Assembly: GCA_019338205.1 (NCBI GenBank)
Contig: GCA_019338205.1_4761.1
Source: a phage
Length of the DNA stretch: 64,000 nt
Strand: one strand, 5' to 3'
Shown: positions 1-64,000 of the stretch, piece after piece
Layout: each line of letters begins with the position of its first letter
How positions within the stretch are numbered: the stretch's first letter is position 1
Notes under the pieces: model-generated
Databases searched by the model: none
The model's input: only the letters and a program-made list of their open reading frames with translations
What the model was told of the DNA's origin: nothing
Made by a program: the position numbers and the translations under genes

Positions 1-220
1 TGCAAGTTATACGATGATCATAATTAGAATAACTAAATTCAATACCCTGTTTCATCATCTCGTGCATTTCTTCGTATGTGTGCCATTGGTTATCATGTTT
101 ACAAAACCAATGAGTACCATAGAGTTTAGGATCTTGTGCACGTAGACCATAGTAATGCTTTTGCATTGGGAACTTAGCTTTATTCATTGTATAATGCAGT
201 TTAATATTTACGCGTGCCAT
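1..220 (-). CDS. hypothetical protein, N-terminal part only (ORF runs off window start)
   Basis: ATG at 218-220 on minus strand, open frame to position 1 (MARVNIKLHYTMNKAKF...); not in ORF track because no stop inside window. Confidence 0.3.
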   Translation of the reverse strand, partial: MARVNIKLHYTMNKAKFPMQKHYYGLRAQDPKLYGTHWFCKHDNQWHTYEEMHEMMKQGIEFSYSNYDHRITC

Positions 221-465
221 TTTCTAGTTCCCCACATACCGAAAGTTGGATTATACACAAAATAGATAGCTTCGTCGATAGTCTTGAATCGTTTAGTGTC
301 ATTCATGAAGTTGATACCCTCCCATAGTTCATCGGTGTAATCGGCTAGTGATGAATGAGTATGATCGATGATCTCTCCAATCTTTTCACCGTTCGCGATC
401 ACATCCCAACCGCAAGGGGATACCTGAATTGCTTCACAATTATCTGTAAATTTACGACGTGCCAT
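208..465 (-). CDS. hypothetical protein (85 aa) on a promoter cassette downstream of baseplate gene 8
   Basis: ORF track; SD GGAGGA about 6 nt before ATG; own TTGACA/TATAAT promoter just upstream. Confidence 0.5.
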   Translation of the reverse strand: MARRKFTDNCEAIQVSPCGWDVIANGEKIGEIIDHTHSSLADYTDELWEGINFMNDTKRFKTIDEAIYFVYNPTFGMWGTRKWHA

Positions 466-494
466 AATTTATCCTCCGTTGTTTAGATGTGTGT

Positions 495-522
495 ATTATA
501 CCTTACCAAATAAGATTGTCAA
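495..522 (-). promoter_or_regulatory. sigma70-like early-type promoter TTGACA-N16-TATAAT (minus strand)
   Basis: minus-strand TTGACA at 517-522 and TATAAT at 495-500, followed by SD and ATG of ORF 208-465. Confidence 0.5.
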
Positions 523-534
523 CACCAAAAATGG

Positions 535-559
535 AAAAAGCCAACTCTCTCGAATTGGC
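535..559 (-). terminator. putative intrinsic terminator after gene 8 (hairpin with flanking A/T runs)
   Basis: stem gccaa/ttggc (540-544 with 555-559) flanked by A5 and T4 runs. Confidence 0.4.
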
Positions 560-575
560 TTTTAAAATCATACAC

Positions 576-1571
576 TTAGAACTCAAACAATACAGAAACA
601 AGTTCTGTTTGATCTAATGACCGAACGATAGGTTGTCGGTTTTCCATGTAGATCATTTCGCCTGAGTGTGGCTCTAAGTCTTGCGGTCGGTACTTATCTT
701 TGACCGCTTTAACGTCTGGATCGCTAGGGCGTGCTTTCTTTTCCAATGGGTTAAGGATAATGCTTAACTGACGGAAACCAGTATTACCCACTAACGCGGT
801 AGTTGGGAATTGCGCAGAGTCCATATAAGCCTGAAAACGCAAAGTTACTACTTTCAGCCGATAAAGCAGATTATAGTCATTATACCAGGTGATCACATTG
901 TCATAGCCCCAACGCGCCGGATCTTGTCGCAGTTCATCGGGGAACGGTACAACAATATGTTCATTGGTGCAACGGTTGATCGCCGCATCAGGTGGAATTG
1001 TGTACAGATATTCCCAACGATACCCATCACCCATATCAATAGAATCGCCCTTTCCTACAGGTGGCGCAATTGATTCATGAGTAGGTGTCCACTTTCCGCC
1101 CAACTTCAAACACTCTACTTTAGCGTCAATGCTTGAAATCGAGCAGTAACCGCGATCAGGAACATCGGTTACGCGATACACCATCCAGCCGCTACCAACA
1201 TCAGTTCGGTTATATGGTGCTGAGTTTACGACAACAATGTCATTGATAAAGAACGTGCGCGGGTTATCCTGTCCGGTATCACCCCAGTCTTTACGAGGGA
1301 TAACCGCATCAAGAAGTGATTTGTTAATCTTAACCGCCCCCATCATATGGGTCCACATGTCAACAACACCAGCCGTTGAATCGGTCGGATAAGGTGGGGC
1401 AAAGCCCACCTCTTTTTCGTTTTCTGACCACGGCTCCGAACGTCCAAACGTTCCATAAATTGTAATTTGATTTGCTCCATCGCCTACAGAATTATAGAAA
1501 TTCAGAAGTTTTTCCGTTCTGAATTGACTAGTAATGATTGAGCGATAGATCACACTATTTTCATTAGCCAT
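576..1571 (-). CDS. 8: baseplate wedge protein gp8
   Basis: 331 aa versus T4 gp8 334 aa; position after gene 7 in conserved order 53-5-6-7-8; start overlaps gene 7 stop. Confidence 0.75.
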   Translation of the reverse strand: MANENSVIYRSIITSQFRTEKLLNFYNSVGDGANQITIYGTFGRSEPWSENEKEVGFAPPYPTDSTAGVVDMWTHMMGAVKINKSLLDAVIPRKDWGDTGQDNPRTFFINDIVVVNSAPYNRTDVGSGWMVYRVTDVPDRGYCSISSIDAKVECLKLGGKWTPTHESIAPPVGKGDSIDMGDGYRWEYLYTIPPDAAINRCTNEHIVVPFPDELRQDPARWGYDNVITWYNDYNLLYRLKVVTLRFQAYMDSAQFPTTALVGNTGFRQLSIILNPLEKKARPSDPDVKAVKDKYRPQDLEPHSGEMIYMENRQPIVRSLDQTELVSVLFEF

Positions 1572-4500
1572 TAATTTTCCTCTGTGTCGGATTCTTCGGA
1601 TCGCGTGGATTCCCTATATTATCCTTCAACCGTTTATCTACAAGTTCACGGAACATAGAGAATGTTACCGCCGACTGGTCAAACAGTGGACTCATTGCAA
1701 ATCTTCGTTCGCTTGCTTTAAGTCCGTGGAACAATTCGCTGTTCTCCTGATCATATTCAGGGGGAACCGGAAATTCTTCACCAATTAAAGGTGAAGTCAA
1801 ATATAATGCTTTTCCGGTAAGCGGGTCAATCTTAATATTTCCATCAACATCAAGATCAGCAACACGATCAGGATACACGCTAGGCAATCCGCTGTCAAAC
1901 TTATAATTTTTCAGAGATTGAATTATAGTCTCGGTGTGCTTCATGCTCAACCCGCTGTTAATGAACATCGTAAGCAGGGTAACACCGATAAACCCAAAGC
2001 CGACAGGATGAACGAATCGCATTACATCATTTGCATAGCGCGAAACTGGCAATGCGCTTTTAATCTTCATGGTGTATTGGCTTCGTGAGCGGTTGATATA
2101 GTCGATTGAACTACTCAACAACTCTTTACCACGCACACCAACAAGGATCATCCCTTCAAACGCTGTTTTCTCTGATTTGATCACTTGACCTTCTTCGAAC
2201 CGCCCGATCAGGTTATGAATGGTTACTCGCCAGCGTAGGCGACCACCTTCATATTCCCTTTCAAGATACGTCACGTTAGCCCGTCCGGTTGGAGTATAAA
2301 TCGTGCGACCTACGATATCCTCGTCAATGTTCGTTGAACTAACAACAATATCATACTCTAGTCCGGCTTGTGATTCAACCTCAATTTCCACATCTTCATT
2401 ATAAAGTAACTTAAACAAGAACTTATAAGAAGCCTCCACGCCCTTAGTGGAATAAAAATCTGATTTGCGGGATTCAAAGAATCTTACTACCGCATCTCGC
2501 TTGTTTTTATCTGCATAGATGTTTCGTTTGTTCATCTCTGACCAAAGATACTCATATGCATCTTGCTCGCGTGGATATTTGTTTTTAATCAGATTTTTTA
2601 GTTTATTATAATATGTTCCTGAACCATCACTTAAGAATTGCAGATAATATTCAGAGAATTTTCTGAAATTTTCGTTCTCAAGCAAAAAGCTATCCGGTGT
2701 CATCTTATTCAGTAAAGGCCGCAAATCTGGATCTTGCTCTCGATCGTAGTGAACCGGAACCCAGGGAACCTCTCGGACCTGATTTTGCAGTTCAGCAACA
2801 AATGCTACATTTGTAGGCTTCCAATATACACCAACCTGATCACGAACGCGATAGTTAAATTGATAGAATCCTATGATCTCTCCTGTGTTTTTATGGAACA
2901 TTACACCGGATGCATATTGTTTGAATCCTTCAAATTTAACATTGTTAAGATAACAGGTCACGGTCCCTTTATCATAAACTTCTCGGTTGACCCTATTTTG
3001 GTCAAGAATGCCAGATGTATCAACTTCTTGAGTGTAGATAACCTCTGGATAAACAACCAACGGGCGATTATCATTTGTGATCCACACACGGACACCGTTT
3101 CGACGCATCCATGTATAATCGGCCTCATTATAATACGCTTGCGGTCCTAACTCCCAAATACGCAAATCATCATAACTTGCTCTGAAAGTAGTTTGATGTA
3201 TTTTCTTATCAGTTAGATAAGTTGGCTCCTGAGAATATTTTACAGCTTCGCCCAATTCATATTTCGCGGCAGTTTCTGGATCAGGTAAAATGCTTTCGAA
3301 GTGATGATTATAATGGCTTATGAACACCTCATCACCATTGGTTGACATATTACTGAACCCATGCTGAATATATTCCCTTTCCTGCGGAGTGTTGCCAAAT
3401 ACTCTCTGAAAAGACAGACCATCACTCCCTATCAAGTATACACCCGCATCATCTGACGGAACAACGTTTTCTGGTTTAGTTGGATCTTGATAACGCTGTT
3501 TAACTTCACCAGTAACAAATACAAGCAATTTACCGTCGATCACATCCATTTTCTGAATGACAGCTTTATCATTTCCTGTTACTCGAATAACATCAGGATC
3601 GAATATTTTTTCGCCAAACGTAGGCGAACCCTGTACGGTATCAACTGGAGTATTCTTAAGACGAATCCGGCGAATAACATCCTTAGCACCAACCCACAAA
3701 TAGTCATCACTACATGCCATAGCTTCGGCGTATTTTGTGGTGTCCCCTGTTAATCTGGAAAATACACCAAAGACCTCAACGTCAAAGCCTAAATCGTTCT
3801 CGTCACCAACCTTTGCAAAAGTGATCGTATCATCACTAAATCGAACATCGTCCGCGCTCCATCGAGTATCGCTCGCTTGTCGTCCGTAAAAGATTCGATC
3901 ATATCCTAAAACGTAAGTAGTGGTTTTAGACTGATAAACGCATGTACGGGAAACCGGATTGCCTACACGGTCATTAAAAGCCTTGTATGCTTTCCATGAT
4001 TGGCCTTTATCGTTCGACACCTTCACAATCGGCTGGAACCGTTCGAAAAGGTACAAAACACCGTTCATTTCCGCTAACATAGTGCGGTTTATATCAGTAC
4101 AAACTTTTTCTATGTGGTCCTGTATTTCATGAAAGTTCTCATCAACTACAATGTAGTTTGAGATATTTGTCATGTTTGCATATTCAGGACTAAAGACAAA
4201 ATCTTCCTTCATCAATGATGCTTGAATCAGGTCAGTATTAAACTTGACATACTCTCGATTATCGTATGTAAATTTTTCCTTTATAAACTCGTTTGCAAGG
4301 TTGAACTCTCGCATCATAGAAAAATTATATGCGTTTGTTTTAAATGTCTGAAACTCTTCTGTCTCAACCCATTTACTTTGTTCAAATCCTTCTGCGGCTA
4401 CTGCTACACGAAACTTGTAATAATATTCTGGAAAAAGGTTTTTATCCTCAAACCAGTTTTGGTCGGCAGTATATCCCAGGTTTACCCAGCTTAACTCATC

Positions 4501-4650
4501 GACGGGGATGATCTCCCCGTCTCGTGTTCTGGTTTCGGCTAACTCCACAAAATAAAAGAAGTTTTCGCCTACGTCATCCCATGTGATATACGCCTGATTA
4601 GCAGACAATTTTTCTATTGTCAAGCTAGTTACACTAGGCGCTTTAATCAT
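1564..4650 (-). CDS. 7: baseplate wedge protein gp7
   Basis: 1028 aa versus T4 gp7 1032 aa; synteny between genes 6 and 8; overlapping stop/start. Confidence 0.8.
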   Translation of the reverse strand: MIKAPSVTSLTIEKLSANQAYITWDDVGENFFYFVELAETRTRDGEIIPVDELSWVNLGYTADQNWFEDKNLFPEYYYKFRVAVAAEGFEQSKWVETEEFQTFKTNAYNFSMMREFNLANEFIKEKFTYDNREYVKFNTDLIQASLMKEDFVFSPEYANMTNISNYIVVDENFHEIQDHIEKVCTDINRTMLAEMNGVLYLFERFQPIVKVSNDKGQSWKAYKAFNDRVGNPVSRTCVYQSKTTTYVLGYDRIFYGRQASDTRWSADDVRFSDDTITFAKVGDENDLGFDVEVFGVFSRLTGDTTKYAEAMACSDDYLWVGAKDVIRRIRLKNTPVDTVQGSPTFGEKIFDPDVIRVTGNDKAVIQKMDVIDGKLLVFVTGEVKQRYQDPTKPENVVPSDDAGVYLIGSDGLSFQRVFGNTPQEREYIQHGFSNMSTNGDEVFISHYNHHFESILPDPETAAKYELGEAVKYSQEPTYLTDKKIHQTTFRASYDDLRIWELGPQAYYNEADYTWMRRNGVRVWITNDNRPLVVYPEVIYTQEVDTSGILDQNRVNREVYDKGTVTCYLNNVKFEGFKQYASGVMFHKNTGEIIGFYQFNYRVRDQVGVYWKPTNVAFVAELQNQVREVPWVPVHYDREQDPDLRPLLNKMTPDSFLLENENFRKFSEYYLQFLSDGSGTYYNKLKNLIKNKYPREQDAYEYLWSEMNKRNIYADKNKRDAVVRFFESRKSDFYSTKGVEASYKFLFKLLYNEDVEIEVESQAGLEYDIVVSSTNIDEDIVGRTIYTPTGRANVTYLEREYEGGRLRWRVTIHNLIGRFEEGQVIKSEKTAFEGMILVGVRGKELLSSSIDYINRSRSQYTMKIKSALPVSRYANDVMRFVHPVGFGFIGVTLLTMFINSGLSMKHTETIIQSLKNYKFDSGLPSVYPDRVADLDVDGNIKIDPLTGKALYLTSPLIGEEFPVPPEYDQENSELFHGLKASERRFAMSPLFDQSAVTFSMFRELVDKRLKDNIGNPRDPKNPTQRKING

Positions 4651-6551
4651 TGAGCAATTGCCTCCAGACTAATAGTTGTGTACTGAGGACGGAGATCGTT
4701 TTCAAACACGATCAAAGAACCGTCTTTAGTAAAGATGTTATCAGCAATCGGTTTAGCTATCAACTCAATATATGAACCAGTAAAGCGATCGCTATTGATA
4801 TTCAGTTTACCCAGATCCCATGAAATAAGGTCTTCATAATGCTGAACCTCTCCAACCTCAAAGTATAGGTCCGCACCGTCGATAACCTCTTTATCAAAAT
4901 CAGTGCCGGAATAGTGCGGTAAAGCGATTGCAGAACCAACAGGGAAAGGTCCAACCAGCAATTTAGCTAAACCGGATTCTTTGTTCATTTCTGTACTTAC
5001 ATAATGGATCGGATATTGCTTGTCGTCCTTTTCGAAGTTGAACGAACTAGACTTGATTCCGCTCTTATACTGGTTTAAAAACTTGATTCCGGCCATAGGT
5101 GCTTTATAGAAGTTGTCGATCTCTCGAACCATCTCGATTTCTGCACTAGAACCTATCACAGATACATCAGCTTTGTCAATACGAGCAAGCATTTTAGACT
5201 TACTAAATGTCTGGTTAAAAATTTCCACTTCGTCGGTATAATATGCATCAATCTGATCAATAACCGCACCGCGCAACCACTGCTCTGATTCTGACAAGTC
5301 ATTGATTGAATAGGAAACTTTAATATTCTGTTTAATATACAGATAGTTAGGGTCAATGATGCTCGGCGTGATAGGGGCAAGATTATATTTTGCCAGATAA
5401 TCCCGCATATCTTCTTTTTGAACAGTTGTCAAACGCAAGCCAGATTTAGGCTTAACAGCAACAAAAGCATAACCCGGTTTTTCTCGGTCGGTGAAACATT
5501 GTACCGCCTGAACAATACTACCAAAACGGCTAGACACAAAAGCCTCATAGTCGGAAGCAGTTACACAACGACGCTGAGATTCACGCATTACCGGAGCAAG
5601 TTCACGGATACGTTCGATTGATTCAGGATCACCACCACCATCTGCACCGACATAATCACGATCATTTGTCGGATTCTCAATAATTTTAACAATAGAGATA
5701 GATGCAAGGGTATCCGCATATGTAAAATTAACTGAACCGTTTGCTTCCGCGCCCTTAGTGCTAATATATTCGATAACAATATTAGCACCAGTTGACGGCT
5801 TAAGTCCACCAATATAATTTGCTTCCAGCGCCCCGCCAGCAGCAGATAAAGTTGATTCACCTTCACCAAAGAAGATTTCTGTATGACCGTCTACGGTTTC
5901 ACGCATATAGAAAATATTACTAGCGCCAGTTGCATTAACAATACTTTCTCGCGTCCAGTCTTTCCATTCAGCACCGTCTACCCACAACTTAACCTGAGCG
6001 CGGTCAATATCTGGATCGCGGATCAGAATTTGTTTCTTCGGATCAAATAACATTTCTGTACGAACAATACGACCTTGCGCGACTTTAAGCATAGGAGTAT
6101 ATAAACCATTTGAACCTAAAACGCTCACAACGTCTTCTGTAGTAACAAACGGATAAGACGTCTGGTGGTCCACACTTGCAATAAATTTAGTTCCTCGTGG
6201 GATTCGAATACTTGCCGGATTTCGCGGATGTGTTACGTGCAACATAATTGTAGTCGATGCACTAGTTTTACTTGCTGGCAAATATCCTAAATCTTGCGCG
6301 GCTTGAACAACTGAACTACGCTTAATTGCCGTTCTGATAAAAGATTCATATAGAGCGGCGTTGGCGAATTGCTGAATATAAAGGGTATTATATGCGAGCA
6401 AGTCCATCAATACGTTAATACCAGCACCATTAAAATCAAAATCTTTAAATTCTTCCTGGTTTCTCATCCAGTCTGTTAATGTGCTTTTAATTTCATCAAA
6501 CGTAGCAGCATTAAAAATATCAGGAATTTGTGTAATCTTTTGCTTTGTCAT
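4647..6551 (-). CDS. 6: baseplate wedge protein gp6
   Basis: 634 aa versus T4 gp6 660 aa; synteny downstream of 5.4. Confidence 0.8.
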
Positions 6552-6862
6552 TTTATGAATACCTTCGGTGATGCCATAGCGACGGTATCGCCACAGCTAA
6601 TACGATCTGCCATTTGAATTGCTTTCTTTCCGGTAACAAATACTTTCGGGGTACTGGCGACCGTAGTTCCCCCGTGTGTATCATAAGGCTTTGTTGTTTT
6701 TGTATGTGGTGTAATTGGGTCTCCTTCGACTAATACAGGGATACCCTCAACAAATACCTTAGATTGAGTTGCATTAATTATTGTCGGACCGTAATTACCA
6801 TGTCCAGTAGTTTTTGCTTTGTCATATGATAAACCAGCCATCAAAACCCCATCTTCATACAT
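6548..6862 (-). CDS. 5.4: gp5.4-like PAAR-repeat tail spike tip protein
   Basis: 104 aa, small beta-rich protein with PAAR-like G/P/H-rich sequence directly upstream of gene 6, as for T4 gp5.4. Confidence 0.65.
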
Positions 6863-7418
6863 CGTTTAATTTGTTAACTTTTGAATCTCTAGATAATGCA
6901 GCGGTGTTATAGGCAATCGCAGCGTCAATTTCATTATCAAATAGACCTAAACGGATTCGTTTTCCATTGGCTCTAATTCTAGCTTCCCACTTTTTGGAAT
7001 TTTTATTCCAATTAACACCAATATATGAAGATGTGCAATCGGATTGTTTATTTTGGTTGTACATTTGTTGAGTAACGGTTGCTGGTCTTAAATTGCTAAC
7101 TCGGTCGTCAAGGGAGTTTGTGTTAATATGATCTATTTGTAGTGGTTTTCTCGGAGTGTGTCCGTGATGCATATGATAAACAACATGAGACCTCTGAAAC
7201 TCTTTACCATCAACAGCAAGTCTCCAATATCTATATCCACATGGATTTATCTTCAATCCACCAACTAGACTTCCGGCTTTAGAACGTCCACGAGAGAACC
7301 TTCTATAAACCTTTCCGTCAACTTCATAAAATAGTTCATGTAGTCTATTATATAAAATTTCATCTTCTTTGGTGTAATGAATTACTTCAATCATATTATC
7401 CCTCACTTCTTCTAACAT
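6855..7418 (-). CDS. HNH homing endonuclease with C-terminal AP2 DNA-binding domain
   Basis: HNH motif (HMHHGH...IDHIN.N..DDR.SNLR) and AP2-like segment ([43 protein letters not shown]); true start probably internal ATG near 7394. Confidence 0.8.
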
Positions 7419-7965
7419 AATCTCTTAACTGTTTACTCCACACATCCCAATTTCCAAAAACGGTTTGAGTATAAACTTTCTCTATTGTGTGTTCGGTTAC
7501 TACCGGAGGCGGATTAGTTTCACCAGCACCCTCTCGGCTACTGGAACCACCACTATTTCCTTCACCAGAACCACCAGAAGACTCTGAAACAGATTGGATA
7601 TAGGTTAGGGTTACTTTATAAGTATAAACCTCCTGTAGACGTGTAGGAGCGTTAAAATAATATAGATCTGCGGTAGTTGGATCTGGTAAATCATCAAAAC
7701 TTCCGGCAGATTTTTTAATTCTATCTTTCGTTATATATTTAAGAGAATCCGCGCCAAGCGAAAAACTATCCAGATACTCACCAGATATTTTAGTTTCTTC
7801 AACGGTAACGCCCTTATTAGGGCGATACTCGCTGATCTTAAACTCTTTAATCGTGTATGTGGTATTTGCATCTGGTGGCGTTGCTTTATAAGAGAACACC
7901 ACCTCAAAGATTTCTCGCTCGCTGATATCCTCCAATTTTGAACTCATCGGAAGAATTTCAACCAT
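7396..7965 (-). CDS. gp5.1-like hypothetical protein
   Basis: 189 aa ORF immediately downstream of gene 5 on same strand; position corresponds to T4 5.1. Confidence 0.45.
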   Translation of the reverse strand: MVEILPMSSKLEDISEREIFEVVFSYKATPPDANTTYTIKEFKISEYRPNKGVTVEETKISGEYLDSFSLGADSLKYITKDRIKKSAGSFDDLPDPTTADLYYFNAPTRLQEVYTYKVTLTYIQSVSESSGGSGEGNSGGSSSREGAGETNPPPVVTEHTIEKVYTQTVFGNWDVWSKQLRDYVRRSEG

Positions 7966-7973
7966 TAGTTACC

Positions 7974-9773
7974 TCACCCAAGATCAATACGGCTACCATC
8001 AATTTTAACTGTACCAGATGCAATATCTTTAACGCTTGCACCACAATTACGGGACCAGTCACCATTAACCTGATCTGATTTAGTGCCATTGACGGTCATA
8101 TTAAAATTACCCTCAACGGTTAAATCATAGTTACCTTTAATTGTTTCGGTAGTGTTACCCTCGATCATTAATTCAGCATTACCCTTGACGTTAGCCGTCA
8201 AATTGGCGTCAAGCTGCGCGGTAACATCACCTACAACATGCATATTTGCAGTACCTTCAACGGTCTGATTAACATTGCCACGAATAAATTCAGTGACGTT
8301 ACCATCAACGGTTTGCATCACATTACCCATATAATAAACTTGCGCGTCACCTTCAACAACAACTTGCAGATTGCCTTTAACGTTGACTTTGCGACCTTGC
8401 TTAACGATCAAATAATCATCACCTTCAATCTTTTCTACCCTCGTTCCGTCCGGTCTGGTTTCTTCAAATGTACCAGAAGGATGTTTACGATGATAACGCT
8501 CGTGAGAAGGAGTATCATCAATCTCGATAATATGACCGCTCTCTGACTCGTACACATGGTTATATGGATACCTTGCAGAATACGAACTCTTAGGCTCTTT
8601 AAACATGATTCGTGTGTCTTGTGGGGTAAACGGTGCTTCTGGGTCTTCTTCTGCTCTCTGCGTCTTATAGGCAGCAATACGGGCATTTCTCAAACGTGCT
8701 CTCGGATCATCTGAAACAGTTTCCTCTTTCTTAGGAGCAATTACGCCATATGATTCTAAGTTGCCAGTAAGAATAATTTTAGAAACACGGCTGGAGCGTC
8801 CTGGAGTTTGATTAGCCCATACTGATTGACGTAATCCATCATAGGCTTGTTTCCATTCTTCCGCTAACATCGCAGCAAGACTATTCTTAAATTTACCCAA
8901 TCCACCAACGCCCATTTGAAACGCCATATTTTCTAATGCCATACGACGTGAGGCATTACATTTATTATAGACAGGTGCAATTCGTGGATGTTTGCGCATA
9001 TCACGACGAGTCTTTTCTATATCGTCAGCAAATACTTTACTAACTTCTTCGGCGGTAAGTCTTCCGTTTGTAACTTCACGCCCTACCAGCTTAGAAAGTT
9101 CATTATTGATAATACCCAGATCACTGGTTTTCTTATAAATGATCAAATGCCCGATGCCTATTGTCGGATATCCTTCTGAATCAAGATACCATTTCTCGCG
9201 ATATCCCTCATCGCCCCGCAGCATTTTTTCTATTGTAAAATCAGGATTATCATCAACCGGAATTTGGTCTAATGGCTCGTCGTCTGGATTTACTGCAACT
9301 CCAGTGTTTTCATCTCGAATATAGACACTATCAGGTTTTGTTGTTTGTCCGGTTTCTGGGTTAATACCGCCACGAGCAAGAATATTAACATCATTACCAA
9401 TATAACGAGGATATGCACCAGAAGGGTCGCAAAAACCTTCTGTAGTGAGTGGTTTCTCTGTATATTGTCCGGCAATAGTACCCAGAATAACGCAGTTTAA
9501 ATAACGTTCATCTAAAGCCAAACCAAATACCATTGAACCTTCAACAATACCAGTAGGGCTTTGACCTATACCGGAGATCGCCGCGCTTGTAATATCTTGT
9601 ACTGGCGTAATCCATAATAGATCTTCGGTTGGAAGACCTTGAATGTCACCGTGTGCGGATAGCGAAGGATGTATACCATGAATCCTAACCTGAACACGCC
9701 CCAGCATTAATGGGTCTTCCCTGTTTTCTACAATTCCGGTAAACCATTTAACGGAGTTATTAAACATTAGCAT
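7974..9773 (-). CDS. 5: baseplate hub / tail-associated lysozyme gp5
   Basis: 599 aa; T4-lysozyme-like motif DSEGYPTIGIGHLI; C-terminal beta-helix repeats (VxGxxxxx); N-terminal OB-fold region; T4 gp5 is 575 aa. Confidence 0.9.
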   Translation of the reverse strand: MLMFNNSVKWFTGIVENREDPLMLGRVQVRIHGIHPSLSAHGDIQGLPTEDLLWITPVQDITSAAISGIGQSPTGIVEGSMVFGLALDERYLNCVILGTIAGQYTEKPLTTEGFCDPSGAYPRYIGNDVNILARGGINPETGQTTKPDSVYIRDENTGVAVNPDDEPLDQIPVDDNPDFTIEKMLRGDEGYREKWYLDSEGYPTIGIGHLIIYKKTSDLGIINNELSKLVGREVTNGRLTAEEVSKVFADDIEKTRRDMRKHPRIAPVYNKCNASRRMALENMAFQMGVGGLGKFKNSLAAMLAEEWKQAYDGLRQSVWANQTPGRSSRVSKIILTGNLESYGVIAPKKEETVSDDPRARLRNARIAAYKTQRAEEDPEAPFTPQDTRIMFKEPKSSYSARYPYNHVYESESGHIIEIDDTPSHERYHRKHPSGTFEETRPDGTRVEKIEGDDYLIVKQGRKVNVKGNLQVVVEGDAQVYYMGNVMQTVDGNVTEFIRGNVNQTVEGTANMHVVGDVTAQLDANLTANVKGNAELMIEGNTTETIKGNYDLTVEGNFNMTVNGTKSDQVNGDWSRNCGASVKDIASGTVKIDGSRIDLG

Positions 9774-9784
9774 AATTAATCACC

Positions 9785-10339
9785 TTACACATCAGCCTTT
9801 TCCATTTCTCGAATGAATGCGTTAATAAATTGTTTAATTTGTGTAGGGTCTATGATCTTGATCTTGCGTCGTTCCTCATTGCGGAGGATCGCATCTTCCA
9901 GTGTGTCTACCGCCGATAATGCACCTTGAAACTGCAAATGACGATGATGAATATCCCCTTTATCATACCAATTGCTTGATCCTTTCGGATATTCTGTAAG
10001 ATTCCAATACTTGTTTCCGTCAATATCAACATGGTATAATACTTGATTTCCTCCTACATTTGCATATCGTTGTTCGGCTGATTCATATGCTGTCTCTTGA
10101 TCGGTGATCCAGTCATGAAACGGATCGTATACGTCATTAAGCATCAGCAAGATCCAGTAAAGTTGTTGGTTTCCGTATACTTCATATGCAACTTGTTCCG
10201 GTCGTGGACTACCTTGAATGTAATATGTTTGTATGTTATAATCAGAAATTATTGCGTTGAAATATGCGCGGTAATTGCGCACAATGTCAGTAATCATCTT
10301 GCCGTTGTATTCAATGGCAGGGAAGAAAGAAAAGAGCAT
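9785..10339 (-). CDS. 53: baseplate wedge protein gp53
   Basis: 184 aa; N-terminus MLFSFFPAIEY resembles T4 gp53 (MLFTFFDPIEY); directly upstream of gene 5. Confidence 0.8.
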   Translation of the reverse strand: MLFSFFPAIEYNGKMITDIVRNYRAYFNAIISDYNIQTYYIQGSPRPEQVAYEVYGNQQLYWILLMLNDVYDPFHDWITDQETAYESAEQRYANVGGNQVLYHVDIDGNKYWNLTEYPKGSSNWYDKGDIHHRHLQFQGALSAVDTLEDAILRNEERRKIKIIDPTQIKQFINAFIREMEKADV

Positions 10340-10371
10340 TTTATCACCCTCAATTGATAAATAGTATTATG

Positions 10372-10379
10372 TATTTATA
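10372..10379 (-). promoter_or_regulatory. T4-type late promoter TATAAATA for the 53-5-6-7-8 operon
   Basis: exact TATAAATA on minus strand about 33 nt upstream of gp53 ATG. Confidence 0.6.
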
Positions 10380-10394
10380 ATAAAGGGTGCTAAA

Positions 10395-11090
10395 ATGGAC
10401 TATCAAAAACATTATGATCGATTAATTGAACGCGCAAAGCATAGAACGCTTGAAGGATATAAAGAAAAACATCATATTATTCCTCGTTGTATGGGAGGCG
10501 ATGATAGTCCAGAAAATATAGTTGAGTTAACGGGGTCTGAACATTTTGTTGCTCATCAACTTTTAGCAAAAATGCATCCAACACATCACGGAATTGTACA
10601 TGCGGCGAAAATATTGATGGGGTCTACCAACTATAACAATAAACAATTTGAGTGGGTAAGAAAACTTGCGGTCGAGACTTCAAGAAAATTTCATACAGGA
10701 AGAAAAAGATCCGAAGAGACTAGACGCAGAATATCAGAAGCAACTAAAGGAAAGAGAAAAGGAATTAAATTATCTGAGGAACATCGACAGAAATTATCTG
10801 CTTCATTAAAAGGTAGAGTGTTTACAGAAGAACATAAAAGAAATATTGCGTCAAGAGAAATTACACAAGAATGGAGAGACAACATCTCTAAAGCGGGTAA
10901 GGGTAGAAAGTTGTCACAAGAAAACGTAGAGAAATGGAAACGTATTCATAACACGCCAGAAATGAAACAAAAATATAGTGAATTGTCAAAGTCTCGTCCG
11001 TATTTCACCTGTCCTCATTGTGAAAAAACAGCCAATCAGGGAAATTATGTTAGATGGCATGGTGACAACTGCAAGAAGAAGGTGGTATAA
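10395..11090 (+). CDS. HNH homing endonuclease with NUMOD3-like repeats
   Basis: HHIIPRCMGGDDSPENIVELTGSEHFVAH HNH motif; repeated GRKRSEETRRRIS / GIKLSEEHRQKLS modules; C-terminal CxxC...CxxxxxC. Confidence 0.8.
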   Translation: MDYQKHYDRLIERAKHRTLEGYKEKHHIIPRCMGGDDSPENIVELTGSEHFVAHQLLAKMHPTHHGIVHAAKILMGSTNYNNKQFEWVRKLAVETSRKFHTGRKRSEETRRRISEATKGKRKGIKLSEEHRQKLSASLKGRVFTEEHKRNIASREITQEWRDNISKAGKGRKLSQENVEKWKRIHNTPEMKQKYSELSKSRPYFTCPHCEKTANQGNYVRWHGDNCKKKVV

Positions 11091-11563
11091 TGGGTAATTG
11101 CAACACATATAAGGGTAAATATAGACCTGAAAACCCGGAGAAGTATAAAGGCGACCTGAAAAAAATCGTCTACAGGTCAAGTTGGGAATTACATATAATG
11201 AAATTTTTAGACCGCAATCCTAGAGTTGCAAAATGGGGATCTGAGACCGTAGTAATTCCTTATGAGTCATCAACAGACGGAAAAAGACACAGATACTTTA
11301 TGGATTTTTACGTTAAGTTTGATGATGGCAAGGAGCATTTATGGGAAGTTAAACCAGCTAAAGAGACAAGGCCACCGGAAAAGCCAAAAAGAATGACCGC
11401 GAAGACAAAGCAACGATATATGCATGAAGTATGGACATACACAAAAAATACTGAAAAATGGTTAGCTGCCGTGAAATTATGCCAAAAGCATAACATGGAG
11501 TTTAAGATCATAACCGAACATGCATTAAAGAAAGTGTTTGGCTTTAAAGGGCTTAACAAATAG
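11090..11563 (+). CDS. 4: head completion protein gp4 (PD-(D/E)XK-like fold)
   Basis: 157 aa versus T4 gp4 150 aa; divergent from gene 53 as in T4; motif FMDFYV...LWEVKP. Confidence 0.55.
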   Translation: MGNCNTYKGKYRPENPEKYKGDLKKIVYRSSWELHIMKFLDRNPRVAKWGSETVVIPYESSTDGKRHRYFMDFYVKFDDGKEHLWEVKPAKETRPPEKPKRMTAKTKQRYMHEVWTYTKNTEKWLAAVKLCQKHNMEFKIITEHALKKVFGFKGLNK

Positions 11564-11574
11564 AGGATAATATT

Positions 11575-12396
11575 ATGAGCGTATTTGAAATAATCACAGA
11601 AGACGAAAAGCCGTCTCCCCAAAAACGAAAGTCTAAACAGTGGGTCGAATTGGGTGTAGAATTTGCGAAAGCAAAAGCCAAAGGCATGACAGCTAAAGCA
11701 TTTGCAGATTCTAAGGGAATAGCCTATGCGACTTTCACTAAAAGTATGTCTCGTTATGCCAGCGAAATTAAAACAGCAATAGAAGTTGAAAAACTAAAAG
11801 GGAAAAGTGCAAAGGGTCTCAATAAGCAGCAACGCGCAATGATGATGATTAATGATTTTCGTGCGTCTATGCGTGCTGTATCAAAGAGTCGTCCTAAAGA
11901 AAAATCACAGGAATGGTTTACTAAAACAATAAAAGCGGGAATAAAGGGACACCAGATTGTAAAACCGCAAGTAGGGCGAATCTATACCTTTATGTATGAT
12001 GCTAAGTATAAAGACACTTTGCCATATTGGGATGTTTTCCCACTGATCATTTGTCTGGGTGATTCTAAGACAAAGGCGGGTAATACTGTAATGCTGGGTC
12101 TTAACTTACACTATGTAACGCCTAAAGCCCGTCAGCAGTTTCTGGAAGCACTTTTAAAGCAATATGCATCTACTCCTACCTTGAGTAATAAAACACGCTT
12201 AAAAATCAAATGGAGCGATGTAAAAGGTATGCGTGGTAGTGACCACATGATCAAAGCATATCTACCGGGACACATTAAAACAAAACTTGTTGAGATTAGC
12301 CCGAAAGACTGGAGCAATATTATCTACCTTAACACATATAAATTTGTTTCTAAAGGTAAAAACTATGATGCAAGGAAGGTGTGGAAGGATGCTTAA
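11575..12396 (+). CDS. 2: DNA end protector protein gp2
   Basis: 273 aa versus T4 gp2 274 aa; synteny 4-2-3; SD GAGGAT. Confidence 0.55.
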   Translation: MSVFEIITEDEKPSPQKRKSKQWVELGVEFAKAKAKGMTAKAFADSKGIAYATFTKSMSRYASEIKTAIEVEKLKGKSAKGLNKQQRAMMMINDFRASMRAVSKSRPKEKSQEWFTKTIKAGIKGHQIVKPQVGRIYTFMYDAKYKDTLPYWDVFPLIICLGDSKTKAGNTVMLGLNLHYVTPKARQQFLEALLKQYASTPTLSNKTRLKIKWSDVKGMRGSDHMIKAYLPGHIKTKLVEISPKDWSNIIYLNTYKFVSKGKNYDARKVWKDA

Positions 12397-13417
12397 TATT
12401 AATTCCGTGGGGAGCAATCCCCACGTTTATTATCTTCGTCAACCGGAAGAAATAGAATACAGAGTAAACAAGGTAACAAAATCTCCTAGAGAATTTGCGG
12501 ATAAAGTTATTGAAAGGTGTAAACTTGTCGACCATACATTCTTAGGATTTTCTGGAGAATGGAAAGGAAAATTGACTAGATCTGTTATCCAATGCAATAA
12601 GCATGGAACTGTCTATGATGTTTCCAGTAATAGTTTCTATGCTAAAAAGGTTATTGTTGGTTGCCCTCAATGTAGGGGAGTTATGACAGAAGAGGAAGCA
12701 ACCAAATTCATTGAAGAAAAATGTAAAGATCTTGATTATGAATTTTTGGGATTTGTTGGTGGCTGGAAATCACAAATTACTAAGATGATTCTTAGATGCA
12801 AGAAACATGACCATATTTGGAAGAATACAAAGTTCTTTGATTTTAAAAATCATGGTACATGTGGTTGTAAGAAATGTGCGGCTGAACAATTTAAGACGGA
12901 ATATGTCGTTCCCGTGGAAGATGCACTATCTAGAATAGAAGATAAATGTAAAAAGTTAGGGTATGAATATATAGGTGTCGATGGTGAATGGATAGGTACT
13001 GCAAATTCATGGATAAAACTTAAATGTACAAAACATGACGCAGAATTTTCTGTAAGATATTGTACGTTCAACAGAAATGCTAAAGGGTGTCCGAAATGTA
13101 GTTCTTCTGGCTATCGTCCATCTGAGATGGGATATTTTTATATCCAGACGTTAGATGATAAATTTATAAAGTTTGGTGTAACCAATGAATTACCGGAAAC
13201 CAGAATGAAACAACATATGCAGAAATCTAAGTTTGTTCACAAACTTGTTTACGTCAAACAAAGTGTTGATGGCTGGATTCCGTGGGAACTTGAAAAGGAA
13301 ATAAAGAGAACTTATCATTGTGGCGTTGTTGATAAATCCATGTTGAAAGATGGATACACAGAAACTTTACCAATCACGGAACTTGATAACATAATTAAAT
13401 TAGCTGATACATATTAA
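12389..13417 (+). CDS. putative endonuclease: three tandem Zn-ribbon-like repeats plus C-terminal GIY-YIG/T5orf172-like domain
   Basis: three ~57-aa repeats each with CxKH...GCPxC; C-terminal GYFYIQ...KFGVT...R..QH; inserted between genes 2 and 3; start taken at ATG 12389. Confidence 0.55.
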   Translation: MLNINSVGSNPHVYYLRQPEEIEYRVNKVTKSPREFADKVIERCKLVDHTFLGFSGEWKGKLTRSVIQCNKHGTVYDVSSNSFYAKKVIVGCPQCRGVMTEEEATKFIEEKCKDLDYEFLGFVGGWKSQITKMILRCKKHDHIWKNTKFFDFKNHGTCGCKKCAAEQFKTEYVVPVEDALSRIEDKCKKLGYEYIGVDGEWIGTANSWIKLKCTKHDAEFSVRYCTFNRNAKGCPKCSSSGYRPSEMGYFYIQTLDDKFIKFGVTNELPETRMKQHMQKSKFVHKLVYVKQSVDGWIPWELEKEIKRTYHCGVVDKSMLKDGYTETLPITELDNIIKLADTY

Positions 13418-13423
13418 AATTAA

Positions 13424-13446
13424 GCCCGTCATTGACGGGCTTTTTA
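13424..13446. terminator. bidirectional intrinsic terminator
   Basis: stem gcccgtc/gacgggc with 3-nt loop followed by TTTTT; A/T-rich on the other side. Confidence 0.6.
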
Positions 13447-13701
13447 TTATAGATCGATAGCATGAGCATAACCATGTAAGAAGTCTTTTAATTCTTCCTT
13501 ATTGGTAACACGCTGTAAAATCTCTAATGCCTTGTCGCGATCACGTAATGCACCTGAAAGGGATTTTATTTGGTCATCCCTTTCTGCAATCTGCTTAAGC
13601 AGATCTGTATTGCATTTAGACAAATAGAGAACTTCACCCCGCAATGTTGCCAATTCGTTATCCAGACGATCATAGAGTTTTAACAAAATGTCTTCTGTCA
13701 T
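13447..13701 (-). CDS. hypothetical coiled-coil protein (84 aa)
   Basis: ORF track; heptad-like charged sequence; SD-like GAGGAC upstream; only minus-strand ORF in this block. Confidence 0.35.
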   Translation of the reverse strand: MTEDILLKLYDRLDNELATLRGEVLYLSKCNTDLLKQIAERDDQIKSLSGALRDRDKALEILQRVTNKEELKDFLHGYAHAIDL

Positions 13702-13862
13702 AAGAAGTCCTCGTATAGTACCCGTTTTATTTATTACTGTATAAAAATATAGTTATTGGTTAAAATATAACCAAAACGAAGAAAGATCTTTAGAATAATA
13801 GAAAATTTGTTTCGGTTAAAAAGTAGTCAGTGCCTCCGGCACGTCGCAAAGCGACAATTGTT

Positions 13863-13870
13863 AATAAATA
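13863..13870 (+). promoter_or_regulatory. late-promoter-like element AATAAATA (7/8 match to TATAAATA) upstream of gene 3
   Basis: about 22 nt upstream of ATG 13892; imperfect match. Confidence 0.3.
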
Positions 13871-13891
13871 TTTTCATTTGAGGAATCAGTA

Positions 13892-14482
13892 ATGTCTAAT
13901 CTCTTTAACTATGCTAACCCCAGCAACTGGCAGATCAATATTCCAGATGGACAACTAACAAAAGGCTTTACTTTAAATGCTCAAGGTGTTACACTTCCGG
14001 CTATAACCATTCCACCGACTAAGCAAGTTGCTGGTCAATATGGTTTGGCGGTCGCTGATTATCCGTCTAGTCATGTGGAGTTTGACCCGTTGGTAGTCCG
14101 GTTTATTGTCGATGAGCATTTGGAAAGCTATCTAAACCTTTACACATGGATGCTTTCTATAGTAGACTACAATAACGGTAACTCCACTGCGTGGAAGGAT
14201 TCAATGCCGGAAGCCGTTCAAGTTCACATGATGGACAACGAACGCCGTAACATTGTGTGCACTTTTAACTTTTATGGTTGTTGGTGTTCACAATTGGGGG
14301 AACTTGAGTTAACATACACCGATGATATGCATGAATCTCTGGTATGTACTGCAATTCTTCCATTTAAAACGATGAGCATTGAACGTGATGGTCAGCTGAT
14401 CGTTCCTCGCCCAGCAATTCAGGCGGCGGATCGTCAGAGGGTGGAAGGTATTAAAGCTATGCACCCTGCTTTTAGAAAGTAA
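13892..14482 (+). CDS. 3: tail completion and sheath stabiliser protein gp3
   Basis: 196 aa; position between gene 2 and gene 1 as in T4. Confidence 0.5.
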   Translation: MSNLFNYANPSNWQINIPDGQLTKGFTLNAQGVTLPAITIPPTKQVAGQYGLAVADYPSSHVEFDPLVVRFIVDEHLESYLNLYTWMLSIVDYNNGNSTAWKDSMPEAVQVHMMDNERRNIVCTFNFYGCWCSQLGELELTYTDDMHESLVCTAILPFKTMSIERDGQLIVPRPAIQAADRQRVEGIKAMHPAFRK

Positions 14483-14497
14483 TAAGAGGCTTATATA

Positions 14498-15154
14498 ATG
14501 AAATTGATTGCACTTTGTGGTAAAAAGCGAGTAGGAAAAGATACTGCCGCGTTAATCATTGATGGACACAGTTATCAACTGGCAGCACCGATCAAAGAAA
14601 TCTTATGCGAATGTCAACCAGACTTAGGTCTGACTTATCTTGACTTTGACGGGTTAGGTCGTGACAGAGAAGCCGATCTAGGTATTGATACCTATACCGC
14701 GCATAAGTGGTTTATTCAGTGTCTGCTTATGCTAGATTCGAAGTATGGCGGTAGTTCCTTTACTTGTGATCGTCTGGCTGAGATTTACAAGGTCGTTAAT
14801 GAGATCGGCGAAAAACATAATAACGTCTGGTCTATTCGTCTCATGTTAACCACTCTCGGTACTGATATAATGGTTAACTTGATCAATCCGCTTTATTGGT
14901 GTAATCTCTTCGTGAATGAGTTTATGAAGCGCAAAAATGAAGAAGGGTATTTTGTAGTGGTTGATGTGCGTCAGCCTATTGAAATTGCTCTTATGCGTGC
15001 TATGGGTGCTAAGGTGTTGCATATTCAGCGTGATACTGGTATTGTATCGACTCACTCCACCGAAAAAGGAATTTTGCCTATTGACGGTGAAACAGTTATC
15101 ATAAATAATGGCACATTAGAAGAATTTGAAAGCGAGATTCTCGCGAACATTTAA
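14498..15154 (+). CDS. 1: deoxynucleoside monophosphate kinase gp1
   Basis: P-loop CGKKRVGKDT; WSIRLMLTTLGTDIMVN matches T4 gp1 region WSVRRLMQALGTDLIVN. Confidence 0.9.
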   Translation: MKLIALCGKKRVGKDTAALIIDGHSYQLAAPIKEILCECQPDLGLTYLDFDGLGRDREADLGIDTYTAHKWFIQCLLMLDSKYGGSSFTCDRLAEIYKVVNEIGEKHNNVWSIRLMLTTLGTDIMVNLINPLYWCNLFVNEFMKRKNEEGYFVVVDVRQPIEIALMRAMGAKVLHIQRDTGIVSTHSTEKGILPIDGETVIINNGTLEEFESEILANI

Positions 15155-15186
15155 TAAAAAGTTATCAACAAGTAGGAGATGTGAAT

Positions 15187-15447
15187 ATGTCCAATCAGCA
15201 TGAACAAATGATTAATGTCCTGAAAGTACGTCTGTTTGACACTCAAGAAAAGGCCGCATTCTTAGAAGGCCAACTGAAAGATCGTGAGCGTGTATTGATG
15301 GAACTGGTACGCATTCTGGGTATTCAGCCAGACGAAAACGGGACTGTTTCCCTTGATGCTATTGTCGAAGAAGTGAAAGCACTTCTCCCTAAAGACGAAG
15401 CAGCGGAAGACGCAGAAGAGGAAGTAGAACTGATCACGGAGGCTTGA
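15187..15447 (+). CDS. 57A: tail fibre assembly chaperone gp57A
   Basis: small acidic coiled-coil protein; LKVRLFDTQEKAA resembles T4 gp57A; SD AGGAG 8 nt upstream. Confidence 0.7.
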   Translation: MSNQHEQMINVLKVRLFDTQEKAAFLEGQLKDRERVLMELVRILGIQPDENGTVSLDAIVEEVKALLPKDEAAEDAEEEVELITEA

Positions 15448-15449
15448 TT

Positions 15450-15914
15450 ATGACCCCGTTTAGAGAATCCGTTAAAGGTACATATGCGGCGGTTAAATTC
15501 ACTGAGGATACACTAGACCGCATTGAAAAATTGCAGGAGTTCTACGATCTGCCTAATGCCGTTCCTCGTGATAAACTGCATAGCACTATCTTATATTCTC
15601 GTGTCTATGTTCCGTTTATCCCAGAAGAAGGGGAGAAGTTCTTAGGCTCTCTATGCCATCTGAAAGTGTTTGAAACTCAATCCGGTACTAATGCGCTTGT
15701 GCTGGCATTTGAAAGCGACTACATGCAATTCAGACACGATATCGGCACTGCTTTAGGTGCGACGTGGGATTATCCTGAATATGTACCGCATATCACGCTT
15801 TCTTATGATGTTGGTGCGCGTAAATTTGGCACTGACCTAGAGTTCGATTTAGAGATTGTCCGATCTCATGAGTATGTCGAAGATCTGGATCTGGAGTGGA
15901 CGACCAAACTGTAA
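15450..15914 (+). CDS. 57B: gp57B-like 2H phosphoesterase (Acb1-like anti-CBASS cyclic-oligonucleotide phosphodiesterase)
   Basis: two H-x-T/S-x motifs (HSTI, HITL) ~75 aa apart; 154 aa; syntenic with T4 57B next to 57A. Confidence 0.7.
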   Translation: MTPFRESVKGTYAAVKFTEDTLDRIEKLQEFYDLPNAVPRDKLHSTILYSRVYVPFIPEEGEKFLGSLCHLKVFETQSGTNALVLAFESDYMQFRHDIGTALGATWDYPEYVPHITLSYDVGARKFGTDLEFDLEIVRSHEYVEDLDLEWTTKL

Positions 15915-15921
15915 TTCTATA

Positions 15922-15950
15922 CCCCGAAAATTTTTCGGGGTTTTTTGTTT
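15922..15950 (+). terminator. intrinsic terminator
   Basis: ccccgaaaa/ttttcgggg hairpin followed by T-run. Confidence 0.7.
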
Positions 15951-15957
15951 TTAGTTG

Positions 15958-15986
15958 TTGACAACCATAAACGACTATAGCATAAT
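15958..15986 (+). promoter_or_regulatory. early promoter cassette (PeSL-type) TTGACA-N17-CATAAT
   Basis: TTGACA 15958-15963, CATAAT 15981-15986, conserved leader catcgaaacgaaacacac and ggagaatcaaaATG. Confidence 0.6.
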
Positions 15987-16023
15987 GCACATATCGAAAC
16001 GAAACACACTTAGGAGAATCAAA

Positions 16024-16404
16024 ATGATGATGATGATGTTTAAAGATAAATTCGAATGTCACTACACCCGTAACTTTGACTTAGTATCCCGCTACTACAT
16101 TCATAAAGAAACTGGCACGCAAGTAGTTCTTGAATCTCACAGCGAAGTAGGATTCGATTCAACAAAAGTAGCAATTAGTGCTCGCTTCTGGGATAACGGC
16201 AAATTTGCTTATATCGCTTGGAACGACGACGAAAATATAATTACAGTAGCTTTCGGTGATGACTACTACACTAAAAAGACTTTCGATAGTAAGCCATCAA
16301 ATGAATACCTGAAAGCGTATGTGCAGCACATGTTCCAACGTGTTCTGACCGGAATGGAAATCAATGTCATGAAAGACATTGTAGACGAAGTAAAATATTC
16401 TTAA
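16024..16404 (+). CDS. hypothetical early protein (starts MMMMMFKD)
   Basis: ATG after conserved cassette leader; ORF track frame. Confidence 0.5.
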   Translation: MMMMMFKDKFECHYTRNFDLVSRYYIHKETGTQVVLESHSEVGFDSTKVAISARFWDNGKFAYIAWNDDENIITVAFGDDYYTKKTFDSKPSNEYLKAYVQHMFQRVLTGMEINVMKDIVDEVKYS

Positions 16405-16410
16405 AAATAG

Positions 16411-16445
16411 TTGACAACATGAAACGGGGGTAGTAAGATACCCCC
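16411..16445 (+). promoter_or_regulatory. early promoter cassette with hairpin enclosing -10 (TTGACA-N17-TAAGAT)
   Basis: TTGACA 16411-16416; stem gggggta/taccccc 16426-16432 with 16439-16445 around TAAGAT. Confidence 0.5.
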
Positions 16446-16470
16446 ACAAACAAACGAAAGGAGAATCAAA

Positions 16471-16629
16471 ATGAAATTCATCGGTAAAACTTTTATGTTC
16501 GTAGCTGGTACTCTGTTTACTGCAACTCTGTTAGCTGGTGGCTTAGATATCTTTACTGCCTTTGAAACTTTCGGGTATACTGTAGCATCGGGTGCTCTCT
16601 TCGGATTGGGTTTAGCGATTAGCAAATAA
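16471..16629 (+). CDS. small hydrophobic membrane protein (52 aa)
   Basis: ATG after ggagaatcaaa leader; below ORF-track size cut-off; G/A-rich TM-like sequence. Confidence 0.45.
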   Translation: MKFIGKTFMFVAGTLFTATLLAGGLDIFTAFETFGYTVASGALFGLGLAISK

Positions 16630-16638
16630 GGTGATAAT

Positions 16639-16842
16639 ATGGAATTGGATATGGTTAAAGCAAAATTTATGGGTAAGGATAAGAGCGGTAAAACATTTGT
16701 TATTAATAGAACATTGTTTAGCTCTGACCTTAAGTGGGTAACACAACAATTTGCGGAAGTCAACGAGGCAGTTGTGACATGCTTCGTTGATGGTAAAAAA
16801 GTTTTTGAAATTGATCGTCGTGGGGTGTCTAATGATCGCTAA
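16639..16842 (+). CDS. hypothetical small protein (67 aa)
   Basis: ORF track. Confidence 0.4.
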   Translation: MELDMVKAKFMGKDKSGKTFVINRTLFSSDLKWVTQQFAEVNEAVVTCFVDGKKVFEIDRRGVSNDR

Positions 16843-17029
16843 ACTGTTTAGCAATACTTTGTTTCTGATTGCATTTGTTTTCTTTCTGTGTCTGATCATC
16901 GGTGTGATTGCAGTCGGTAGTTATTCCGGTATTACAATAGATGATTTTTGTATGTTGGTTTTCTTTTCAAGTGTTCCTACACTCCTGATCGCTGTATGTG
17001 GTGCTTTTAGATGGATCTGTGATCTATGA
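16832..17029 (+). CDS. small two-helix membrane protein
   Basis: hydrophobic ORF; start taken at ATG 16832 overlapping previous stop. Confidence 0.4.
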   Translation: MIAKLFSNTLFLIAFVFFLCLIIGVIAVGSYSGITIDDFCMLVFFSSVPTLLIAVCGAFRWICDL

Positions 17030-17136
17030 CTGAACAGGAACGAATGATGTTGATAGGTGGACCTGAGTTCACTAAATTTGATGCAATTCTTATTGCGTTT
17101 GGTTTTCTTATGATCTGTTGTATGGTGGCGCTATGA
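17026..17136 (+). CDS. small membrane protein (36 aa)
   Basis: ATGA start/stop overlaps on both sides; hydrophobic C-terminus. Confidence 0.3.
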   Translation: MTEQERMMLIGGPEFTKFDAILIAFGFLMICCMVAL

Positions 17137-17357
17137 GTAGTATAAAATATTTCGCTTTCTTGTGCTTTATGATGTTCTTTACATTCTTTGCATGTGTTTT
17201 CTTTACCTGGCTTGCTCATGTTGATAATGCAACCGGACCGTTTTACTTCTTCTGTGTATTGTCTGTGTTGACTGGTGCTCTTGTTACGTGGATGATTCGA
17301 GATTGTTACGGAATGTATAAGTTTGAAAAGACTCGACCGAAATGGGGCAAACGATGA
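17133..17357 (+). CDS. small two-helix membrane protein
   Basis: ATGA overlap with upstream ORF; two hydrophobic segments. Confidence 0.4.
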   Translation: MSSIKYFAFLCFMMFFTFFACVFFTWLAHVDNATGPFYFFCVLSVLTGALVTWMIRDCYGMYKFEKTRPKWGKR

Positions 17358-17536
17358 AATTATTTGCGTGGCTAATTATTTTAAATGTAATTGTTAAGAC
17401 CTTTCTCGCTGGTCTGATGATGGCGCATAGCACGAAACCAGAAGAAGCATTAACGTATTTTGTTGCTTATGTGCTGGGATTCTTGCTTACTGCGTGGATG
17501 TGTGATGAATATCGAAGAATTGAGGTAAAACCATGA
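17354..17536 (+). CDS. small two-helix membrane protein
   Basis: ATGA overlap; two hydrophobic segments. Confidence 0.4.
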   Translation: MKLFAWLIILNVIVKTFLAGLMMAHSTKPEEALTYFVAYVLGFLLTAWMCDEYRRIEVKP

Positions 17537-17751
17537 AAATGACTTTTTATATCTTAGCAAGTATCATGCTTGTGATCTCTTCTGCATTATTTGCATTTCT
17601 TACCGTTTGGGGGATCTGTACTGATGCGAAGCCGTGGGATATCGTAGAAAATACGGTTATGTTTATTATTAGTGTCATGTGTCTTTTTGATGCATTTAAC
17701 TCTATCAAGGAAGAAGACCAAAAACGTCGCGATAGAAAGCGATATAAATAA
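17533..17751 (+). CDS. small membrane protein with basic C-terminus
   Basis: ATGA overlap; hydrophobic N-terminal two thirds, KRRDRKRYK tail. Confidence 0.4.
   Translation: MKMTFYILASIMLVISSALFAFLTVWGICTDAKPWDIVENTVMFIISVMCLFDAFNSIKEEDQKRRDRKRYK
17743..17750 (+). promoter_or_regulatory. T4-type late promoter TATAAATA
   Basis: exact TATAAATA overlapping the stop of ORF 17533-17751, facing a 150-nt ORF-free structured segment. Confidence 0.4.
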
Positions 17752-17756
17752 TAGTG

Positions 17757-17927
17757 AACTAAAGACAGCGCGGTTAGAATGATTTGGACGTCACCTAGCC
17801 GCATTTATTGCAGCGTATGGGCGATCCGGTACGCTAAAGCATTCACTTGCTAGGCCGCTAGCAGGTTGGAGACAAGGAAGATTCGCTACCTTCCCTATAA
17901 GCCACTCTTCGGAGTGGCTTTTTTATT
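17757..17927 (+). ncRNA. candidate small structured RNA (late-promoter to terminator unit)
   Basis: no ORF above 25 codons; hairpins agcgta/tacgct, gctag/ctagc, ggaag/cttcc; ends at strong terminator. Confidence 0.25.
17901..17927 (+). terminator. intrinsic terminator
   Basis: gccactc-ttcg-gagtggc hairpin followed by TTTTTTATT. Confidence 0.75.
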
Positions 17928-17952
17928 GCCTAAAATTTTTTTAAAAAAGTTG

Positions 17953-17981
17953 TTGACACCAGATCCGGCCTATAGCATAAT
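17953..17981 (+). promoter_or_regulatory. early promoter cassette TTGACA-N17-CATAAT
   Basis: TTGACA 17953-17958, CATAAT 17976-17981, conserved leader. Confidence 0.6.
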
Positions 17982-18027
17982 ACACCCATCGAAACGAAAC
18001 ACACTTTCTTAAACGGAGAATCAAATT

Positions 18028-18213
18028 ATGGCACGTCGCATCACTAAAGCACTGAAAGCAGTAAGCAAAGAAAACGTAGTAGCTATTCTGGTAATCTGGG
18101 GTTATAACGAAGAATCCGCTAAACAGAAAGTTGAAGCAGGGTTTGAACTGGCAGTAAAAGCAATGCCGAATGATGACTCTGTAGGACTGGCAAACTATAT
18201 TGCATATTTCTGA
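18028..18213 (+). CDS. hypothetical early protein (61 aa)
   Basis: ORF track; ATG after cassette leader. Confidence 0.45.
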   Translation: MARRITKALKAVSKENVVAILVIWGYNEESAKQKVEAGFELAVKAMPNDDSVGLANYIAYF

Positions 18214-18221
18214 TAAAAGTG

Positions 18222-18250
18222 TTGACAGGGGAGGATAACTCCCCTACAAT
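18222..18250 (+). promoter_or_regulatory. early promoter cassette with spacer hairpin (TTGACA-ggggag..ctcccc-TACAAT)
   Basis: TTGACA 18222-18227, inverted repeat in spacer, TACAAT 18245-18250. Confidence 0.55.
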
Positions 18251-18279
18251 ACAACCATCAACGAAACGGGAGAATCAAA

Positions 18280-18507
18280 ATGATTAACTTTAAAGACGCA
18301 GCAAAAGAAATTATCGACTTTGAGCGCGAACTGTTTGAGATTGAACCGCAGATGGGTAAAATGGAACTGGCTAACCAGATCTGGGCTACTAGACTGAATC
18401 CGACTGACCGCTTAGAGATCATGAACCTTGTAGGTGCAAGCGACATGAAAGGTGGTGCGATGGCTAAACTCCGTAAATGCACCGCATACATTGCAGAACA
18501 ACTTTAA
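18280..18507 (+). CDS. hypothetical early protein (75 aa)
   Basis: ORF track; cassette leader. Confidence 0.45.
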   Translation: MINFKDAAKEIIDFERELFEIEPQMGKMELANQIWATRLNPTDRLEIMNLVGASDMKGGAMAKLRKCTAYIAEQL

Positions 18508-26605: not shown

Positions 26606-26789
26606 AAATGATCTATATTCCGGTGATTGGGTGAAACGTCAGTCTGTGGAAAACGTAACATGTTTTCGTTGTTTCACTGAATACAATATAAAAACCGCTC
26701 CTGTTAGTGTTCCAACGACAGACGGGTATTATATTAAAGAACCGCATTGCCCTAAATGTAAATGTCGATTATATTGGAGTCATCTATGA
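26595..26789 (+). CDS. small Zn-ribbon protein (CxxC...CxxC)
   Basis: CFRCF...CPKCKC; ATG overlapping macro gene end. Confidence 0.4.
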   Translation: MTNKNDLYSGDWVKRQSVENVTCFRCFTEYNIKTAPVSVPTTDGYYIKEPHCPKCKCRLYWSHL

Positions 26790-27004
26790 AGAAGCCTAAT
26801 ACCGCTCACATGAAAGAAAACTGCCGATGTGTTAGATGTGGTTGGCCTATTATATTCACTTGCTGTAACGACGATATGCAGCGTTTACCGTGGGGAATGT
26901 GGGATTGGTGGATGTATTGCAGCAATAAAGGTTGCGACCATCATGAAGGTGAAGGAGTCTTTCAGGAAACACCTGATTGGGTGGAGGTGATAGAAAATGC
27001 TTGA
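26786..27004 (+). CDS. small Cys/Trp-rich protein
   Basis: CRCVRCGWPIIFTCCNDD...CSNKGCDHHEGEG. Confidence 0.4.
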   Translation: MKKPNTAHMKENCRCVRCGWPIIFTCCNDDMQRLPWGMWDWWMYCSNKGCDHHEGEGVFQETPDWVEVIENA

Positions 27005-27290
27005 GACTATCATTAATCTTGTTGTGTGGACTTTTATTTTCGTTATTGTTATTATGGCGGGTGTAGAGATTGTAAAACAATATCTATTGCAATCTCGAAA
27101 TAAACATGTTGTCGTTGATATGGACTCGCAAGGCAATAAGTTGATCCGGTTAGAAGATGGTCGGGAATATTGGGTCGGGTATCCCAAAACTCTGAAAGGG
27201 TTTATCCTTGCCATGAGCATTAACATCTTTTTCATTGGTATCTGGACTTATATCGGTTTAGGTCTTGTTGGATTTTTGGAGATTAATTAA
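26997..27290 (+). CDS. membrane protein (97 aa, two hydrophobic segments)
   Basis: ORF track; directly upstream of tk. Confidence 0.45.
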   Translation: MLETIINLVVWTFIFVIVIMAGVEIVKQYLLQSRNKHVVVDMDSQGNKLIRLEDGREYWVGYPKTLKGFILAMSINIFFIGIWTYIGLGLVGFLEIN

Positions 27291-27886
27291 TGGCGCAATT
27301 ATATTTCTACTATGCATCTATGAACGCTGGCAAATCAACTTCTCTGTTACAAAGTGCTTATAACTATACCGAACGTGATATGCGAGTATTAATTCTTAAG
27401 CCAGCGATTGATAATCGAGATTCAGAAAGTGAAGTCGTTTCCCGAATTGGCCTAAGTGCCCCAGCGATCACCTTCACTAAATCGGATGATCTTTTCGATT
27501 TGGTTTATCGTGAATCGTTAGGTAAGCGTAGACCGGATCGATGGCGTCCAGATGCAGTTTTTGTAGACGAAGCCCAATTTATGACTAAAGAGCATGTTTT
27601 AGGCTTGTGTGCGCTTGTTGATGATGCTAATATCCCTGTACTGTGCTATGGCCTTCGCACTGACTTTCAGGGCAATCTATTTGAAGGATCTGCGGCATTA
27701 ATGGCATTTGCTGATAAGCTGGTCGAAATGAAGGGTATTTGTCATTGTGGCAAGAAAGCGACTATGGTCCTTCGCGTAGATAAAGATGGTAATGTTATTC
27801 GCGATGGTGCTCAAATAGAAGTTGGTGCAGAGGATAAATATGTTTCGGTGTGCCGTAAACATTTTATTGACGGTACTACCAAATAA
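27290..27886 (+). CDS. tk: thymidine kinase
   Basis: MAQLYFYYASMNAGKSTSLLQSAYNY P-loop and C-terminal Cys cluster typical of Tdk. Confidence 0.95.
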   Translation: MAQLYFYYASMNAGKSTSLLQSAYNYTERDMRVLILKPAIDNRDSESEVVSRIGLSAPAITFTKSDDLFDLVYRESLGKRRPDRWRPDAVFVDEAQFMTKEHVLGLCALVDDANIPVLCYGLRTDFQGNLFEGSAALMAFADKLVEMKGICHCGKKATMVLRVDKDGNVIRDGAQIEVGAEDKYVSVCRKHFIDGTTK

Positions 27887-27913
27887 GAGTTAATCATAAA
27901 TAAAGCCCCAGAT

Positions 27914-27921
27914 TATAAATA
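27914..27921 (+). promoter_or_regulatory. T4-type late promoter TATAAATA (inside loop of 9-bp inverted repeat)
   Basis: exact TATAAATA; flanked by ccccagatt 27906-27914 and aatctgggg 27936-27944; 33 nt upstream of ATG 27954. Confidence 0.45.
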
Positions 27922-27953
27922 TAACTGAATATTTCAATCTGGGGGAATGACTT

Positions 27954-28256
27954 ATGTCATTTATTCGTAAAACTCTAACAGCGGCAATATGCTTGACTGC
28001 GGTCGGAAGTGTCAGTGCTGATCAATATGATCCAACTGGTGACTTTACTGATTATTTCGACGGCGCAATGATAGTATATGTAAACAAAATATCTCCTTCC
28101 ATTGAAACCAGCCAGAAATTTCATGCCCATATTATGAAGATGTATGCTCGTAGTAAATGTATGGATTCTAGGCAGTGTTTTATTATGGGTGGATATGCCG
28201 CACAACAATTTGTTCTGTTGCATAATATGGAGAATCGAGAACATGAAATTCAGTGA
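27954..28256 (+). CDS. secreted/periplasmic protein (100 aa)
   Basis: signal peptide ending VSA; downstream of late-promoter motif. Confidence 0.5.
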   Translation: MSFIRKTLTAAICLTAVGSVSADQYDPTGDFTDYFDGAMIVYVNKISPSIETSQKFHAHIMKMYARSKCMDSRQCFIMGGYAAQQFVLLHNMENREHEIQ

Positions 28257-28641
28257 TTTTCTAAAGACTTCCGAAGAGGGAAAGGCTAATAAAGTTGACC
28301 GCTTTATCGGTGAATGTCTGATGAGTGTTACTTATATGCATTCTGCGCATTTTGGGGTAACTGGTCCTGGATCTTATGCAAAACATAAGGCTCTAGAAGA
28401 GTTCTATCTTGAAATGCAAGAATTGGTTGATAATTTCACTGAAACCAATATTGGGATCACTGGTCGTTATCAGCCAAAGTTGGTCGTCCGCAAGGAGATT
28501 AGCGAAATTGCCTATTTGCAAGAGTTAACGCAAATGGCTAGTGAGATTTATAATGATGTTGATAGCTCGTTACAGAGTGTTTTAGACGATATCAAAGCTC
28601 TATGCTTTAAAACAATTTATAAACTCACTCGACTGGCTTAA
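28243..28641 (+). CDS. hypothetical protein (132 aa)
   Basis: ORF track frame; ATG 28243 with SD GGAG. Confidence 0.45.
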   Translation: MKFSDFLKTSEEGKANKVDRFIGECLMSVTYMHSAHFGVTGPGSYAKHKALEEFYLEMQELVDNFTETNIGITGRYQPKLVVRKEISEIAYLQELTQMASEIYNDVDSSLQSVLDDIKALCFKTIYKLTRLA

Positions 28642-28875
28642 TGTTAGTCACCGTGGGATGCATACCATAAGTAAAAGAATACTAGCATTAACACAACTAT
28701 TTGGCTTCCTCATACTTTCGCGTGTTCAATTACTGCCGAATCGGAAGACCCGTCTAAGACGAGGAAGGGTTATCATTGGAAAGGGATGGTGAATTGGTTA
28801 CTATGTTTAACTAGTTTAGCAAAGGTCGATTCAAACACTACTATACAAATGGACGTGAATAAAATATAATCAAAA

Positions 28876-28898
28876 GCCATCCGAAAGGGTGGCTTTTT
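28876..28898 (+). terminator. intrinsic terminator
   Basis: gccatcc-gaaa-gggtggc hairpin plus TTTTT. Confidence 0.65.
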
Positions 28899-28910
28899 CG
28901 TTTTTATGTG

Positions 28911-28939
28911 TTGACAACCGGAATAGGGTATAGCATAAT
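28911..28939 (+). promoter_or_regulatory. early promoter cassette TTGACA-N17-CATAAT
   Basis: TTGACA 28911-28916, CATAAT 28934-28939, conserved leader. Confidence 0.6.
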
Positions 28940-28968
28940 GCACACATCGACAACAAAGGAGAATCAAA

Positions 28969-29178
28969 ATGATTAATCCAGTAGCCGCAGCACTTGCTTC
29001 CGAAGAAACTTTGAAGTATATGGTAGAACATGCAGCAAAGAAAGGAGAAATTGTTACTGCCGATGAGATCGTAGAAACCATGCTCCGCGATCCGAATGGT
29101 AACACTGCAAAGTTTTTCGGTGATCATCTTAAACTGGCTTACAAAACAATTATGGAGACCGTGAAAAATGCAAAATGA
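28969..29178 (+). CDS. hypothetical early protein (69 aa)
   Basis: ORF track; cassette leader. Confidence 0.45.
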   Translation: MINPVAAALASEETLKYMVEHAAKKGEIVTADEIVETMLRDPNGNTAKFFGDHLKLAYKTIMETVKNAK

Positions 29179-29506
29179 TGTGATTGAAGTTATTATGAAT
29201 CAATACCGAAACCGGATTTGGTCTGGACGTATCAAAGAAGAAAAGGCAAAACGGATCATCGAAAAATATGCTGAAAAGACTAAGCAAGCGCCAACGGCTA
29301 ACAGAGTTATGATTCTTAAATGTCTGGTGCTTTCCGGTGACGATATGCCTATTGATGCAGAGACAGCCACCGATTTTCATAAGACCTATCGCCAGTGTGA
29401 TGTAATTTTTACTTCTGGCTTCGGTAGTTATGACTCTATTATGTGGAATTTAATGCACCTTGACGCAACGATCTGGGATGTACTTTCGGAGGAGGGTTAC
29501 AAATGA
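29168..29506 (+). CDS. hypothetical protein (112 aa)
   Basis: ORF track. Confidence 0.4.
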   Translation: MQNDVIEVIMNQYRNRIWSGRIKEEKAKRIIEKYAEKTKQAPTANRVMILKCLVLSGDDMPIDAETATDFHKTYRQCDVIFTSGFGSYDSIMWNLMHLDATIWDVLSEEGYK

Positions 29507-29853
29507 ACATTGACATTCAACGACTAATTGATCACCTTCACGCGGGAATACCTTATCATGGCGACGTTACCCGTGATATTCTTGATGTGTTGGAATATAC
29601 CCAGCAAGTGATCAACGAAAAGCAAGCATTAGAATCACGGATCGACGAGGCAATAGGAAACATTGCAACCGAAGATGAATTAGATAATCACTTTGGACCT
29701 GTTCTTGATGCTCTTATGGCTGCGCGTGATACCAAACTGAAACAGGATAAACAAGAATTTATCCTTGATGGTTTAGCTCGTTATCACAATGCAATTGATA
29801 TTATGAATAACCAGCATGATTATGCTATTAGTGTTTTGCGAGGTCTGGCATGA
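29503..29853 (+). CDS. hypothetical protein (116 aa)
   Basis: ORF track; ATGA overlap. Confidence 0.4.
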   Translation: MNIDIQRLIDHLHAGIPYHGDVTRDILDVLEYTQQVINEKQALESRIDEAIGNIATEDELDNHFGPVLDALMAARDTKLKQDKQEFILDGLARYHNAIDIMNNQHDYAISVLRGLA

Positions 29854-30134
29854 AAGACACAAACGAATTTAACTGTATTCAGGTAAGCCCGAATTTTATT
29901 GTTCCATCACTGGTGACTAAGCTGAATGGTCATATGGTCGCTTTGTCTTCCACACCGCCAGAATCAGGAAAGTTTATTACTATCGTAGTTTATGCGGGGC
30001 AAATTTTCTCTCATGATTGCTGCATGAAAAATGGTCAGTTGATGGTTGCAAATTATGACTACGGCGACCTTGAATGGGAAGTTTTAGGACTGGCTAAATG
30101 CGCTGAAATTCTGGGCTATATTCGATTAATTTAA
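29850..30134 (+). CDS. hypothetical protein (94 aa)
   Basis: ORF track; ATGA overlap. Confidence 0.4.
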   Translation: MKDTNEFNCIQVSPNFIVPSLVTKLNGHMVALSSTPPESGKFITIVVYAGQIFSHDCCMKNGQLMVANYDYGDLEWEVLGLAKCAEILGYIRLI

Positions 30135-30152
30135 ATTTTTTCTTAGAAAGTG

Positions 30153-30181
30153 TTGACAGCGATCCGGTGTCATTGCATAAT
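30153..30181 (+). promoter_or_regulatory. early promoter cassette TTGACA-N17-CATAAT
   Basis: TTGACA 30153-30158, CATAAT 30176-30181, conserved leader. Confidence 0.6.
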
Positions 30182-30222
30182 ACACCCATCGAAACGAGAT
30201 ACACTTTCTAGGAGAATCAAAA

Positions 30223-30444
30223 ATGGCAACTGTTAAAATTATCAAATCTTCCGCTGGTTTCGGTTTCATGCGTGGAGCTAAGTACCCGATGATTATTGAA
30301 AACGTTGCCATCGAAGATGGTATGGCTAAAGTGACCAGCCGTCAATTGTTCGAAGCTGGTGTTAAAACTGCTGAATCATGGGCGCTTCGTTACCCAAACA
30401 AAACTTGGTCTTTCTTCCTGAATGGAGAAGCAGAGGTCATCTAA
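30223..30444 (+). CDS. small protein, KIEIID-like paralog family
   Basis: VKIIKSSAGFGFMRGAKYPMIIE resembles ORFs at 32793, 33009, 33266. Confidence 0.45.
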   Translation: MATVKIIKSSAGFGFMRGAKYPMIIENVAIEDGMAKVTSRQLFEAGVKTAESWALRYPNKTWSFFLNGEAEVI

Positions 30445-30462
30445 GTAATATTATTAATCAAT

Positions 30463-30485
30463 GCCCCTTAAATGGGGCTTTTCTT
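30463..30485 (+). terminator. intrinsic terminator
   Basis: gcccc-ttaaat-ggggc hairpin plus TTTTCTT. Confidence 0.6.
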
Positions 30486-30498
30486 GTGAGGAAACTTT

Positions 30499-31278
30499 AT
30501 GGCAATATCTTCTGGATGGGTAGGATCATCTGCTGTGTCCGAGACTGGTCAACGGTGGATGAGCGCCGCAATGCAAGCTGTTCGCTTAGGTCGTCCGGCG
30601 TATATGTCGGCAATGGTCGGACGCTCTAAAGAGATTCATTATAGCATTGGCGCTAGTAATAGTTACAATAAAGATACGCTTATTAACTGGATGAAAGCAC
30701 AGTGATCTACTCCGGTAGTAATTACTATCACTGGTAATATTGTTTCCCAATCTACTGGCGTTCCTTGTCTTGACTTCCCTAGCTCGTTAACAAATGAATA
30801 TGTAACATTGATCATTAACTCCGGTGTTCATGTTTGGGGGCGTGGTGGTAATGGTGGCAATAACTCCGCTGGTGGTGCTGGTGGTAATGCAATAAATAAC
30901 GGAATTGGAACTAGATTACGTATTAACAACAATGGTGTTATCGCAGGCGGCGGTGGCGGTGGAGGTGGTGGGTATTATTCTCCTACGAAACCAATGAAAT
31001 TAACTTTTGGTGGTGGCGGCGGTCGTCCGTTTGGTGCTGCTGGTGGATCTGCCAACATGCAATCAGGCGCAACTGCTGGTACTATTTCCGCGCCAGGTAA
31101 AGGGTCTGTCAACGGTGTATATAATGGCGGTAACGGTGGTGATGCTGGCGGTGCTGGTGGTAAATGTAATATCCGTGGACAGGGATCGGAATATAATGGC
31201 GGTGCGGCTGGTAAGGCTGTTACTGGCAATGCCCCTCGCTGGGATAAAGTAGGCACGATCTACGGTGCTCGCGTGTAA
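30499..31278 (+). pseudogene. gp38-like glycine-rich tail fibre adhesin gene interrupted by in-frame TGA (pseudogene or readthrough)
   Basis: single 780-nt frame; stop TGA at 30703-30705; N-part GWVGSSAVSETGQRWM and Gly-rich C-part (GRGGNGG, GGGGGGGGG, FGGGGGRPFG) resemble T2-type gp38; downstream part has no ATG or SD. Confidence 0.5.
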
Positions 31279-31284
31279 TTTTAT

Positions 31285-31317
31285 GGGCTATCCTTCGGGA
31301 TAGCCTTTTTGTTTTTT
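31285..31317 (+). terminator. intrinsic terminator
   Basis: ggctatcc-ttcg-ggatagcc hairpin plus T-run. Confidence 0.75.
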
Positions 31318-31322
31318 GGGTG

Positions 31323-31350
31323 TTGACAATGAAAATCATAGTGCTATAAT
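31323..31350 (+). promoter_or_regulatory. early promoter cassette TTGACA-N16-TATAAT
   Basis: TTGACA 31323-31328, TATAAT 31345-31350. Confidence 0.6.
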
Positions 31351-31379
31351 GCACACATACCAACTAAGGAGAATCAAAG

Positions 31380-31670
31380 ATGACCGCTGAACAATTAATC
31401 AAACATATCCGCAACATTATTTGGGATCTGTCTGGTGATAAAGAGGAACAGGCTGAACGCATTTTAGCTAAACTCTATGAGCGCCGTGACCGTGGAGTAT
31501 CCGTAAAGAAAGTAGAAACTTTCAAAGAGTTATCTTTCATCGAAGCTAAAAAGGATGGATTAATTTATCAGTTGACAGATGGTTACTGGTGCTATGATAA
31601 TACTCGCTATGACACCGCGACTGATGCATTAAAAGCATGTAATGACCATCTTCGCAAAACTACCATTTGA
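31380..31670 (+). CDS. hypothetical early protein (96 aa)
   Basis: ORF track; cassette leader. Confidence 0.45.
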   Translation: MTAEQLIKHIRNIIWDLSGDKEEQAERILAKLYERRDRGVSVKKVETFKELSFIEAKKDGLIYQLTDGYWCYDNTRYDTATDALKACNDHLRKTTI

Positions 31671-31680
31671 GGATTATAAT

Positions 31681-31878
31681 ATGAGGGTTAAAACATTGGC
31701 TGATATGGATGAGATCGAGACTCAAGTACATGCGGCGCTAGTCGGTTATGAGTTCGGGCGATTCCTTAATAAGTTCCATGATTATAAATGCTTAAATTGT
31801 GGTGCTCATAACGTAATTGGTGCTTGCTGTATTAATCCTGTTATAGTACCATATAAAAGAAATGAAACAGAAGAGTGA
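31681..31878 (+). CDS. small Cys-containing protein
   Basis: ATG 31681 with SD GAGGAT; CLNCGAHNVIGACC. Confidence 0.4.
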   Translation: MRVKTLADMDEIETQVHAALVGYEFGRFLNKFHDYKCLNCGAHNVIGACCINPVIVPYKRNETEE

Positions 31879-31888
31879 GGAACATAGA

Positions 31889-32107
31889 ATGAAGACCAAC
31901 GAATCAGTAATACCGCCAGCTTTCGGTCGCATTCCTATAGTTATCACAAAGTCAAATATGTCTTTCGTTGAGGTTGGCGAGCGTACACACATAACAACGA
32001 TGCACGGAAAACAGTATATTTGGTCATCTTTCTGTAAATCGTATGAGCTTTTAAGCTGGGCGATTGATGTATGGAAAATTGAATATGAAGTAATTACAGA
32101 AGAGTGA
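31889..32107 (+). CDS. small protein, PAFG-ITKSN paralog family
   Basis: PAFGRIPIVITKSNMSFVEVGERTHITTM resembles C-terminus of next ORF. Confidence 0.45.
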   Translation: MKTNESVIPPAFGRIPIVITKSNMSFVEVGERTHITTMHGKQYIWSSFCKSYELLSWAIDVWKIEYEVITEE

Positions 32108-32117
32108 GGAATACAAA

Positions 32118-32552
32118 ATGAAAAAGTTGATGGCTACATTTCATGACATGCGAGATCTACCAGGTTTAGCACATATCGATTTTCCTGTTACTATGGAAGT
32201 GTCGGAATATGACGGTTATCATGATATTCTGTTCATTAAAAATACTGAGTTTATCCGCTTAGGCGCTAAACCTGCTGTGCTATACCCAGAAGGAAACCGG
32301 ACAGCGGTCAGAAAAACAAATTCTGTTAAATTGGCATTTAGTTCAGATGTTGACTTGGAACCAGCTTTCGGATATACTCCTGTCGAGATCACAAAATCGA
32401 ATACTTCTTTCGTGAAAGTAGGAGAGAAAACGCATATTTCAACTATGCAAGACGGTACACAATATCTATGGTCCGATTTCTGCCAGCGTTATGAGCGTTT
32501 ATCATGGGCTACCCGCTTATGGTGTGTTGAGTATAAGGAGATCACAAAATGA
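32118..32552 (+). CDS. protein with C-terminal PAFG-ITKSN domain
   Basis: C-terminal PAFGYTPVEITKSNTSFVKVGEKTHISTM...LSWA paralogous to previous ORF. Confidence 0.45.
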   Translation: MKKLMATFHDMRDLPGLAHIDFPVTMEVSEYDGYHDILFIKNTEFIRLGAKPAVLYPEGNRTAVRKTNSVKLAFSSDVDLEPAFGYTPVEITKSNTSFVKVGEKTHISTMQDGTQYLWSDFCQRYERLSWATRLWCVEYKEITK

Positions 32553-32803
32553 TCACCGGATATATTCCATATTCAACAACAAAACATATTGTCGGATTCG
32601 AAGACATAGAAAAGTCTTGCTTTCCTCTCAAGGTTGAAGTAGACTTTATTACAGCGAACGGGTGGGCTTATGTTACCGTAGAAGAAATGAAGCGCGTAGG
32701 GTGGGAAAACTGCATACACCTACCGCATCTTATCCTAGATGTTCGCGCTGGTGAAATTGATATTGCTGGAAAGATCTATGGAGACAATGTAAATGAAAAT
32801 TGA
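32549..32803 (+). CDS. hypothetical protein (84 aa)
   Basis: ORF track; ATGA overlap. Confidence 0.4.
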   Translation: MITGYIPYSTTKHIVGFEDIEKSCFPLKVEVDFITANGWAYVTVEEMKRVGWENCIHLPHLILDVRAGEIDIAGKIYGDNVNEN

Positions 32804-32990
32804 AATTATTGATGATGGTGGATTTTCTTTCATGAATGGCGTTAAACTTCCTATCATCGTGGAAGGTCGTCGTTATGGGCTTGATTATCTTGTAGAAACG
32901 CAGGAACTACAAAAAGCTGGCGTGCCAATTAAAGGTTATTTTCCTGAGTATGAATGGTGTTTTCGTGCAAATGAAGCCTGGGCGGTATAA
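32793..32990 (+). CDS. small protein, KIEIID paralog family
   Basis: MKIEIIDDGGFSFMNGVKLPIIVEG...YEWCF. Confidence 0.45.
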   Translation: MKIEIIDDGGFSFMNGVKLPIIVEGRRYGLDYLVETQELQKAGVPIKGYFPEYEWCFRANEAWAV

Positions 32991-33008
32991 CTAATTGAGG
33001 ATTATATT

Positions 33009-33266
33009 ATGAAGATTGAAATTATTGACCGTGCTGGGTATACTTTCATGGAAAAAGTTAAACTTCCTATCATTGTTGAAGGTCGACCCTTATGTCAAGG
33101 ATTCATGATAAAGACCAGAGAACTACGAAATGCGGGTGTTCCTGTTGAATCATGTTTCGGTGATGATTATGAATGGTGTTTCAGTGGTTTTCGTGCACAT
33201 AAAGTAAAAGAAGCACGAAAAGCGTCATGGTTTGCTCGCTTTAATAACTGGTTGAGGAATCTGTGA
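33009..33266 (+). CDS. small protein, KIEIID paralog family
   Basis: MKIEIIDRAGYTFMEKVKLPIIVEG...YEWCF. Confidence 0.45.
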   Translation: MKIEIIDRAGYTFMEKVKLPIIVEGRPLCQGFMIKTRELRNAGVPVESCFGDDYEWCFSGFRAHKVKEARKASWFARFNNWLRNL

Positions 33267-33604
33267 TGTGTGAAATGAAAAAGTATATGATTCTAAGTGA
33301 TTCAGGATACACCTTCTTACAAGGTATTGATAGTGACTCGCGTCCTATTGTATATGGAAAAGAACATCCGACCATTCTTGGGATCATTCTTGTTACGACA
33401 AGATCACTTCGTCGAGTGTCGGAAAGCCCATACCTACAAAACGTAAAGCAAGACCGAGAATGGGCTTTCGAGTTAGGTAAAGATCTTGTTGAGTGGGTAA
33501 ACTGTGAAGACAAGAACCAACGAAATCATGAAAGGAAGATTGCACGAAATGTACATAGAAAAAAACTTGATGAAATCAAAAACAGGATTCTACAATCAAT
33601 GTAA
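33266..33604 (+). CDS. protein with KIEIID-like N-domain and basic C-terminus
   Basis: YMILSDSGYTFLQGIDSDSRPIVYG; ATG 33266 with SD GAGGAA. Confidence 0.4.
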   Translation: MCEMKKYMILSDSGYTFLQGIDSDSRPIVYGKEHPTILGIILVTTRSLRRVSESPYLQNVKQDREWAFELGKDLVEWVNCEDKNQRNHERKIARNVHRKKLDEIKNRILQSM

Positions 33605-33824
33605 TAGGGTATTCATCGTCCTTCTGGATTCAGAAAACTATCCAGAACTCTCTAAAACGCGTTTTCCGTGCGTTGTTGAAGCACACAAGGCATATGCACC
33701 AGATAAACAGTTTATCGTTATGGCGAGCGAAATAGAGAGGTTAGGGGCGATCCCTAAACATGATGAATATGTGTTTCGTAAGGCGTTCTCTGTGCCTCAT
33801 TTTGGTGTAGAGTTAATTCACTAA
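33570..33824 (+). CDS. hypothetical protein (start uncertain)
   Basis: ORF track frame; overlaps previous gene; no clear SD. Confidence 0.3.
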   Translation: MKSKTGFYNQCNRVFIVLLDSENYPELSKTRFPCVVEAHKAYAPDKQFIVMASEIERLGAIPKHDEYVFRKAFSVPHFGVELIH

Positions 33825-33839
33825 AATCATAAAAAGTTG

Positions 33840-33868
33840 TTGACAGGGGATCGCGTATCCCCTATACT
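33840..33868 (+). promoter_or_regulatory. early promoter cassette with spacer hairpin (TTGACA-gggga.tcccc-TATACT)
   Basis: TTGACA 33840-33845; palindrome ggggatcgcgtatcccc fills the 17-nt spacer; TATACT 33863-33868. Confidence 0.55.
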
Positions 33869-33911
33869 ACACACATCAAAACGAAACACACTTTTCTTAA
33901 GGAGAATCAAA

Positions 33912-34190
33912 ATGAGCAACCTGTCTTTCGCTAAAGTAGAAATTTCCAAAACTCGCGGTGGCATCAAAATCAAAACTTCCAATATCACTTCCTGCCGTGG
34001 TTGCGTCCGGTTTGCGTTCGACTTGGCAGCGAAGCTGGGTATTAAAACCTTTACCGTTGAGAGCGGATCTAACTGGACCACTCTGATTGTTACTGCCGCT
34101 TGGATCAATGGTGAGTATGTAGAAAAGGCATACTTTGACATTTTCTATGACTACGAAGAAAAATGCTTTTATGCACTGCAAGACATGTAA
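33912..34190 (+). CDS. hypothetical early protein (92 aa)
   Basis: ATG after cassette leader. Confidence 0.45.
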   Translation: MSNLSFAKVEISKTRGGIKIKTSNITSCRGCVRFAFDLAAKLGIKTFTVESGSNWTTLIVTAAWINGEYVEKAYFDIFYDYEEKCFYALQDM

Positions 34191-34200
34191 GGAGGATAAT

Positions 34201-34509
34201 GTGACAACACAAGATATTGTTAATGTGCTTTATATCTGGACTACTGGTGCAATGATCTCGTATCTAGTATTCTGCTTGTACGCCAGATTCGACAAGGACA
34301 CCAAAGAGGTCGATACAGGAGCATTTTGTATTGCTGCAATCGTATGGCCTATAACGTGGACCGTGGTTGATATTGTTATGTGTTATAAGGGGCTGAAATG
34401 TTTTGGTTTGATGATTGCTGGTAAACCGGAAGCGAAGCCGCGCACGCATAAAGGATTCAGTCCAAAACCAGTCGATGACGGTCGATATAAACCGGAAGAA
34501 GATTTTTAA
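34201..34509 (+). CDS. membrane protein (GTG start)
   Basis: SD AGGAGG 5 nt before GTG 34201; hydrophobic core. Confidence 0.4.
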   Translation: MTTQDIVNVLYIWTTGAMISYLVFCLYARFDKDTKEVDTGAFCIAAIVWPITWTVVDIVMCYKGLKCFGLMIAGKPEAKPRTHKGFSPKPVDDGRYKPEEDF

Positions 34510-34516
34510 AAAACTG

Positions 34517-34545
34517 TTGACATGAAAATGCGGTTATCATATAAT
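34517..34545 (+). promoter_or_regulatory. early promoter cassette TTGACA-N17-TATAAT with hairpin around -10
   Basis: TTGACA 34517-34522, TATAAT 34540-34545, stem gcggt/accgc flanking. Confidence 0.55.
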
Positions 34546-34579
34546 GACCGCATCAAATGAACGATGTGAGGATTATATT

Positions 34580-34888
34580 ATGTTTATCTCTTCTGCTACT
34601 CCAGTTAAAGTTTACGGCGAAACTGTGTATCTTCCGGCTGGCTATCGCTATGTTATCGTTGACCGTCACGGTGTAGTGTATGCTTTTAAAGGCCGTCCGG
34701 TTGAGATTGATTCTGAATACGGTACATGGGGATATAAAGCCGCATACATGGATATTCCTGATTTGGGAGTACGTTTAGGAAGATTTGATAATGATGTTAA
34801 ACCATGCTTGATTAAGTATGCATCCTATGGTAAAACTGTTAAACCAAATAGCGTCGGCTGGATTGATGACGGCGTTAACGTGAAATAA
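34580..34888 (+). CDS. hypothetical protein (102 aa)
   Basis: ATG with SD GAGGAT. Confidence 0.45.
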   Translation: MFISSATPVKVYGETVYLPAGYRYVIVDRHGVVYAFKGRPVEIDSEYGTWGYKAAYMDIPDLGVRLGRFDNDVKPCLIKYASYGKTVKPNSVGWIDDGVNVK

Positions 34889-34902
34889 TGTGAGGTGAAT
34901 TT

Positions 34903-35196
34903 ATGCTGTCTACTCGTAAAATGGTTGTTGGTGTCGCTGAAAATGCTTTAGAAATCGCTGATGAGGCTTTGACCGTCGCTTATGTTCGACGTGAAGAATT
35001 GCTATTGAAACACGCGGATCTATTGGTTGAACGGAAAGAGACTATGAAAGCTGGTAAAAGCACGCTCGCGATTGCCATTAAACTATCTGATAGTGAAGAT
35101 GAGATCGTGGAGATCCACACTAAGATCAAGGAAGTAGAAAAATACTCTGAAATGCTGCGACATAATCTTGATGAATTAGGGGTAAATCATGGCTAA
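34903..35196 (+). CDS. hypothetical protein (97 aa)
   Basis: ORF track. Confidence 0.4.
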   Translation: MLSTRKMVVGVAENALEIADEALTVAYVRREELLLKHADLLVERKETMKAGKSTLAIAIKLSDSEDEIVEIHTKIKEVEKYSEMLRHNLDELGVNHG

Positions 35197-35410
35197 GTTA
35201 CGATCTGGACGAGTTTTAACGCTGGCTGAACTGAAAGAAAAAGGTTTAGACCCTGATTCTGTAGGTATTAGACCTATTAATTACATTCTGTTTCTAGAGG
35301 GTAAACTCTTTACTAATGCTCATCCAGCATTAAATGCACCACATTTTTATAAGTGCAATGACTTTAACGGCTATATCGTTCCAGAATATTTCTTAGAATT
35401 TGATGATTAG
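35189..35410 (+). CDS. hypothetical protein (73 aa)
   Basis: ORF track. Confidence 0.4.
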   Translation: MAKLRSGRVLTLAELKEKGLDPDSVGIRPINYILFLEGKLFTNAHPALNAPHFYKCNDFNGYIVPEYFLEFDD

Positions 35411-35696
35411 TATAAAACACTCACCGACCGGAAAGGGGTCGGTGATCTTCAATGATGATAAACCGTTAATCTTAATTCGAAATGGTGACTGGACATTACA
35501 TTATACCCGTGTTACTATCCATTCACCGCCTAAAGAGATTCAACGGGAATTGGTTAGGATTGCCCTAACCGATAAGCATAAAGAGGCGGTGGGCTATTCT
35601 CTTTTGAAGTTGGGTGTTGACTTTCCTTTCGAGTATACGCTAACATTCAGAGAGCAGTCAGTGAAGCTAACAGAGATTCTATTCTCTGAGATATGA
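35400..35696 (+). CDS. hypothetical protein (98 aa)
   Basis: ORF track. Confidence 0.4.
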   Translation: MMISIKHSPTGKGSVIFNDDKPLILIRNGDWTLHYTRVTIHSPPKEIQRELVRIALTDKHKEAVGYSLLKLGVDFPFEYTLTFREQSVKLTEILFSEI

Positions 35697-35706
35697 GGAT
35701 TATATA

Positions 35707-36138
35707 ATGGTTTATCCAACTCCTAGTAAGATTTACATTGACGATACTCATTTTCTTGTTGAAATTATGGGTATCAAGTTTAGCGGTAATGTTAAAATTG
35801 TAGAATGGGAATTACACGGTCAACCTGTAACCGATTATGACCATTATATCCCTTTCGGTGGCGATGATAACTTTGTTTCATTTGACCATGAAGGTTACAT
35901 GAACTTTGAGCAAGACGATGTACCTTTGTATCTGGCAATGATGGATATTCCTATTAAAACAGAATATACAGAGGGCGATTGCGATTGTTGCGGATACTAC
36001 AGCGTAACAGATATTAAGCTGCCATCCGGTAAAGAACTTTACAAAGAGGATCATTTCGGAAACTGCAATTTTCCTTGCGGCTGGCAAGAATTTTTCGAAC
36101 TTGTAGAGATTGAGCGAACTTATTTGAGGAAGGGATAA
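35707..36138 (+). CDS. hypothetical Cys-rich protein (143 aa)
   Basis: ORF track; SD GAGGAT. Confidence 0.45.
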   Translation: MVYPTPSKIYIDDTHFLVEIMGIKFSGNVKIVEWELHGQPVTDYDHYIPFGGDDNFVSFDHEGYMNFEQDDVPLYLAMMDIPIKTEYTEGDCDCCGYYSVTDIKLPSGKELYKEDHFGNCNFPCGWQEFFELVEIERTYLRKG

Positions 36139-36950
36139 TGAAGAAAGCATTAGGTTTAATTCCCTATACTGGCAATAAGGAAAAGCTATTGCCAGGTGTT
36201 AGTAAGTATTTCCCTAAGCACTATAACCGCTTTGTTGATGCCTTTTGTGGCGGCTTGAGCGTGTCTCTGTACGTCGAAGGTGATGTGCTAGCTAATGACT
36301 ATGACCATCGTTTAATTGACGCTTACAAGGCCATTGATGCGTGTCCTGATCCGGTTTCTACAATCAAGCGGATTATTTCCGAGAATGGTTTGTCTCGTGA
36401 TGATAAAGATGCTTACATGGCATTCCGTAAGAAGTATAACGAGAATCCAGATCCGCTATCGCTGTTTGTGTTGATTCAGCATAGTTTTAGCAACATTAAC
36501 CGCCATAATCGCAAAGGTGAATTTAATGCTAACTTTGGTCGCCGGACTTTTAACGAAAACGCGGTAGAGCGTGTCCTGAATTTTAAAGAAGAAAACAAAG
36601 ATGGTCGAATCAATTTTACTTCTGGACGATATGACGAGATCGAGATCTTGCCAGGTGATTTCGTTTATTTGGACCCGCCGTACCTTATCACTTCTGCTGA
36701 ATATAATAAGTTCTGGAGTGACGAGGAAGAGATTAAATTCTATCGGTGGGTAGAATCTATTATGGCGCGTGGTTTTCAGTTTGGTATCAGTAATGTCACG
36801 CATCATAAGGGAAATGTAAATGATCATCTTCTTGACTTTATCAAGCGGAATGATTTAAACTGCGTCCTGTTGAATAAGACCTATTGCCTAGACCGTTCAG
36901 GCGGCAAGTCTTCTGATACGCAAGAAGTTTATGTAACTAACGTAGATTGA
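36138..36950 (+). CDS. dam: DNA adenine methyltransferase (Dam, N6-adenine)
   Basis: FCGGLSV SAM-binding motif and DPPY catalytic motif. Confidence 0.9.
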   Translation: MKKALGLIPYTGNKEKLLPGVSKYFPKHYNRFVDAFCGGLSVSLYVEGDVLANDYDHRLIDAYKAIDACPDPVSTIKRIISENGLSRDDKDAYMAFRKKYNENPDPLSLFVLIQHSFSNINRHNRKGEFNANFGRRTFNENAVERVLNFKEENKDGRINFTSGRYDEIEILPGDFVYLDPPYLITSAEYNKFWSDEEEIKFYRWVESIMARGFQFGISNVTHHKGNVNDHLLDFIKRNDLNCVLLNKTYCLDRSGGKSSDTQEVYVTNVD

Positions 36951-36958
36951 GGTATAAT

Positions 36959-37240
36959 ATGGTAGAAATTTTTGGTTTTGAAGGTTACAACTGTAAGTAT
37001 TGCCAGAATGCAAAGCGCCTTTGTGAATCGCGTAAGATCCCTTACATCTACATTCCGGTTAATGATGGTGTGGACGAAAACGGTCGCCCTGTAAAGATTG
37101 ATTCTATCATTGCCGATATTCAGGATCGCGCAGGGGTAGAAGTTATTGCCACCATGCCGCAGATTTTCTATGATGGTGATTATATTGGTGGCTTTGATGA
37201 GTTCCGATCCTTTGTAGTCAAAAACAAGATTCATGGTTAA
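36959..37240 (+). CDS. nrdC: glutaredoxin-like protein NrdC
   Basis: CKYC active site; MPQIFYDGDYIGGFDEF glutaredoxin motif. Confidence 0.8.
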   Translation: MVEIFGFEGYNCKYCQNAKRLCESRKIPYIYIPVNDGVDENGRPVKIDSIIADIQDRAGVEVIATMPQIFYDGDYIGGFDEFRSFVVKNKIHG

Positions 37241-37264
37241 ATACCTTCTTTGGAGGGTGAATTT

Positions 37265-37738
37265 ATGTTACTGACTGCTAAGAGTGCTAAAGAGTACAAA
37301 CAAGAACTATTCGAAAAACAGGGGGGCATTTGCCCCCTTTGTCAATTGCCACTTTTTGAGGATATGAGCAAAAACCATCTTGACCACGACCACGATCTAG
37401 ATGGTAAAGGTCAAGGCCGCGTAAGAGGATTGCTTCATTCGTGTTGTAACCGCTTAGAAGGATCGTTGACCGGAGACTTTAAACGGTTTGGTGTTGGTGC
37501 TTTAGGTGCTGACTTCGTTGTTTGGGCTACAAACTATGTTAATTACATCAAAGGAGACTACACCAACAATCATTTACATCCTCAATATGCTGTTGATAAA
37601 GTAAAACGATTTTCACGCTTGACACGCGCGGAGATGGTTGCTATTATGGACGCAGAAGGTTTCGATTACTGCGACGCTGATACACGAGAAGAGATCACGA
37701 AGAAGTATAAGAAACAATTTATACAAAGATTAAGATAG
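37265..37738 (+). CDS. 49: endonuclease VII (Holliday junction resolvase, gp49)
   Basis: MLLTAKS...CPLCQ...NHLDHDHDLDG...VRGLLHSCCN matches T4 endo VII. Confidence 0.9.
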   Translation: MLLTAKSAKEYKQELFEKQGGICPLCQLPLFEDMSKNHLDHDHDLDGKGQGRVRGLLHSCCNRLEGSLTGDFKRFGVGALGADFVVWATNYVNYIKGDYTNNHLHPQYAVDKVKRFSRLTRAEMVAIMDAEGFDYCDADTREEITKKYKKQFIQRLR

Positions 37739-37741
37739 TAG

Positions 37742-37770
37742 TTGACAATAAGAAATGGGAGTAGTAAAAT
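37742..37770 (+). promoter_or_regulatory. early promoter cassette with hairpin enclosing -10 (TTGACA-N17-TAAAAT)
   Basis: TTGACA 37742-37747; gggagt/actccc stem around TAAAAT 37765-37770. Confidence 0.5.
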
Positions 37771-37801
37771 ACTCCCATCTAATCAAGAAGGAGAATCAAC
37801 A

Positions 37802-38074
37802 ATGCGTAAGATGTTTAAATCCGGTGTGGCCTATGTTTTTAAATCTGAGCAAGCACGTAAAGACTTCCTAGAGGATGACTACGAAGGATTGAAAGATACC
37901 TACGAAGTCATCAAGAATGGGTTTACTGTTCTTAAAGTGTCACCTATTGGTTATGTAAGTGAAATCTCGGTTGATGGGAAAACATATACCGCTAAAGACT
38001 TTGATCCGCGTTGGGAATTTATGCTTCTTCCGTGTGACCGCATTCTGTTTCGTGCTGTTCAATTAGTGAAATGA
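37802..38074 (+). CDS. single-domain member of nrdD-flanking multigene family
   Basis: GFTVLKV...W...DRILFRAV module shared with ORFs 38089-46583. Confidence 0.5.
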   Translation: MRKMFKSGVAYVFKSEQARKDFLEDDYEGLKDTYEVIKNGFTVLKVSPIGYVSEISVDGKTYTAKDFDPRWEFMLLPCDRILFRAVQLVK

Positions 38075-38088
38075 TAGAGGATTATATT

Positions 38089-38649
38089 ATGGTACAGAAA
38101 ACATACAAAGTATATTCGGTTAAGTCACCCAATGACGCTGTTTTTGAACGAGGTCGTTACTATACTTTCCGTAGTGCAGAAACAGTCGCAGAATTTATCA
38201 AACGATGTCCGCAACATAATAAGTTCTTGTATGACGTGCTTTGTAACGGCTTTAAAGTTCTCACTGTTGATGCGATGGGGCGTGTGTATCTGGTAGAAAC
38301 TCATGAGTATGAAGGTGCATCTGTTCTGATTGCTGCAAACGAGCGAAAATACTTTAAACGCATCACTAAAAAGCAGTTTGAAGAAATGAAACCAATTAAG
38401 AAAGAAGAATCTCTGGAAGATCTGATTAACTTGTTTGCGAAGTCTTCTTTGGTATCATTGACGCTGGAAGATTTTAGCTTTGATAATCAGCTATACTTTA
38501 AAAATGCCGATGACTTGAAAGATTTTCTGATTGAGAATAAACCTAAGCTAGAAACCTATATCAAAGGTGAGATTAAGCGCATGGAACATCAAGCAAAATA
38601 TAGCGCAGATAAAGTAGCTGAACTGAAAGAGATCCAAAGGTCACTTTAA
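38089..38649 (+). CDS. nrdD-flanking multigene family protein (beta-module plus helical tail)
   Basis: GFKVLTVD...ERKYFKRI module; C-terminal LKDFL...PKL helical segment. Confidence 0.5.
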   Translation: MVQKTYKVYSVKSPNDAVFERGRYYTFRSAETVAEFIKRCPQHNKFLYDVLCNGFKVLTVDAMGRVYLVETHEYEGASVLIAANERKYFKRITKKQFEEMKPIKKEESLEDLINLFAKSSLVSLTLEDFSFDNQLYFKNADDLKDFLIENKPKLETYIKGEIKRMEHQAKYSADKVAELKEIQRSL

Positions 38650-38652
38650 CGC

Positions 38653-38681
38653 TTGACATGATGAAACGGGAGTAGTAAGAT
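38653..38681 (+). promoter_or_regulatory. early promoter cassette with hairpin enclosing -10 (TTGACA-N17-TAAGAT)
   Basis: TTGACA 38653-38658; gggagt/actccc stem around TAAGAT 38676-38681. Confidence 0.5.
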
Positions 38682-38712
38682 ACTCCCATCTAAACAACGA
38701 GAGGATTATATT

Positions 38713-39891
38713 ATGGCTAAATTCTTTGAAGGGCATTACTACGCATTCCGTGAAGGCGGTAAAGATGAGTTTCTAGACTTTTCTCGCTATTCAATTACTC
38801 TGACCGATACTTCGCGCCGTGGTCATATTCGGGTTGCTGAAATTGTAGAAAAGGGCTTTAAAGTATTAGAAAAAGATGACCACGGTCATGTTGTTACTAT
38901 TGAAGCTGGAGATGTAGTTTATTCCGCTGAGGATATCGTTTATTATTGGGCTACTATGATTATGCACAATGAGCGCAAATACTTTAAACGCATCTCAAAA
39001 GAGGCATACGAAGCGATGAACAAGAAAGAGGATGCAATGCCGACTTACTTTGAAAAAGGTAAATGTTATTCGTTTACCCCGGAAGGTTTGCAAGAATTTA
39101 AGCGATTCTGGGGAGAGCATGATCCAGAGCACAAAGAAGCCATGAAACTTGTTGATTTTGTCGAATATGGCTTTTTAGTTGAAGAAGAATTGCACGGATC
39201 GGCTACCATGATCACCGCGAAAGGTGAAACTGTTAAGGCGGATCGTTTTTGTGACCAATGGAATTGCTTGTTTGACGGTAGCGAATTTGAATACTTCGCG
39301 GAAATCACGCGAGTTGAATATGTCCGTATGCAAGAGCGTGGTCAGAGATTTAAAGTAGGCGAACGATACAAGCCAAATCCACATAATTTGCCTCATTGGT
39401 TTAATACTGAAACCGTATCCAGTCATGTTATTGAAATTATTAAAACGCTGGAACATGGATTTAAGGTAACTAAAGTAGATTCTTTCGGAAGTGTTGACGC
39501 TGTTGAAGTTGATGGTGTAGAATATACTCCTAAATCTTTCGGGCTTTGCTGGTATCACCTGATCAGCAATGATGAACGTTATTACTTTGTTGAACTGCCA
39601 TCTGAACCGGAAGAAGCACTAGAAGATCATGATCATCTGTCTGAACTGGTTAAGCTGTTTGGTGATCTGCCGGATGGTGTAGGGGTGGCGGTAATGGGTG
39701 AAGGTGCTGTTATCCGAAACCTGAAAGACTTTAAAAAGTTCTTGATTGACATGCTGCCTAAACTTGATGATAATCTCGATAAAGATATTCAGAATCGCAA
39801 AGAAATTGTTAAAGATACTGAAAAAGAGATCGAAGAGATTCGAGCAATTCGCCAGAAGGTGAAAGCAGTAAAGAAAAAAGTTAGTTCTTGA
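38713..39891 (+). CDS. nrdD-flanking multigene family protein with three tandem modules
   Basis: three internal repeats each ending (E/D)R(K/Y)YF..(I/L) plus C-terminal LKDFKKFL...PKL helical tail. Confidence 0.5.
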   Translation: MAKFFEGHYYAFREGGKDEFLDFSRYSITLTDTSRRGHIRVAEIVEKGFKVLEKDDHGHVVTIEAGDVVYSAEDIVYYWATMIMHNERKYFKRISKEAYEAMNKKEDAMPTYFEKGKCYSFTPEGLQEFKRFWGEHDPEHKEAMKLVDFVEYGFLVEEELHGSATMITAKGETVKADRFCDQWNCLFDGSEFEYFAEITRVEYVRMQERGQRFKVGERYKPNPHNLPHWFNTETVSSHVIEIIKTLEHGFKVTKVDSFGSVDAVEVDGVEYTPKSFGLCWYHLISNDERYYFVELPSEPEEALEDHDHLSELVKLFGDLPDGVGVAVMGEGAVIRNLKDFKKFLIDMLPKLDDNLDKDIQNRKEIVKDTEKEIEEIRAIRQKVKAVKKKVSS

Positions 39892-39915
39892 CATGCGAAG
39901 GGAGTATGCTATAAT
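39888..39915 (+). promoter_or_regulatory. early promoter cassette TTGACA-N16-TATAAT flanked by gggagt/actccc
   Basis: TTGACA 39888-39893 overlaps upstream stop; TATAAT 39910-39915 inside hairpin loop. Confidence 0.55.
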
Positions 39916-39945
39916 ACTCCCACTTAACAACGAGAGGATTATATT

Positions 39946-40440
39946 ATGTGGGTACAAGATGTTTGGTATACTGTAACTAAAGAAAACCTTGACGCATTCA
40001 GCGACCAATCTTGCGCTAATAGCTCAATTGCTGATATTCTTGAAGATGTGTTTGGTGGTGTAGATAAAATTCGTTTTAAAGTTGTTGTTAATTCTATGGG
40101 GTGTGTAAAAGACCTATATACCGATGATAAAGACCTTGATCTTAAACTTCATCTTCGTATTGATAATGCAAGTCTAGGTTATTGGTTTGAAGATAACGAG
40201 TATGAATACTTCACACCAGCAATTAAAGTTTTTGCAACTAAACTGGAAGCTGTACTAAATCTCCGACCAATTAATGTTGACGGTTACATTATCAAAAATA
40301 TTCAGGAGTGGGATTCATATCTAGATCAGATTATCCGAAATAGTAAGCAGGAAGCCGCTAATAAGAAGCGACAAGAGATCAAACAACTGAAAGCTGAACT
40401 GGAAGCGGCGGAAAAAGAATTAGCAGAACTGGTAAAATAA
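39946..40440 (+). CDS. hypothetical protein with C-terminal coiled coil (possible family member)
   Basis: ORF track; C-terminal helical/coiled-coil segment similar to family tails. Confidence 0.4.
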   Translation: MWVQDVWYTVTKENLDAFSDQSCANSSIADILEDVFGGVDKIRFKVVVNSMGCVKDLYTDDKDLDLKLHLRIDNASLGYWFEDNEYEYFTPAIKVFATKLEAVLNLRPINVDGYIIKNIQEWDSYLDQIIRNSKQEAANKKRQEIKQLKAELEAAEKELAELVK

Positions 40441-40450
40441 CTATCAACGA

Positions 40451-40471
40451 GCGGGAGAAATCCCGCTTTTT
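40451..40471 (+). terminator. intrinsic terminator
   Basis: gcggga-gaaa-tcccgc hairpin plus TTTTT. Confidence 0.7.
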
Positions 40472-40484
40472 CATAGGTGATACA

Positions 40485-42347
40485 ATGGAAAAACTAATCA
40501 AAGACATTACAGAGATCGCAACGGGTAAAGAAAACGAAGTAAGCAAAGAGAACGCGAACAAAGACGCGCGAACATTCCCGACACGTCGAGATCTGATTGC
40601 TGGTGCTGTGTCTAAACAGATTGCTAAAACCGTGTTACCTGAGCACATCTATAAAGCGCATGTAGACGGTGATATTCATTATCATGATATGGATTATGCA
40701 CCCGCTATGCCGTTTACTAACTGCTGTCTTGTTAATCTAAAAGACATGTTAGAGAATGGTTTTAAATTGGGTAGCGCACAAATCGAAAGTCCGAAATCAA
40801 TCGGCGTTGCTTGTGCTGTAACCGCTCAAATTATCGCACAGGTGGCAAGTCATCAATATGGCGGGACCACAATTGCAAATATCGATCAGGTGTTAGCGCC
40901 GTATGTTGAGAAAACATATCATAAACACCTTGCTGATGCCGAAACCTACGGAATCAAAGCTAATACTCTCTATGCACAAGAGAAGACAGAAAAAGAAACG
41001 CTAGACGGATATCAGGCGTTGGAATATGAGATCAACACTTTGTTCTCTACCAACGGTCAAACACCTTTTGTGACTTTAACCTTTGGTATGGGTACTAGCT
41101 GGGAAGAAAAACTGATTCAGAAAGCGATCTTGAAAGTTAGAATTAAAGGTTTAGGTAAAGATGGTATAACTCCGGTGTTTCCTAAGCTGGTGATGTTCTT
41201 AGAAGAAGGATTAAACCTTAAACCGGAAGATCCGAACTACGACATTAAGCAACTTGCATTGGAATGTTCTAGTAAGCGTCTTTACCCTGATTATATCTCT
41301 GCGAAGAATAACCGTAGTATCACCGGATCTAGTGTTCCGGTTAGCCCGATGGGTTGTCGTAGCTTCCTGGGTGTGTGGCATAATGAGAAAGACGAGGAAG
41401 TATTAGACGGACGTAATAACTTAGGTGTTGTGACTCTGAATCTTCCGCGTATTGCCCTTATTGCCTCGCGTCGTGCTGGTAAAGCGTCTGTAATGCGCAG
41501 AATTGAGCTATTCGAACAAGAGCTAGCTAATCGTATGCCTATTTGCTTTGATGCGCTCATGAGTCGCGTAGACGCTTTAAAAGGGGCTAAAGCCAATGTT
41601 GCTCCGGTGCTGTATACAGAAGGTGCATTTTTCCGTATTCATCAAAACGATGAAATTTTGGAAGTGCTGAAAGATGGTCGCGCTAGTATCTCTCTTGGAT
41701 ATATTGGTTTACATGAGGTATTGAGCGTCCTGTTTGGTGTTCATCCGTTTGATTCGGAAGATGCGCAGCGATACGGTAAACATATTCTTAAGATCTTGCG
41801 TCATTATACTGAAAAATGGAAGGATGAAACCGGACTTGGGTTTAGTCTTTACGGTACGCCAGCCGAGAGCCTTTGCTATCGATTTAATCGACTGGATCGA
41901 GAGCAATTTGGTATTGTTAAGGGTGCTACCGATAAAGACTGGTACACTAACTCATTCCACCTTGACGTAGACCGGAAAGTCACACCATTTGAGAAAATCG
42001 ACTTTGAGAAAGATTATCACTGGCTGGCGTCCGGTGGCATGATCTCTTATGTTGAGTTCCCAGACATGAAAAACAACCTGAAAGGTCTTGAAACTGTAGT
42101 AGACTATGCAATGGATAAATTGCACTACTTCGGTGTTAATACTCCTTCTGATGTATGTCATGTATGCGGATCTAATAAGGAAATGAGAGCGACCGAGTCT
42201 GGTTTTGTTTGCCCTGATTGCGGCAATGACAATCTGGAAAAGATGAATGTTATCCGTCGCGTTAGTGGATATCTTGGATCTGTTGATCTGCGTCCATTTA
42301 ACCACGGGAAACATTCCGAGATGGTAAACCGCGTTAAGCACATGTAA
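40485..42347 (+). CDS. nrdD: anaerobic ribonucleoside-triphosphate reductase NrdD (intron-less)
   Basis: 620 aa; C-terminal Zn ribbon CHVCG...CPDCG and glycyl radical motif RVSGYLG. Confidence 0.93.
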   Translation: MEKLIKDITEIATGKENEVSKENANKDARTFPTRRDLIAGAVSKQIAKTVLPEHIYKAHVDGDIHYHDMDYAPAMPFTNCCLVNLKDMLENGFKLGSAQIESPKSIGVACAVTAQIIAQVASHQYGGTTIANIDQVLAPYVEKTYHKHLADAETYGIKANTLYAQEKTEKETLDGYQALEYEINTLFSTNGQTPFVTLTFGMGTSWEEKLIQKAILKVRIKGLGKDGITPVFPKLVMFLEEGLNLKPEDPNYDIKQLALECSSKRLYPDYISAKNNRSITGSSVPVSPMGCRSFLGVWHNEKDEEVLDGRNNLGVVTLNLPRIALIASRRAGKASVMRRIELFEQELANRMPICFDALMSRVDALKGAKANVAPVLYTEGAFFRIHQNDEILEVLKDGRASISLGYIGLHEVLSVLFGVHPFDSEDAQRYGKHILKILRHYTEKWKDETGLGFSLYGTPAESLCYRFNRLDREQFGIVKGATDKDWYTNSFHLDVDRKVTPFEKIDFEKDYHWLASGGMISYVEFPDMKNNLKGLETVVDYAMDKLHYFGVNTPSDVCHVCGSNKEMRATESGFVCPDCGNDNLEKMNVIRRVSGYLGSVDLRPFNHGKHSEMVNRVKHM

Positions 42348-42353
42348 TTTTCA

Positions 42354-42384
42354 GCCGATCCGAAAGGGTCGGCTTTTTCGTTTT
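42354..42384 (+). terminator. intrinsic terminator
   Basis: gccgatcc-gaaag-ggtcggc hairpin plus TTTTTCGTTTT. Confidence 0.7.
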
Positions 42385-42390
42385 GGGGTG

Positions 42391-42418
42391 TTGACAACCT
42401 GATTAGCTAATGTATAAT
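42391..42418 (+). promoter_or_regulatory. early promoter cassette TTGACA-N16-TATAAT
   Basis: TTGACA 42391-42396, TATAAT 42413-42418, leader tcacatcgaaaacaacgagagg. Confidence 0.6.
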
Positions 42419-42447
42419 GCTCACATCGAAAACAACGAGAGGACAAC

Positions 42448-42990
42448 ATGATGATGATGTTTTGTGTACTGAGCAAAGAAGTTAAACTTCGTAAACTGGA
42501 AATTGGCGATGGTGTTGTTGTTAAAATGCACGCTAGCACATTGGCTAGTTTTAATTTAAAGGAAAGTTTTTTTATTAGAGGAACGGTGGTTAATATCTGC
42601 TGGAGTCAATGCGAAGGAATCCGTAGCTTTTGCGTAATTGACGATGATAATAACCTGTATGTGATTCGCTATCATAATAATTCTGTATTGGTCTATACCG
42701 ACAATTCACGAGAATTATATACTCTTGAATTTGTTAAGCGTACTGATTGCGACCTATTTGTTCGTGCTTATGAAGAAGATGGCTGTTTTGCGACTGAAAC
42801 AGAAACAAATGAATATGTTCCTATGGAAGTAGGGGCAGAAATTAAACACAAGATCACGGATCGTATTTTTAAGGTTGTGGCGGTTGCTCATACTCAATTT
42901 GTAGCGCAAGCGCCGGATGAAGAATTTATTATCTACAATATTGGTAATGCAAGTTCTCATTTTCATAATGTACTATATCGCGACCTTTGA
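42448..42990 (+). CDS. hypothetical early protein (starts MMMMFCVL)
   Basis: ORF track; cassette leader. Confidence 0.5.
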   Translation: MMMMFCVLSKEVKLRKLEIGDGVVVKMHASTLASFNLKESFFIRGTVVNICWSQCEGIRSFCVIDDDNNLYVIRYHNNSVLVYTDNSRELYTLEFVKRTDCDLFVRAYEEDGCFATETETNEYVPMEVGAEIKHKITDRIFKVVAVAHTQFVAQAPDEEFIIYNIGNASSHFHNVLYRDL

Positions 42991-43007
42991 TAATGTGTGA
43001 GGTGAAT

Positions 43008-43529
43008 ATGAAATCATTAAACCGTAAGCGTAAAGCACAACGACACAAAGAACGAGCTAAAAAGATTGCTATTGAACTCTGTGAGCGTGAGGATAGCTAT
43101 TTGTCTACTGGTCGTTTGTATACATTCCATGCATTGATTGATGGTAAGCCAGTGTTGCATAATCATGATTGCTTGGCACTGTTTCACGAGATCGAACCAA
43201 TCCATCGTGAATGTGATGACAACAAAGCAAAAGGTCAATATTTCCTTACGTGTTCGTGTGGTCATGCTGGTTGTGCTGGATATTGGGAACCTGTTACTAT
43301 CCGTGAGAAAAATGATACCATTCAATGGGTCGCCCGTACCCGCGATGGTTATGATAAAGGTGCTGATGGTACTGGCGATAACGTAGTTTACTTTAATCGT
43401 GATTGGTATTATATGGCGCGATGTATGATCCTGTTTTATCTTGACTCGATGCCGTATGAATATTTCAGTTTCCAGAATGGGACCGAACTGACAGGGAAGG
43501 AATGGTCTGAATACATTCGAAAAATTTAA
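43008..43529 (+). CDS. hypothetical Cys/His-rich protein (173 aa)
   Basis: ORF track frame; ATG 43008. Confidence 0.45.
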   Translation: MKSLNRKRKAQRHKERAKKIAIELCEREDSYLSTGRLYTFHALIDGKPVLHNHDCLALFHEIEPIHRECDDNKAKGQYFLTCSCGHAGCAGYWEPVTIREKNDTIQWVARTRDGYDKGADGTGDNVVYFNRDWYYMARCMILFYLDSMPYEYFSFQNGTELTGKEWSEYIRKI

Positions 43530-43538
43530 AATAAATGC

Positions 43539-43567
43539 TTGACGGGGATCGCGAGATCCCCTATACT
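43539..43567 (+). promoter_or_regulatory. early promoter cassette with spacer palindrome (TTGACG-gggatcgcgagatccc-TATACT)
   Basis: TTGACG 43539-43544; spacer palindrome; TATACT 43562-43567. Confidence 0.55.
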
Positions 43568-43609
43568 ATATTCATCAAGACGAGATACAACTTTACAGGA
43601 GAATCAAAT

Positions 43610-43762
43610 ATGTGGACTTTACTGATTTGGGAAACTGAAAACGCACAAGTAGAAATCCGTGAATACGAATACCTAAGCCCAGCTTATCTATTAGCATCTC
43701 GCGGTGGTTACTATAAAGCGCAGATTGTAAACGAGTTCGGGGTGATTGAATATGAGTTCTGA
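43610..43762 (+). CDS. small protein (50 aa)
   Basis: ATG after ggagaatcaaat leader. Confidence 0.4.
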   Translation: MWTLLIWETENAQVEIREYEYLSPAYLLASRGGYYKAQIVNEFGVIEYEF

Positions 43763-44255
43763 TACATACGGCAAACTACGCTATGCCGATATTAAAGATT
43801 GTGATATGGTTAACGGTGAGGGAGTGAGAGTCTCCCTTTACGTTACCGGATGTTCACACGCATGTGATGGTTGCTTTAATGCTAGCCTACTCAATCCTAA
43901 GAACGGGGAACCATTCACCGATGATACAATGGGATTGATTCTGGATCTGCTTAGACCTGATTTTATTCAGGGGCTAACATTCTTAGGTGGCGATCCACTG
44001 TATAAACGCAATTTAAAGGGTGTACAGCGGATCATCGATGAAGTAAAATCATGGATGCCAAATAAAGATATTTGGCTATGGTCTGGTTATACCCTTGACC
44101 AATTGAATGATGAGCAAAGAAAAATTGTAGAATCAGTTGACATGTTCATTGATGGGCGTTATATTAAAGATATGCCAACGAAGAAGCCGTGGCGGGGGTC
44201 TGACAATCAAGTACAATACAAGATTGTTAATAGTATTCCAGTGAAAATTATTTGA
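43752..44255 (+). CDS. nrdG: anaerobic ribonucleotide reductase activating protein NrdG (radical SAM)
   Basis: CSHACDGC (C-x3-C-x2-C) radical-SAM cluster motif; 167 aa. Confidence 0.9.
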   Translation: MSSDTYGKLRYADIKDCDMVNGEGVRVSLYVTGCSHACDGCFNASLLNPKNGEPFTDDTMGLILDLLRPDFIQGLTFLGGDPLYKRNLKGVQRIIDEVKSWMPNKDIWLWSGYTLDQLNDEQRKIVESVDMFIDGRYIKDMPTKKPWRGSDNQVQYKIVNSIPVKII

Positions 44256-44265
44256 GGTGATTATT

Positions 44266-44793
44266 ATGAAATGGGAAGTTGGTAAAACTTACAAGATTGA
44301 ATGCGAAGCGTCGAAAGCCGAACTAACTAAATTTTCGTCGTCTATTAACAGATGTATTGTTGACTTGTTGGCTGGTCGCCCGTTTAGGGTAGAAGACCTT
44401 GACGATGATGGTGATGTTAGAGAAATTACTGTTATTGGTAGTAATTTCGACTCTATGACGTTAAAAGAATCCCCTATTGGCTGTTCCGGCGTGTGGTTTT
44501 GGTCGGGTGAGCGTCGTTTCTTTACCGAAGTTACTATTGAACCTAAGATTCCAGATTCGGAAGAAAAAGAAGAAGACCTAACTTTAGAACGCCTGGGTCT
44601 GCTTATGGAAGCCTACGACATTCAGTTGATCGATAAGATGGGGTTACATAATAGCATTGCCAAAATTACTACCCTAGAAGGTATTAAGAGCGTACTGGAT
44701 GGTATGCCTAGCCGGATCGGTGCTATCCGAGAATACAAACAAACGCGCGACCGTATGATCCAATTAGAATCACGTATCAAAAATGAGAGATGA
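44266..44793 (+). CDS. KWEVGKTY-family protein (nrdD-flanking multigene family)
   Basis: MKWEVGKTY...RPFRV...WFWSGERRFFTEV plus helical tail. Confidence 0.5.
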   Translation: MKWEVGKTYKIECEASKAELTKFSSSINRCIVDLLAGRPFRVEDLDDDGDVREITVIGSNFDSMTLKESPIGCSGVWFWSGERRFFTEVTIEPKIPDSEEKEEDLTLERLGLLMEAYDIQLIDKMGLHNSIAKITTLEGIKSVLDGMPSRIGAIREYKQTRDRMIQLESRIKNER

Positions 44794-44797
44794 TATT

Positions 44798-45262
44798 ATG
44801 AAATGGGAAGTTGGTAAAACCTATGCGTGGAAAGATGTAAAAGATGCAAACCAATTTTTTAAATGGTATGATGTTGATTATTTGAAATATCTGAGATTAC
44901 CGTTTAAAGTTGCGTCGGTTGATGCGAAAAAAGGATACGTGCGGTCTGTATATCTTCATGATGGAACTTATATGAGTTCAACCGATGTAGGTCTATCTTG
45001 TTGGTTTCTGGATCATGACCGTAGCAGATTTGAAGAAATTATTATTCCAGAAGAATCTAAATTAATTGATCTTCTCAAGTTGGCGATGGATAATTATAAA
45101 ATCCGCTTTGAATGCAAATCACATGCGGCTATCGGTGCTAACGCATTGCGTCATATCTCCAGTTTTGAAGAGTTGAAAGATTTTCTTGACAAAATGCCGG
45201 AAAGAGTGCAAGCTATACAGGAAGCAGAGAAAGCATTAAACGAACTTGATAAAATCGGTTAA
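44798..45262 (+). CDS. KWEVGKTY-family protein
   Basis: MKWEVGKTYAWKD...CWFLDHDRSRFEEI plus tail ELKDFLDKMPERV. Confidence 0.5.
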   Translation: MKWEVGKTYAWKDVKDANQFFKWYDVDYLKYLRLPFKVASVDAKKGYVRSVYLHDGTYMSSTDVGLSCWFLDHDRSRFEEIIIPEESKLIDLLKLAMDNYKIRFECKSHAAIGANALRHISSFEELKDFLDKMPERVQAIQEAEKALNELDKIG

Positions 45263-45274
45263 GGGGAATATATT

Positions 45275-46099
45275 ATGAAATGGGAAATTGGTAAAACTTA
45301 CACCTGGAAAGACGAAAACGCTAAAACTGAGTTTATTACTAACGGAGAAGGTGTTCTTTCTCCACTTAACAGCGATATTAGTGCAGCTATTGGTGACAAG
45401 CCATTTACCATCATCGAGATCGAGGGTAACGGTTGGATTGATGCAATAGAGCTAGACGGTGTTTATCATACGGCGAAAACTGCTACAGGAAAAGACATTT
45501 GGACTGCAACATATTTCTTTAGTCCATTCGATAGAAAATTCTTTCGTGAAGTTGAAGAAGTTCCCCAGAAATGGGAAGTTGGTAAAACTTATACTTGGAA
45601 AGATGTGAATGCTATGACAGACTTCTGCCATTATGCTGAAAACGCATCTAACCTTAATTATGTTATTGCACGAGCAATAAATTATAGACCTTTTACTGTT
45701 AAAAATGTTCGTCCATGTGGGCAAATTGATGTAATTGAAATTGATGGTAAAGACCATACTCTAATGAGCGCAACCGAAGATAGAGACCATAAAGGAACTA
45801 GCTGGTTTATTGATTCTGATAGAAAATTCTTTCGTGAAGTAGAAGAATTGGAAGTTATAACCACTGATTCTAAGATCGTTGGACAGTTGAAACGTCTGTT
45901 TAGTAGTCGTTACGGCCTGACAATGGTTAAATTTGGCGAAGCAAATGAAGGTAAAACCTTTGAACGTTTCGATGATTTCATTGCGGCACTTGACAAGATG
46001 GATGAAATCATGCAAGATCGCCAGAAGATTAAAGACCTTCAAGAAGACATTAAACGTCGTGAAGTTGAATTTTTGATTGGTAAAGAGCGAGGTTGGTAA
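45275..46099 (+). CDS. KWEVGKTY-family protein with two tandem modules
   Basis: two copies of KWE(I/V)GKTYTWKD...DRKFFREVEE module plus helical tail. Confidence 0.5.
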   Translation: MKWEIGKTYTWKDENAKTEFITNGEGVLSPLNSDISAAIGDKPFTIIEIEGNGWIDAIELDGVYHTAKTATGKDIWTATYFFSPFDRKFFREVEEVPQKWEVGKTYTWKDVNAMTDFCHYAENASNLNYVIARAINYRPFTVKNVRPCGQIDVIEIDGKDHTLMSATEDRDHKGTSWFIDSDRKFFREVEELEVITTDSKIVGQLKRLFSSRYGLTMVKFGEANEGKTFERFDDFIAALDKMDEIMQDRQKIKDLQEDIKRREVEFLIGKERGW

Positions 46100-46100
46100 T

Positions 46101-46583
46101 ATGTTTGTTGCTGGCGTGACCTATCAGTGGAAAGATAAGAAAACGAGAGAAGATTTTGCAAACTTTAGCGTTGCAAATGATGCAATAGCAGAGTTTATAG
46201 GCGACCGTCCATTTAAAGTTATCGCATTTGATCACCATGCATCGGATGTTGATTATGTTTCTGCGATTGAAATTGATGGCACGGTATACACCTGCTGCAA
46301 TGTTGATGATGTACGGGAATACGCGCACAACTGGTTTTTGCAATCAGAAGAACGTCATTTTAAAGTGGTATCGGCAGAACTGACCACTGATGCAATGTTG
46401 GAACAATTTTTCAACAACTACGAAGTTTCTGTACGTCGATACGGTGAAGAGGAAGTATTTAAAATTGATGACTATAATCAGTTTAAACGAGTATTCGCCA
46501 CTAAGATCCAACGTGATATTGAACGCGAGAAGCGCATTAAGGAACTGGAAGAAGAACTAGAAAGATTAAAGGCTGAGAAATGA
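46101..46583 (+). CDS. KWEVGKTY-family protein (divergent)
   Basis: GVTYQWKD...RPFKV...NWFLQSEERHFKVV plus coiled-coil tail. Confidence 0.5.
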   Translation: MFVAGVTYQWKDKKTREDFANFSVANDAIAEFIGDRPFKVIAFDHHASDVDYVSAIEIDGTVYTCCNVDDVREYAHNWFLQSEERHFKVVSAELTTDAMLEQFFNNYEVSVRRYGEEEVFKIDDYNQFKRVFATKIQRDIEREKRIKELEEELERLKAEK

Positions 46584-46849
46584 TCGAGATATACGGTATA
46601 CCGAAAGAGGCTTATCATTGTTATGGTTGTATTAGTGCAATGAAGCTACTGGATGATCTGGGTATTCCGTATACACTTAAACCAGTATTCAAGCCGGTCG
46701 GGGTTGACATTATTCCCGACCGTGATATGATTGAAGAACTGGCGGGGAGGCTAAACTCAAAGAGCCTCCGGTTTGTATACCCCCAGATATTCATTGACAA
46801 CGAGCACATTGGAGGCTATAAAGAACTGAGGGCGATTTATGATTATTGA
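46580..46849 (+). CDS. nrdH: glutaredoxin-like protein NrdH
   Basis: CYGC active site; PQIFIDNEHIGGY glutaredoxin motif. Confidence 0.8.
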   Translation: MIEIYGIPKEAYHCYGCISAMKLLDDLGIPYTLKPVFKPVGVDIIPDRDMIEELAGRLNSKSLRFVYPQIFIDNEHIGGYKELRAIYDY

Positions 46850-46997
46850 GAATTTAGTTTCGGTGTTCATTATTGCTTTATTTGCTATAATGACTTTACC
46901 GTTGAAGAAGTGTAAGCACTGTAACGGAACAGGATTGCGTGGTGATGGGTGTTGCGCTCATTGTCATGGATCTGGTAAAGTAAGTATCATTAAGTAA
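46839..46997 (+). CDS. small membrane-anchored protein with DnaJ-type CxxCxGxG zinc-finger repeats (52 aa)
   Basis: ATG overlapping nrdH end; TM helix then CKHCNGTG...CAHCHGSG; below ORF-track cut-off. Confidence 0.35.
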   Translation: MIIENLVSVFIIALFAIMTLPLKKCKHCNGTGLRGDGCCAHCHGSGKVSIIK

Positions 46998-47018
46998 TTC
47001 TTGAGTGAGGAATATATT

Positions 47019-47306
47019 ATGTTAGTACACAATGCAATCGCACACATGGTTTATTCTCGATTTGGGCGCATGGAAGAAATCAATATTACCGACGCAGATT
47101 TAGATCTGATGCAAGTCGAAGGCCAGACATATCTGAAAAATAACGGCGTGAATATCGGTAAAGCGCGTGTGCGTGAATTGTTAGTTGAATATATTCTCTC
47201 TGAATTTGGCATTAGTGCTTTCGGTGTGAAAGAGATTGCACCTAAGCGCGAAATTTCTGATAAAATGATCAAGAAATGCCAGAAAGCACGACGTAAGGGT
47301 TTCTAA
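47019..47306 (+). CDS. hypothetical protein (95 aa)
   Basis: ATG 47019 with SD GAGGAA. Confidence 0.45.
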   Translation: MLVHNAIAHMVYSRFGRMEEINITDADLDLMQVEGQTYLKNNGVNIGKARVRELLVEYILSEFGISAFGVKEIAPKREISDKMIKKCQKARRKGF

Positions 47307-48775
47307 TGAAGATTGAAACATTAATTGCATTGCCAGCGGCGGGGAAAACTGATGCTATACTTTCCCACGTCCTAGAGACAAAAGAAAAAGCGGTTATTGC
47401 TTCGCCATCTCGTGTTTTAAGTGAACAATCTTACAATAAGTTTAAAAGAATGGGCGGTCGTGCTGTCTTGATTGATAGCACAAGACTAAGAAGCCTTAAG
47501 ACAGTGCAAGCGTCGATAATGCAATCAGTTAAAGACGGTGCTGATGTGATATTCATTACACATACAGCGTTATCTAATATGGAACGTTCAAAAATGTTTG
47601 GTGAATATGCTCTTTACATTGATGAAGTTCCTCAACTGGTTGAATTTAATGAGTATCCGTTTAAGTCTAATCTTGAACTTATCACGAAGCATTGCGAACC
47701 AATCGCCGACGAATCGGAATGCCTACAGAACTTAGTTCTAAAAGACTCTGAGAAGGCCGTTATCAAAGAAAAGATAGAAAGTGCAAAGGATGGTACTGAT
47801 ATGATCGATTCTTCTCTTAGAGGGCTTTATGAGGCGTTATTAGAGAAGAAAATCAACGTTATGGTAAAACATAACGAAGGACACCGGAAGAATGGGTCGA
47901 AAATTGTTTTCTTGAACGATAACAAACACGGTACGTGGGGAGACTTTAAAAAGGTTACGATAGCATGTGCAAATCTCTTTGATACATATAGCGGGAAGTA
48001 TCTACGATACTATGCAAATTGCGATTTTGTTCCGAGTGCGCTAGAATCCAGACTATATTTCAAAGAGTATAAAAATACAGATAGAGTTAATATCATCCTT
48101 ATGACGGACTCTGAACGATGGTCGCGTCACCAGTCAGAAACAAACAATACCTTTGAACGTCTTGTTGATATGGTTAAAAATGAATGTGGCGATGACTTCA
48201 TTTATACCGTGAATCGGGACCGAGAAGCGTGTACAAATGGTATTGGTGAGCGGATACCTTACGGATCTTATGGTCTTAACTCTTACATTCATCATAAAAA
48301 TGTTGCTGTGATGTTCAGCTTTAACCCGCAACGATGGGAGATTGATATTTTAAAAGGTCTTGCTAATAGTTGTGATCTCCCGACAAACGAGTTTTTGAAA
48401 GCGCGTCATGTGTCTGATTATCTGGAACCAGCATTTCAATTATGTTTGCGTTGTAACCTGAGAGACAACGAGAGCAAGGAGAATGTTAATCTATATGTTC
48501 CTGATTTGGCGTTGGTAGATTATCTAAAAACGTTTCTACCTGATGCCAATGTAATAACAGACCGAATGATTCCGCTAGAATGTGGTGAGCGTAAAGGGCG
48601 AAAATCATTTAAAAAGATGTTCGATTTTAACGAGCAAGAGAATGCAAGATTTAACGGATTTAAGTACCGCATGAAGAAAAAGGGAAAAACTCTTGATCCG
48701 TCTGACGGTGAATCTGTAGAGATGGTTAGAGTGTGGATAACTAAGCAAAGAAAGTATAATGGTAATGGGGAATAG
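47306..48775 (+). CDS. P-loop NTPase of unknown function (489 aa)
   Basis: Walker A LPAAGKTDA and Walker B ALYIDEVP; no counterpart recognised at this position in T4. Confidence 0.55.
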   Translation: MKIETLIALPAAGKTDAILSHVLETKEKAVIASPSRVLSEQSYNKFKRMGGRAVLIDSTRLRSLKTVQASIMQSVKDGADVIFITHTALSNMERSKMFGEYALYIDEVPQLVEFNEYPFKSNLELITKHCEPIADESECLQNLVLKDSEKAVIKEKIESAKDGTDMIDSSLRGLYEALLEKKINVMVKHNEGHRKNGSKIVFLNDNKHGTWGDFKKVTIACANLFDTYSGKYLRYYANCDFVPSALESRLYFKEYKNTDRVNIILMTDSERWSRHQSETNNTFERLVDMVKNECGDDFIYTVNRDREACTNGIGERIPYGSYGLNSYIHHKNVAVMFSFNPQRWEIDILKGLANSCDLPTNEFLKARHVSDYLEPAFQLCLRCNLRDNESKENVNLYVPDLALVDYLKTFLPDANVITDRMIPLECGERKGRKSFKKMFDFNEQENARFNGFKYRMKKKGKTLDPSDGESVEMVRVWITKQRKYNGNGE

Positions 48776-48815
48776 CCCGAAAGGGTTATTTCCTAAATAA
48801 TAGCGAGGGTGCGAA

Positions 48816-49349
48816 GTGTCTGATTATGTAAACAATAAAGAGCTTTACGAAGAAATTTGCCGTTGGAAACAACAAATTGCAGCAGAAGGTCGGCAAGTTC
48901 CAATGAGCGATCAAATCGGCCTAGCAATTATGCAAATCTCTAAAAATCTATCACGTCGTTTTAACTTTTCTGGTTATAGTCAAACATGGCGCGAAGAAAT
49001 GATCGACGACGGAATCGAAGCGGCGGTCAAGGGTTTGATTAATTTTGACGAGACAAAGTATAAAAATCCTCATGCTTACATCACGCAAGCGTGCTTTAAT
49101 GCTTTTGTACAGCGCATTAAAAAAGAGAGAACAGCGACAGCCGCAAAATACAAATATTTTGTGCATCATGTATATGACGAACGCGACGCTGATATGTGCC
49201 AGATTGCTGATGAGGCATTCATACAGGACATTTACGATAAAATCAACAACTACGAGGAATCGGTCAATAAACCGAAAGCGCCAAAGGTTGAAGATGTATT
49301 GACCGAGGAATTGCCTAGCCTGGACCAATTTTATGAGATTGAAAATTAA
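48816..49349 (+). CDS. 55: late transcription sigma factor gp55
   Basis: 177 aa; [16 protein letters not shown]-terminus typical of gp55; position between nrdH and gene 47. Confidence 0.85.
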
Positions 49350-49566
49350 CATTTCCCGTTTGCTGGAAGAAGCAGAGTTTGAAACTGACCTTGTGCCGTA
49401 TTTCGCCAAATTATTTTTGAGAGATTGCGGCGTTCCGGTGATTATCGATCCGTGCAATATCAAATCACCGGATCTTGAGGTCTTTACGGGTACAATCTCA
49501 CATAGCTATAATGTATCAGAAGATGAATTTTCTTTAATAATTGATTATATCCCAGAAGGAAAATAA
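49333..49566 (+). CDS. hypothetical protein (77 aa)
   Basis: ORF track. Confidence 0.4.
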
Positions 49567-49567
49567 C

Positions 49568-49855
49568 ATGACTTACGATGAACAGCATGACCAGATTGCA
49601 GTGAATGAAGTAGACAAAGTACAAGCAGAACTAGAGGCTAAAGCCGCTAAGAAAGCGGAAAAGATCTTGCGTAAGAACTCGCGAGAGATTGCACGCCTTA
49701 AGCGGTGGGCTGAACAAGCTATCATCGATGATAACCGTGATGCGTATATCTACGCTATCGGAAAGTTACGTGATATCTATAAACAGCCACACACGCCAGA
49801 ACTGCTTTCTGCTATGTGGATTAGTACACGGCAAACGGTATTAAGTATGCTGTAA
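49568..49855 (+). CDS. hypothetical protein (95 aa)
   Basis: ORF track frame; ATG 49568. Confidence 0.4.
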   Translation: MTYDEQHDQIAVNEVDKVQAELEAKAAKKAEKILRKNSREIARLKRWAEQAIIDDNRDAYIYAIGKLRDIYKQPHTPELLSAMWISTRQTVLSML

Positions 49856-49866
49856 TGGCTTTATAA

Positions 49867-49900
49867 GGGAGACTCCGAAAGGGGTTTCCCTTTTTATTTT
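49867..49900 (+). terminator. intrinsic terminator
   Basis: gggagac/gtttccc stem with one G-U pair, then TTTTTATTTT. Confidence 0.6.
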
Positions 49901-49945
49901 TCTATGATATAGTGAGAGCATCGAAAACGAAGAGAGGAAGAGACT

Positions 49946-50971
49946 ATGAAAATTTTGCTTTTAGGTGATCTGCATACTGGCATCGGTGGCGATGATCCGT
50001 GGGTGCATGAATATATTTTAGACACGATCAAGAAAGCGGTTGATTATTCTAAAGAAAACGGTATTAAGATATGGATTCAAACAGGGGATTGGTTTGATTG
50101 TCGCAAGGCTATCACACATGAAACCATGAAATTTAACCGTACTAAGGTCATCCCATTACTGGAAGAGGCAGGAATCACCTGTTATATCACGGTCGGGAAT
50201 CATGATATGTTTAAGCGCAATAAGATCCAGCCTAACTCGCCGCGTGAAGTGTTAAGCCAGTATGATTGCATTAAGGTTATTGATAAGCCGGAAACAGTTA
50301 CCTTTGATGGGGTATCATTCGACCTGTTCCCGTGGTTTTGTGATGACAATAAATCCGAGGTTTTAGAGTTTATTCAAAATTCATTCAGCGAATATTGTGT
50401 AGGCCATTGGGAGTTGTCCGGCTACTATTTCTATAAAGGGTTAAAATCCGAAGGTTATAGCGCGGACTTCCTCAAGAAATACCGTGAAGTGTTTTCCGGT
50501 CACTTTCATACTATCAGTGATGGCGGTAACGTAACGTATATAGGTACACCATACACACTAACGGCGGGTGACGAAAACGATCCGCGTGGTTTTTGGGTAT
50601 TCGATACAGATACACACAAAAAGGAGTTTATCCAGAATGACAAAACTTATCATGTGCGTATCACTTACCCGTCAGATGATAAAATCGATGTAGAACGCTT
50701 TAAAGGGCTTAGTGTGCGCCTAATTGCAACGGTCGCTGATAATGGGTTAACTAAGTTAGAAAGCGCGTTAGAGGCCGTTGTACACAAGCTAAAAGTGGTC
50801 CATAAGCTGGAGAGTAGCGCATCACAGGAAACAGGTGTTATTGAAGTTAAAAGCACTATTCAGATGGTCTATGAATATCTGGAAGAACAAAACCTAGAAC
50901 CGGAAGAACTTGCGGCAGTTAAGCGTATCTCTGATGAACTTTTAGCCGAAGTAAATAGCGCAAAAAGTTAG
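49946..50971 (+). CDS. 47: recombination endonuclease subunit gp47 (Mre11/SbcD-like)
   Basis: phosphoesterase motifs GDLH, GNHD, GHFH; 341 aa versus T4 339 aa. Confidence 0.93.
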   Translation: MKILLLGDLHTGIGGDDPWVHEYILDTIKKAVDYSKENGIKIWIQTGDWFDCRKAITHETMKFNRTKVIPLLEEAGITCYITVGNHDMFKRNKIQPNSPREVLSQYDCIKVIDKPETVTFDGVSFDLFPWFCDDNKSEVLEFIQNSFSEYCVGHWELSGYYFYKGLKSEGYSADFLKKYREVFSGHFHTISDGGNVTYIGTPYTLTAGDENDPRGFWVFDTDTHKKEFIQNDKTYHVRITYPSDDKIDVERFKGLSVRLIATVADNGLTKLESALEAVVHKLKVVHKLESSASQETGVIEVKSTIQMVYEYLEEQNLEPEELAAVKRISDELLAEVNSAKS

Positions 50972-51000
50972 TTGACGCGGGGAGAAATCCCCGTTATACT
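50972..51000 (+). promoter_or_regulatory. early promoter cassette with spacer hairpin (TTGACG-cgggga.tccccg-TATACT)
   Basis: TTGACG 50972-50977, TATACT 50995-51000. Confidence 0.55.
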
Positions 51001-51025
51001 CTCTAAAAATTGATGGGAGGTTATT

Positions 51026-51277
51026 ATGATTACTGACACACTGAAAGAATTTAACGCAAGTTTAGAGAAGTTTACTAAGATCCGAGTTTTTGAGGTTGTT
51101 CGGAATGGTCAACATATGCTATCCTTCCGTTCTAATTACGGGATGTGGACACATGATGAAATTCCTTTCGACCGAGACAATATCACTAGACTGGAACTAG
51201 CAACCATCGTATCCCGTAAGGTTGCTGATATTACCCAGAATGTTATTGCTCGTGGGTCTATGGAGTCTGTACGATGA
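51026..51277 (+). CDS. hypothetical protein (83 aa)
   Basis: ORF track. Confidence 0.45.
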   Translation: MITDTLKEFNASLEKFTKIRVFEVVRNGQHMLSFRSNYGMWTHDEIPFDRDNITRLELATIVSRKVADITQNVIARGSMESVR

Positions 51278-51591
51278 AAACACTTGCACAAAAAGTAATG
51301 GAATTTAATGCAGCGTTGCCTATGTTTGCTCGCCGTAAGGGGATCTCCGTTGATGTATGGTATTCCAAAGAGCATGAAGAAGTTCGGATGATGCTCGAAA
51401 AGCGACTCACTGACACTACCGTTAAGTGTAAGTTTCGCTCTATTCCTCGCGATGAAATAGAATTTGATGAAAGCTATTACTTTACGCTGCGTCATGTGCT
51501 GAAACAAGCAATGGATGAACTTTTAGAAGACCTGAAACAATATGAGATTGAAGGGGGAACATATTATGAATACGACTATGGTCGCGGCTGA
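51274..51591 (+). CDS. hypothetical protein (105 aa)
   Basis: ORF track; ATGA overlap. Confidence 0.45.
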   Translation: MKTLAQKVMEFNAALPMFARRKGISVDVWYSKEHEEVRMMLEKRLTDTTVKCKFRSIPRDEIEFDESYYFTLRHVLKQAMDELLEDLKQYEIEGGTYYEYDYGRG

Positions 51592-52138
51592 TCCAGATAA
51601 ATTGGTAATGCAACATTTTATTACGCTGTTGCATAACTACACGATAAAACAATCACATTACAAGAATCCGATTTATGGTTATCTGAAAGCGAATATTTCA
51701 TCTACGTGGGGTCAGCCAGTGGTTAAGCTGTATTATGATGATGGTTATCATCGTTATCTTAAAGTGATACATCCACAAGAATTGATGATCAATATGGATA
51801 TGGGCGTATTTGTAAAAGACAAAGTAGAATCCATTATTAAGAGTGTGGTTGGTGAATATAATCCGATTGTATATGGTGCTTTCGTACAGTGGAAACAATC
51901 CAGCAAGTATTATTTTCCGAATACTCCATTGACGTTAACAGGTTGGATCTCTGTCATGCATAGTGGGGTATTCCTGGAAGCGTCAGAGACAATGTATAAA
52001 GGGTATATTCTCCCACATCGACTGGTGAAGTGTGATTATCGCTTGACTGTAGGTGAATTTCGCGATATTCTGGAACAACAAGCGGAAGACCTGCAAGGTG
52101 AAATTGAAGAATTTTTAGAGGAACATAAACTAAAATGA
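51566..52138 (+). CDS. hypothetical protein (190 aa)
   Basis: ORF track frame; ATG 51566. Confidence 0.45.
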   Translation: MNTTMVAADPDKLVMQHFITLLHNYTIKQSHYKNPIYGYLKANISSTWGQPVVKLYYDDGYHRYLKVIHPQELMINMDMGVFVKDKVESIIKSVVGEYNPIVYGAFVQWKQSSKYYFPNTPLTLTGWISVMHSGVFLEASETMYKGYILPHRLVKCDYRLTVGEFRDILEQQAEDLQGEIEEFLEEHKLK

Positions 52139-52398
52139 TTCTATCGATGACCTACCTTAGACACAGGGTTATAGAAGGTCTTCGCGAATATCTGGCATTG
52201 AATAAAGGGATTTATGTTGATCCCTTTATGACATATGATCCTGCGACACTGGATTATGTGATCATGTTGCCAGATCGCAGAGACACATTAGTTAAAGTGA
52301 AGGCGGCAAGTGTTTACAACATTGATGAAGATGTGTTAGCATTTAATATTATGGAATGTGTGATTGCGGAGTGGATTAATGGCAAAGTTAAATTTTAA
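52135..52398 (+). CDS. hypothetical protein (87 aa)
   Basis: ORF track; ATGA overlap. Confidence 0.4.
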   Translation: MILSMTYLRHRVIEGLREYLALNKGIYVDPFMTYDPATLDYVIMLPDRRDTLVKVKAASVYNIDEDVLAFNIMECVIAEWINGKVKF

Positions 52399-54061
52399 AA
52401 CCTTGCGCTATCAAAATATAATGAGCGTTGGTGCTGAACCTGTAGAGATTCAGCTAGACGGATTCAAAAAGACACTAATCACTGGCGTTAACGGTGCTGG
52501 TAAATCAACAATGATCGAGGCGCTTTGCTTTGTGTTGTTCGGTAAACCGTTTCGTAGTATCAAGAAAGGCCAATTGATTAACAGCGTCAACAAAAAGAAA
52601 CTGTTAGTCGAAGTCTGGTTTGAACTGGACGGGAAAGAGTTTTATATCAAACGTGGTCAAAAGCCGGAAGTATTCGAAGTGCATCGCGACGGTCAAAAGA
52701 TCGACGAGAGCGCAAGCACCAAAGACTTTCAGGAATATTTTGAAGGTATCATAGGCATGAACCTAGCCAGCTTCAAACAGATCGTTGTTTTAGGCACTGC
52801 TGGTTATGTTCCGTTTATGAGTCTTCCGGCAGCGGGTCGCCGTAAACTGGTCGAGGATTTGCTTGATATTGCTACGCTAGGCGAAATGGATAAACTGAAT
52901 AAAGCGTATGTGCGCGAGATTACCCAGAATATCCAAATGCAGGAAATGAAAGCTAATCACGTTCAGCAACAAATCAACACTCATAAAAAGTACATAGAAG
53001 ACGCTAGCAAGGCGAGTGCCGAGAATCTCCAGCGTTTACAGAATATGTATGATAAAGAGGTGGAATCGGCTAAAGCATTTAAAGCCGAAGAAACTCGCTT
53101 GACCGATGAGCTATTGGCTGTTGTTATGCCGGAAGATCCTAGCGCGGCATTGGCTAAAATTAATACGGCTATCGCACAGATTGGTGCGCAGATCCAGAAC
53201 TTTGACCGTGTTATTCATATGCATGAGAAAGGAGGGATCTGTCCTACGTGCACACAACCGATCATTCAGGGTAATGATCAAGCGGTGCGCGAGCAAAAAG
53301 CACAAGCAGAACATAAGCTGTCTCTGATTGACGAGAAGCGCGTAGAATACGCAGAGAAAGCCAATTCTTTCCAGACAGCACAAACTAAGGTCTTGGAAAT
53401 TAAACGCGCTATAGAGTCACAGAGAGCTAATTTAACGGCATCTGTAGGTCGGGCTAAACAGATCCAGAAAGCAATTCAGGAATTACAAAAAGAAAGGGTT
53501 GACAATTCCGAAGAACTTGCTAAACTGGAACACGAACTGGTAGAGATCACTAATGAAAAATCAAAACTAGTTCTTGAAAAATATCACCGTGGATTTGTAA
53601 CAGAAATGTTGAAGGATTCCGGTGTTAAGGCGTCTATCGTCAAGAAATATATTCCATATTTCAATGATCGGATTGCGTATTATCTTGATATCATGGAAGC
53701 GGATTATATCTTTACGCTAGATGAAGAGTTTAACGAAACAATCAAATCACGGGGGCGTGAATCGTTTTCGTATACATCGTTCAGTCAAGGCGAAAAGGCA
53801 CGTATTGACCTTGCGATGCTCTTTACATGGCGTGATGTTGCTGGTAAAGTATCTGGTACTAATATTTCTTTGTTGGTACTCGACGAAATTTATGATGGGG
53901 CTACTGACGTTCAGGGCGTAAAAGCACTTGATTCCATCATTGACAAGTTAGATGATAACGTGTATATTATCAGCCATCGTGACCATAACCCTGATGATTT
54001 TAGCCGTCATCTCAAGATGGTTAAACGTGGGCGATTCACTGAAATGAATGTTAACATTTGA
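52379..54061 (+). CDS. 46: recombination endonuclease subunit gp46 (Rad50/SbcC-like ATPase)
   Basis: Walker A GVNGAGKST, CPTC zinc hook, Walker B LLVLDE; about 560 aa. Confidence 0.93.
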   Translation: MAKLNFKTLRYQNIMSVGAEPVEIQLDGFKKTLITGVNGAGKSTMIEALCFVLFGKPFRSIKKGQLINSVNKKKLLVEVWFELDGKEFYIKRGQKPEVFEVHRDGQKIDESASTKDFQEYFEGIIGMNLASFKQIVVLGTAGYVPFMSLPAAGRRKLVEDLLDIATLGEMDKLNKAYVREITQNIQMQEMKANHVQQQINTHKKYIEDASKASAENLQRLQNMYDKEVESAKAFKAEETRLTDELLAVVMPEDPSAALAKINTAIAQIGAQIQNFDRVIHMHEKGGICPTCTQPIIQGNDQAVREQKAQAEHKLSLIDEKRVEYAEKANSFQTAQTKVLEIKRAIESQRANLTASVGRAKQIQKAIQELQKERVDNSEELAKLEHELVEITNEKSKLVLEKYHRGFVTEMLKDSGVKASIVKKYIPYFNDRIAYYLDIMEADYIFTLDEEFNETIKSRGRESFSYTSFSQGEKARIDLAMLFTWRDVAGKVSGTNISLLVLDEIYDGATDVQGVKALDSIIDKLDDNVYIISHRDHNPDDFSRHLKMVKRGRFTEMNVNI

Positions 54062-54278
54062 CAGAGTAACGCAGCCGGAGTTAGAATTGTATACCTTAAT
54101 CAATCTATATTCCGGTGAAGAATATGTAGTTAGTATGGGGGATATGAAAAACAGCATATACAGCGATGCAGACATAACAAAAATGTTGTCTTGTCGTCAT
54201 CATGAGTTTATGCTGGTCCCCAACTTTGATAAACTCGATTACCCTGATGCTGGGGTTGCAACAAACTTTAGAACGTGA
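54048..54278 (+). CDS. hypothetical small protein (start uncertain)
   Basis: ORF track only. Confidence 0.25.
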   Translation: MLTFDRVTQPELELYTLINLYSGEEYVVSMGDMKNSIYSDADITKMLSCRHHEFMLVPNFDKLDYPDAGVATNFRT

Positions 54279-54308
54279 TATACTGATTTTATTTTGGAGA
54301 TTAATATT

Positions 54309-54686
54309 ATGACTACTTCCGCAAACCTGGCTAAAATTACTGTAGCAGACATTCAGAACAAGAAAACCAGTCTCGAATTTGACCGAGCAATGAACAAGAT
54401 CCGTAAAGCGTGGGTACTACAAATGCCGGAAAGCGAGAAAGCTAAAATGAAGGTTATCCCACAGCAAGCACGCTTTGAACTGTACGCGCATATTGATGAT
54501 ATGGTGCAAAAAGAATGGATCGCGGCAATGCGCAAGTATTACGATGATTCAATTGCTAAAGGTGCTAAAACTATTCGAGGTAAAGATATTCTCGAAAAAG
54601 GTTATCAGATTGACACTGATGAACTGCTGATTGAAGCCGCTAGCGTAGTAGTAACTCGTCTGATCGCAATTGCTGATGGGAAGTGA
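54309..54686 (+). CDS. hypothetical protein, possibly RpbA-like
   Basis: 125 aa between genes 46 and 45 where T4 has rpbA/45.2; no motif support. Confidence 0.35.
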   Translation: MTTSANLAKITVADIQNKKTSLEFDRAMNKIRKAWVLQMPESEKAKMKVIPQQARFELYAHIDDMVQKEWIAAMRKYYDDSIAKGAKTIRGKDILEKGYQIDTDELLIEAASVVVTRLIAIADGK

Positions 54687-54690
54687 TAGA

Positions 54691-55068
54691 ATGAAACGTA
54701 TGAGCTTAAAAGAACAAATGCTATTCATCCTACAAAATAGTAAATTATGTCATATTCCGTTTGACTATATCAAAGATAATGATGTAATGAACTACCGTCA
54801 CAGGATAGAGTGTATTGAGTGGTATTTTGTCCTAGATAAATTTGTTGATGATGTGATTCGTCGTAAACTTGCGTTTGATGTTCGTGGTGATCTGGTATAT
54901 CTCGACGGAAAAAAGACCGCAAAGAATCCTGTTACTGTCTATGCTCTGCAACAATACTTGACAGCTTACATTGGATTGAAGTATACTCACTCATCCGATA
55001 AGGAAGCCGAGAAAAAATTTATCGAAAGAATGCTAAAGATTCAAAATGAGCACGAAGTAAACCCATAA
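54691..55068 (+). CDS. hypothetical protein (125 aa)
   Basis: ORF track frame; ATG 54691. Confidence 0.35.
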   Translation: MKRMSLKEQMLFILQNSKLCHIPFDYIKDNDVMNYRHRIECIEWYFVLDKFVDDVIRRKLAFDVRGDLVYLDGKKTAKNPVTVYALQQYLTAYIGLKYTHSSDKEAEKKFIERMLKIQNEHEVNP

Positions 55069-55098
55069 TTAATTGATTAACATGATAAAGGTGATTTG

Positions 55099-55785
55099 AT
55101 GAAACTGACTAAAGAAACCATTGCTACCCTGAAAAACTTTTCCGCTATTAACCCAGGTATCATCCTGAAAAAAGGAAACGTCCTGATCACCAAAAACATG
55201 ACAAACGTTGTATATGGTGAAGCGACTCTGAATCAAGAACTGGAACACGAAATTGGGATCTATGATCTTAACTCTTTCTTGGGTATTCTGAATCTGGTAG
55301 GCGATGAAGCAGATATTACGGTTGATGACCGCACCGGAAACATTCGTGTGTCTAATGATCGTCTGAAAATTAATTATCCTGGTGCTAGTGCTGCCGCCAT
55401 CGTATCACCGAAAGGCCGAGTTACTCCACCTGCAAGCGATGTAGATTACGAACTGAGCAACGACGATCTGAAACAGCTTATGAAAATGAGCAATCAGCTT
55501 AAAGTGGATCGCCTTGAATTTCTTCCGATTGATGGTCGTCTGATGATCAAAGGCTGGGAAGAGATTGACAAAAATAATCCGAATGAGATGTTTTGTCTTG
55601 ATATGGGCGAATATACCGGAACCGCAGACTTCCATTTCTTTATTCGTAAAGATAACATGAAACTGGTTGCTACTGACTTCGGCGATTACAAACTTAGCTT
55701 CACTCGCCGTAAGGCTGTATGGCTGGCAAGTGAAACCGTATCTTATATGATCGCGTGTGACCTTGACTCCAGCTACACCGACTAA
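55099..55785 (+). CDS. 45: sliding clamp gp45
   Basis: MKLTKETIATLKNFSAINPGIILK matches T4 gp45 N-terminus. Confidence 0.95.
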   Translation: MKLTKETIATLKNFSAINPGIILKKGNVLITKNMTNVVYGEATLNQELEHEIGIYDLNSFLGILNLVGDEADITVDDRTGNIRVSNDRLKINYPGASAAAIVSPKGRVTPPASDVDYELSNDDLKQLMKMSNQLKVDRLEFLPIDGRLMIKGWEEIDKNNPNEMFCLDMGEYTGTADFHFFIRKDNMKLVATDFGDYKLSFTRRKAVWLASETVSYMIACDLDSSYTD

Positions 55786-55797
55786 TATAATGATTGT

Positions 55798-55817
55798 GGG
55801 GAGTGTAAATACTCCCC
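55798..55817 (+). other. stem-loop between genes 45 and 44 (ggggagt-gtaaat-actcccc)
   Basis: perfect 7-bp stem, weak GTTTT tail; same gggagt/actccc arms as promoter cassette hairpins. Confidence 0.4.
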
Positions 55818-55850
55818 GTTTTAATGATGTAATTTGTGAGAGGTGATTAT

Positions 55851-56825
55851 ATGCTGAGTGTTAATGAAAATGAGTTTCAGTGGGAACAGAAATACCGTCC
55901 GAAATCAATTTCTGAATGTATTCTGCCGGAAGCAGATAAAAAGATCTTCGCGCAGATTGTTAAGCAAGGCCGAATCCCTTCTATGATCCTGCATAGCCCA
56001 TCGCCAGGTACTGGTAAAACAACCGTTGCTAAGGCGCTTTGCGAAGATGTGGGTGTTGATTATCTGTTTGTTAACGGCGCAGATTGTAAGATTGATTTTA
56101 TCCGCGATGAGATTACACGCTTTGCGCAGAGTGTATCACTCGATGAAGAAAAAAGAGAAAAAGGCAAAGTTGTTATTATCGATGAGTATGACCGAGCGGG
56201 GCTAGCTGATGCTCAAAGACACTTGCGTAGTTTCTCTGAGGCATACTCAAACAACGTGACATTCATTATCACAGCAAACGATCTAGAAGGTATTATCCCA
56301 GCGTTACGATCTCGATTTGACCCCATCACGTTTGGATCTCCGACTAAAGATGATCAGCTTCGCATGATGAAAGAAATGATCGTCCGGTGTAAAGCAATTC
56401 TTGATAAAGAAGGTGTACCAGTAGAAGAAATGCGCGTATTAGCGGAATTGGTTAAGCAGAACTTCCCAGACTTCCGGCGCGTAATGAAACTTTTGGACCG
56501 CTACGCTAAACACGGTAAAATTGATGCTGGCGTATTGAGTATGGTTATCGAAAGTAGCAATACCGAAGTAACCGATGTGGTGGAAGCACTTAAAACTAAA
56601 CAGTTTGCTAATGTGCGTAAACTTGCACCACGCTATACCAATACATACGCTCAATTTGTCAAGAAACTTTATAATGAGTTGTATACTCAAGTTAAGCCAG
56701 CTTCTATTATTCGTCTGACCGAGATTATCGGTGAAAATAATCAGATGTTTGCGCACGCGGCTGATAAAGAGATTCACATTGTCTTTTTGTTAATGCAATT
56801 AATGGTTGAATTGGAGTTCGTATAA
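55851..56825 (+). CDS. 44: clamp loader large subunit gp44 (AAA+)
   Basis: Walker A PSPGTGKTT, Walker B VIIIDEYD. Confidence 0.95.
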   Translation: MLSVNENEFQWEQKYRPKSISECILPEADKKIFAQIVKQGRIPSMILHSPSPGTGKTTVAKALCEDVGVDYLFVNGADCKIDFIRDEITRFAQSVSLDEEKREKGKVVIIDEYDRAGLADAQRHLRSFSEAYSNNVTFIITANDLEGIIPALRSRFDPITFGSPTKDDQLRMMKEMIVRCKAILDKEGVPVEEMRVLAELVKQNFPDFRRVMKLLDRYAKHGKIDAGVLSMVIESSNTEVTDVVEALKTKQFANVRKLAPRYTNTYAQFVKKLYNELYTQVKPASIIRLTEIIGENNQMFAHAADKEIHIVFLLMQLMVELEFV

Positions 56826-57403
56826 TGTTAGGTCAATTTTTCGGTGAAGATGATACACAATTAAACGAGCATGAAATTGCATGGCGCTCTCGTGATTGGG
56901 AAAAGGTGTCTGAATTAGCGGATACATTCACCGAGAAAACCGACAATGCATTATTTGCTCTGATGGATCATATCACCTTAGATAAACAGCGCGTTAATGT
57001 TGGGAACAATTCTGCATACAATCAGAGATGGATTAATACCGCTCTTTCCCAGCACGCAGATTGTCTATATAGCGCGTATGTGATGAATTTAATCGGTCAT
57101 GGCCTCCCAGATCAAATGCATTTTGATTATCTCTTACAGAGTATTTCTAAGGGGAAACGATACGGTAAATGGGCTAAAATAACAGAAGAATTGGACCAAA
57201 AATTGGTTTTAATGGCAGTGGCGAAAGCATATTGTGTAAATATGGATGACGCCCGGTTTTATCTCGATTTGGCTAATGAAAAGGGATATATGGACAAGTT
57301 ATTGAAGCACATTAAACCGTATGCGACCGATGAACTTTTGGCGGGTGTTACTAAGAATCAGACAGAAAGGAAACGACTTAAAAAGATTATAGAAAGGTGG
57401 TAA
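56825..57403 (+). CDS. 62: clamp loader small subunit gp62
   Basis: 192 aa directly after gene 44 with ATGA-type coupling. Confidence 0.85.
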   Translation: MLGQFFGEDDTQLNEHEIAWRSRDWEKVSELADTFTEKTDNALFALMDHITLDKQRVNVGNNSAYNQRWINTALSQHADCLYSAYVMNLIGHGLPDQMHFDYLLQSISKGKRYGKWAKITEELDQKLVLMAVAKAYCVNMDDARFYLDLANEKGYMDKLLKHIKPYATDELLAGVTKNQTERKRLKKIIERW

Positions 57404-57404
57404 A

Positions 57405-57767
57405 ATGATTGAAATTAATTTGATTAGTCCTGAAAACTTCCTTAAAATTAAGGAAACTTTAACCCGCTGCGGCATTGCCAACAATCGTGACAAGACACTG
57501 TATCAGTCTTGTCATATTCTCCAGAAGAAAGGGCGCTATTACATCGTTCATTTCAAGGAGTTGTTGAAATTAGATGGTCGTAGTGTTAAAATGACGTGGG
57601 AAGATGAATTGCGCCGTAATAACATTGCAAAACTTCTTGCGCAGTGGAATCTATGCACCCTGATTGATAGTGATTTTGAAACTACCGAAGTTAATAATTT
57701 CCGTGTACTGTCTTTTAAACAGAAAGAAGAGTGGACGCTGATCGAGAAATATCAGATCGGGCGATAA
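57405..57767 (+). CDS. regA: translational repressor RegA
   Basis: MIEINLISPENFLKIKETLTRCGIANNRDKTLYQSCHILQKKGRYYIVHFKE close to T4 RegA. Confidence 0.95.
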   Translation: MIEINLISPENFLKIKETLTRCGIANNRDKTLYQSCHILQKKGRYYIVHFKELLKLDGRSVKMTWEDELRRNNIAKLLAQWNLCTLIDSDFETTEVNNFRVLSFKQKEEWTLIEKYQIGR

Positions 57768-57788
57768 GATACTGATGGGATAGGGGTA

Positions 57789-57817
57789 TTGACAAACTAA
57801 GTCGATTCCCCTATAAT
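57789..57817 (+). promoter_or_regulatory. sigma70-like promoter TTGACA-N17-TATAAT upstream of gene 43
   Basis: TTGACA 57789-57794, TATAAT 57812-57817. Confidence 0.55.
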
Positions 57818-57849
57818 GAGTGTCTTTCGTAAGTGAAGGAGTTTATATT

Positions 57850-60528
57850 ATGTATTTTCTGTCATGTGAGCGAGTAGGTGATAAGATCTACGAGCGTTAT
57901 ATTGATTATGCTGGACAAGAACAAGAGCGTTACGTTGAATATACGCCAACATTATTTCATCATGCCGCGCCTGGTATGGTTACGAATTATAAAGATATCT
58001 ATGGCAAGCCTTGCATTGCTAAAAAATTCCCATCTATGAACGAGGCCAACAAATGGCGTAAAAAGATGGGAGAAATGGGGCAAGAGGCACTAGGGATGGA
58101 TGATTTTATCATCTCCTATCTGTCCGATACATATAAAGGCGAGATTCGATATGACCGAAATAAAATCCGTGTAGCGTGGGTTGATATTGAGGTCACTGCC
58201 CCAGAATTTCCTAAACCAGAAGAAGCGAAATATCCTATCGATGCAATTACGCATTATGATTCCGTACATGATCGTTTCTTTGTATTTGATTTGAAAGGAA
58301 AAAACGGTGAAATCTGGGAAGCAAGCAAGTCTATTCTTCGACCTGATATTGTGGAGCGCGTTGTTTATAACGTTTATGACACAGAAGATGAATTGCTGTT
58401 AGAATACATCCGATTCTTTGAGGAAAACCGACCCGTTGGTTTCACTGGCTGGAACACAGAAACATTCGATATTCCATATATCATTAAGCGTATCAGCAAT
58501 AAGTTTGGAAGTCGAACGGCAAACCGTTTAAGCCCGTGCGGTAAGATTAAATCCCGAATCTCACAGGATGATTTTGGCAACGAGCGTGAAGCATTTACGA
58601 TCATGGGGATCGAAAGCCTTGATTATATTGACCTGTACAAGAAATTTAGCTTTACGACTCAACCAACATATGCGTTAGATTATGTTGCTGAATATGAGAC
58701 AGGAATCGGTAAGGTTGATTATGATGGTCCGTTAAAGAAATTGCGTGATGACAATCATCAACTTTACATCGATTATAACATCGGCGACGTTGATCGTGTG
58801 CTGGCGATTGATAAAAAGCGTGGATTTATCGATCTTGTGTATAGTCTATGTTTCTATGCAAAGATTAAATTTAACCATGTTTATAACCCGATGAAAGTAT
58901 GGGATGCTATCATCTTCGGATCTCTGAAAGCTGAGGGTAAAGTAGTACCGGAAAATAAGATACAGCCTAAGCAGACTTATCCGGGCGCATTCGTAAAAGA
59001 ACCTGTGCCGAATGCTTACCGTTGGATGATGAGCTTTGACTTAACAAGTCTGTACCCATCTATTATTCGACAGGTTAATATTTCTCCTGAAACAATCGCT
59101 GGATCTTTTGATGCTGCACCGATGCACGAGTATATCAATAAAACTGCACCACGTCCGAGTGATGAGTATTCTTGCTCGCCTAACGGATGGATGTATAGAA
59201 AAGATATTCATGGTATCGTACCGATTGAGATTAAAAAGGTATTCGATCAGCGTAAGCAGTACAAAAACATGATGTTGGCATGTGATCGCAATGCTGAACT
59301 ATGTAAAGCGATTCTACACGATGAAAATCATGTTTATGGGGGAACCATTAGCTATAGCGTTGAAGTGCGTCACGACTTTGATGAAGCGTTTAAATCGATG
59401 CTTTCTGAATTAAGTAAAGATGCCTTAGAGAAATTGCTGGAAGAATGTAAAGACGAGTCGATCTTGTGCAATACAAACCAGCTTTCTCGAAAAGTTTTGA
59501 TTAACTCCCTTTATGGTGCGTTGGGGAATCCTAAATTCCGTTTTTATGATCTCCGTAACGCTAGTGCGATCACCTTGTTTGGTCAGCTTGCAATTCAGTG
59601 GATTGAGCGTAAGATTAACGAATACTTAAACGAGCTTTGCGGAACAACCGATTTTGCATATGTTCGTTATTGTGATACTGACTCCGTTTATGTGCTGGTT
59701 AACAATGTTGTTGATAAGGTTGGCGGGGAAGACCGTTTCGACGATACCGAAAAACTTGTTGACTTCCTTGATAATTTCGGTAAACATCGAATGGAACCGA
59801 TTATCGACAAAGGATATCGCGAGTTATGCGAGTACATGAACAACTACGAGCACTTGATGTTTATGGACCGCGAGGCAATTGCTGGTCCTCCGTTGAAATC
59901 TGCGGGTATCGGTGGATTCTGGACTGGTAAAAAGCGTTATGCTCTTAATGTTTGGGATATGGAAGGAACGCGCTTTGCTGAACCTAAGCTAAAAATCATG
60001 GGCTTGGAAACGCAACGTAGCTCTACACCTAAAGCATGTCAGAAATCACTGAAAGAATGTATTCGCCGTATGTTGCAGGAAGGGGAAGAATCGCTACAGA
60101 AATACTACGGTATTTTTGAGCAAGAATTTAGAAAACTTGACTATCTTGAGGTTGCTGCGGTATCATCTGCAAACAACCTACAGAAATACAGCGATTCAAA
60201 CGGGTATCCGATTAAGGGTTGTCCGTATGCGGTTAAGAGTGTATTGTGTTATAATCGTAATGCTCGAAAATTCGGACTAGATCCGATTCGTGAAGGCGAG
60301 AAGGTTATGATTGTACCGCTTAAAGATCGAAATCCGTTTGGAGAAATCTGTTTTGGTTGGTTGTCTGGTACTCGTATTCCTCCAGAAATTGAATCAGAGG
60401 TGTTGAAGTGGTTGGACTGGCCTTTGTTGTTTAATAAGACTTTCGTCAAACCACTGGAGAACATTACCACGGCTGCAAAGCTGCAATATGAAAAGGTGGC
60501 ATCGCTCACGGACCTGTTTGACATTTAA
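57850..60528 (+). CDS. 43: DNA polymerase gp43 (family B)
   Basis: N-terminus and exo/pol motifs (FDIEV, YNIGDVD, SLYPSII, YCDTDS) align with T4 gp43; SD AAGGAG. Confidence 0.97.
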   Translation: MYFLSCERVGDKIYERYIDYAGQEQERYVEYTPTLFHHAAPGMVTNYKDIYGKPCIAKKFPSMNEANKWRKKMGEMGQEALGMDDFIISYLSDTYKGEIRYDRNKIRVAWVDIEVTAPEFPKPEEAKYPIDAITHYDSVHDRFFVFDLKGKNGEIWEASKSILRPDIVERVVYNVYDTEDELLLEYIRFFEENRPVGFTGWNTETFDIPYIIKRISNKFGSRTANRLSPCGKIKSRISQDDFGNEREAFTIMGIESLDYIDLYKKFSFTTQPTYALDYVAEYETGIGKVDYDGPLKKLRDDNHQLYIDYNIGDVDRVLAIDKKRGFIDLVYSLCFYAKIKFNHVYNPMKVWDAIIFGSLKAEGKVVPENKIQPKQTYPGAFVKEPVPNAYRWMMSFDLTSLYPSIIRQVNISPETIAGSFDAAPMHEYINKTAPRPSDEYSCSPNGWMYRKDIHGIVPIEIKKVFDQRKQYKNMMLACDRNAELCKAILHDENHVYGGTISYSVEVRHDFDEAFKSMLSELSKDALEKLLEECKDESILCNTNQLSRKVLINSLYGALGNPKFRFYDLRNASAITLFGQLAIQWIERKINEYLNELCGTTDFAYVRYCDTDSVYVLVNNVVDKVGGEDRFDDTEKLVDFLDNFGKHRMEPIIDKGYRELCEYMNNYEHLMFMDREAIAGPPLKSAGIGGFWTGKKRYALNVWDMEGTRFAEPKLKIMGLETQRSSTPKACQKSLKECIRRMLQEGEESLQKYYGIFEQEFRKLDYLEVAAVSSANNLQKYSDSNGYPIKGCPYAVKSVLCYNRNARKFGLDPIREGEKVMIVPLKDRNPFGEICFGWLSGTRIPPEIESEVLKWLDWPLLFNKTFVKPLENITTAAKLQYEKVASLTDLFDI

Positions 60529-60545
60529 GATAAAGTGTGTATAAT
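60518..60545 (+). promoter_or_regulatory. sigma70-like promoter TTGACA-N16-TATAAT overlapping gene 43 stop
   Basis: TTGACA 60518-60523, TATAAT 60540-60545, followed by short hairpin. Confidence 0.5.
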
Positions 60546-60589
60546 GGCGGGTGTTGGGTTACGATACCCACCAATGTGAGAAATATATT

Positions 60590-60778
60590 ATGAGAGACAT
60601 TGAAAAGATTAAACGTGAACGTGAGGAAGGCATAGAGCATTTCAAGAAAGTTCACGGAAATCACAGCAACGAAGTATTTGTGACGATCAATGTTGATGCG
60701 ATGAAAAAGTTAATTCAAGAGCACTACAAAGATCGAATAACAATGAAGCAATTAAAGTATTACGGATTAACTGAATAG
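60590..60778 (+). CDS. hypothetical small protein (62 aa)
   Basis: ORF track frame; ATG 60590. Confidence 0.4.
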   Translation: MRDIEKIKREREEGIEHFKKVHGNHSNEVFVTINVDAMKKLIQEHYKDRITMKQLKYYGLTE

Positions 60779-60789
60779 AGGTATTAATA

Positions 60790-61860
60790 ATGTCTGTACT
60801 GGAAAAACTGAAAAAGAACTCTACCCTGAAAACTACTGCGGTACTGTCTAAATCCAGCTTCTTTAACGAAAAAACAAATACTCGCACTAAGATCCCGATG
60901 CTGAATATTGCGTTTTCAGGTGATCTTAAAAAGGGCTTTCAATCTGGTCTGATTTTCTTTGCTGGTCCGTCTAAGCACTTTAAATCAAACATGGGATTAA
61001 CTTGTGTTAGTGCATACATGAAACAGAATCCTGATGCGGCGTGTTTGTTCTTTGATTCTGAGTTCGGTATTACACCCGCTTATCTTGAATCTATGGGTGT
61101 AGATCCTGATCGCGTGGTGCATGTTCCAATCAAGAACATCGAAGAACTTAAATTTGAAATCATGAACCAGCTTGAGCAAATTACCCGTGAAGATAAAGTG
61201 ATCATCTTTATTGACTCAATCGGTAACTTAGCAAGTAAAAAAGAAGTTGAAGACGCGATTAATGAGAAATCCGCACAGGATATGACGCGAGCGAAAGCAC
61301 TTAAAGGCTTGTTCCGTATGGTTACGCCGTATCTGACTATGAATGATATCCCGTGCATCGCTATTAACCACACTTACGAAACGCAAGAAATGTTTAGTAA
61401 GACCGTTATGTCCGGCGGTACGGGCGCGATGTATTCAGCCAATGAAGTTTTCATTATTGGTCGTCGTCAGCAGAAAGAAGGAACCGAAATTACTGGTTAT
61501 GATTTTATCCTGAATGCGGAAAAATCACGAACCGTTAAAGAAAAATCGAAGTTCCCGATTAGCGTAACATTTAGCGGTGGCATCGATCCTTATTCTGGCT
61601 TGCTGGAATTGGCTGTAGAGTTAGGTTGGGTAGTGAAACCGTCAAACGGCTGGTATTCTCGTTCCATCCTGAATACTGAGACCGGAGAGATGGAAACCGA
61701 AGAACGCAAGTTCCGTGCTAAAGAAACCAATAGCATTGAGTTCTGGAAACCACTTCTGACAAACGATAAGTTTAACGAAGCAATCAACGATCATTATAAG
61801 CTGGGGCAAGTGATCAGCGACGAAGCAGTTGACAAAGAAATCGAAGATATGTTAGCATAA
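60790..61860 (+). CDS. uvsX: RecA-like recombinase UvsX
   Basis: FFNEKTNTRTKIPMLNIAFSG...GPSKHFKSN...CIAINHTYETQEMFSKTVM aligns with T4 UvsX. Confidence 0.97.
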   Translation: MSVLEKLKKNSTLKTTAVLSKSSFFNEKTNTRTKIPMLNIAFSGDLKKGFQSGLIFFAGPSKHFKSNMGLTCVSAYMKQNPDAACLFFDSEFGITPAYLESMGVDPDRVVHVPIKNIEELKFEIMNQLEQITREDKVIIFIDSIGNLASKKEVEDAINEKSAQDMTRAKALKGLFRMVTPYLTMNDIPCIAINHTYETQEMFSKTVMSGGTGAMYSANEVFIIGRRQQKEGTEITGYDFILNAEKSRTVKEKSKFPISVTFSGGIDPYSGLLELAVELGWVVKPSNGWYSRSILNTETGEMETEERKFRAKETNSIEFWKPLLTNDKFNEAINDHYKLGQVISDEAVDKEIEDMLA

Positions 61861-61915
61861 CAATGGTAGTAAAGGGGCTACGTGCCCCTTTTTCATATCT
61901 AGAGAGGATTATATT

Positions 61916-62233
61916 ATGGATAAGAAACCAACAAGTTTAGAAGAAGCACACAGCTTGATTCAAGAAGCAATGAAGACAGTTATTCAGGAATTGATAATTG
62001 TTGATGAAGAGGGAGAACATCATATTGTCTATATTCATAATGTTGAATACGATCCAGACACTAAAGGTATTATGGTCGACTACTCCACGCCGTCAGATCG
62101 TGATGTGGTATATCCACACGTCATTAAGGCGTTAACCGCGCAGATCAAAGAAGCAGAAGAAAAGTTGAAAAAAGAAACTTTCTGGTATAAACTCAAGACC
62201 TTTGTTATGCGTGTAGTTGGGGGCTATGTATGA
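61916..62233 (+). CDS. 40: gp40-like head vertex assembly chaperone
   Basis: 105 aa between uvsX and gene 41 as in T4; hydrophobic C-terminus. Confidence 0.45.
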   Translation: MDKKPTSLEEAHSLIQEAMKTVIQELIIVDEEGEHHIVYIHNVEYDPDTKGIMVDYSTPSDRDVVYPHVIKALTAQIKEAEEKLKKETFWYKLKTFVMRVVGGYV

Positions 62234-63642
62234 TTAAAACTATCTTTTCACAGTTGATTTACAATGGCGCATTCTTTACGAATGTATGGCCTCACCTTAA
62301 AGCGGACTACTTCACCGAAGACGAAGAAAAACTGATTTATAAGCTGATTAAAAAGCACGTAGACGAATATTCCAATATTCCTACGCCAACTGCATTACAG
62401 ATTGCTTTAGACAAGGAGAGAGGCAATCAGACAACATATGAAGGGGCTAAAACTCTTCTTGATTCGCTTGAGAATACACCGGAAGACCTTGATTGGTTAA
62501 TGAAGGAAACCGAAAAATTTATTCGTGACCGCGCTATGTATAATGCAATGTCACGGGCGCTAGAGATTCAGGCGAACGCACAACTACCAAAAGAGAAACA
62601 GAATAAGAAATTGCCGAGTGAGGGTGCTATCCCTGAGATCATGCAGGAAGCACTATCCATTACGTTTGATTCTGATGTAGGTCATGACTGGTTTAATGAC
62701 TTTGAAAAACGATTCTTGCTATATCAGACTAAGGCGAATAAGATCCCGTTTAAGCTGCCGATGTTGAATAAAATCACGAAAGGAGGGGCGGAAAGAAAAA
62801 CGCTAAATGTGTTGCTTGCTGGTGTAAACGTTGGTAAATCGCTTGGCTTGTGTTCTCTTGCTGCGGATTATATGGAATGTGGTTATGATGTATTGTATAT
62901 CTCAATGGAGATGGCAGAGCATGTCGTAGCCAAACGTATCGACGCAAACTTGCTTGACATTACATTAGATGAATTGGATAATGGTAATGTTTCTTTTGCG
63001 GAATATTCCGCACGTATGAAGCGTGTTAAGAATAAGAAGATCGGGGATCGTCCGGTTGGAAAATTGATGATCAAGCAGTATCCGACTGGTGGCGCAAACT
63101 CCAATCACTTTGAGGCGTTAATGAATGAATTGCGACTCAAGAAACAGTTTAAACCTGATGTTGTGATTGTTGACTATCTGGGGATTTGCGCATCGTCTCG
63201 CTTGCGTGTATACTCTGAAAATAGTTACACACTAGTTAAGGCGATTGCGGAAGAACTGCGAGGATTTTTTGTTAAGTGGGATGTTGTTGGTTGGACTGCG
63301 GCACAGACTACCCGCGAGGGTTGGGATGCTTCCGACCTTAACATGAGTGATACCGCTGAATCAGCAGGTCTTCCGGCTACTGCCGACTTTATGTTGGGTG
63401 TTATCGAAACCGAAGACCTGGCTAAAATGGGCGTCCAACTCATGAAGCAGATCAAGTCTCGTTACGGTGATAAGAACTATTATTCACGGTTTAACGTTGG
63501 TGTGAAGAAAGGCAATCAGCGTTGGTATGAAGTACCAAACCAGATCGCAGATCAGGAGAATGCACAAGTTAAACCACAAAGCGCACAGCAAGCCGAGAAA
63601 CGAGAAAAACTCGACGAGCTAGCAAATAACATGACTTTCTAA
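62230..63642 (+). CDS. 41: replicative DNA helicase gp41 (DnaB-like)
   Basis: Walker A GVNVGKSLG, Walker B VVIVDYLG; 470 aa versus T4 475. Confidence 0.95.
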   Translation: MIKTIFSQLIYNGAFFTNVWPHLKADYFTEDEEKLIYKLIKKHVDEYSNIPTPTALQIALDKERGNQTTYEGAKTLLDSLENTPEDLDWLMKETEKFIRDRAMYNAMSRALEIQANAQLPKEKQNKKLPSEGAIPEIMQEALSITFDSDVGHDWFNDFEKRFLLYQTKANKIPFKLPMLNKITKGGAERKTLNVLLAGVNVGKSLGLCSLAADYMECGYDVLYISMEMAEHVVAKRIDANLLDITLDELDNGNVSFAEYSARMKRVKNKKIGDRPVGKLMIKQYPTGGANSNHFEALMNELRLKKQFKPDVVIVDYLGICASSRLRVYSENSYTLVKAIAEELRGFFVKWDVVGWTAAQTTREGWDASDLNMSDTAESAGLPATADFMLGVIETEDLAKMGVQLMKQIKSRYGDKNYYSRFNVGVKKGNQRWYEVPNQIADQENAQVKPQSAQQAEKREKLDELANNMTF

Positions 63643-63648
63643 TAAAAT

Positions 63649-63664
63649 GCGCCCTACGGGGCGC
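63649..63664 (+). other. GC hairpin after gene 41 (gcgccc-tacg-gggcgc)
   Basis: perfect 6-bp stem immediately after stop, no U tract. Confidence 0.3.
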
Positions 63665-63692
63665 TGGTGAATGATTTGATAGGAGATATAAC

Positions 63693-64000
63693 ATGATCGC
63701 TAATGCTTTACCGCCAAAATGGATCGTAAGTCGCTTTTATACTCTCAAGGAAGGTAACGCACCTGATGGTCGTCCGATCCGAGATCTGTTTCTGGAGATG
63801 ACTACAGCCGAAGCACAGTTTTATAATGATCTGACAGACGATAAGCCATTTCTCGTAAATTCGGTGGACCTTGATGGCAATGTCACATCAATCATCACAC
63901 ATGGTGGGGGAGTGAAAAATATTACTTCTCTGCGTGATCACGGTTGGGAAATTGCTTGTGTATTTCCTGCGGATGTACGCGGATTCTTTGATGAGGTATC
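63693..64000 (+). CDS. hypothetical protein, N-terminal part (runs off window end)
   Basis: ATG 63693 with SD AGGAG; open to window end. Confidence 0.4.
   Translation, partial: MIANALPPKWIVSRFYTLKEGNAPDGRPIRDLFLEMTTAEAQFYNDLTDDKPFLVNSVDLDGNVTSIITHGGGVKNITSLRDHGWEIACVFPADVRGFFDEV

Follow-up and report, generated by a model that had tools for sequence, protein, structure and literature searches.

Paralogs of two phage-specific protein domains in a putative early accessory gene array of an RB49-like phage

What the small genes are that recur between the conserved blocks rI/tk and dam/nrdC of a T4-type phage, how their copies are gained and lost, and what could keep them there, are the questions raised by the locus described here, which lies in a 64,000-nt stretch of phage DNA (the window; GenBank assembly GCA_019338205.1, contig GCA_019338205.1_4761.1; all positions refer to it, plus strand throughout). 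A sequence-only reading had described two families of small early proteins at 31889-33604 and ascribed their local duplication and divergence to selection for variant host-interaction specificities. The window is 94-98% identical to Krischviruses (RB49-like, T4-type coliphages), and the source phage, judged by its sequence, is a Krischvirus. The paralog family is real and bigger than first described, and it is unremarkable in kind among the features that make up the variable regions in this phage group. The block is composed of two phage-specific protein domains, neither of them in Pfam: domain A, the second family of the earlier reading, with about 65 aa and seven occurrences, and domain B, its first family, also of about 65 aa, mostly beta, with two occurrences. 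Six domain-A copies lie in consecutive genes from 32118 to 33824, and the seventh, 30223, lies in a separate promoter-to-terminator cassette. These genes are best read as early-transcribed accessory genes in the hyperplastic region of a Krischvirus, within an explanation that, taken as a whole, we regard as evenly balanced between right and wrong.

Domain B stands alone in the short gene at 31889..32107 (72 aa; BLASTP, PHROG matches, ortholog comparison) and follows a domain-A copy, fused to it, in the 144-aa product of 32118..32552, where aa 14-60 make up a diverged family-2 domain and aa 80-144 the family-1 domain. The two families that had been listed apart are united in this single predicted protein, and profile evidence identifies phrog_16117 as a fusion of domains A and B. 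The proposed similarity between 31889 and the C-terminus of 32118 is real, with 60% identity over 65 aa in BLASTP (E = 2.6e-28, ORF 31862/31889-32107 against 32118-32552) and a probability of 99.8% in hhalign of the ortholog profiles (E = 1.6e-27). Both proteins match phrog_10407 (31889, E = 1.7e-18; 32118, E = 1.9e-26) and phrog_16117 (E = 8.6e-24 and 9.8e-102, respectively), and the motif PAFG..P..ITKSN.SFV.VGE.THI.TM is matched by both sequences alike. The correct start of the short gene is predicted to be 31889, because an GAGTGAGGAA ribosome-binding site precedes it and the 72-aa form is called in locus L010. Homology between domains A and B themselves was considered and rejected (hhalign probability 0.1-0.8%).

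The similarities proposed for the second family also turned out to be significant on pairwise alignment: 32793 and 33009 share 53% identity over 66 aa (BLASTP E = 2.9e-23), 30223 matches 33009 or 32793 at E ~8e-6, and 33266 matches 33009 at E = 1.2e-4 and is also matched by variant orthologs of 33009 at E = 3e-6. Full-length matches to phrog_7345 were obtained for 30223 (E = 3e-34), 32793 (1e-35) and 33009 (1e-38). Both 30223 and 33266 are true distant members by profile comparison; the earlier reading had singled out 30223 as the remote one, but 33266 is more distant, matching phrog_7345 weakly (E = 0.0045) and having a family of its own, phrog_16316. The motif given for the family, MKIEIID..G(Y/F)(T/S)FM..VKLPIIVEG, is complete in 32793 and 33009 but incomplete elsewhere, 33266 included; the conserved positions of the domain are P20, W56, F58 and a G-G-Y turn.

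An HMM of domain A trained solely on non-Krischvirus relatives was run against the 621 six-frame ORFs of the window and matched exactly seven of them (E = 1e-18 to 8e-5), the next best scoring 0.57; hhalign gave the seven domain-A groups probabilities of 84-99.5%, as against at most 1.3% for 17 control groups. Local duplication and divergence is thereby borne out by BLASTP, hhalign and the external-only HMM. Four of the members had been named before: the 73-aa protein apart from the main array at 30223..30444 (HMM E = 1.9e-9; hhalign 97.1%), the bare domain of 65 aa at 32793..32990 (BLASTP, PHROG, HMM), the 85-aa protein at 33009..33266, in which the domain is followed by a basic C-terminal helix (BLASTP, HMM, AlphaFold2), and the 112-aa protein at 33266..33604, which carries a 37-aa basic helical tail (HMM E = 2.4e-7; hhalign 96.4%). 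Three had been missed, namely the 84-aa product of the last operon gene at 33570..33824 (HMM E = 8.2e-9; hhalign 97.6%, E = 3.5e-12), which is similar to the second repeat of P0024, the N-terminal half of 32118 (HMM E = 3.3e-5; hhalign 96.3%, E = 1.7e-9), and the diverged 84-aa protein at 32549..32803, the weakest of the seven assignments (HMM E = 8.3e-5; hhalign 83.6%, E = 8e-6). Since the missed members include 33570-33824, the array runs to 33824 rather than ending at 33604.

Word-indexed homolog searches returned Krischvirus-like clusters only, and it was an exhaustive HMMER search that reached beyond the genus. At the same dam-nrdC position, a related T4-like contig has four adjacent genes with six domain-A copies between them, two of these genes being double-domain fusions, and such fusions of adjacent paralogs were found in L012 (proteins of 142 and 145 aa), P0024 and P0032. 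The double-domain fusions of L012 and 32118 would fit cooperating paralogs equally well. Single domain-A copies occur among small unannotated genes of Proteus phage RS51pmB, Drexlerviridae and Moonvirus phages, and the early-left operon of a Morganella lambdoid prophage contains another; domain B is encoded by solitary, moron-like genes in one Nonanavirus and one P2-like phage. A search for related loci in representative genomes with P0035 gave no match. In PHROGs, the domain-A clusters (7345, 13367, 15322, 20482, 9595, 5009, 16316, 17411 and 15979) are held as separate families, all labelled 'unknown function', whereas here profile and structure evidence joins them into one superfamily; domain B corresponds to clusters 10407 and 16117, and the window proteins belong to these clusters at E = 1e-34 to 1e-102.

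Structure prediction yielded a confident barrel for 33009 (AlphaFold2, pLDDT 88 overall and ~95-98 over residues 1-66) but a low-confidence model for 32118, which, from a nine-sequence alignment, reached pLDDT 47 overall, 63-71 in the family-1 domain and ~30 in the N-terminal half, and with which Foldseek returned only noise. The predicted fold of domain A, as modelled for 33009, is a small beta-barrel of five strands and two short helices. BFVD models agree with it, from the 65-aa protein of RB49 (TM 0.98) to distant phage members (TM 0.6-0.8), and the BFVD matches are uncharacterised phage proteins without exception. Foldseek of the domain model against the PDB gave no significant match (best E = 0.46, probability <= 0.66), the non-significant ones being small barrels of the SH3, Tudor, chromo, KOW and Sm-like kinds with TM 0.3-0.56 and sequence identity of 4-18%. 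Domain A resembles SH3, Tudor, chromo and Sm barrels in its size, five strands and barrel-like arrangement, but its helix is placed between strands 3 and 4 in the model, unlike the helix positions of SH3 and Sm proteins. Searches of Pfam, NCBIfam, PADLOC and PDB sequences with all members gave nothing significant, the best named-family scores being 0.11 for DUF4453 and 0.0096 for birA_repr_reg (15.8 bits against a cut-off of 70), and no member was found when motif strings were compared with the supplementary text of two published functional screens of phage accessory genes.

The designation of these genes as early agrees with their position behind consensus sigma-70 promoters at 30153 and 31323, both also annotated in GEC-3S, and we consider the array genes as probably early on that ground. 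The 30223 cassette begins with a sigma-70-type promoter, TTGACA-17-CATAAT, at 30153..30181 (11/12 match) and is closed by a stem-loop terminator at 30463..30478, in the same place as one annotated in GEC-3S. The unit at 31285..31350, likewise annotated in GEC-3S, is of PeSL type, with a terminator at 31285-31306 followed by a promoter at 31323-31350 that is a perfect TTGACA-16-TATAAT with an extended -10 TG (12/12 match) and would drive the operon 31380..33824. The next early promoter, at 33840..33868 (annotated in GEC-3S), marks the end of the array transcription unit, and a second terminator-promoter pair is found at 28872-28939. Such an intergenic pairing of a stem-loop terminator with a strong sigma-70-like early promoter, inside a hyperplastic region, is what characterises a PeSL, and the layout agrees with the published early promoters and PeSLs of RB49 (PMC1524935, PMC2839356).

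Clusters of ORFans in T4-type hyperplastic regions have been described as shuffled via such promoter-terminator cassettes (Nolan et al. 2006, PMC1524935; Arbiol et al. 2010, PMC2839356). The likeness to the present locus extends to the phage group (RB49, phi1), to small early genes lying between conserved blocks, to paired sigma-70 promoters and terminators (here 31285-31350, and 30153/30463 enclosing 30223), and to the insertion, deletion or replacement of whole cassettes, as seen here for gene 38 and for 30223, which in locus L006 is replaced by an unrelated gene. The end-points of the gene-38 cassette and of the 30223 cassette replacement lie at PeSLs. Nevertheless, most copy-number changes in the array occurred at short direct repeats inside one operon and not at PeSLs: for 31889 and 32793, the copies that vary between phages, the junctions are short repeats within the operon, and no PeSL end-points were seen. 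A term search of the PeSL paper (PMC2839356) gave no hits for paralogs, gene duplication or the RB49 ORF07x genes.

One of these junctions is a 29-bp direct repeat, the left copy of which (31867..31895) spans the T-E-E-stop codons of the preceding gene, the GAGTGAGGAA ribosome-binding site and ATGAA, and the right copy of which (32096..32124) is identical to it at 25 of 29 positions. RB49-type phages carry an exact deletion between both copies, and the segment that they lack is the short family-1 copy 31889, not ORF 31642. In phage G5211, only a domain-B chimera of 72 aa is present, with its crossover at CCAGCTTTCGG, an 11-bp sequence with the codons for P-A-F-G located at 32361..32371 and also at 31916-31926. 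The shared 5' end of the paralogs, ATGAAAATTGAAATTATT, constitutes a third short homology. The repeat sites are gene junctions (ribosome-binding site and start codon), shared paralog 5' ends, and conserved motifs inside paralogs. Among ~59 Krischvirus records, 31889 is found in only 10 and 32793 in 23, and all four combinations of presence and absence of the two occur. Comparison of these natural alleles shows that gain and loss of units, through recombination between short direct repeats, evidently continue in the array.

The copies themselves are old. Synonymous divergence between paralogs exceeds dS 1.3 or is saturated (pairwise Nei-Gojobori), at protein identities of 27-60%, and because of this saturation the duplications are dated as ancient; the rates show that the copies evidently came from old tandem duplications. 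Omega is 0-0.3 for most copies, which on these estimates are maintained by purifying selection, and in all phages that carry 32793 its protein shows 98-100% conservation, being identical even at dS = 0.10. Between phages, the domain part of 33009 is hypervariable, at 58-100% identity, and the high dS among its orthologs is limited to the domain, codons 1-66. Divergence with domain-confined high dS points away from recent positive selection and towards an exchange of old alleles, so that the domain part of 33009 appears to be swapped between phages as old, divergent alleles. Omega above 1 was not found by pairwise Nei-Gojobori in any gene, nor in the core, predicted loops or tail of 33009, and diversifying selection is therefore not demonstrated. 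The selection for variant host-interaction specificities that had been read from the paralogs does not follow from ancient duplications with pairwise dN/dS below 1 throughout, though it is plausible.

Amplification of T4 early genes via microhomology recombination yields counter-defence arrays, as for dmd-tifA against toxIN (Srikant et al. 2022, PMC9391042). In common with tifA amplification and the poxvirus 'genomic accordions', the present array consists of tandem early accessory genes arising via short homologies, with units that can be lost; tandem repeats bounded by short homologies are present in the form of the 29-bp repeat, CCAGCTTTCGG and ATGAAAATTGAAATTATT. However, tifA-type amplifications are recent, near-identical repeats under a known selective pressure, and repeats of that kind were not found among the paralogs of this array, which are ancient and individually conserved. 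The tifA-type system also consists of counter-defence genes, whereas neither domain here matches a named family in Pfam, NCBIfam or the PDB sequences.

Given the genomic context, the small size and the absence of catalytic motifs, the products could be soluble, non-enzymatic binding modules of small size that are produced within the first minutes of infection, and each might act alone, its target being a host component, a defence against phages or a phage competitor. Specificity for targets or host variants may differ between paralogs and between alleles, and 33009 and 33266 may make a second contact through their basic C-terminal helices. We put this explanation as a whole, a diverged two-domain accessory array of independent early binders, at about even chances.

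The barrel fold and the charge of some members raise the possibility that domain A binds nucleic acid and that the proteins are early RNA or DNA regulators (of translation, mRNA stability or transcription) instead of binders of host proteins. The nearest, weakly resembled folds (SH3, Tudor, KOW and Sm-like barrels) include many that bind RNA or DNA, and the C-terminal helices of 33009 and 33266 are strongly basic (pI 11.7 and 9.9), with overall pI of 9.2-9.5 for both proteins and for 30223. We consider this unlikely, since 32793 (pI 4.7) and 32549 (pI 4.8) are acidic and bare domains near neutral, P20, W56, F58 and the G-G-Y turn look structural and not like a basic binding face, and no nucleic-acid-binding family was matched significantly. 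The paralogs could also be subunits of one hetero-oligomeric assembly, such as an Sm/LSm-like ring or stack of small beta-barrels, and the array conserved because its parts work together. The double-domain fusions of L012, P0024 and P0032 are consistent with this by Rosetta-stone logic, as fused partners often interact, as are the six or seven copies that two diverged T4-like lineages retain at this locus and the Sm/LSm chains among the weak Foldseek matches. Nevertheless, copies are freely gained and lost (over half of the Krischviruses lack 32793, and the 30223 replacement removes another), many phages have a single copy only, the Sm matches are non-significant (E ~0.7 to 2.5) and do not surpass the SH3 and Tudor matches, and the N-terminal helix that belongs to the Sm fold is absent from the predicted order of secondary structure, which makes an assembly rather unlikely.

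Independent early binders directed at other phages, by superinfection exclusion or protection against their weapons, and not at the host, would agree with the early, accessory character of the genes, with the polymorphism among co-circulating Krischviruses, and with occurrences in a prophage early region and in moron-like positions of temperate-type phages, where exclusion genes are common. The array proteins, however, have no membrane or export features, whereas the exclusion proteins known from T4, Imm and Sp, reside in the membrane, and as nothing specific favours this reading over the independent-binder explanation, we regard a role in phage-phage competition as quite improbable. It is very improbable that the ORFs are functionless duplication leftovers under neutral drift, real as their similarities are, even though they are 'hypothetical' in every record and some copies are dispensable in nature. 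Strong purifying selection, as estimated above for most copies and most plainly for 32793, argues against drift, as do reading frames intact in the 11 loci examined, save a C-terminally truncated 31889 copy in L005, a ribosome-binding site for each array gene, paralogs that persist despite saturated dS, and a predicted domain fold kept across unrelated phages.

A bolder form of these ideas, which we hold to be possible but doubtful, is that the seven domain-A paralogs form a fixed, diverged 'accordion' of barrel decoys or inhibitors, each neutralising a different host defence or a different variant of a host factor, or else a hetero-oligomeric ring like the seven-paralog Sm ring. If so, this Pfam-absent domain would represent an early phage effector of a new class, with a specificity tuned by copy gain, copy loss and the exchange of domain-sized alleles. 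By itself, the array reveals no new mechanism and serves as a small worked example of phage ORFan family evolution, in which about ten separate 'unknown function' PHROG families are merged into one confidently modelled small-barrel domain. In two T4-like lineages, domain A makes up six- or seven-copy arrays at one locus, and elsewhere it is dispersed over the accessory regions of unrelated phages, virulent and temperate; the natural alleles, with junctions resolved to the base, document how such an array grows, shrinks and undergoes fusion. T4-type hyperplastic regions are a recurrent source of host-takeover and counter-defence genes, and most of their ORFs are unannotated; the array offers a defined, testable candidate for anti-defence and host-takeover screens.

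By sequence alignment, the two paralog similarities that a sequence-only reading had claimed for the small early genes at 31889-33604 (ORFs are named by start coordinate) are real and far above chance expectation. ORF 31889 and the C-terminus of 32118 share domain B (~65 aa) at 60% identity over 65 aa (E = 2.6e-28), ORFs 32793 and 33009 share domain A (~65 aa) at 53% identity over 66 aa (E = 2.9e-23), and comparison of ortholog profiles gave 99.8% probability for both pairs. In PHROGs, phrog_7345 takes in 30223, 32793 and 33009, and phrog_10407 and phrog_16117 take in 31889 and 32118. A ribosome-binding site lies ahead of the start of 31889, and related contigs call the same 72-aa form, so this start is correct. 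ORF 30223 had been placed as the more distant domain-A member, but the order is the reverse, 33266 being farther (E = 1.2e-4 to 33009; 0.0045 to phrog_7345).

Through variant orthologs at eleven related loci, domain A extends to 33266 (E = 3e-6) and to 33570 (E = 2.6e-5). Exhaustive HMMER searching of 1.84 billion representative proteins with the domain-A profile found only 21 at E ≤ 1e-3, four of which carry two domain copies per chain. An HMM of non-Krischvirus matches only, cut into single domains, was run on all window ORFs of 40 aa or longer in six frames (n = 621) and matched 33009 (E = 1.2e-18), 32793 (1.3e-17), 30223 (1.9e-9), 33570 (8.2e-9), 33266 (2.4e-7), the N-terminal half of 32118 (3.3e-5) and 32549 (8.3e-5), the next best ORF standing at E = 0.57. 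Profile-profile comparison gave the seven domain-A ortholog groups 84-99.5% probability and all 17 neighbouring control groups at most 1.3%. The domain therefore occupies six consecutive genes, 32118-33824, plus 30223, a separate cassette running from promoter to terminator. ORF 32118 unites both families, with a diverged domain A followed by domain B; a relationship between the two domains themselves was rejected (profile-profile probability 0.1-0.8%). As far as the present searches show, this family structure is previously undescribed, and a term search of the paper on promoter-early stem-loop (PeSL) cassettes (PMC2839356) turned up neither paralogs nor gene duplication nor the RB49 ORF07x genes.

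The AlphaFold2 model of 33009 (28-sequence alignment; pLDDT 88 overall, ~95-98 over residues 1-66) is predicted to comprise a strand, a short helix, a beta-hairpin, a helix, two strands and a C-terminal helix of lower confidence. Its best Foldseek match in the PDB reached only E = 0.46, all such weak matches being SH3, Tudor, chromo or Sm-like small barrels, and the BFVD matches were uncharacterised phage proteins throughout (RB49, Sf20, VpV262, CS01, ZCKP1, Merlin, SRT8, NBD2). ORF 32118 was modelled poorly (pLDDT 47; 63-71 for domain B, which looks mostly beta in the prediction) and its fold search returned noise only. Searches of Pfam, NCBIfam, PADLOC and PDB sequences gave no significant match, and domain-A members are spread over ~10 PHROGs, each labelled unknown function.

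The ~6 kb around the array is 94-98% identical to the Krischvirus genomes vB_EcoM_011D4, E26, GEC-3S, RB49 and phi1. The array belongs to a stretch of small ORFs on the plus strand, annotated as hypothetical without exception in all records, with rI/tk on one side and dam/nrdC on the other. In the window nrdC directly follows dam (36138-37240), without the HNH homing-endonuclease gene that separates them in GEC-3S (9197-9952 of the compared locus). Consensus sigma-70 promoters (28911, 30153, 31323, 33840, 34517) and stem-loop terminators (28872, 30463, 31285) agree with the GEC-3S annotation of early promoters and terminators and match the PeSL cassettes known from RB49 and phi1 (PMC2839356); the late-promoter motif TATAAATA was not found across 28-37 kb. 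Together, the promoter sequences and what has been published on these phages (PMC1524935) indicate that the array would be expressed early. The gene-38 cassette (30463-31350), also flanked by terminator/promoter elements inside the early region, is missing at the corresponding locus in G5211, G2248, UPWr_E1 and L005, another related locus, with only a remnant in a further one, L008, a pattern resembling gain or loss of a PeSL-type cassette. Codon 69 of the gp38 tail-fibre adhesin gene itself (30499-31278) is an in-frame TGA (30703-30705), where four relatives have GGA (Gly); the surrounding 111 bp differ by one base from 011D4, the closest phage. The stop may reflect a sequencing error, an opal mutant or a pseudogene and would have consequences for host range. 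Just ahead of the array, the small protein at 31642/31681-31878 keeps a cysteine pattern, KCLNCGAHNVIGACC, in all relatives examined, suggesting a putative small metal-binding motif.

The duplications are old, since dS between paralogs exceeds 1.3 or is saturated. Omega is 0.0-0.3 for most genes in the block, and the 32793 protein is identical at dS = 0.10. Orthologs of 33009 in several phages share just 58-67% protein identity, against 88-100% for neighbouring genes; among ten related loci its domain (codons 1-66) shows dS of 0.5-2 between allele groups and its tail (codons 67-85) ~0.1, as in flanking genes. With omega below 1 in core and loops and ~1 in the tail, the latter from very few changes, this fits the exchange of old, domain-sized alleles and not recent positive selection, and the mosaic dS implies recombination break-points at both domain ends.

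Among ~59 Krischvirus records, 31889 is found in 10 and 32793 in 23, in all four presence/absence combinations. ORF 31889 is bounded by a 29-bp direct repeat (25/29 identical; copies at 31867 and 32096) comprising the upstream gene's last codons, the ribosome-binding site and ATGAA, and RB49-type phages, without the gene, have exactly one copy. G5211 has a 72-aa chimera with its crossover at CCAGCTTTCGG (31916 and 32361), so that the remainder of 31889 is lost along with the N-terminal domain of 32118, and where 32793 is absent, 32549 adjoins a single domain-A gene via the common ATGAAAATTGAAATTATT 5' end. Short-homology recombination is well documented in T4 (PMC9391042). The data show how copies are gained, lost and fused and how alleles are exchanged, that the duplications are old, and that most copies are under purifying selection, and we hold the anatomical and evolutionary description of the array with high confidence. 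In one metagenomic Krischvirus locus (2178-2640), the 30223 cassette (30223-30444) is swapped for a 111-aa and a 32-aa ORF; the 111-aa protein is a paralog (51% identity) of ORF 29168-29506 (Pfam DUF7238), whose N-terminus weakly resembles 31380 (hhalign E = 5.8e-4), and the three would make up the block's third paralog family.

Both domains are confined to phages and prophages. Another T4-like metagenomic contig has six domain-A copies (485-1569) in four adjacent genes, upstream of dam and nrdC as in the window, with two adjoining double-domain fusions and single-domain genes on either side; two proteins from other phages (P0024, P0032) likewise carry two copies. One or two copies lie among small hypothetical genes in Proteus phage RS51pmB, Drexlerviridae phage IME347 and Moonvirus Merlin, in the last between genes 32 and frd. 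Lambdoid prophages of Morganella morganii have one copy (8001-8234) in the early-left operon, between RecT/YqaJ and NinX, MT-A70 methylase and integrase, so domain A is not restricted to virulent phages. Domain B, at ~49% identity, is a lone small gene among structural genes in Salmonella phage SP069 and P2-like Aeromonas phage Avpd1. This scattered distribution makes both domains mobile accessory modules in phages of Enterobacterales and neighbours.

The array is the same phenomenon as the ORFan clusters of T4-type hyperplastic regions (PMC1524935, PMC2839356), and resembles tifA-type counter-defence accordions (PMC9391042) in expansion mechanism, while differing from them in age and in the evidence for selection. 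Its ORFs might be neutral relics, a view that the selection data contradict. A hetero-oligomeric assembly of paralogs is suggested by the double-domain fusions, but weakened by the free loss of single copies and by phages with only one; the barrel class, together with the basic tails that 33009 and 33266 carry, hints at nucleic-acid binding, a reading weakened by the acidic members among the paralogs. The array could also serve competition between phages, a rival account of its role.

The proteins are small, probably soluble and without catalytic signature, the invariant positions P20, W56, F58 and the G-G-Y turn look structural, and the genes are located where phages hold host-takeover and counter-defence genes. 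The observation of the sequence-only reading is confirmed and extended here, and its interpretation is supported in part: local duplication and divergence is real, and the proposed selection for variant host-interaction specificities would be plausible. As the likeliest reading, yet at somewhat less than an even chance, we tentatively suggest that each product may be an independent binding module acting early in infection on host, defence or rival-phage targets, and that differences between paralogs and alleles could correspond to different targets.

Follow-up and report, generated by a model that had tools for sequence, protein, structure and literature searches.

The promoter at positions 33840-33868 of the 64,000-nt stretch of phage DNA analyzed here (the window) raises the question why a G+C-rich inverted repeat should be written between its -35 and -10 hexamers, and why similar repeats recur in other promoter cores nearby. 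The feature is one of the PeSL (promoter-early stem-loop) cassettes of RB49-like T4-type phages and thus a rediscovery of an element that is already known. PeSLs were described in phi1 and RB49, at about 50 per genome, by Arbiol et al. 2010 (PMC2839356), and the concept was extended to other T4-like phages by Comeau et al. 2014 (PMC4122927). We consider it likely that each cassette unites a compact promoter with an RNA hairpin by which transcription reading through from upstream is stopped or attenuated, and that recombination also uses the cassettes as patches of homology. This analysis establishes the structure, the selection on it, the covariation and the layout; promoter and terminator activity of class-1 elements, which carry the hairpin in the spacer, is taken from the literature. 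Our additions are modest and comprise the constraint on the stem arms across up to 19 genomes, covariation among paralogues, a lean in wobble variants and the mutual exclusivity with separate terminators. They support an RNA-level, terminator-equivalent role and speak against an operator.

The window derives from an RB49-like coliphage (Krischvirus) with 95-98% identity to E26, phi1 and RB49. Queries of 4 kb and 25 kb around the feature matched ~60 Krischvirus genomes at 94-98% identity over near full length, including E26, kaaroe, phi1, RB49, GEC-3S and JSE, with E26 as the closest isolate (about 97%). The window is oriented antiparallel to the RB49 and phi1 records and, by the phi1 annotation, spans roughly the baseplate genes to genes 45/44/43, with one long hyperplastic region of small early ORFs. 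Scans of IMG/VR anchored on Dam and NrdC.11 yielded three usable loci only, and orthologous regions were instead gathered from up to 19 related genomes among the GenBank phage records. No Rfam family matched anywhere in the window at gathering score. An HNH homing-endonuclease gene between dam and nrdC in four related loci is absent from the window, and nrdD, unlike in the window, is split by a homing-endonuclease insertion in JSE. SSG23, Brandy and JK32 carry an additional ORF of ~2.1 kb, and loci L010, L013 and L017 differ from the window after rI.-1.

Promoters with embedded hairpins

Four promoters on the + strand, to which all coordinates refer, have a spacer that is almost entirely hairpin, with the stem between -35 and -10 (class 1). 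At 33840-33868, TTGACA and TATACT enclose the 17-nt spacer GGGGATCGCGTATCCCC, which forms the hairpin AGGGGAT.cgcgt.ATCCCCT (33845-33863, loop in lower case; RNA dG -10.1 kcal/mol). Across 20 genomes its stem is invariant, and its loop occurs in seven variants. The promoter at 43539-43567 (TTGACG-17-TATACT, spacer GGGATCGCGAGATCCCC) contains GGGGATC.gcga.GATCCCC (43544-43561; -13.9 kcal/mol), and three relatives carry the inverted loop TCGC. The remaining members are 18222-18250 (TTGACA-17-TACAAT, spacer GGGGAGGATAACTCCCC) with AGGGGAG.gataa.CTCCCCT at 18227-18245, and 50972-51000 (TTGACG-17-TATACT, spacer CGGGGAGAAATCCCCGT) with CGGGGA.gaaa.TCCCCG at 50978-50993, which lies directly 3' of the gene 47 stop codon. 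Directly 5' of the -35 hexamer, cataaaaagttg precedes TTGACA at 33840 and tttaaaataaatgc precedes TTGACG at 43539. Some records, as seen when the E26 and Skers annotations were compared, contain a 228-nt ORF at 43535-43762 with its ATG at 43535, inside the 43539 promoter, and others annotate just a 153-nt downstream ORF. Reading through the cassette during annotation probably created the longer ORF as an artefact.

At seven further sites the loop holds the -10 hexamer and the 3' arm fills positions -6 to -1 (class 2). Two of them share the same arms, GGGGGTA.gtaaga.TACCCCC (16426-16445) in the promoter at 16411-16445 (TTGACA-17-TAAGAT) and GGGGGTA.gtaata.TACCCCC (24287-24306) in that at 24272-24306 (TTGACA-17-TAATAT), the latter adjoining the upstream stop codon. 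The site at 38653-38687 (TTGACA-17-TAAGAT) forms GGGAGTA.gtaaga.TACTCCC (38668-38687), a stem that is destroyed in one relative. Longer arms occur at 37742-37778, 3' of gene 49 (TTGACA-17-TAAAAT; ATGGGAGTA.gtaaaa.TACTCCCAT, 37755-37778), where ARNOLD called the orthologous site of phage G2494 a terminator, and at 34517-34553 (TTGACA-17-TATAAT), whose 10-pair hairpin ATGCGGTTAT.catata.ATGACCGCAT (34528-34553) includes one sense-strand U·G pair. The site at 39888-39921 (TTGACA-16-TATAAT) forms GGGAGTAT.gctata.ATACTCCC (39900-39921). The seventh, at 18915-18949 (TTGACA-17-CATAAT; GGGTGTAT.agcata.ATACACCC, 18928-18949), was absent from the preliminary description of this DNA. A preference for C at -3 to -1 in RB49 early promoters (Nolan et al. 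2006) corresponds to the class-2 3' arm. Many cassettes share a leader of the form ...ACACACATC(A/G)AAACGAAA...GGAGAATCAAAATG, for instance at 33899-33915 and 16458-16473.

Hairpins of this kind also lie outside promoter cores, upstream of the promoter at 31286 and 42353 and downstream of it at 55798. At 31286-31350 the T-run terminator GGCTATCC.ttcg.GGATAGCC followed by TTTTTGTTTTTT precedes a hairpin-free promoter (TTGACA-16-TATAAT), and at 42353-42418 AGCCGATCC.gaaa.GGGTCGGCT with TTTTCGTTTT is arranged likewise before another TTGACA-16-TATAAT. The gene 45/44 junction (55763-55825) carries the hairpin GGGGAGT.gtaaat.ACTCCCC (55798-55817) with the tail GTTTTAAT; with its GTTTT tail it has the shape of a canonical terminator, and two groups have annotated it as such, in GEC-3S and Makalu_003. 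Two more hairpins were observed in passing. A strong 9-bp hairpin, GCGGGTAGT...ACTACCCGC, occupies an intergenic gap at 20682-20706 with no convincing sigma-70 promoter and no T-run, and in almost all relatives its arms are kept and its loop is rewritten. Within the nrdH coding region (46580-46849), an 8-bp hairpin at 46695-46722, CGGTCGGG...CCCGACCG, has GTTGACA in its loop and TATGAT 16 nt 3'; this promoter-like site, with the -35 in the loop, is conserved in relatives, one of which has a G·T variant.

When the sequence was re-read, all eleven sites of the preliminary description were found at their coordinates, including the spacer palindromes at 33840, 43539, 18222 and 50972. Its stems bracketing the -10 hexamer exist at all six sites for which they were reported (16411, 24272, 37742, 38653, 39888 and 34517), but at 34517 the arms read ATGCGGT/ACCGCAT and not gggagt/actccc. 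The arms that it placed at 55798-55817 without a promoter are there as well, but a TTGACT-17-TATAAT match at 55763-55791, overlapping the end of gene 45, precedes them.

Constraint, covariation and strand

The scan combined a regular expression with a hairpin search; it took promoter-like sites followed by a Shine-Dalgarno (SD) sequence and ATG and required the core to contain a perfect stem of 6 bp or more whose arms each hold 4 or more G/C. Such a hairpin is found in 11 of the 23 promoter plus SD/ATG sites, against an expectation of 0.10 +/- 0.32 and a maximum of 2 in 2000 shuffles in which the non-hexamer positions only were shuffled. The whole window holds 44 strong hairpins, compared with 17.3 +/- 4.9 in dinucleotide shuffles. 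RNA stabilities of the embedded hairpins range from -10 to -16 kcal/mol, and the hexamers at 33840, 34517, 37742, 38653, 39888 and 43539 score 10-12 of 12 matches to the consensus.

Column variability was determined for the 11 embedded-hairpin sites across 15 related loci. Variable columns made up 6 of 149 (4%) in the stem arms, 1 of 63 in the -35 hexamer and 1 of 56 in the -10 hexamer, as opposed to 8 of 30 (27%) in the loops and 22 of 53 (42%) in the remaining spacer (stem versus loop plus other spacer, Fisher p = 2e-10). The stem arms are conserved as strongly as the hexamers, and the G+C-rich repeats are real and under selection. Because a sigma-70 spacer has little sequence requirement of its own, this constraint belongs to the stem.

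As orthologous stems hardly vary, covariation was sought among paralogues, using the copies in the window together with copies from a second hyperplastic region, in phi1. Pairing statistics were computed in Python on hairpin-centred sequences; MAFFT alignments put the 5' arms in two registers. Among the 16 distinct class-2 sequences 95% of cells are paired, and double-sided changes (G-C, A-T, T-A, C-G) occur at seven of the eight stem positions. Sliding the partner by 1-3 nt lowers pairing to 37-58%, and the observed value was not attained in any of 1000 partner shuffles. The ten class-1 sequences are 90% paired with double-sided changes at six of eight positions, and again 0 of 1000 partner shuffles reach this level. 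The stem arms, whose covariation across copies the preliminary description had proposed to check, thus do covary among paralogous copies, and the structural part of its interpretation stands. The arms comprise at least ten different sequences, among them ATGCGGT/ACCGCAT and GGGTGTAT/ATACACCC, in at least two registers relative to the hexamers; the comparison of cognate with non-cognate arms is partly circular, as the hairpins were selected as hairpins, and was used just for this count of distinct arm types.

A transition in a Watson-Crick pair gives G·T or A·C depending on the strand, and only a strand that folds as RNA tolerates G·T. Among curated orthologous sites and phi1 paralogues, the sense-strand stem variants include eight of the G·U type versus one or two of the A·C type. 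The former are an A-to-G change at 37742 that yields U·G in four relatives, three independent variants at different positions of 34517, one each at 33840 in G2494 and at 20682 in GEC-3S, and the phi1 cassettes 193/191 and 208/207. The one clear A·C-type variant affects the terminal pair at 20682, and an ambiguous one a flank position at 38653. With a one-sided binomial p of about 0.02-0.055, the bias is borderline. These curated sites replaced an automated tally of hairpins at all loci, which included chance matches in coding regions and artefacts such as a bulge misread as A·C. Rows from loci without the 16411 region, which returned the paralogous 24272 cassette, were not treated as orthologues. 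The T-run terminators at 31286 and 42353 show two G·U events and no A·C event. The sense-strand lean towards G·U suggests selection at the RNA level, with strand-biased C-to-T mutation as an alternative source.

Role of the hairpins and competing explanations

The layout of the junctions suggests why a hairpin would be placed inside a promoter. The -35 hexamer starts 0-15 nt past the upstream stop codon; at 24272 and 50972, TAG directly precedes TTGAC (24269-24277 and 50969-50977), and at 39888 the frd.2 stop codon TGA lies within TTGACA itself (39889-39891). A separate terminator does not fit into so short a gap, and the hairpin is placed instead at positions that the promoter can spare, namely the 17-nt spacer in class 1 and, in class 2, the distal part of the spacer together with the discriminator (-6 to -1). 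Eleven promoters have an embedded hairpin, five have an upstream T-run terminator (15958, 17953, 28911, 31323 and 42391) and none has both (hypergeometric P = 0.024). Such mutual exclusivity is expected of two layouts that serve one function, the embedded one in less space. Under the canonical terminator rule of a stem plus at least 5 T in 8, which the separate terminators of this phage pass, none of the embedded hairpins qualifies on the sense strand, where the 8 nt that follow contain 0-4 T; the class-2 tails, e.g., AUCUAAAC and ACAAACAA, are especially poor U-tracts.

Briefly, each cassette consists of an A/T-rich upstream stretch, a near-consensus sigma-70 early promoter, the G+C-rich hairpin and a short leader with a GGAG-type SD, followed by the initiation codon of a small early gene. 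By standard sigma-70 geometry, its own transcript would start ~7 nt past the -10 hexamer and should then lack the hairpin, which would form only in read-through RNA from the upstream gene. There it would terminate or attenuate read-through transcription in infected cells, and probably also cap the 3' end of the upstream message, so that each small early gene is insulated. Class-2 hairpins would presumably play the same role as those of class 1.

Reporter data on phi1 bear on this model. Arbiol et al. (PMC2839356) placed the PeSL211/210 stem-loop between a strong promoter and lacZ on a plasmid and found expression cut about as much as by rrnB T1; in this reporter, used on one class-1 stem-loop, the drop could stem from termination, RNA processing or polarity. 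Promoter activity of whole PeSLs was high enough that hexamer mutations were present in most clones, and about 13,000 Miller units were measured for one clone with wild-type PeSL206/205 (PMC2839356). In the phi1 genome, the tested stem-loop is located upstream of ORF210 and reads TTGACA-GGGGATCGGTGATCCCC-TTATAAT, and the tested promoter PeSL206/205 reads TTGACA-GGGGATCACCGATCCCC-TATACT. Both are class-1 spacer palindromes with GGGGATC/GATCCCC arms as at 33840 and 43539, and the published promoter and terminator/attenuator activity covers phi1 elements of class 1 only (PMC2839356). Together with arm covariation, purifying selection and G·U-leaning transitions, the rrnB T1-like drop in lacZ caused by a stem-loop of the same type supports the proposal of the preliminary description that an RNA structure is superimposed on the promoter. 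Against our reading of the hairpins as terminators or attenuators speak their lack of a canonical U-tract, unlike in the separate terminators of the phage, and the loss of the 38653 stem in one relative, by which a given hairpin is not essential.

The cassettes may in addition act as homology patches for recombination that shuffles genes, because many share 30-60 nt of near-identical sequence. PeSL recombination was proposed to drive gene shuffling and the formation of mini-circles (PMC2839356). Several observations in the relatives concern such exchange. In LF73P4 the cassettes orthologous to 43539 and 37742 are replaced by other variants, TTGACA-GGGGATCGGTGATCCCC and AAAGGGAGTAGTAATATACTCCC, which looks like conversion or exchange between paralogous PeSLs. 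Comparison of window positions 43544-43561 and 33845-33863 with loci L005/L012/L014, L002, L009/L010 and L017 revealed flipped loops between unchanged arms, i.e., GCGA versus TCGC at 43539 and GCC versus GGC or ACC versus GGT in the GGGGATC/GATCCCC family. Loops that are reverse complements of each other within inverted arms are suggestive of events at the DNA level, either template switching or intra-arm recombination. In phi1 (112000-128000), two degenerate cassettes at junctions 194/193 and 197/194 retain the 3' arm ATACACCC, the 5' arm being lost; in one of the two a separate T-run terminator lies upstream instead. Both look like recombinant chimeras. The link to recombination drawn in the preliminary description is thus right in outline, PeSLs being published recombination substrates and whole cassettes being swapped at orthologous sites, but the mechanism would be homology between cassettes and not cruciform cleavage.

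A different RNA-level function, which we regard as rather unlikely, is that the hairpins are mainly 3'-end protectors or processing barriers, which block 3'-to-5' exonucleases after RegB or RNase E has cut in the downstream SD and thereby stabilize the upstream cistron. The missing U-tract after the embedded hairpins and a structure that appears to act as sense-strand RNA are both compatible with it. Moreover, the window region carries a regB gene (~24627-25091), the GGAGAATCAAAATG-type sites of downstream leaders agree with the target of T4 RegB (GGAG/U with an A-rich 3' side), and RegB cuts in T4 open the way for 3' exonucleases. However, a class-1 stem-loop reduced lacZ about as much as rrnB T1 did in uninfected E. 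coli, where RegB is absent, and the exclusivity with canonical terminators fits a terminator-equivalent role; it fits protection too, so that both roles may coexist. Recognition of GGGG...CCCC as duplex DNA by a phage or host protein, either a regulator at an operator or a recombination helper, appears improbable to us. Arbiol et al. speculated that this motif is a protein target for recombination (PMC2839356), the G-run and C-run are common to most arms, and whole cassettes were exchanged at the orthologous sites of 43539 and 37742 in LF73P4. An operator would be expected to have one half-site at a fixed position with a constrained centre, but the many arm sequences, their differing registers and positions relative to the hexamers and the hypervariable, unconstrained loops depart from this on every count, which argues against the operator for a sequence-specific regulator that the preliminary description had considered. 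The tolerated G·T pairs would count as mismatches only in a folded single strand and have no bearing on a site that is bound as duplex. For recombination, no dedicated recombinase was identified by the PeSL authors, who cite that short homology suffices in T4-type recombination (PMC2839356).

Two further explanations are more remote. Extrusion of a cruciform in the spacer or around the -10 hexamer could act as a supercoil-sensitive switch that inactivates the promoter or attracts endonuclease VII; perfect inverted repeats inside the promoter core would permit it, gene 49 (endonuclease VII) is located in the window region, and the loop inversions show that arms pair intrastrand at the DNA level at least occasionally. 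Short G+C-rich inverted repeats with 3-6 nt loops extrude poorly at physiological superhelicity, however, and the arms concerned are merely 6-10 bp long, G+C-rich and separated by loops of 3-6 nt. Furthermore, the promoter activity of a class-1 cassette on a plasmid is very high, a sense-strand G·U bias is meaningless for a symmetrical cruciform, and template switching during replication explains the loop flips equally well, so that we consider a cruciform switch highly improbable. Least credible of all, in our view, are hairpins without any function that are kept perfect by quasi-palindrome template switching and gene conversion between cassettes while riding along with a mobile promoter. The loop flips and cassette conversions, the phi1 cassettes 194/193 and 197/194 without a 5' arm and the orthologue with a lost stem are of the kind that such a process would leave. 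Yet stems are ten-fold less variable than the adjacent spacer of the same cassettes, many different arm sequences each remain complementary, hairpins and canonical terminators exclude each other, and a stem-loop of the same type has measurable activity in a reporter.

Reading the hairpins as terminators or attenuators of read-through sharpens the questions how a hairpin without a U-tract stops transcription and whether class 2 works likewise. It is intriguing, if quite speculative, to propose that the embedded hairpins, especially the U-tract-less ones of class 2, form a self-insulating promoter, in which polymerase coming from upstream is halted over the next promoter and passed on to it, or are recognized by a putative phage factor such as a recombination helper or an RNA-processing or termination factor. 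If true, polymerase handover or recognition by a phage factor would add a new mechanism to an element that is already known. A 29-bp unit uniting a very strong promoter with an insulator against upstream transcription is a useful design in synthetic biology.

Relation to known systems

An inverted repeat between -35 and -10 is also the hallmark of the engineered E. coli promoter of Horwitz and Loeb (1988), which is reportedly regulated by cruciform extrusion in the spacer, a longer palindrome shutting the promoter under supercoiling. The PeSL arms, in contrast, are short, their wobble bias points to RNA and the promoter is very active. N4-type hairpin promoters and single-stranded-DNA promoters were dropped as a comparison, since the phage uses host sigma-70 promoters with intact duplex hexamers. 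With canonical intrinsic terminators, including those of the phage itself at 31286 and 42353, the embedded hairpins share a stable G+C-rich RNA hairpin just past the stop codon, at the same position of the junction; they differ in having no U-tract and in overlapping a promoter.

PeSL-like elements at the internal-protein loci of T-even phages and in PST/T4 and nt-1/KVP40 are likewise composites of an early promoter and a stem-loop that border variable genes, with a proposed role in shuffling. They are described as analogues and not homologues; they have T4-type early promoters and weaker, A/T-richer stems without polyG/polyC. The closest match by far are the PeSLs of phi1 and RB49. These, too, join a near-consensus sigma-70 early promoter, A/T-rich on its upstream side, to a GGGG...CCCC stem-loop that lies between -35 and -10 or over the -10 hexamer, and in hyperplastic regions they occupy the interval between an upstream stop codon and the SD/ATG of a small ORF. 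In PeSLs generally, the stable stem-loop, often polyG...polyC, takes one of five positions relative to the promoter. Nothing essential sets the cassettes of the window apart. The window belongs to a different isolate, in which loops and a few stem positions differ, and site-by-site alignment with phi1 and other Krischviruses identifies its sites as orthologous at 95-98% identity.

Follow-up and report, generated by a model that had tools for sequence, protein, structure and literature searches.

Genes and features between DNA polymerase and UvsX

The window (the whole stretch of phage DNA analyzed here, 64,000 nucleotides) carries at 57,850 to 61,860 the DNA polymerase and recombinase genes of a T4-type replication cluster, which continues with genes 40 and 41.

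57850-60528, plus strand: gene 43, DNA polymerase, 892 aa, 55% identity to T4 gp43 over residues 4-897
60518-60545, plus strand: early-type promoter TTGACA-16-TATAAT, 12/12 match to the sigma-70 consensus, overlapping the gene 43 stop codon
60590-60778, plus strand: hydrophilic ORF of 62 aa, homologue of RB49p025, phrog_12120 (a family with no assigned function), E=1e-41
60790-61860, plus strand: uvsX recombinase, 356 aa, 64% identity to T4 UvsX, E=2e-152
61916-62233, plus strand: gene 40, tblastn E=4e-8 against T4, Pfam Phage_head_chap
62230-63642, plus strand: gene 41, 57% identity to T4, Pfam DnaB_C

Gene 43 is a single uninterrupted ORF with 0 internal stops, and its call on a 100%-identical contig contains the DNA_pol_B_exo1 and DNA_pol_B domains. 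UvsX contains RecA_N and T4_UVSX_C, and genes 40 and 41 behind it carry on the T4 gene order. The spacing from gene 43 to uvsX is 261 bp, whereas the T4 counterpart spans about 3.6 kb and holds imm.1, imm, 42, b-gt and segA. As the initial annotation had stated, gene 42, beta-gt and imm are all missing from this interval, which holds the promoter and the 62-aa ORF as its sole reading frame.

This small ORF has no Pfam match and was rejected as an Imm-like protein, for its GRAVY of -0.99 and maximum 19-residue hydropathy of 0.10 leave no hydrophobic segment, whereas T4 Imm (+0.97 and 2.74) has one of transmembrane grade. A small, strongly hydrophobic membrane protein of the T4 Imm kind is thus not found beside gene 43, and Imm has no match in the window or in RB49. 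The annotation of RB49 places a hypothetical early promoter at the corresponding position, and promoter/stem-loop cassettes termed PeSLs border gene 43 in RB49 and phi1 (PMC2839356); the promoter at 60518-60545 is part of the PeSL cassette reported beside this gene.

The gene 55 to gene 47 interval

In T4, alpha-gt lies between genes 55 and 47. The same interval of the window consists of the following.

48816-49349, plus strand: gene 55, late sigma factor, 61% identity to T4 gp55, E=9e-69
49333-49566, plus strand: a-gt.5 homologue, tblastn E=6e-8
49541-49855, plus strand: a-gt.4 homologue, tblastn E=1e-12
49856-49945, plus strand: vacant alpha-gt slot, an intergenic gap of 90 bp with gene 47 downstream
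49865-49892, plus strand: intrinsic-terminator-like hairpin, from a terminator scan
49946-50971, plus strand: gene 47, SbcD-like nuclease subunit, 56% identity to T4 gp47, E=1e-116

The a-gt.5 and a-gt.4 homologues belong to the families phrog_1169 and phrog_951, which have no assigned function, and because these two genes flank alpha-gt in T4, they mark the syntenic slot. T4 has in addition a-gt.3, a-gt.2, mobB, a-gt and 47.1 in this interval; here the two homologues are followed directly by the gap with its hairpin, so the claimed absence of alpha-gt near 55 and 47 holds. The alignment between the window and RB49 breaks at 49856-49945: the HNH endonuclease that RB49 encodes at this place, between a-gt.4 and 47, is missing from the window.

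An RB49-type genome

From position 3 to 64000 the window aligns with RB49 (NC_005066) in collinear blocks of 96-97% nucleotide identity (96-98% in all comparisons with RB49, and 96-98.6% when the other Krischvirus records are counted), and the segment 57000-63000 matches 59 Krischvirus records (RB49 and 58 others) at 95-99% identity in the phage collection searched, which has no record identical to the window. The T4-type core order found by tblastn is 55, 47, 46, rpbA, 45, 44, 62, regA, 43, uvsX, 40, 41. Within the 64-kb window ARAGORN detects no tRNA gene, as in RB49, phi1 and JSE with 0 tRNA genes each (Petrov 2010, PMC2993671); Krischvirus has been described as an exception without tRNAs (PMC7552041). 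Judged by identity and collinearity, the window is part of a coliphage genome of the RB49 type (Krischvirus, “pseudo-T-even”), RB49 being the archetypal pseudo-T-even phage. The initial annotation had compared this DNA with pseudo-T-even phages, to which the window itself belongs.

With RB49, phi1, JSE, ECD7 and TB34 the window shares collinearity and the junction of 43, small ORF and uvsX with its early promoter; common to the RB49 group are also the a-gt.5 and a-gt.4 genes, an intron-less nrdD, a dam gene adjoining nrdC, the lack of tRNA genes and the lack of 42, gt, imm, alc and denB. A second contig (L008), 100% identical to window positions 52230-64000, extends 9.6 kb further in RB49 gene order.

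Search for cytosine-modification genes

T4 gp42, alpha-gt, beta-gt, Imm and Imm.1 were searched by tblastn against all six frames of the window, and the best match reached only E=0.2; this beta-gt match, located within the ORF of gene 55, was discarded as chance. No glycosyltransferase, thymidylate-synthase or TET-like domain is present in about 30 ORFs of the window, including all unassigned ORFs of at least 190 aa. The initial annotation had allowed for modification genes elsewhere in the genome; none turned up in the 9.6 kb by which the 100%-identical contig extends past the window, nor in complete RB49. In the latter, alpha-gt, Imm, Imm.1 and DenB have no match at E<=1, and beta-gt, Alc (E=0.26) and Arn (E=0.03) have matches at chance level only (E 0.03-0.5).

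The sole match of T4 gp42 in the complete RB49 genome is td (E=0.006). Matched to E. coli ThyA (E=1e-68), RB49 Td keeps Cys146, Arg166, Asp169 and Asn177. Asp179 of T4 gp42, the residue that specifies cytosine, aligns with an Asn in RB49 Td at the E. coli Asn177 position, the residue that specifies uracil. Td, the only thymidylate-synthase-family gene in RB49, is a true dUMP enzyme.

Of the T-even glucosyl-hmC system, sequence searches therefore recover neither gp42 nor a DNA alpha- or beta- (or beta-alpha-) glucosyltransferase in the window or in RB49, and no Alc, DenB or Arn in RB49. The same was reported for relatives: gene 42, alc and denB alleles are not found in the RB49-type phages RB49, phi1 and JSE (Petrov 2010, Table 4, PMC2993671), and a 2026 paper on the Durham Collection states this gene absence for the genus Krischvirus (PMC13390438).

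Nucleotide metabolism and Dam

Several genes of nucleotide and DNA metabolism are kept in the window.

14498-15154, plus strand: gene 1, dNMP kinase homologue, 99% identity to RB49 gp1
36138-36950, plus strand: dam, N6-adenine DNA methyltransferase, 270 aa, TIGR00571 149.1 bits against a cut-off of 114.85
40485-42347, plus strand: nrdD, anaerobic ribonucleotide reductase, 620 aa, PF13597 positions 1-562/562, E=9e-176

NrdD scores 580.5 bits with TIGR02487 (cut-off 326) and contains the glycine-radical domain PF01228, as a full-length class III enzyme does, in one continuous coding sequence; an Rfam search of the window gave no group I intron and no family of any kind. The initial annotation had counted the uninterrupted nrdD toward its argument for cytosine DNA: the intron is indeed absent, but this has no bearing on DNA modification. 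Its Dam methylase is likewise borne out, with PF02086 at 104.6 bits against 22 (E=9e-30), a DPPY motif at residue 179 and 46% full-length identity to T4 Dam, which places the protein in the D12 class; its map position differs from that of T4 dam. Given this gene, GATC is probably adenine-methylated by the phage Dam.

The assignment of gene 1 is based on the annotation of RB49 gp1 as a deoxynucleoside monophosphate kinase, and this nucleotide-pathway gene is kept despite the absent gene 42. A homologue of gp56 (dCTPase/dUTPase) lies 4 kb past the window on L008, with 49% identity to T4 gp56 (E=2e-51), so that of the T-even hmC system putative gp56 and gp1 counterparts are present. The genes 56, denA and cd have roles in the hmC economy of T4, and RB49-type phages keep homologues of all three, as they do of gene 1; the retention of 56, denA and cd counts against ordinary cytosine DNA.

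Avoidance of palindromes

Six-base palindromes are depleted in the window, with an observed/expected ratio (O/E) of 0.68 overall. The ratio falls below 0.5 for 41% of palindromes versus 1.8% among hexamers that are not palindromes (Mann-Whitney p=3e-19), and 24 of the 64 palindromes are absent, among them TCCGGA (0 observed, 28 expected), GAATTC (0/16), AAGCTT (0/14) and GGATCC (0/13). Palindromes that contain C/G stand at 0.59 and those of A/T only at 0.86, CCWGG occurs 28 times against 67 expected, and several six-base palindromes, GCTAGC, TCTAGA and GTATAC among them, are not avoided. As a control, 72 kb of T4 gave an O/E of 0.92 (p=0.07), that is, no avoidance. GATC has a Markov O/E of 1.06 in the window versus 0.33 in T4, with 366 occurrences versus 262 +/- 14 in shuffles. 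This avoidance shows, independently of gene content, the sequence signature of restriction-exposed DNA under long-term exposure to type II enzymes.

Cytosine chemistry and alternative explanations

Cytosine DNA in the RB49-like group is already known since about 2002 and has been repeated in reviews; for RB49 it was reportedly established by Monod et al. in 1997 and by Desplats et al. in 2002. RB49 DNA is cut by HpaII and NheI and is without hmC or glucosyl-hmC (PMC4041780), TB34, another Krischvirus, has canonical bases with no modification detectable by HPLC/MS (PMC13390438), and RB49 transduces plasmids, which needs tolerance of cytosine DNA (PMC12115623). Together with the missing genes and the avoided palindromes, the canonical chemistry of RB49 and TB34 backs the proposal of the initial annotation, and the phage of the window very probably makes ordinary cytosine DNA without T4-style modification genes.

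That said, “unmodified cytosine” would be an approximation if the DNA carried extra site-specific methylation (5mC, N4mC or non-GATC m6A) on otherwise not hypermodified cytosine, which we regard as rather unlikely. Candidate enzymes are RB49p189, which matches the phrog_757 'DNA methyltransferase' family at E=7e-90 and whose FPPC and ENP motifs recall those of C5-cytosine methylases, and RB49p143, of phrog_3820, with an NPPF motif and MTS/Eco57I-like domains; the unavoided palindromes mentioned above would also fit. However, both genes lie outside the window, RB49p189 has no sequence match in Pfam, NCBIfam or PDB and its cytosine-C5 assignment comes from motifs alone, and the HpaII and NheI cleavage of RB49 DNA and the HPLC/MS profile of TB34 both speak against such methylation.

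It is very improbable that Krischvirus, including the phage of the window, hypermodifies its cytosine by a pathway that shares no homology with gp42 or with any known DNA glucosyltransferase, replacing it with hmC or gentiobiosyl-hmC by unrelated enzymes or a switchable or host-dependent route, in which case the absence of genes would be uninformative. The argument for it comes from the Krischvirus SAP, for which HPLC/MS found about one third 5-hmdC and two thirds alpha-gentiobiosyl-methyl-dC, supported by BrxU sensitivity, with no explaining genes (PMC13390438); SAP is 98.3% identical to the window over 57000-63000. The gene 56 homologue is kept as well, and genes for such a route could be sought among unassigned ORFs in the nrdD-to-55 region of the window, for example 42448-43529, the phrog_5347 paralogues at 44257-46583 and a 489-aa P-loop protein at 47306-48775. 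Yet SAP is 99.96% identical to the unmodified TB34, the 0.04% difference holds no candidate gene, and the SAP profile equals that of seven T6-like Tequatrovirus phages in the same collection (PMC13390438), so that a mixed or mislabelled stock appears to be the simpler reading. The deep palindrome avoidance, which records the long exposure of the lineage to type II enzymes, also tips the balance toward a stock mix-up, and the RB49 and TB34 DNAs are unmodified (PMC4041780; PMC13390438).

It is likewise very improbable that gene 42 and glycosyltransferase genes sit outside the 64-kb window, for example in an acquired cassette giving hmC DNA: the exact genome is covered by the window and 9.6 kb, about 90 kb more lies outside and Krischvirus genomes differ by accessory-gene and homing-endonuclease insertions, but RB49, phi1, JSE and the genus lack such genes (PMC2993671; PMC13390438), T4 hmC replication also needs alc and denB, which the syntenic RB49 neighbourhoods do not have, and deep avoidance of C/G-containing palindromes would not persist in hmC-protected DNA, as the T4 control indicates.

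Proposed origin of the cytosine genome

We therefore return to ordinary cytosine DNA as the preferred reading. The phage keeps the T4 order 55-47-46-45-44-62-regA-43-uvsX-40-41 and would either never have carried the T-even cassettes (imm, 42, beta-gt and segA between 43 and uvsX; alpha-gt and mobB between 55 and 47) or have lost them long ago. Lacking a dCMP hydroxymethylase, a DNA glucosyltransferase and, to judge from RB49, also Alc and DenB, it would replicate with ordinary dCTP and package cytosine DNA, a step predicted for the phage of the window and established by experiment for RB49 and TB34. The lineage limits restriction through the purge of most C/G-containing six-base palindromes and CCWGG from its sequence rather than by blanket base modification, and GATC, the one common palindrome without avoidance, would probably be covered by the phage's own Dam.

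The window resembles T4 in its core genes, which have a shared order and 33-65% protein identity and include nrdD, nrdG, nrdH and dam, and differs in having an intron-less nrdD and no gp42, alpha-gt, beta-gt, Imm, Alc, DenB or Arn. T4 dC mutants (42-, 56-, denB-, alc-) are laboratory strains that make cytosine DNA and are functionally in an equivalent state: T4-type replication on cytosine DNA, the lack of Alc and DenB and plasmid transduction are shared, whereas the RB49-like condition is a natural evolved state with restriction adaptation at the sequence level and a retained gene 56 homologue. PMC12115623 refers to the four-gene T4 C(+) strain.

Cytosine DNA accounts for RB49-like DNA being cut by ordinary restriction enzymes and easily cloned and sequenced, and such DNA should escape hmC-dependent type IV enzymes. 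It also accounts for generalized plasmid transduction by RB49-like phages, which is relevant to phage-therapy safety. One live question nearby is the hypermodified SAP without modification genes, reported in 2026 (PMC13390438).

Both “empty slots” are regulatory junctions, one with a consensus early promoter and the other with a terminator hairpin, and at junctions of such kind T4-type phages exchange accessory genes and homing endonucleases.

Krischvirus genomes vary by inserted accessory genes and homing endonucleases. Compared with RB49, the window has two additional homing-endonuclease-like ORFs, at 10395-11090 and within 12287-13417, and a gp38 adhesin gene with an in-frame TGA.

Relationship to RB49

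The archetype of the 'pseudo-T-even' phages is RB49, a coliphage of the genus Krischvirus. A megablast search with window positions 57000-63000 matched 59 phage records with identities of 95-99%, every one an RB49-like member of Krischvirus; the best record reaches 98.6% and RB49 itself (NC_005066) 98.1%. The whole window is collinear with RB49 from ~74,350 to 12,321 (reverse strand) at 96-97% identity with few insertions or deletions. No record identical to the window was present in the phage collection searched, and exact-protein look-ups with gp8 and gp6 from its left end gave no match. Contig 68 of sequencing run SRR15243799, a Logan contig of 47.9 kb, matches window 52230-64000 at 100% identity and reaches 9.6 kb further right.

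Two ORFs of the window are absent from RB49. The first, between genes 53 and 4 (10395-11090; phrog_655), is a Mob-like homing endonuclease of the HNH type that matches T4 MobB and MobC. The second follows gene 2 (12287-13417; phrog_681); it is endonuclease-like and contains a CapR domain. The gp38-type tail-fibre adhesin gene (30499-31278) carries an in-frame TGA at codon 69 (30703-30705) where RB49 has GGA (Gly), and its frame is otherwise open and 83% identical to RB49 gp38. A nonsense mutation, readthrough or an error of sequencing could each account for this TGA.

The Slots Occupied by Modification Genes in T4

Proteins from the annotated T4 record served as tblastn queries against the six-frame translation of the window. 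The T4 order on the + strand reads 55, a-gt.5, a-gt.4, 47, 46, rpbA, 45, 44, 62, regA, 43, uvsX, 40 and 41.

Features of the window around the 55-47 and 43-uvsX intervals, with dam and nrdD
36138-36950: dam; passes the Dam-family cut-off, aligns with T4 Dam along its entire length at 46% identity, DPPY at residue 179
40485-42347: nrdD; continuous 620-aa ORF covering the full NRDD profile and passing the NCBIfam equivalog cut-off
48816-49349, + strand: gene 55; T4-protein six-frame search
49865-49892: terminator-like hairpin in the 90-bp gap before gene 47
49946-50971, + strand: gene 47; T4-protein six-frame search
57850-60528, + strand: gene 43; single ORF of 892 aa with no internal stop
60518-60545, + strand: promoter; perfect consensus match TTGACA-16-TATAAT
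60590-60778, + strand: 62-aa ORF; strongly hydrophilic, phrog_12120, a phage family without known function
60790-61860, + strand: uvsX; T4-protein six-frame search

Only 261 bp separate gene 43 from uvsX, and these hold one promoter and the 62-aa ORF, whereas the T4 interval of ~3.6 kb carries imm.1, imm, 42, b-gt and segA. RB49 is annotated with an early promoter at the equivalent place; promoter/stem-loop cassettes are reported to border gene 43 in RB49 and phi1 (PMC2839356), and the window promoter corresponds to them. The 62-aa ORF was considered as an analogue of Imm, which is a membrane protein, and was ruled out by its hydropathy. Gene 43 is intact here; in some of the Krischvirus records matched by window 57000-63000 (ELT4, MIZ4, MIZ5 and ECD7) it is split by an insertion of ~1.1 kb, to which the annotations of MIZ4, MIZ5 and ECD7 (RefSeq) assign an HNH endonuclease and that of ELT4 a hypothetical product.

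Between genes 55 and 47 lie only the a-gt.5 and a-gt.4 homologues followed by the 90-bp gap, while T4 also carries a-gt.3, a-gt.2, mobB, a-gt and 47.1 in this interval. RB49 has an HNH endonuclease in the gap between a-gt.4 and 47, unlike the window. A 489-aa ORF that immediately precedes 55.2 and gene 55 (47306-48775; phrog_2467, function not annotated) has a P-loop/DEAD-helicase-like domain at its N terminus (PF00270, E=3e-6) and is hypothetical in the RB49 annotation.

The initial annotation had reported the absence of gene 42, beta-gt and imm from the first interval and of alpha-gt from the second, together with an uninterrupted nrdD and an encoded Dam methylase. As the checks on the intervals, nrdD and dam all agree, these four observations are correct, and no group I intron or any other Rfam family was detected in the window. 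What does not hold is the use of the intron-less nrdD as a sign of the DNA modification state. Even the T-evens carry group I introns only sporadically, so their absence from nrdD is a separate matter with no bearing on DNA chemistry. In the same neighbourhood, four tandem paralogous ORFs (phrog_5347, function not annotated) lie between nrdG and nrdH at 44257-46583, related to the C-terminal half of a 392-aa goF-like protein (38713-39891, within the region 38071-39891).

Search for Modification Genes Elsewhere

T4 gp42, alpha-gt, beta-gt, Imm and Imm.1 gave no match better than E=0.2 in the six frames of the window; the weak match of beta-gt (E=0.22, 25% over 130 aa) falls inside gene 55, in its reading frame, and is due to chance. 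We also rebuilt the complete RB49 genome from five pieces and searched it with T4 proteins (E<=1). Homologues of 56, cd, denA, frd and dam were found, beta-gt, Alc and Arn gave chance-level matches only (E 0.03-0.5), and alpha-gt, Imm, Imm.1, DenB, Ndd, MotA and AsiA had no match in the whole genome. Pfam, PHROGs and NCBIfam scans of ~30 window ORFs, among them every unassigned one of at least 190 aa, showed no glycosyltransferase, thymidylate-synthase or dioxygenase domain. As a search for hidden modification enzymes, these scans yielded only homing endonucleases, goF-like, P-loop/DEAD-like and RlaP-type nucleotidyltransferase proteins, and families without known function. The 9.6 kb past the window on the identical contig encode only dc2, dc1, 61, a homologue of gene 56, modB, srd, dda, dexA and 39. 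The proviso that gene 42 and the glucosyltransferase genes might lie outside the window finds no support in the complete RB49 genome or this contig, which contain none of them.

One candidate for a disguised gene 42 was RB49 td (NC_005066 136870-138102), whose product, at 410 aa, is unusually long because it carries a large insertion between the positions of E. coli residues 82 and 110. This product matches E. coli ThyA (E=1e-68) and conserves Cys146, Arg166, Asp169 and Asn177. In direct alignment, Asp179 of T4 gp42, the residue known to switch the enzyme from uracil to cytosine, pairs with the Asn of RB49 Td equivalent to Asn177. The ThyA-like alignment and the Asn at the base-specifying position rule out a disguised gene 42, and the only superfamily member in RB49 is therefore a true thymidylate synthase.

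Two further RB49 proteins encoded outside the window resemble methyltransferases. RB49p189 (238 aa, NC_005066 115890-116606; phrog_757) has FPPC and ENP motifs like motifs IV and VI of cytosine-C5 methylases; as nothing in Pfam, NCBIfam or the PDB sequences matches it, its being such a methylase is a motif-level guess. RB49p143 (279 aa, NC_005066 74465-75304), which starts ~100 bp past the left end of the window, has an NPPF motif and MTS/Eco57I-like domains.

Avoidance of Palindromic Sites

DNA exposed to type II restriction tends to lose palindromic sites, while DNA shielded by glucosyl-hydroxymethylcytosine does not. By a maximal-order Markov model, the 6-bp palindromes of the window have a total observed/expected ratio (O/E) of 0.68, and 41% of them fall below 0.5, whereas the share among non-palindromic hexamers is 1.8% (Mann-Whitney p=3e-19). 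The complete RB49 genome gives a similar picture (0.70, p=1e-20), and 72 kb of T4 (loci L002 and L007) shows no palindrome effect (0.92, p=0.07). Missing from the window are 24 of the 64 palindromes, 16 of these with at least 4 expected copies; TCCGGA (0 observed/28 expected), GAATTC (0/16), AAGCTT (0/14), ACCGGT (0/14) and GGATCC (0/13) are examples. Palindromes containing C/G are more depleted (O/E 0.59) than those of A/T only (0.86), CCWGG occurs 28 times against 67 expected, and GGCC has an O/E of 0.53. This loss marks a lineage in which restriction enzymes have long been able to reach the cytosines.

GATC is not avoided in the window (O/E 1.06; 366 observed vs 262 +/- 14 in shuffles). It is at expectation in RB49 as well, unlike in T4, although this phage, RB49 and T4 all encode Dam; in the same 72 kb of T4 it is strongly under-represented (79 observed, 237 expected, O/E 0.33). 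The GATC pattern is compatible with protection by Dam methylation from the phage, the host or both.

Cytosine DNA in Krischvirus

Alleles of gene 42, alc and denB occur in T-even, JS98, RB69, CC31 and some Acinetobacter and Aeromonas phages and not in the RB49 type, while gene 56 is present in all these groups (Petrov et al. 2010, PMC2993671). RB49 lacks the hydroxymethylase and beta-glucosyltransferase, and its DNA is cleaved by the cytosine-modification-sensitive enzymes HpaII and NheI (Yaung et al. 2014, PMC4041780). It also performs plasmid transduction (PMC12115623), Krischvirus is described as lacking hydroxymethylcytosine and endonuclease IV genes (PMC12115623; PMC8056088), and the Krischvirus phage TB34 has canonical bases by HPLC/MS (2026, PMC13390438). 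The missing modification genes restate a defining, long-published and already known property of the RB49 type. Cytosine DNA in close relatives has been shown by others; gene content, the empty syntenic slots, the identity of Td and the palindrome purge are our own observations. The cytosine-containing DNA proposed in the initial annotation is thus supported by gene content, the RB49 and TB34 experiments and palindrome avoidance.

One real caveat has been published. The Krischvirus phage SAP was reported to contain a hypermodified cytosine, left unexplained by its authors (PMC13390438), from which a cryptic cytosine-modification route in the genus would follow. Yet seven T6-like phages of the same collection share the SAP profile (PMC13390438); a mixed or mislabelled stock would be the simplest explanation, and we consider a cryptic route very improbable. 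With cytosine-containing DNA, the phage would replicate with dCTP, its DNA probably being tolerated because neither Alc nor DenB is present, and site avoidance with methylation may stand in for blanket base modification. A phage that should need dCTP nevertheless keeps a homologue of T4 gene 56 (dCTPase/dUTPase, 49% identity), 4 kb past the right end of the window at 14084-14602 of L008, the identical contig; it would then presumably work as a dUTPase that feeds thymidylate synthesis.
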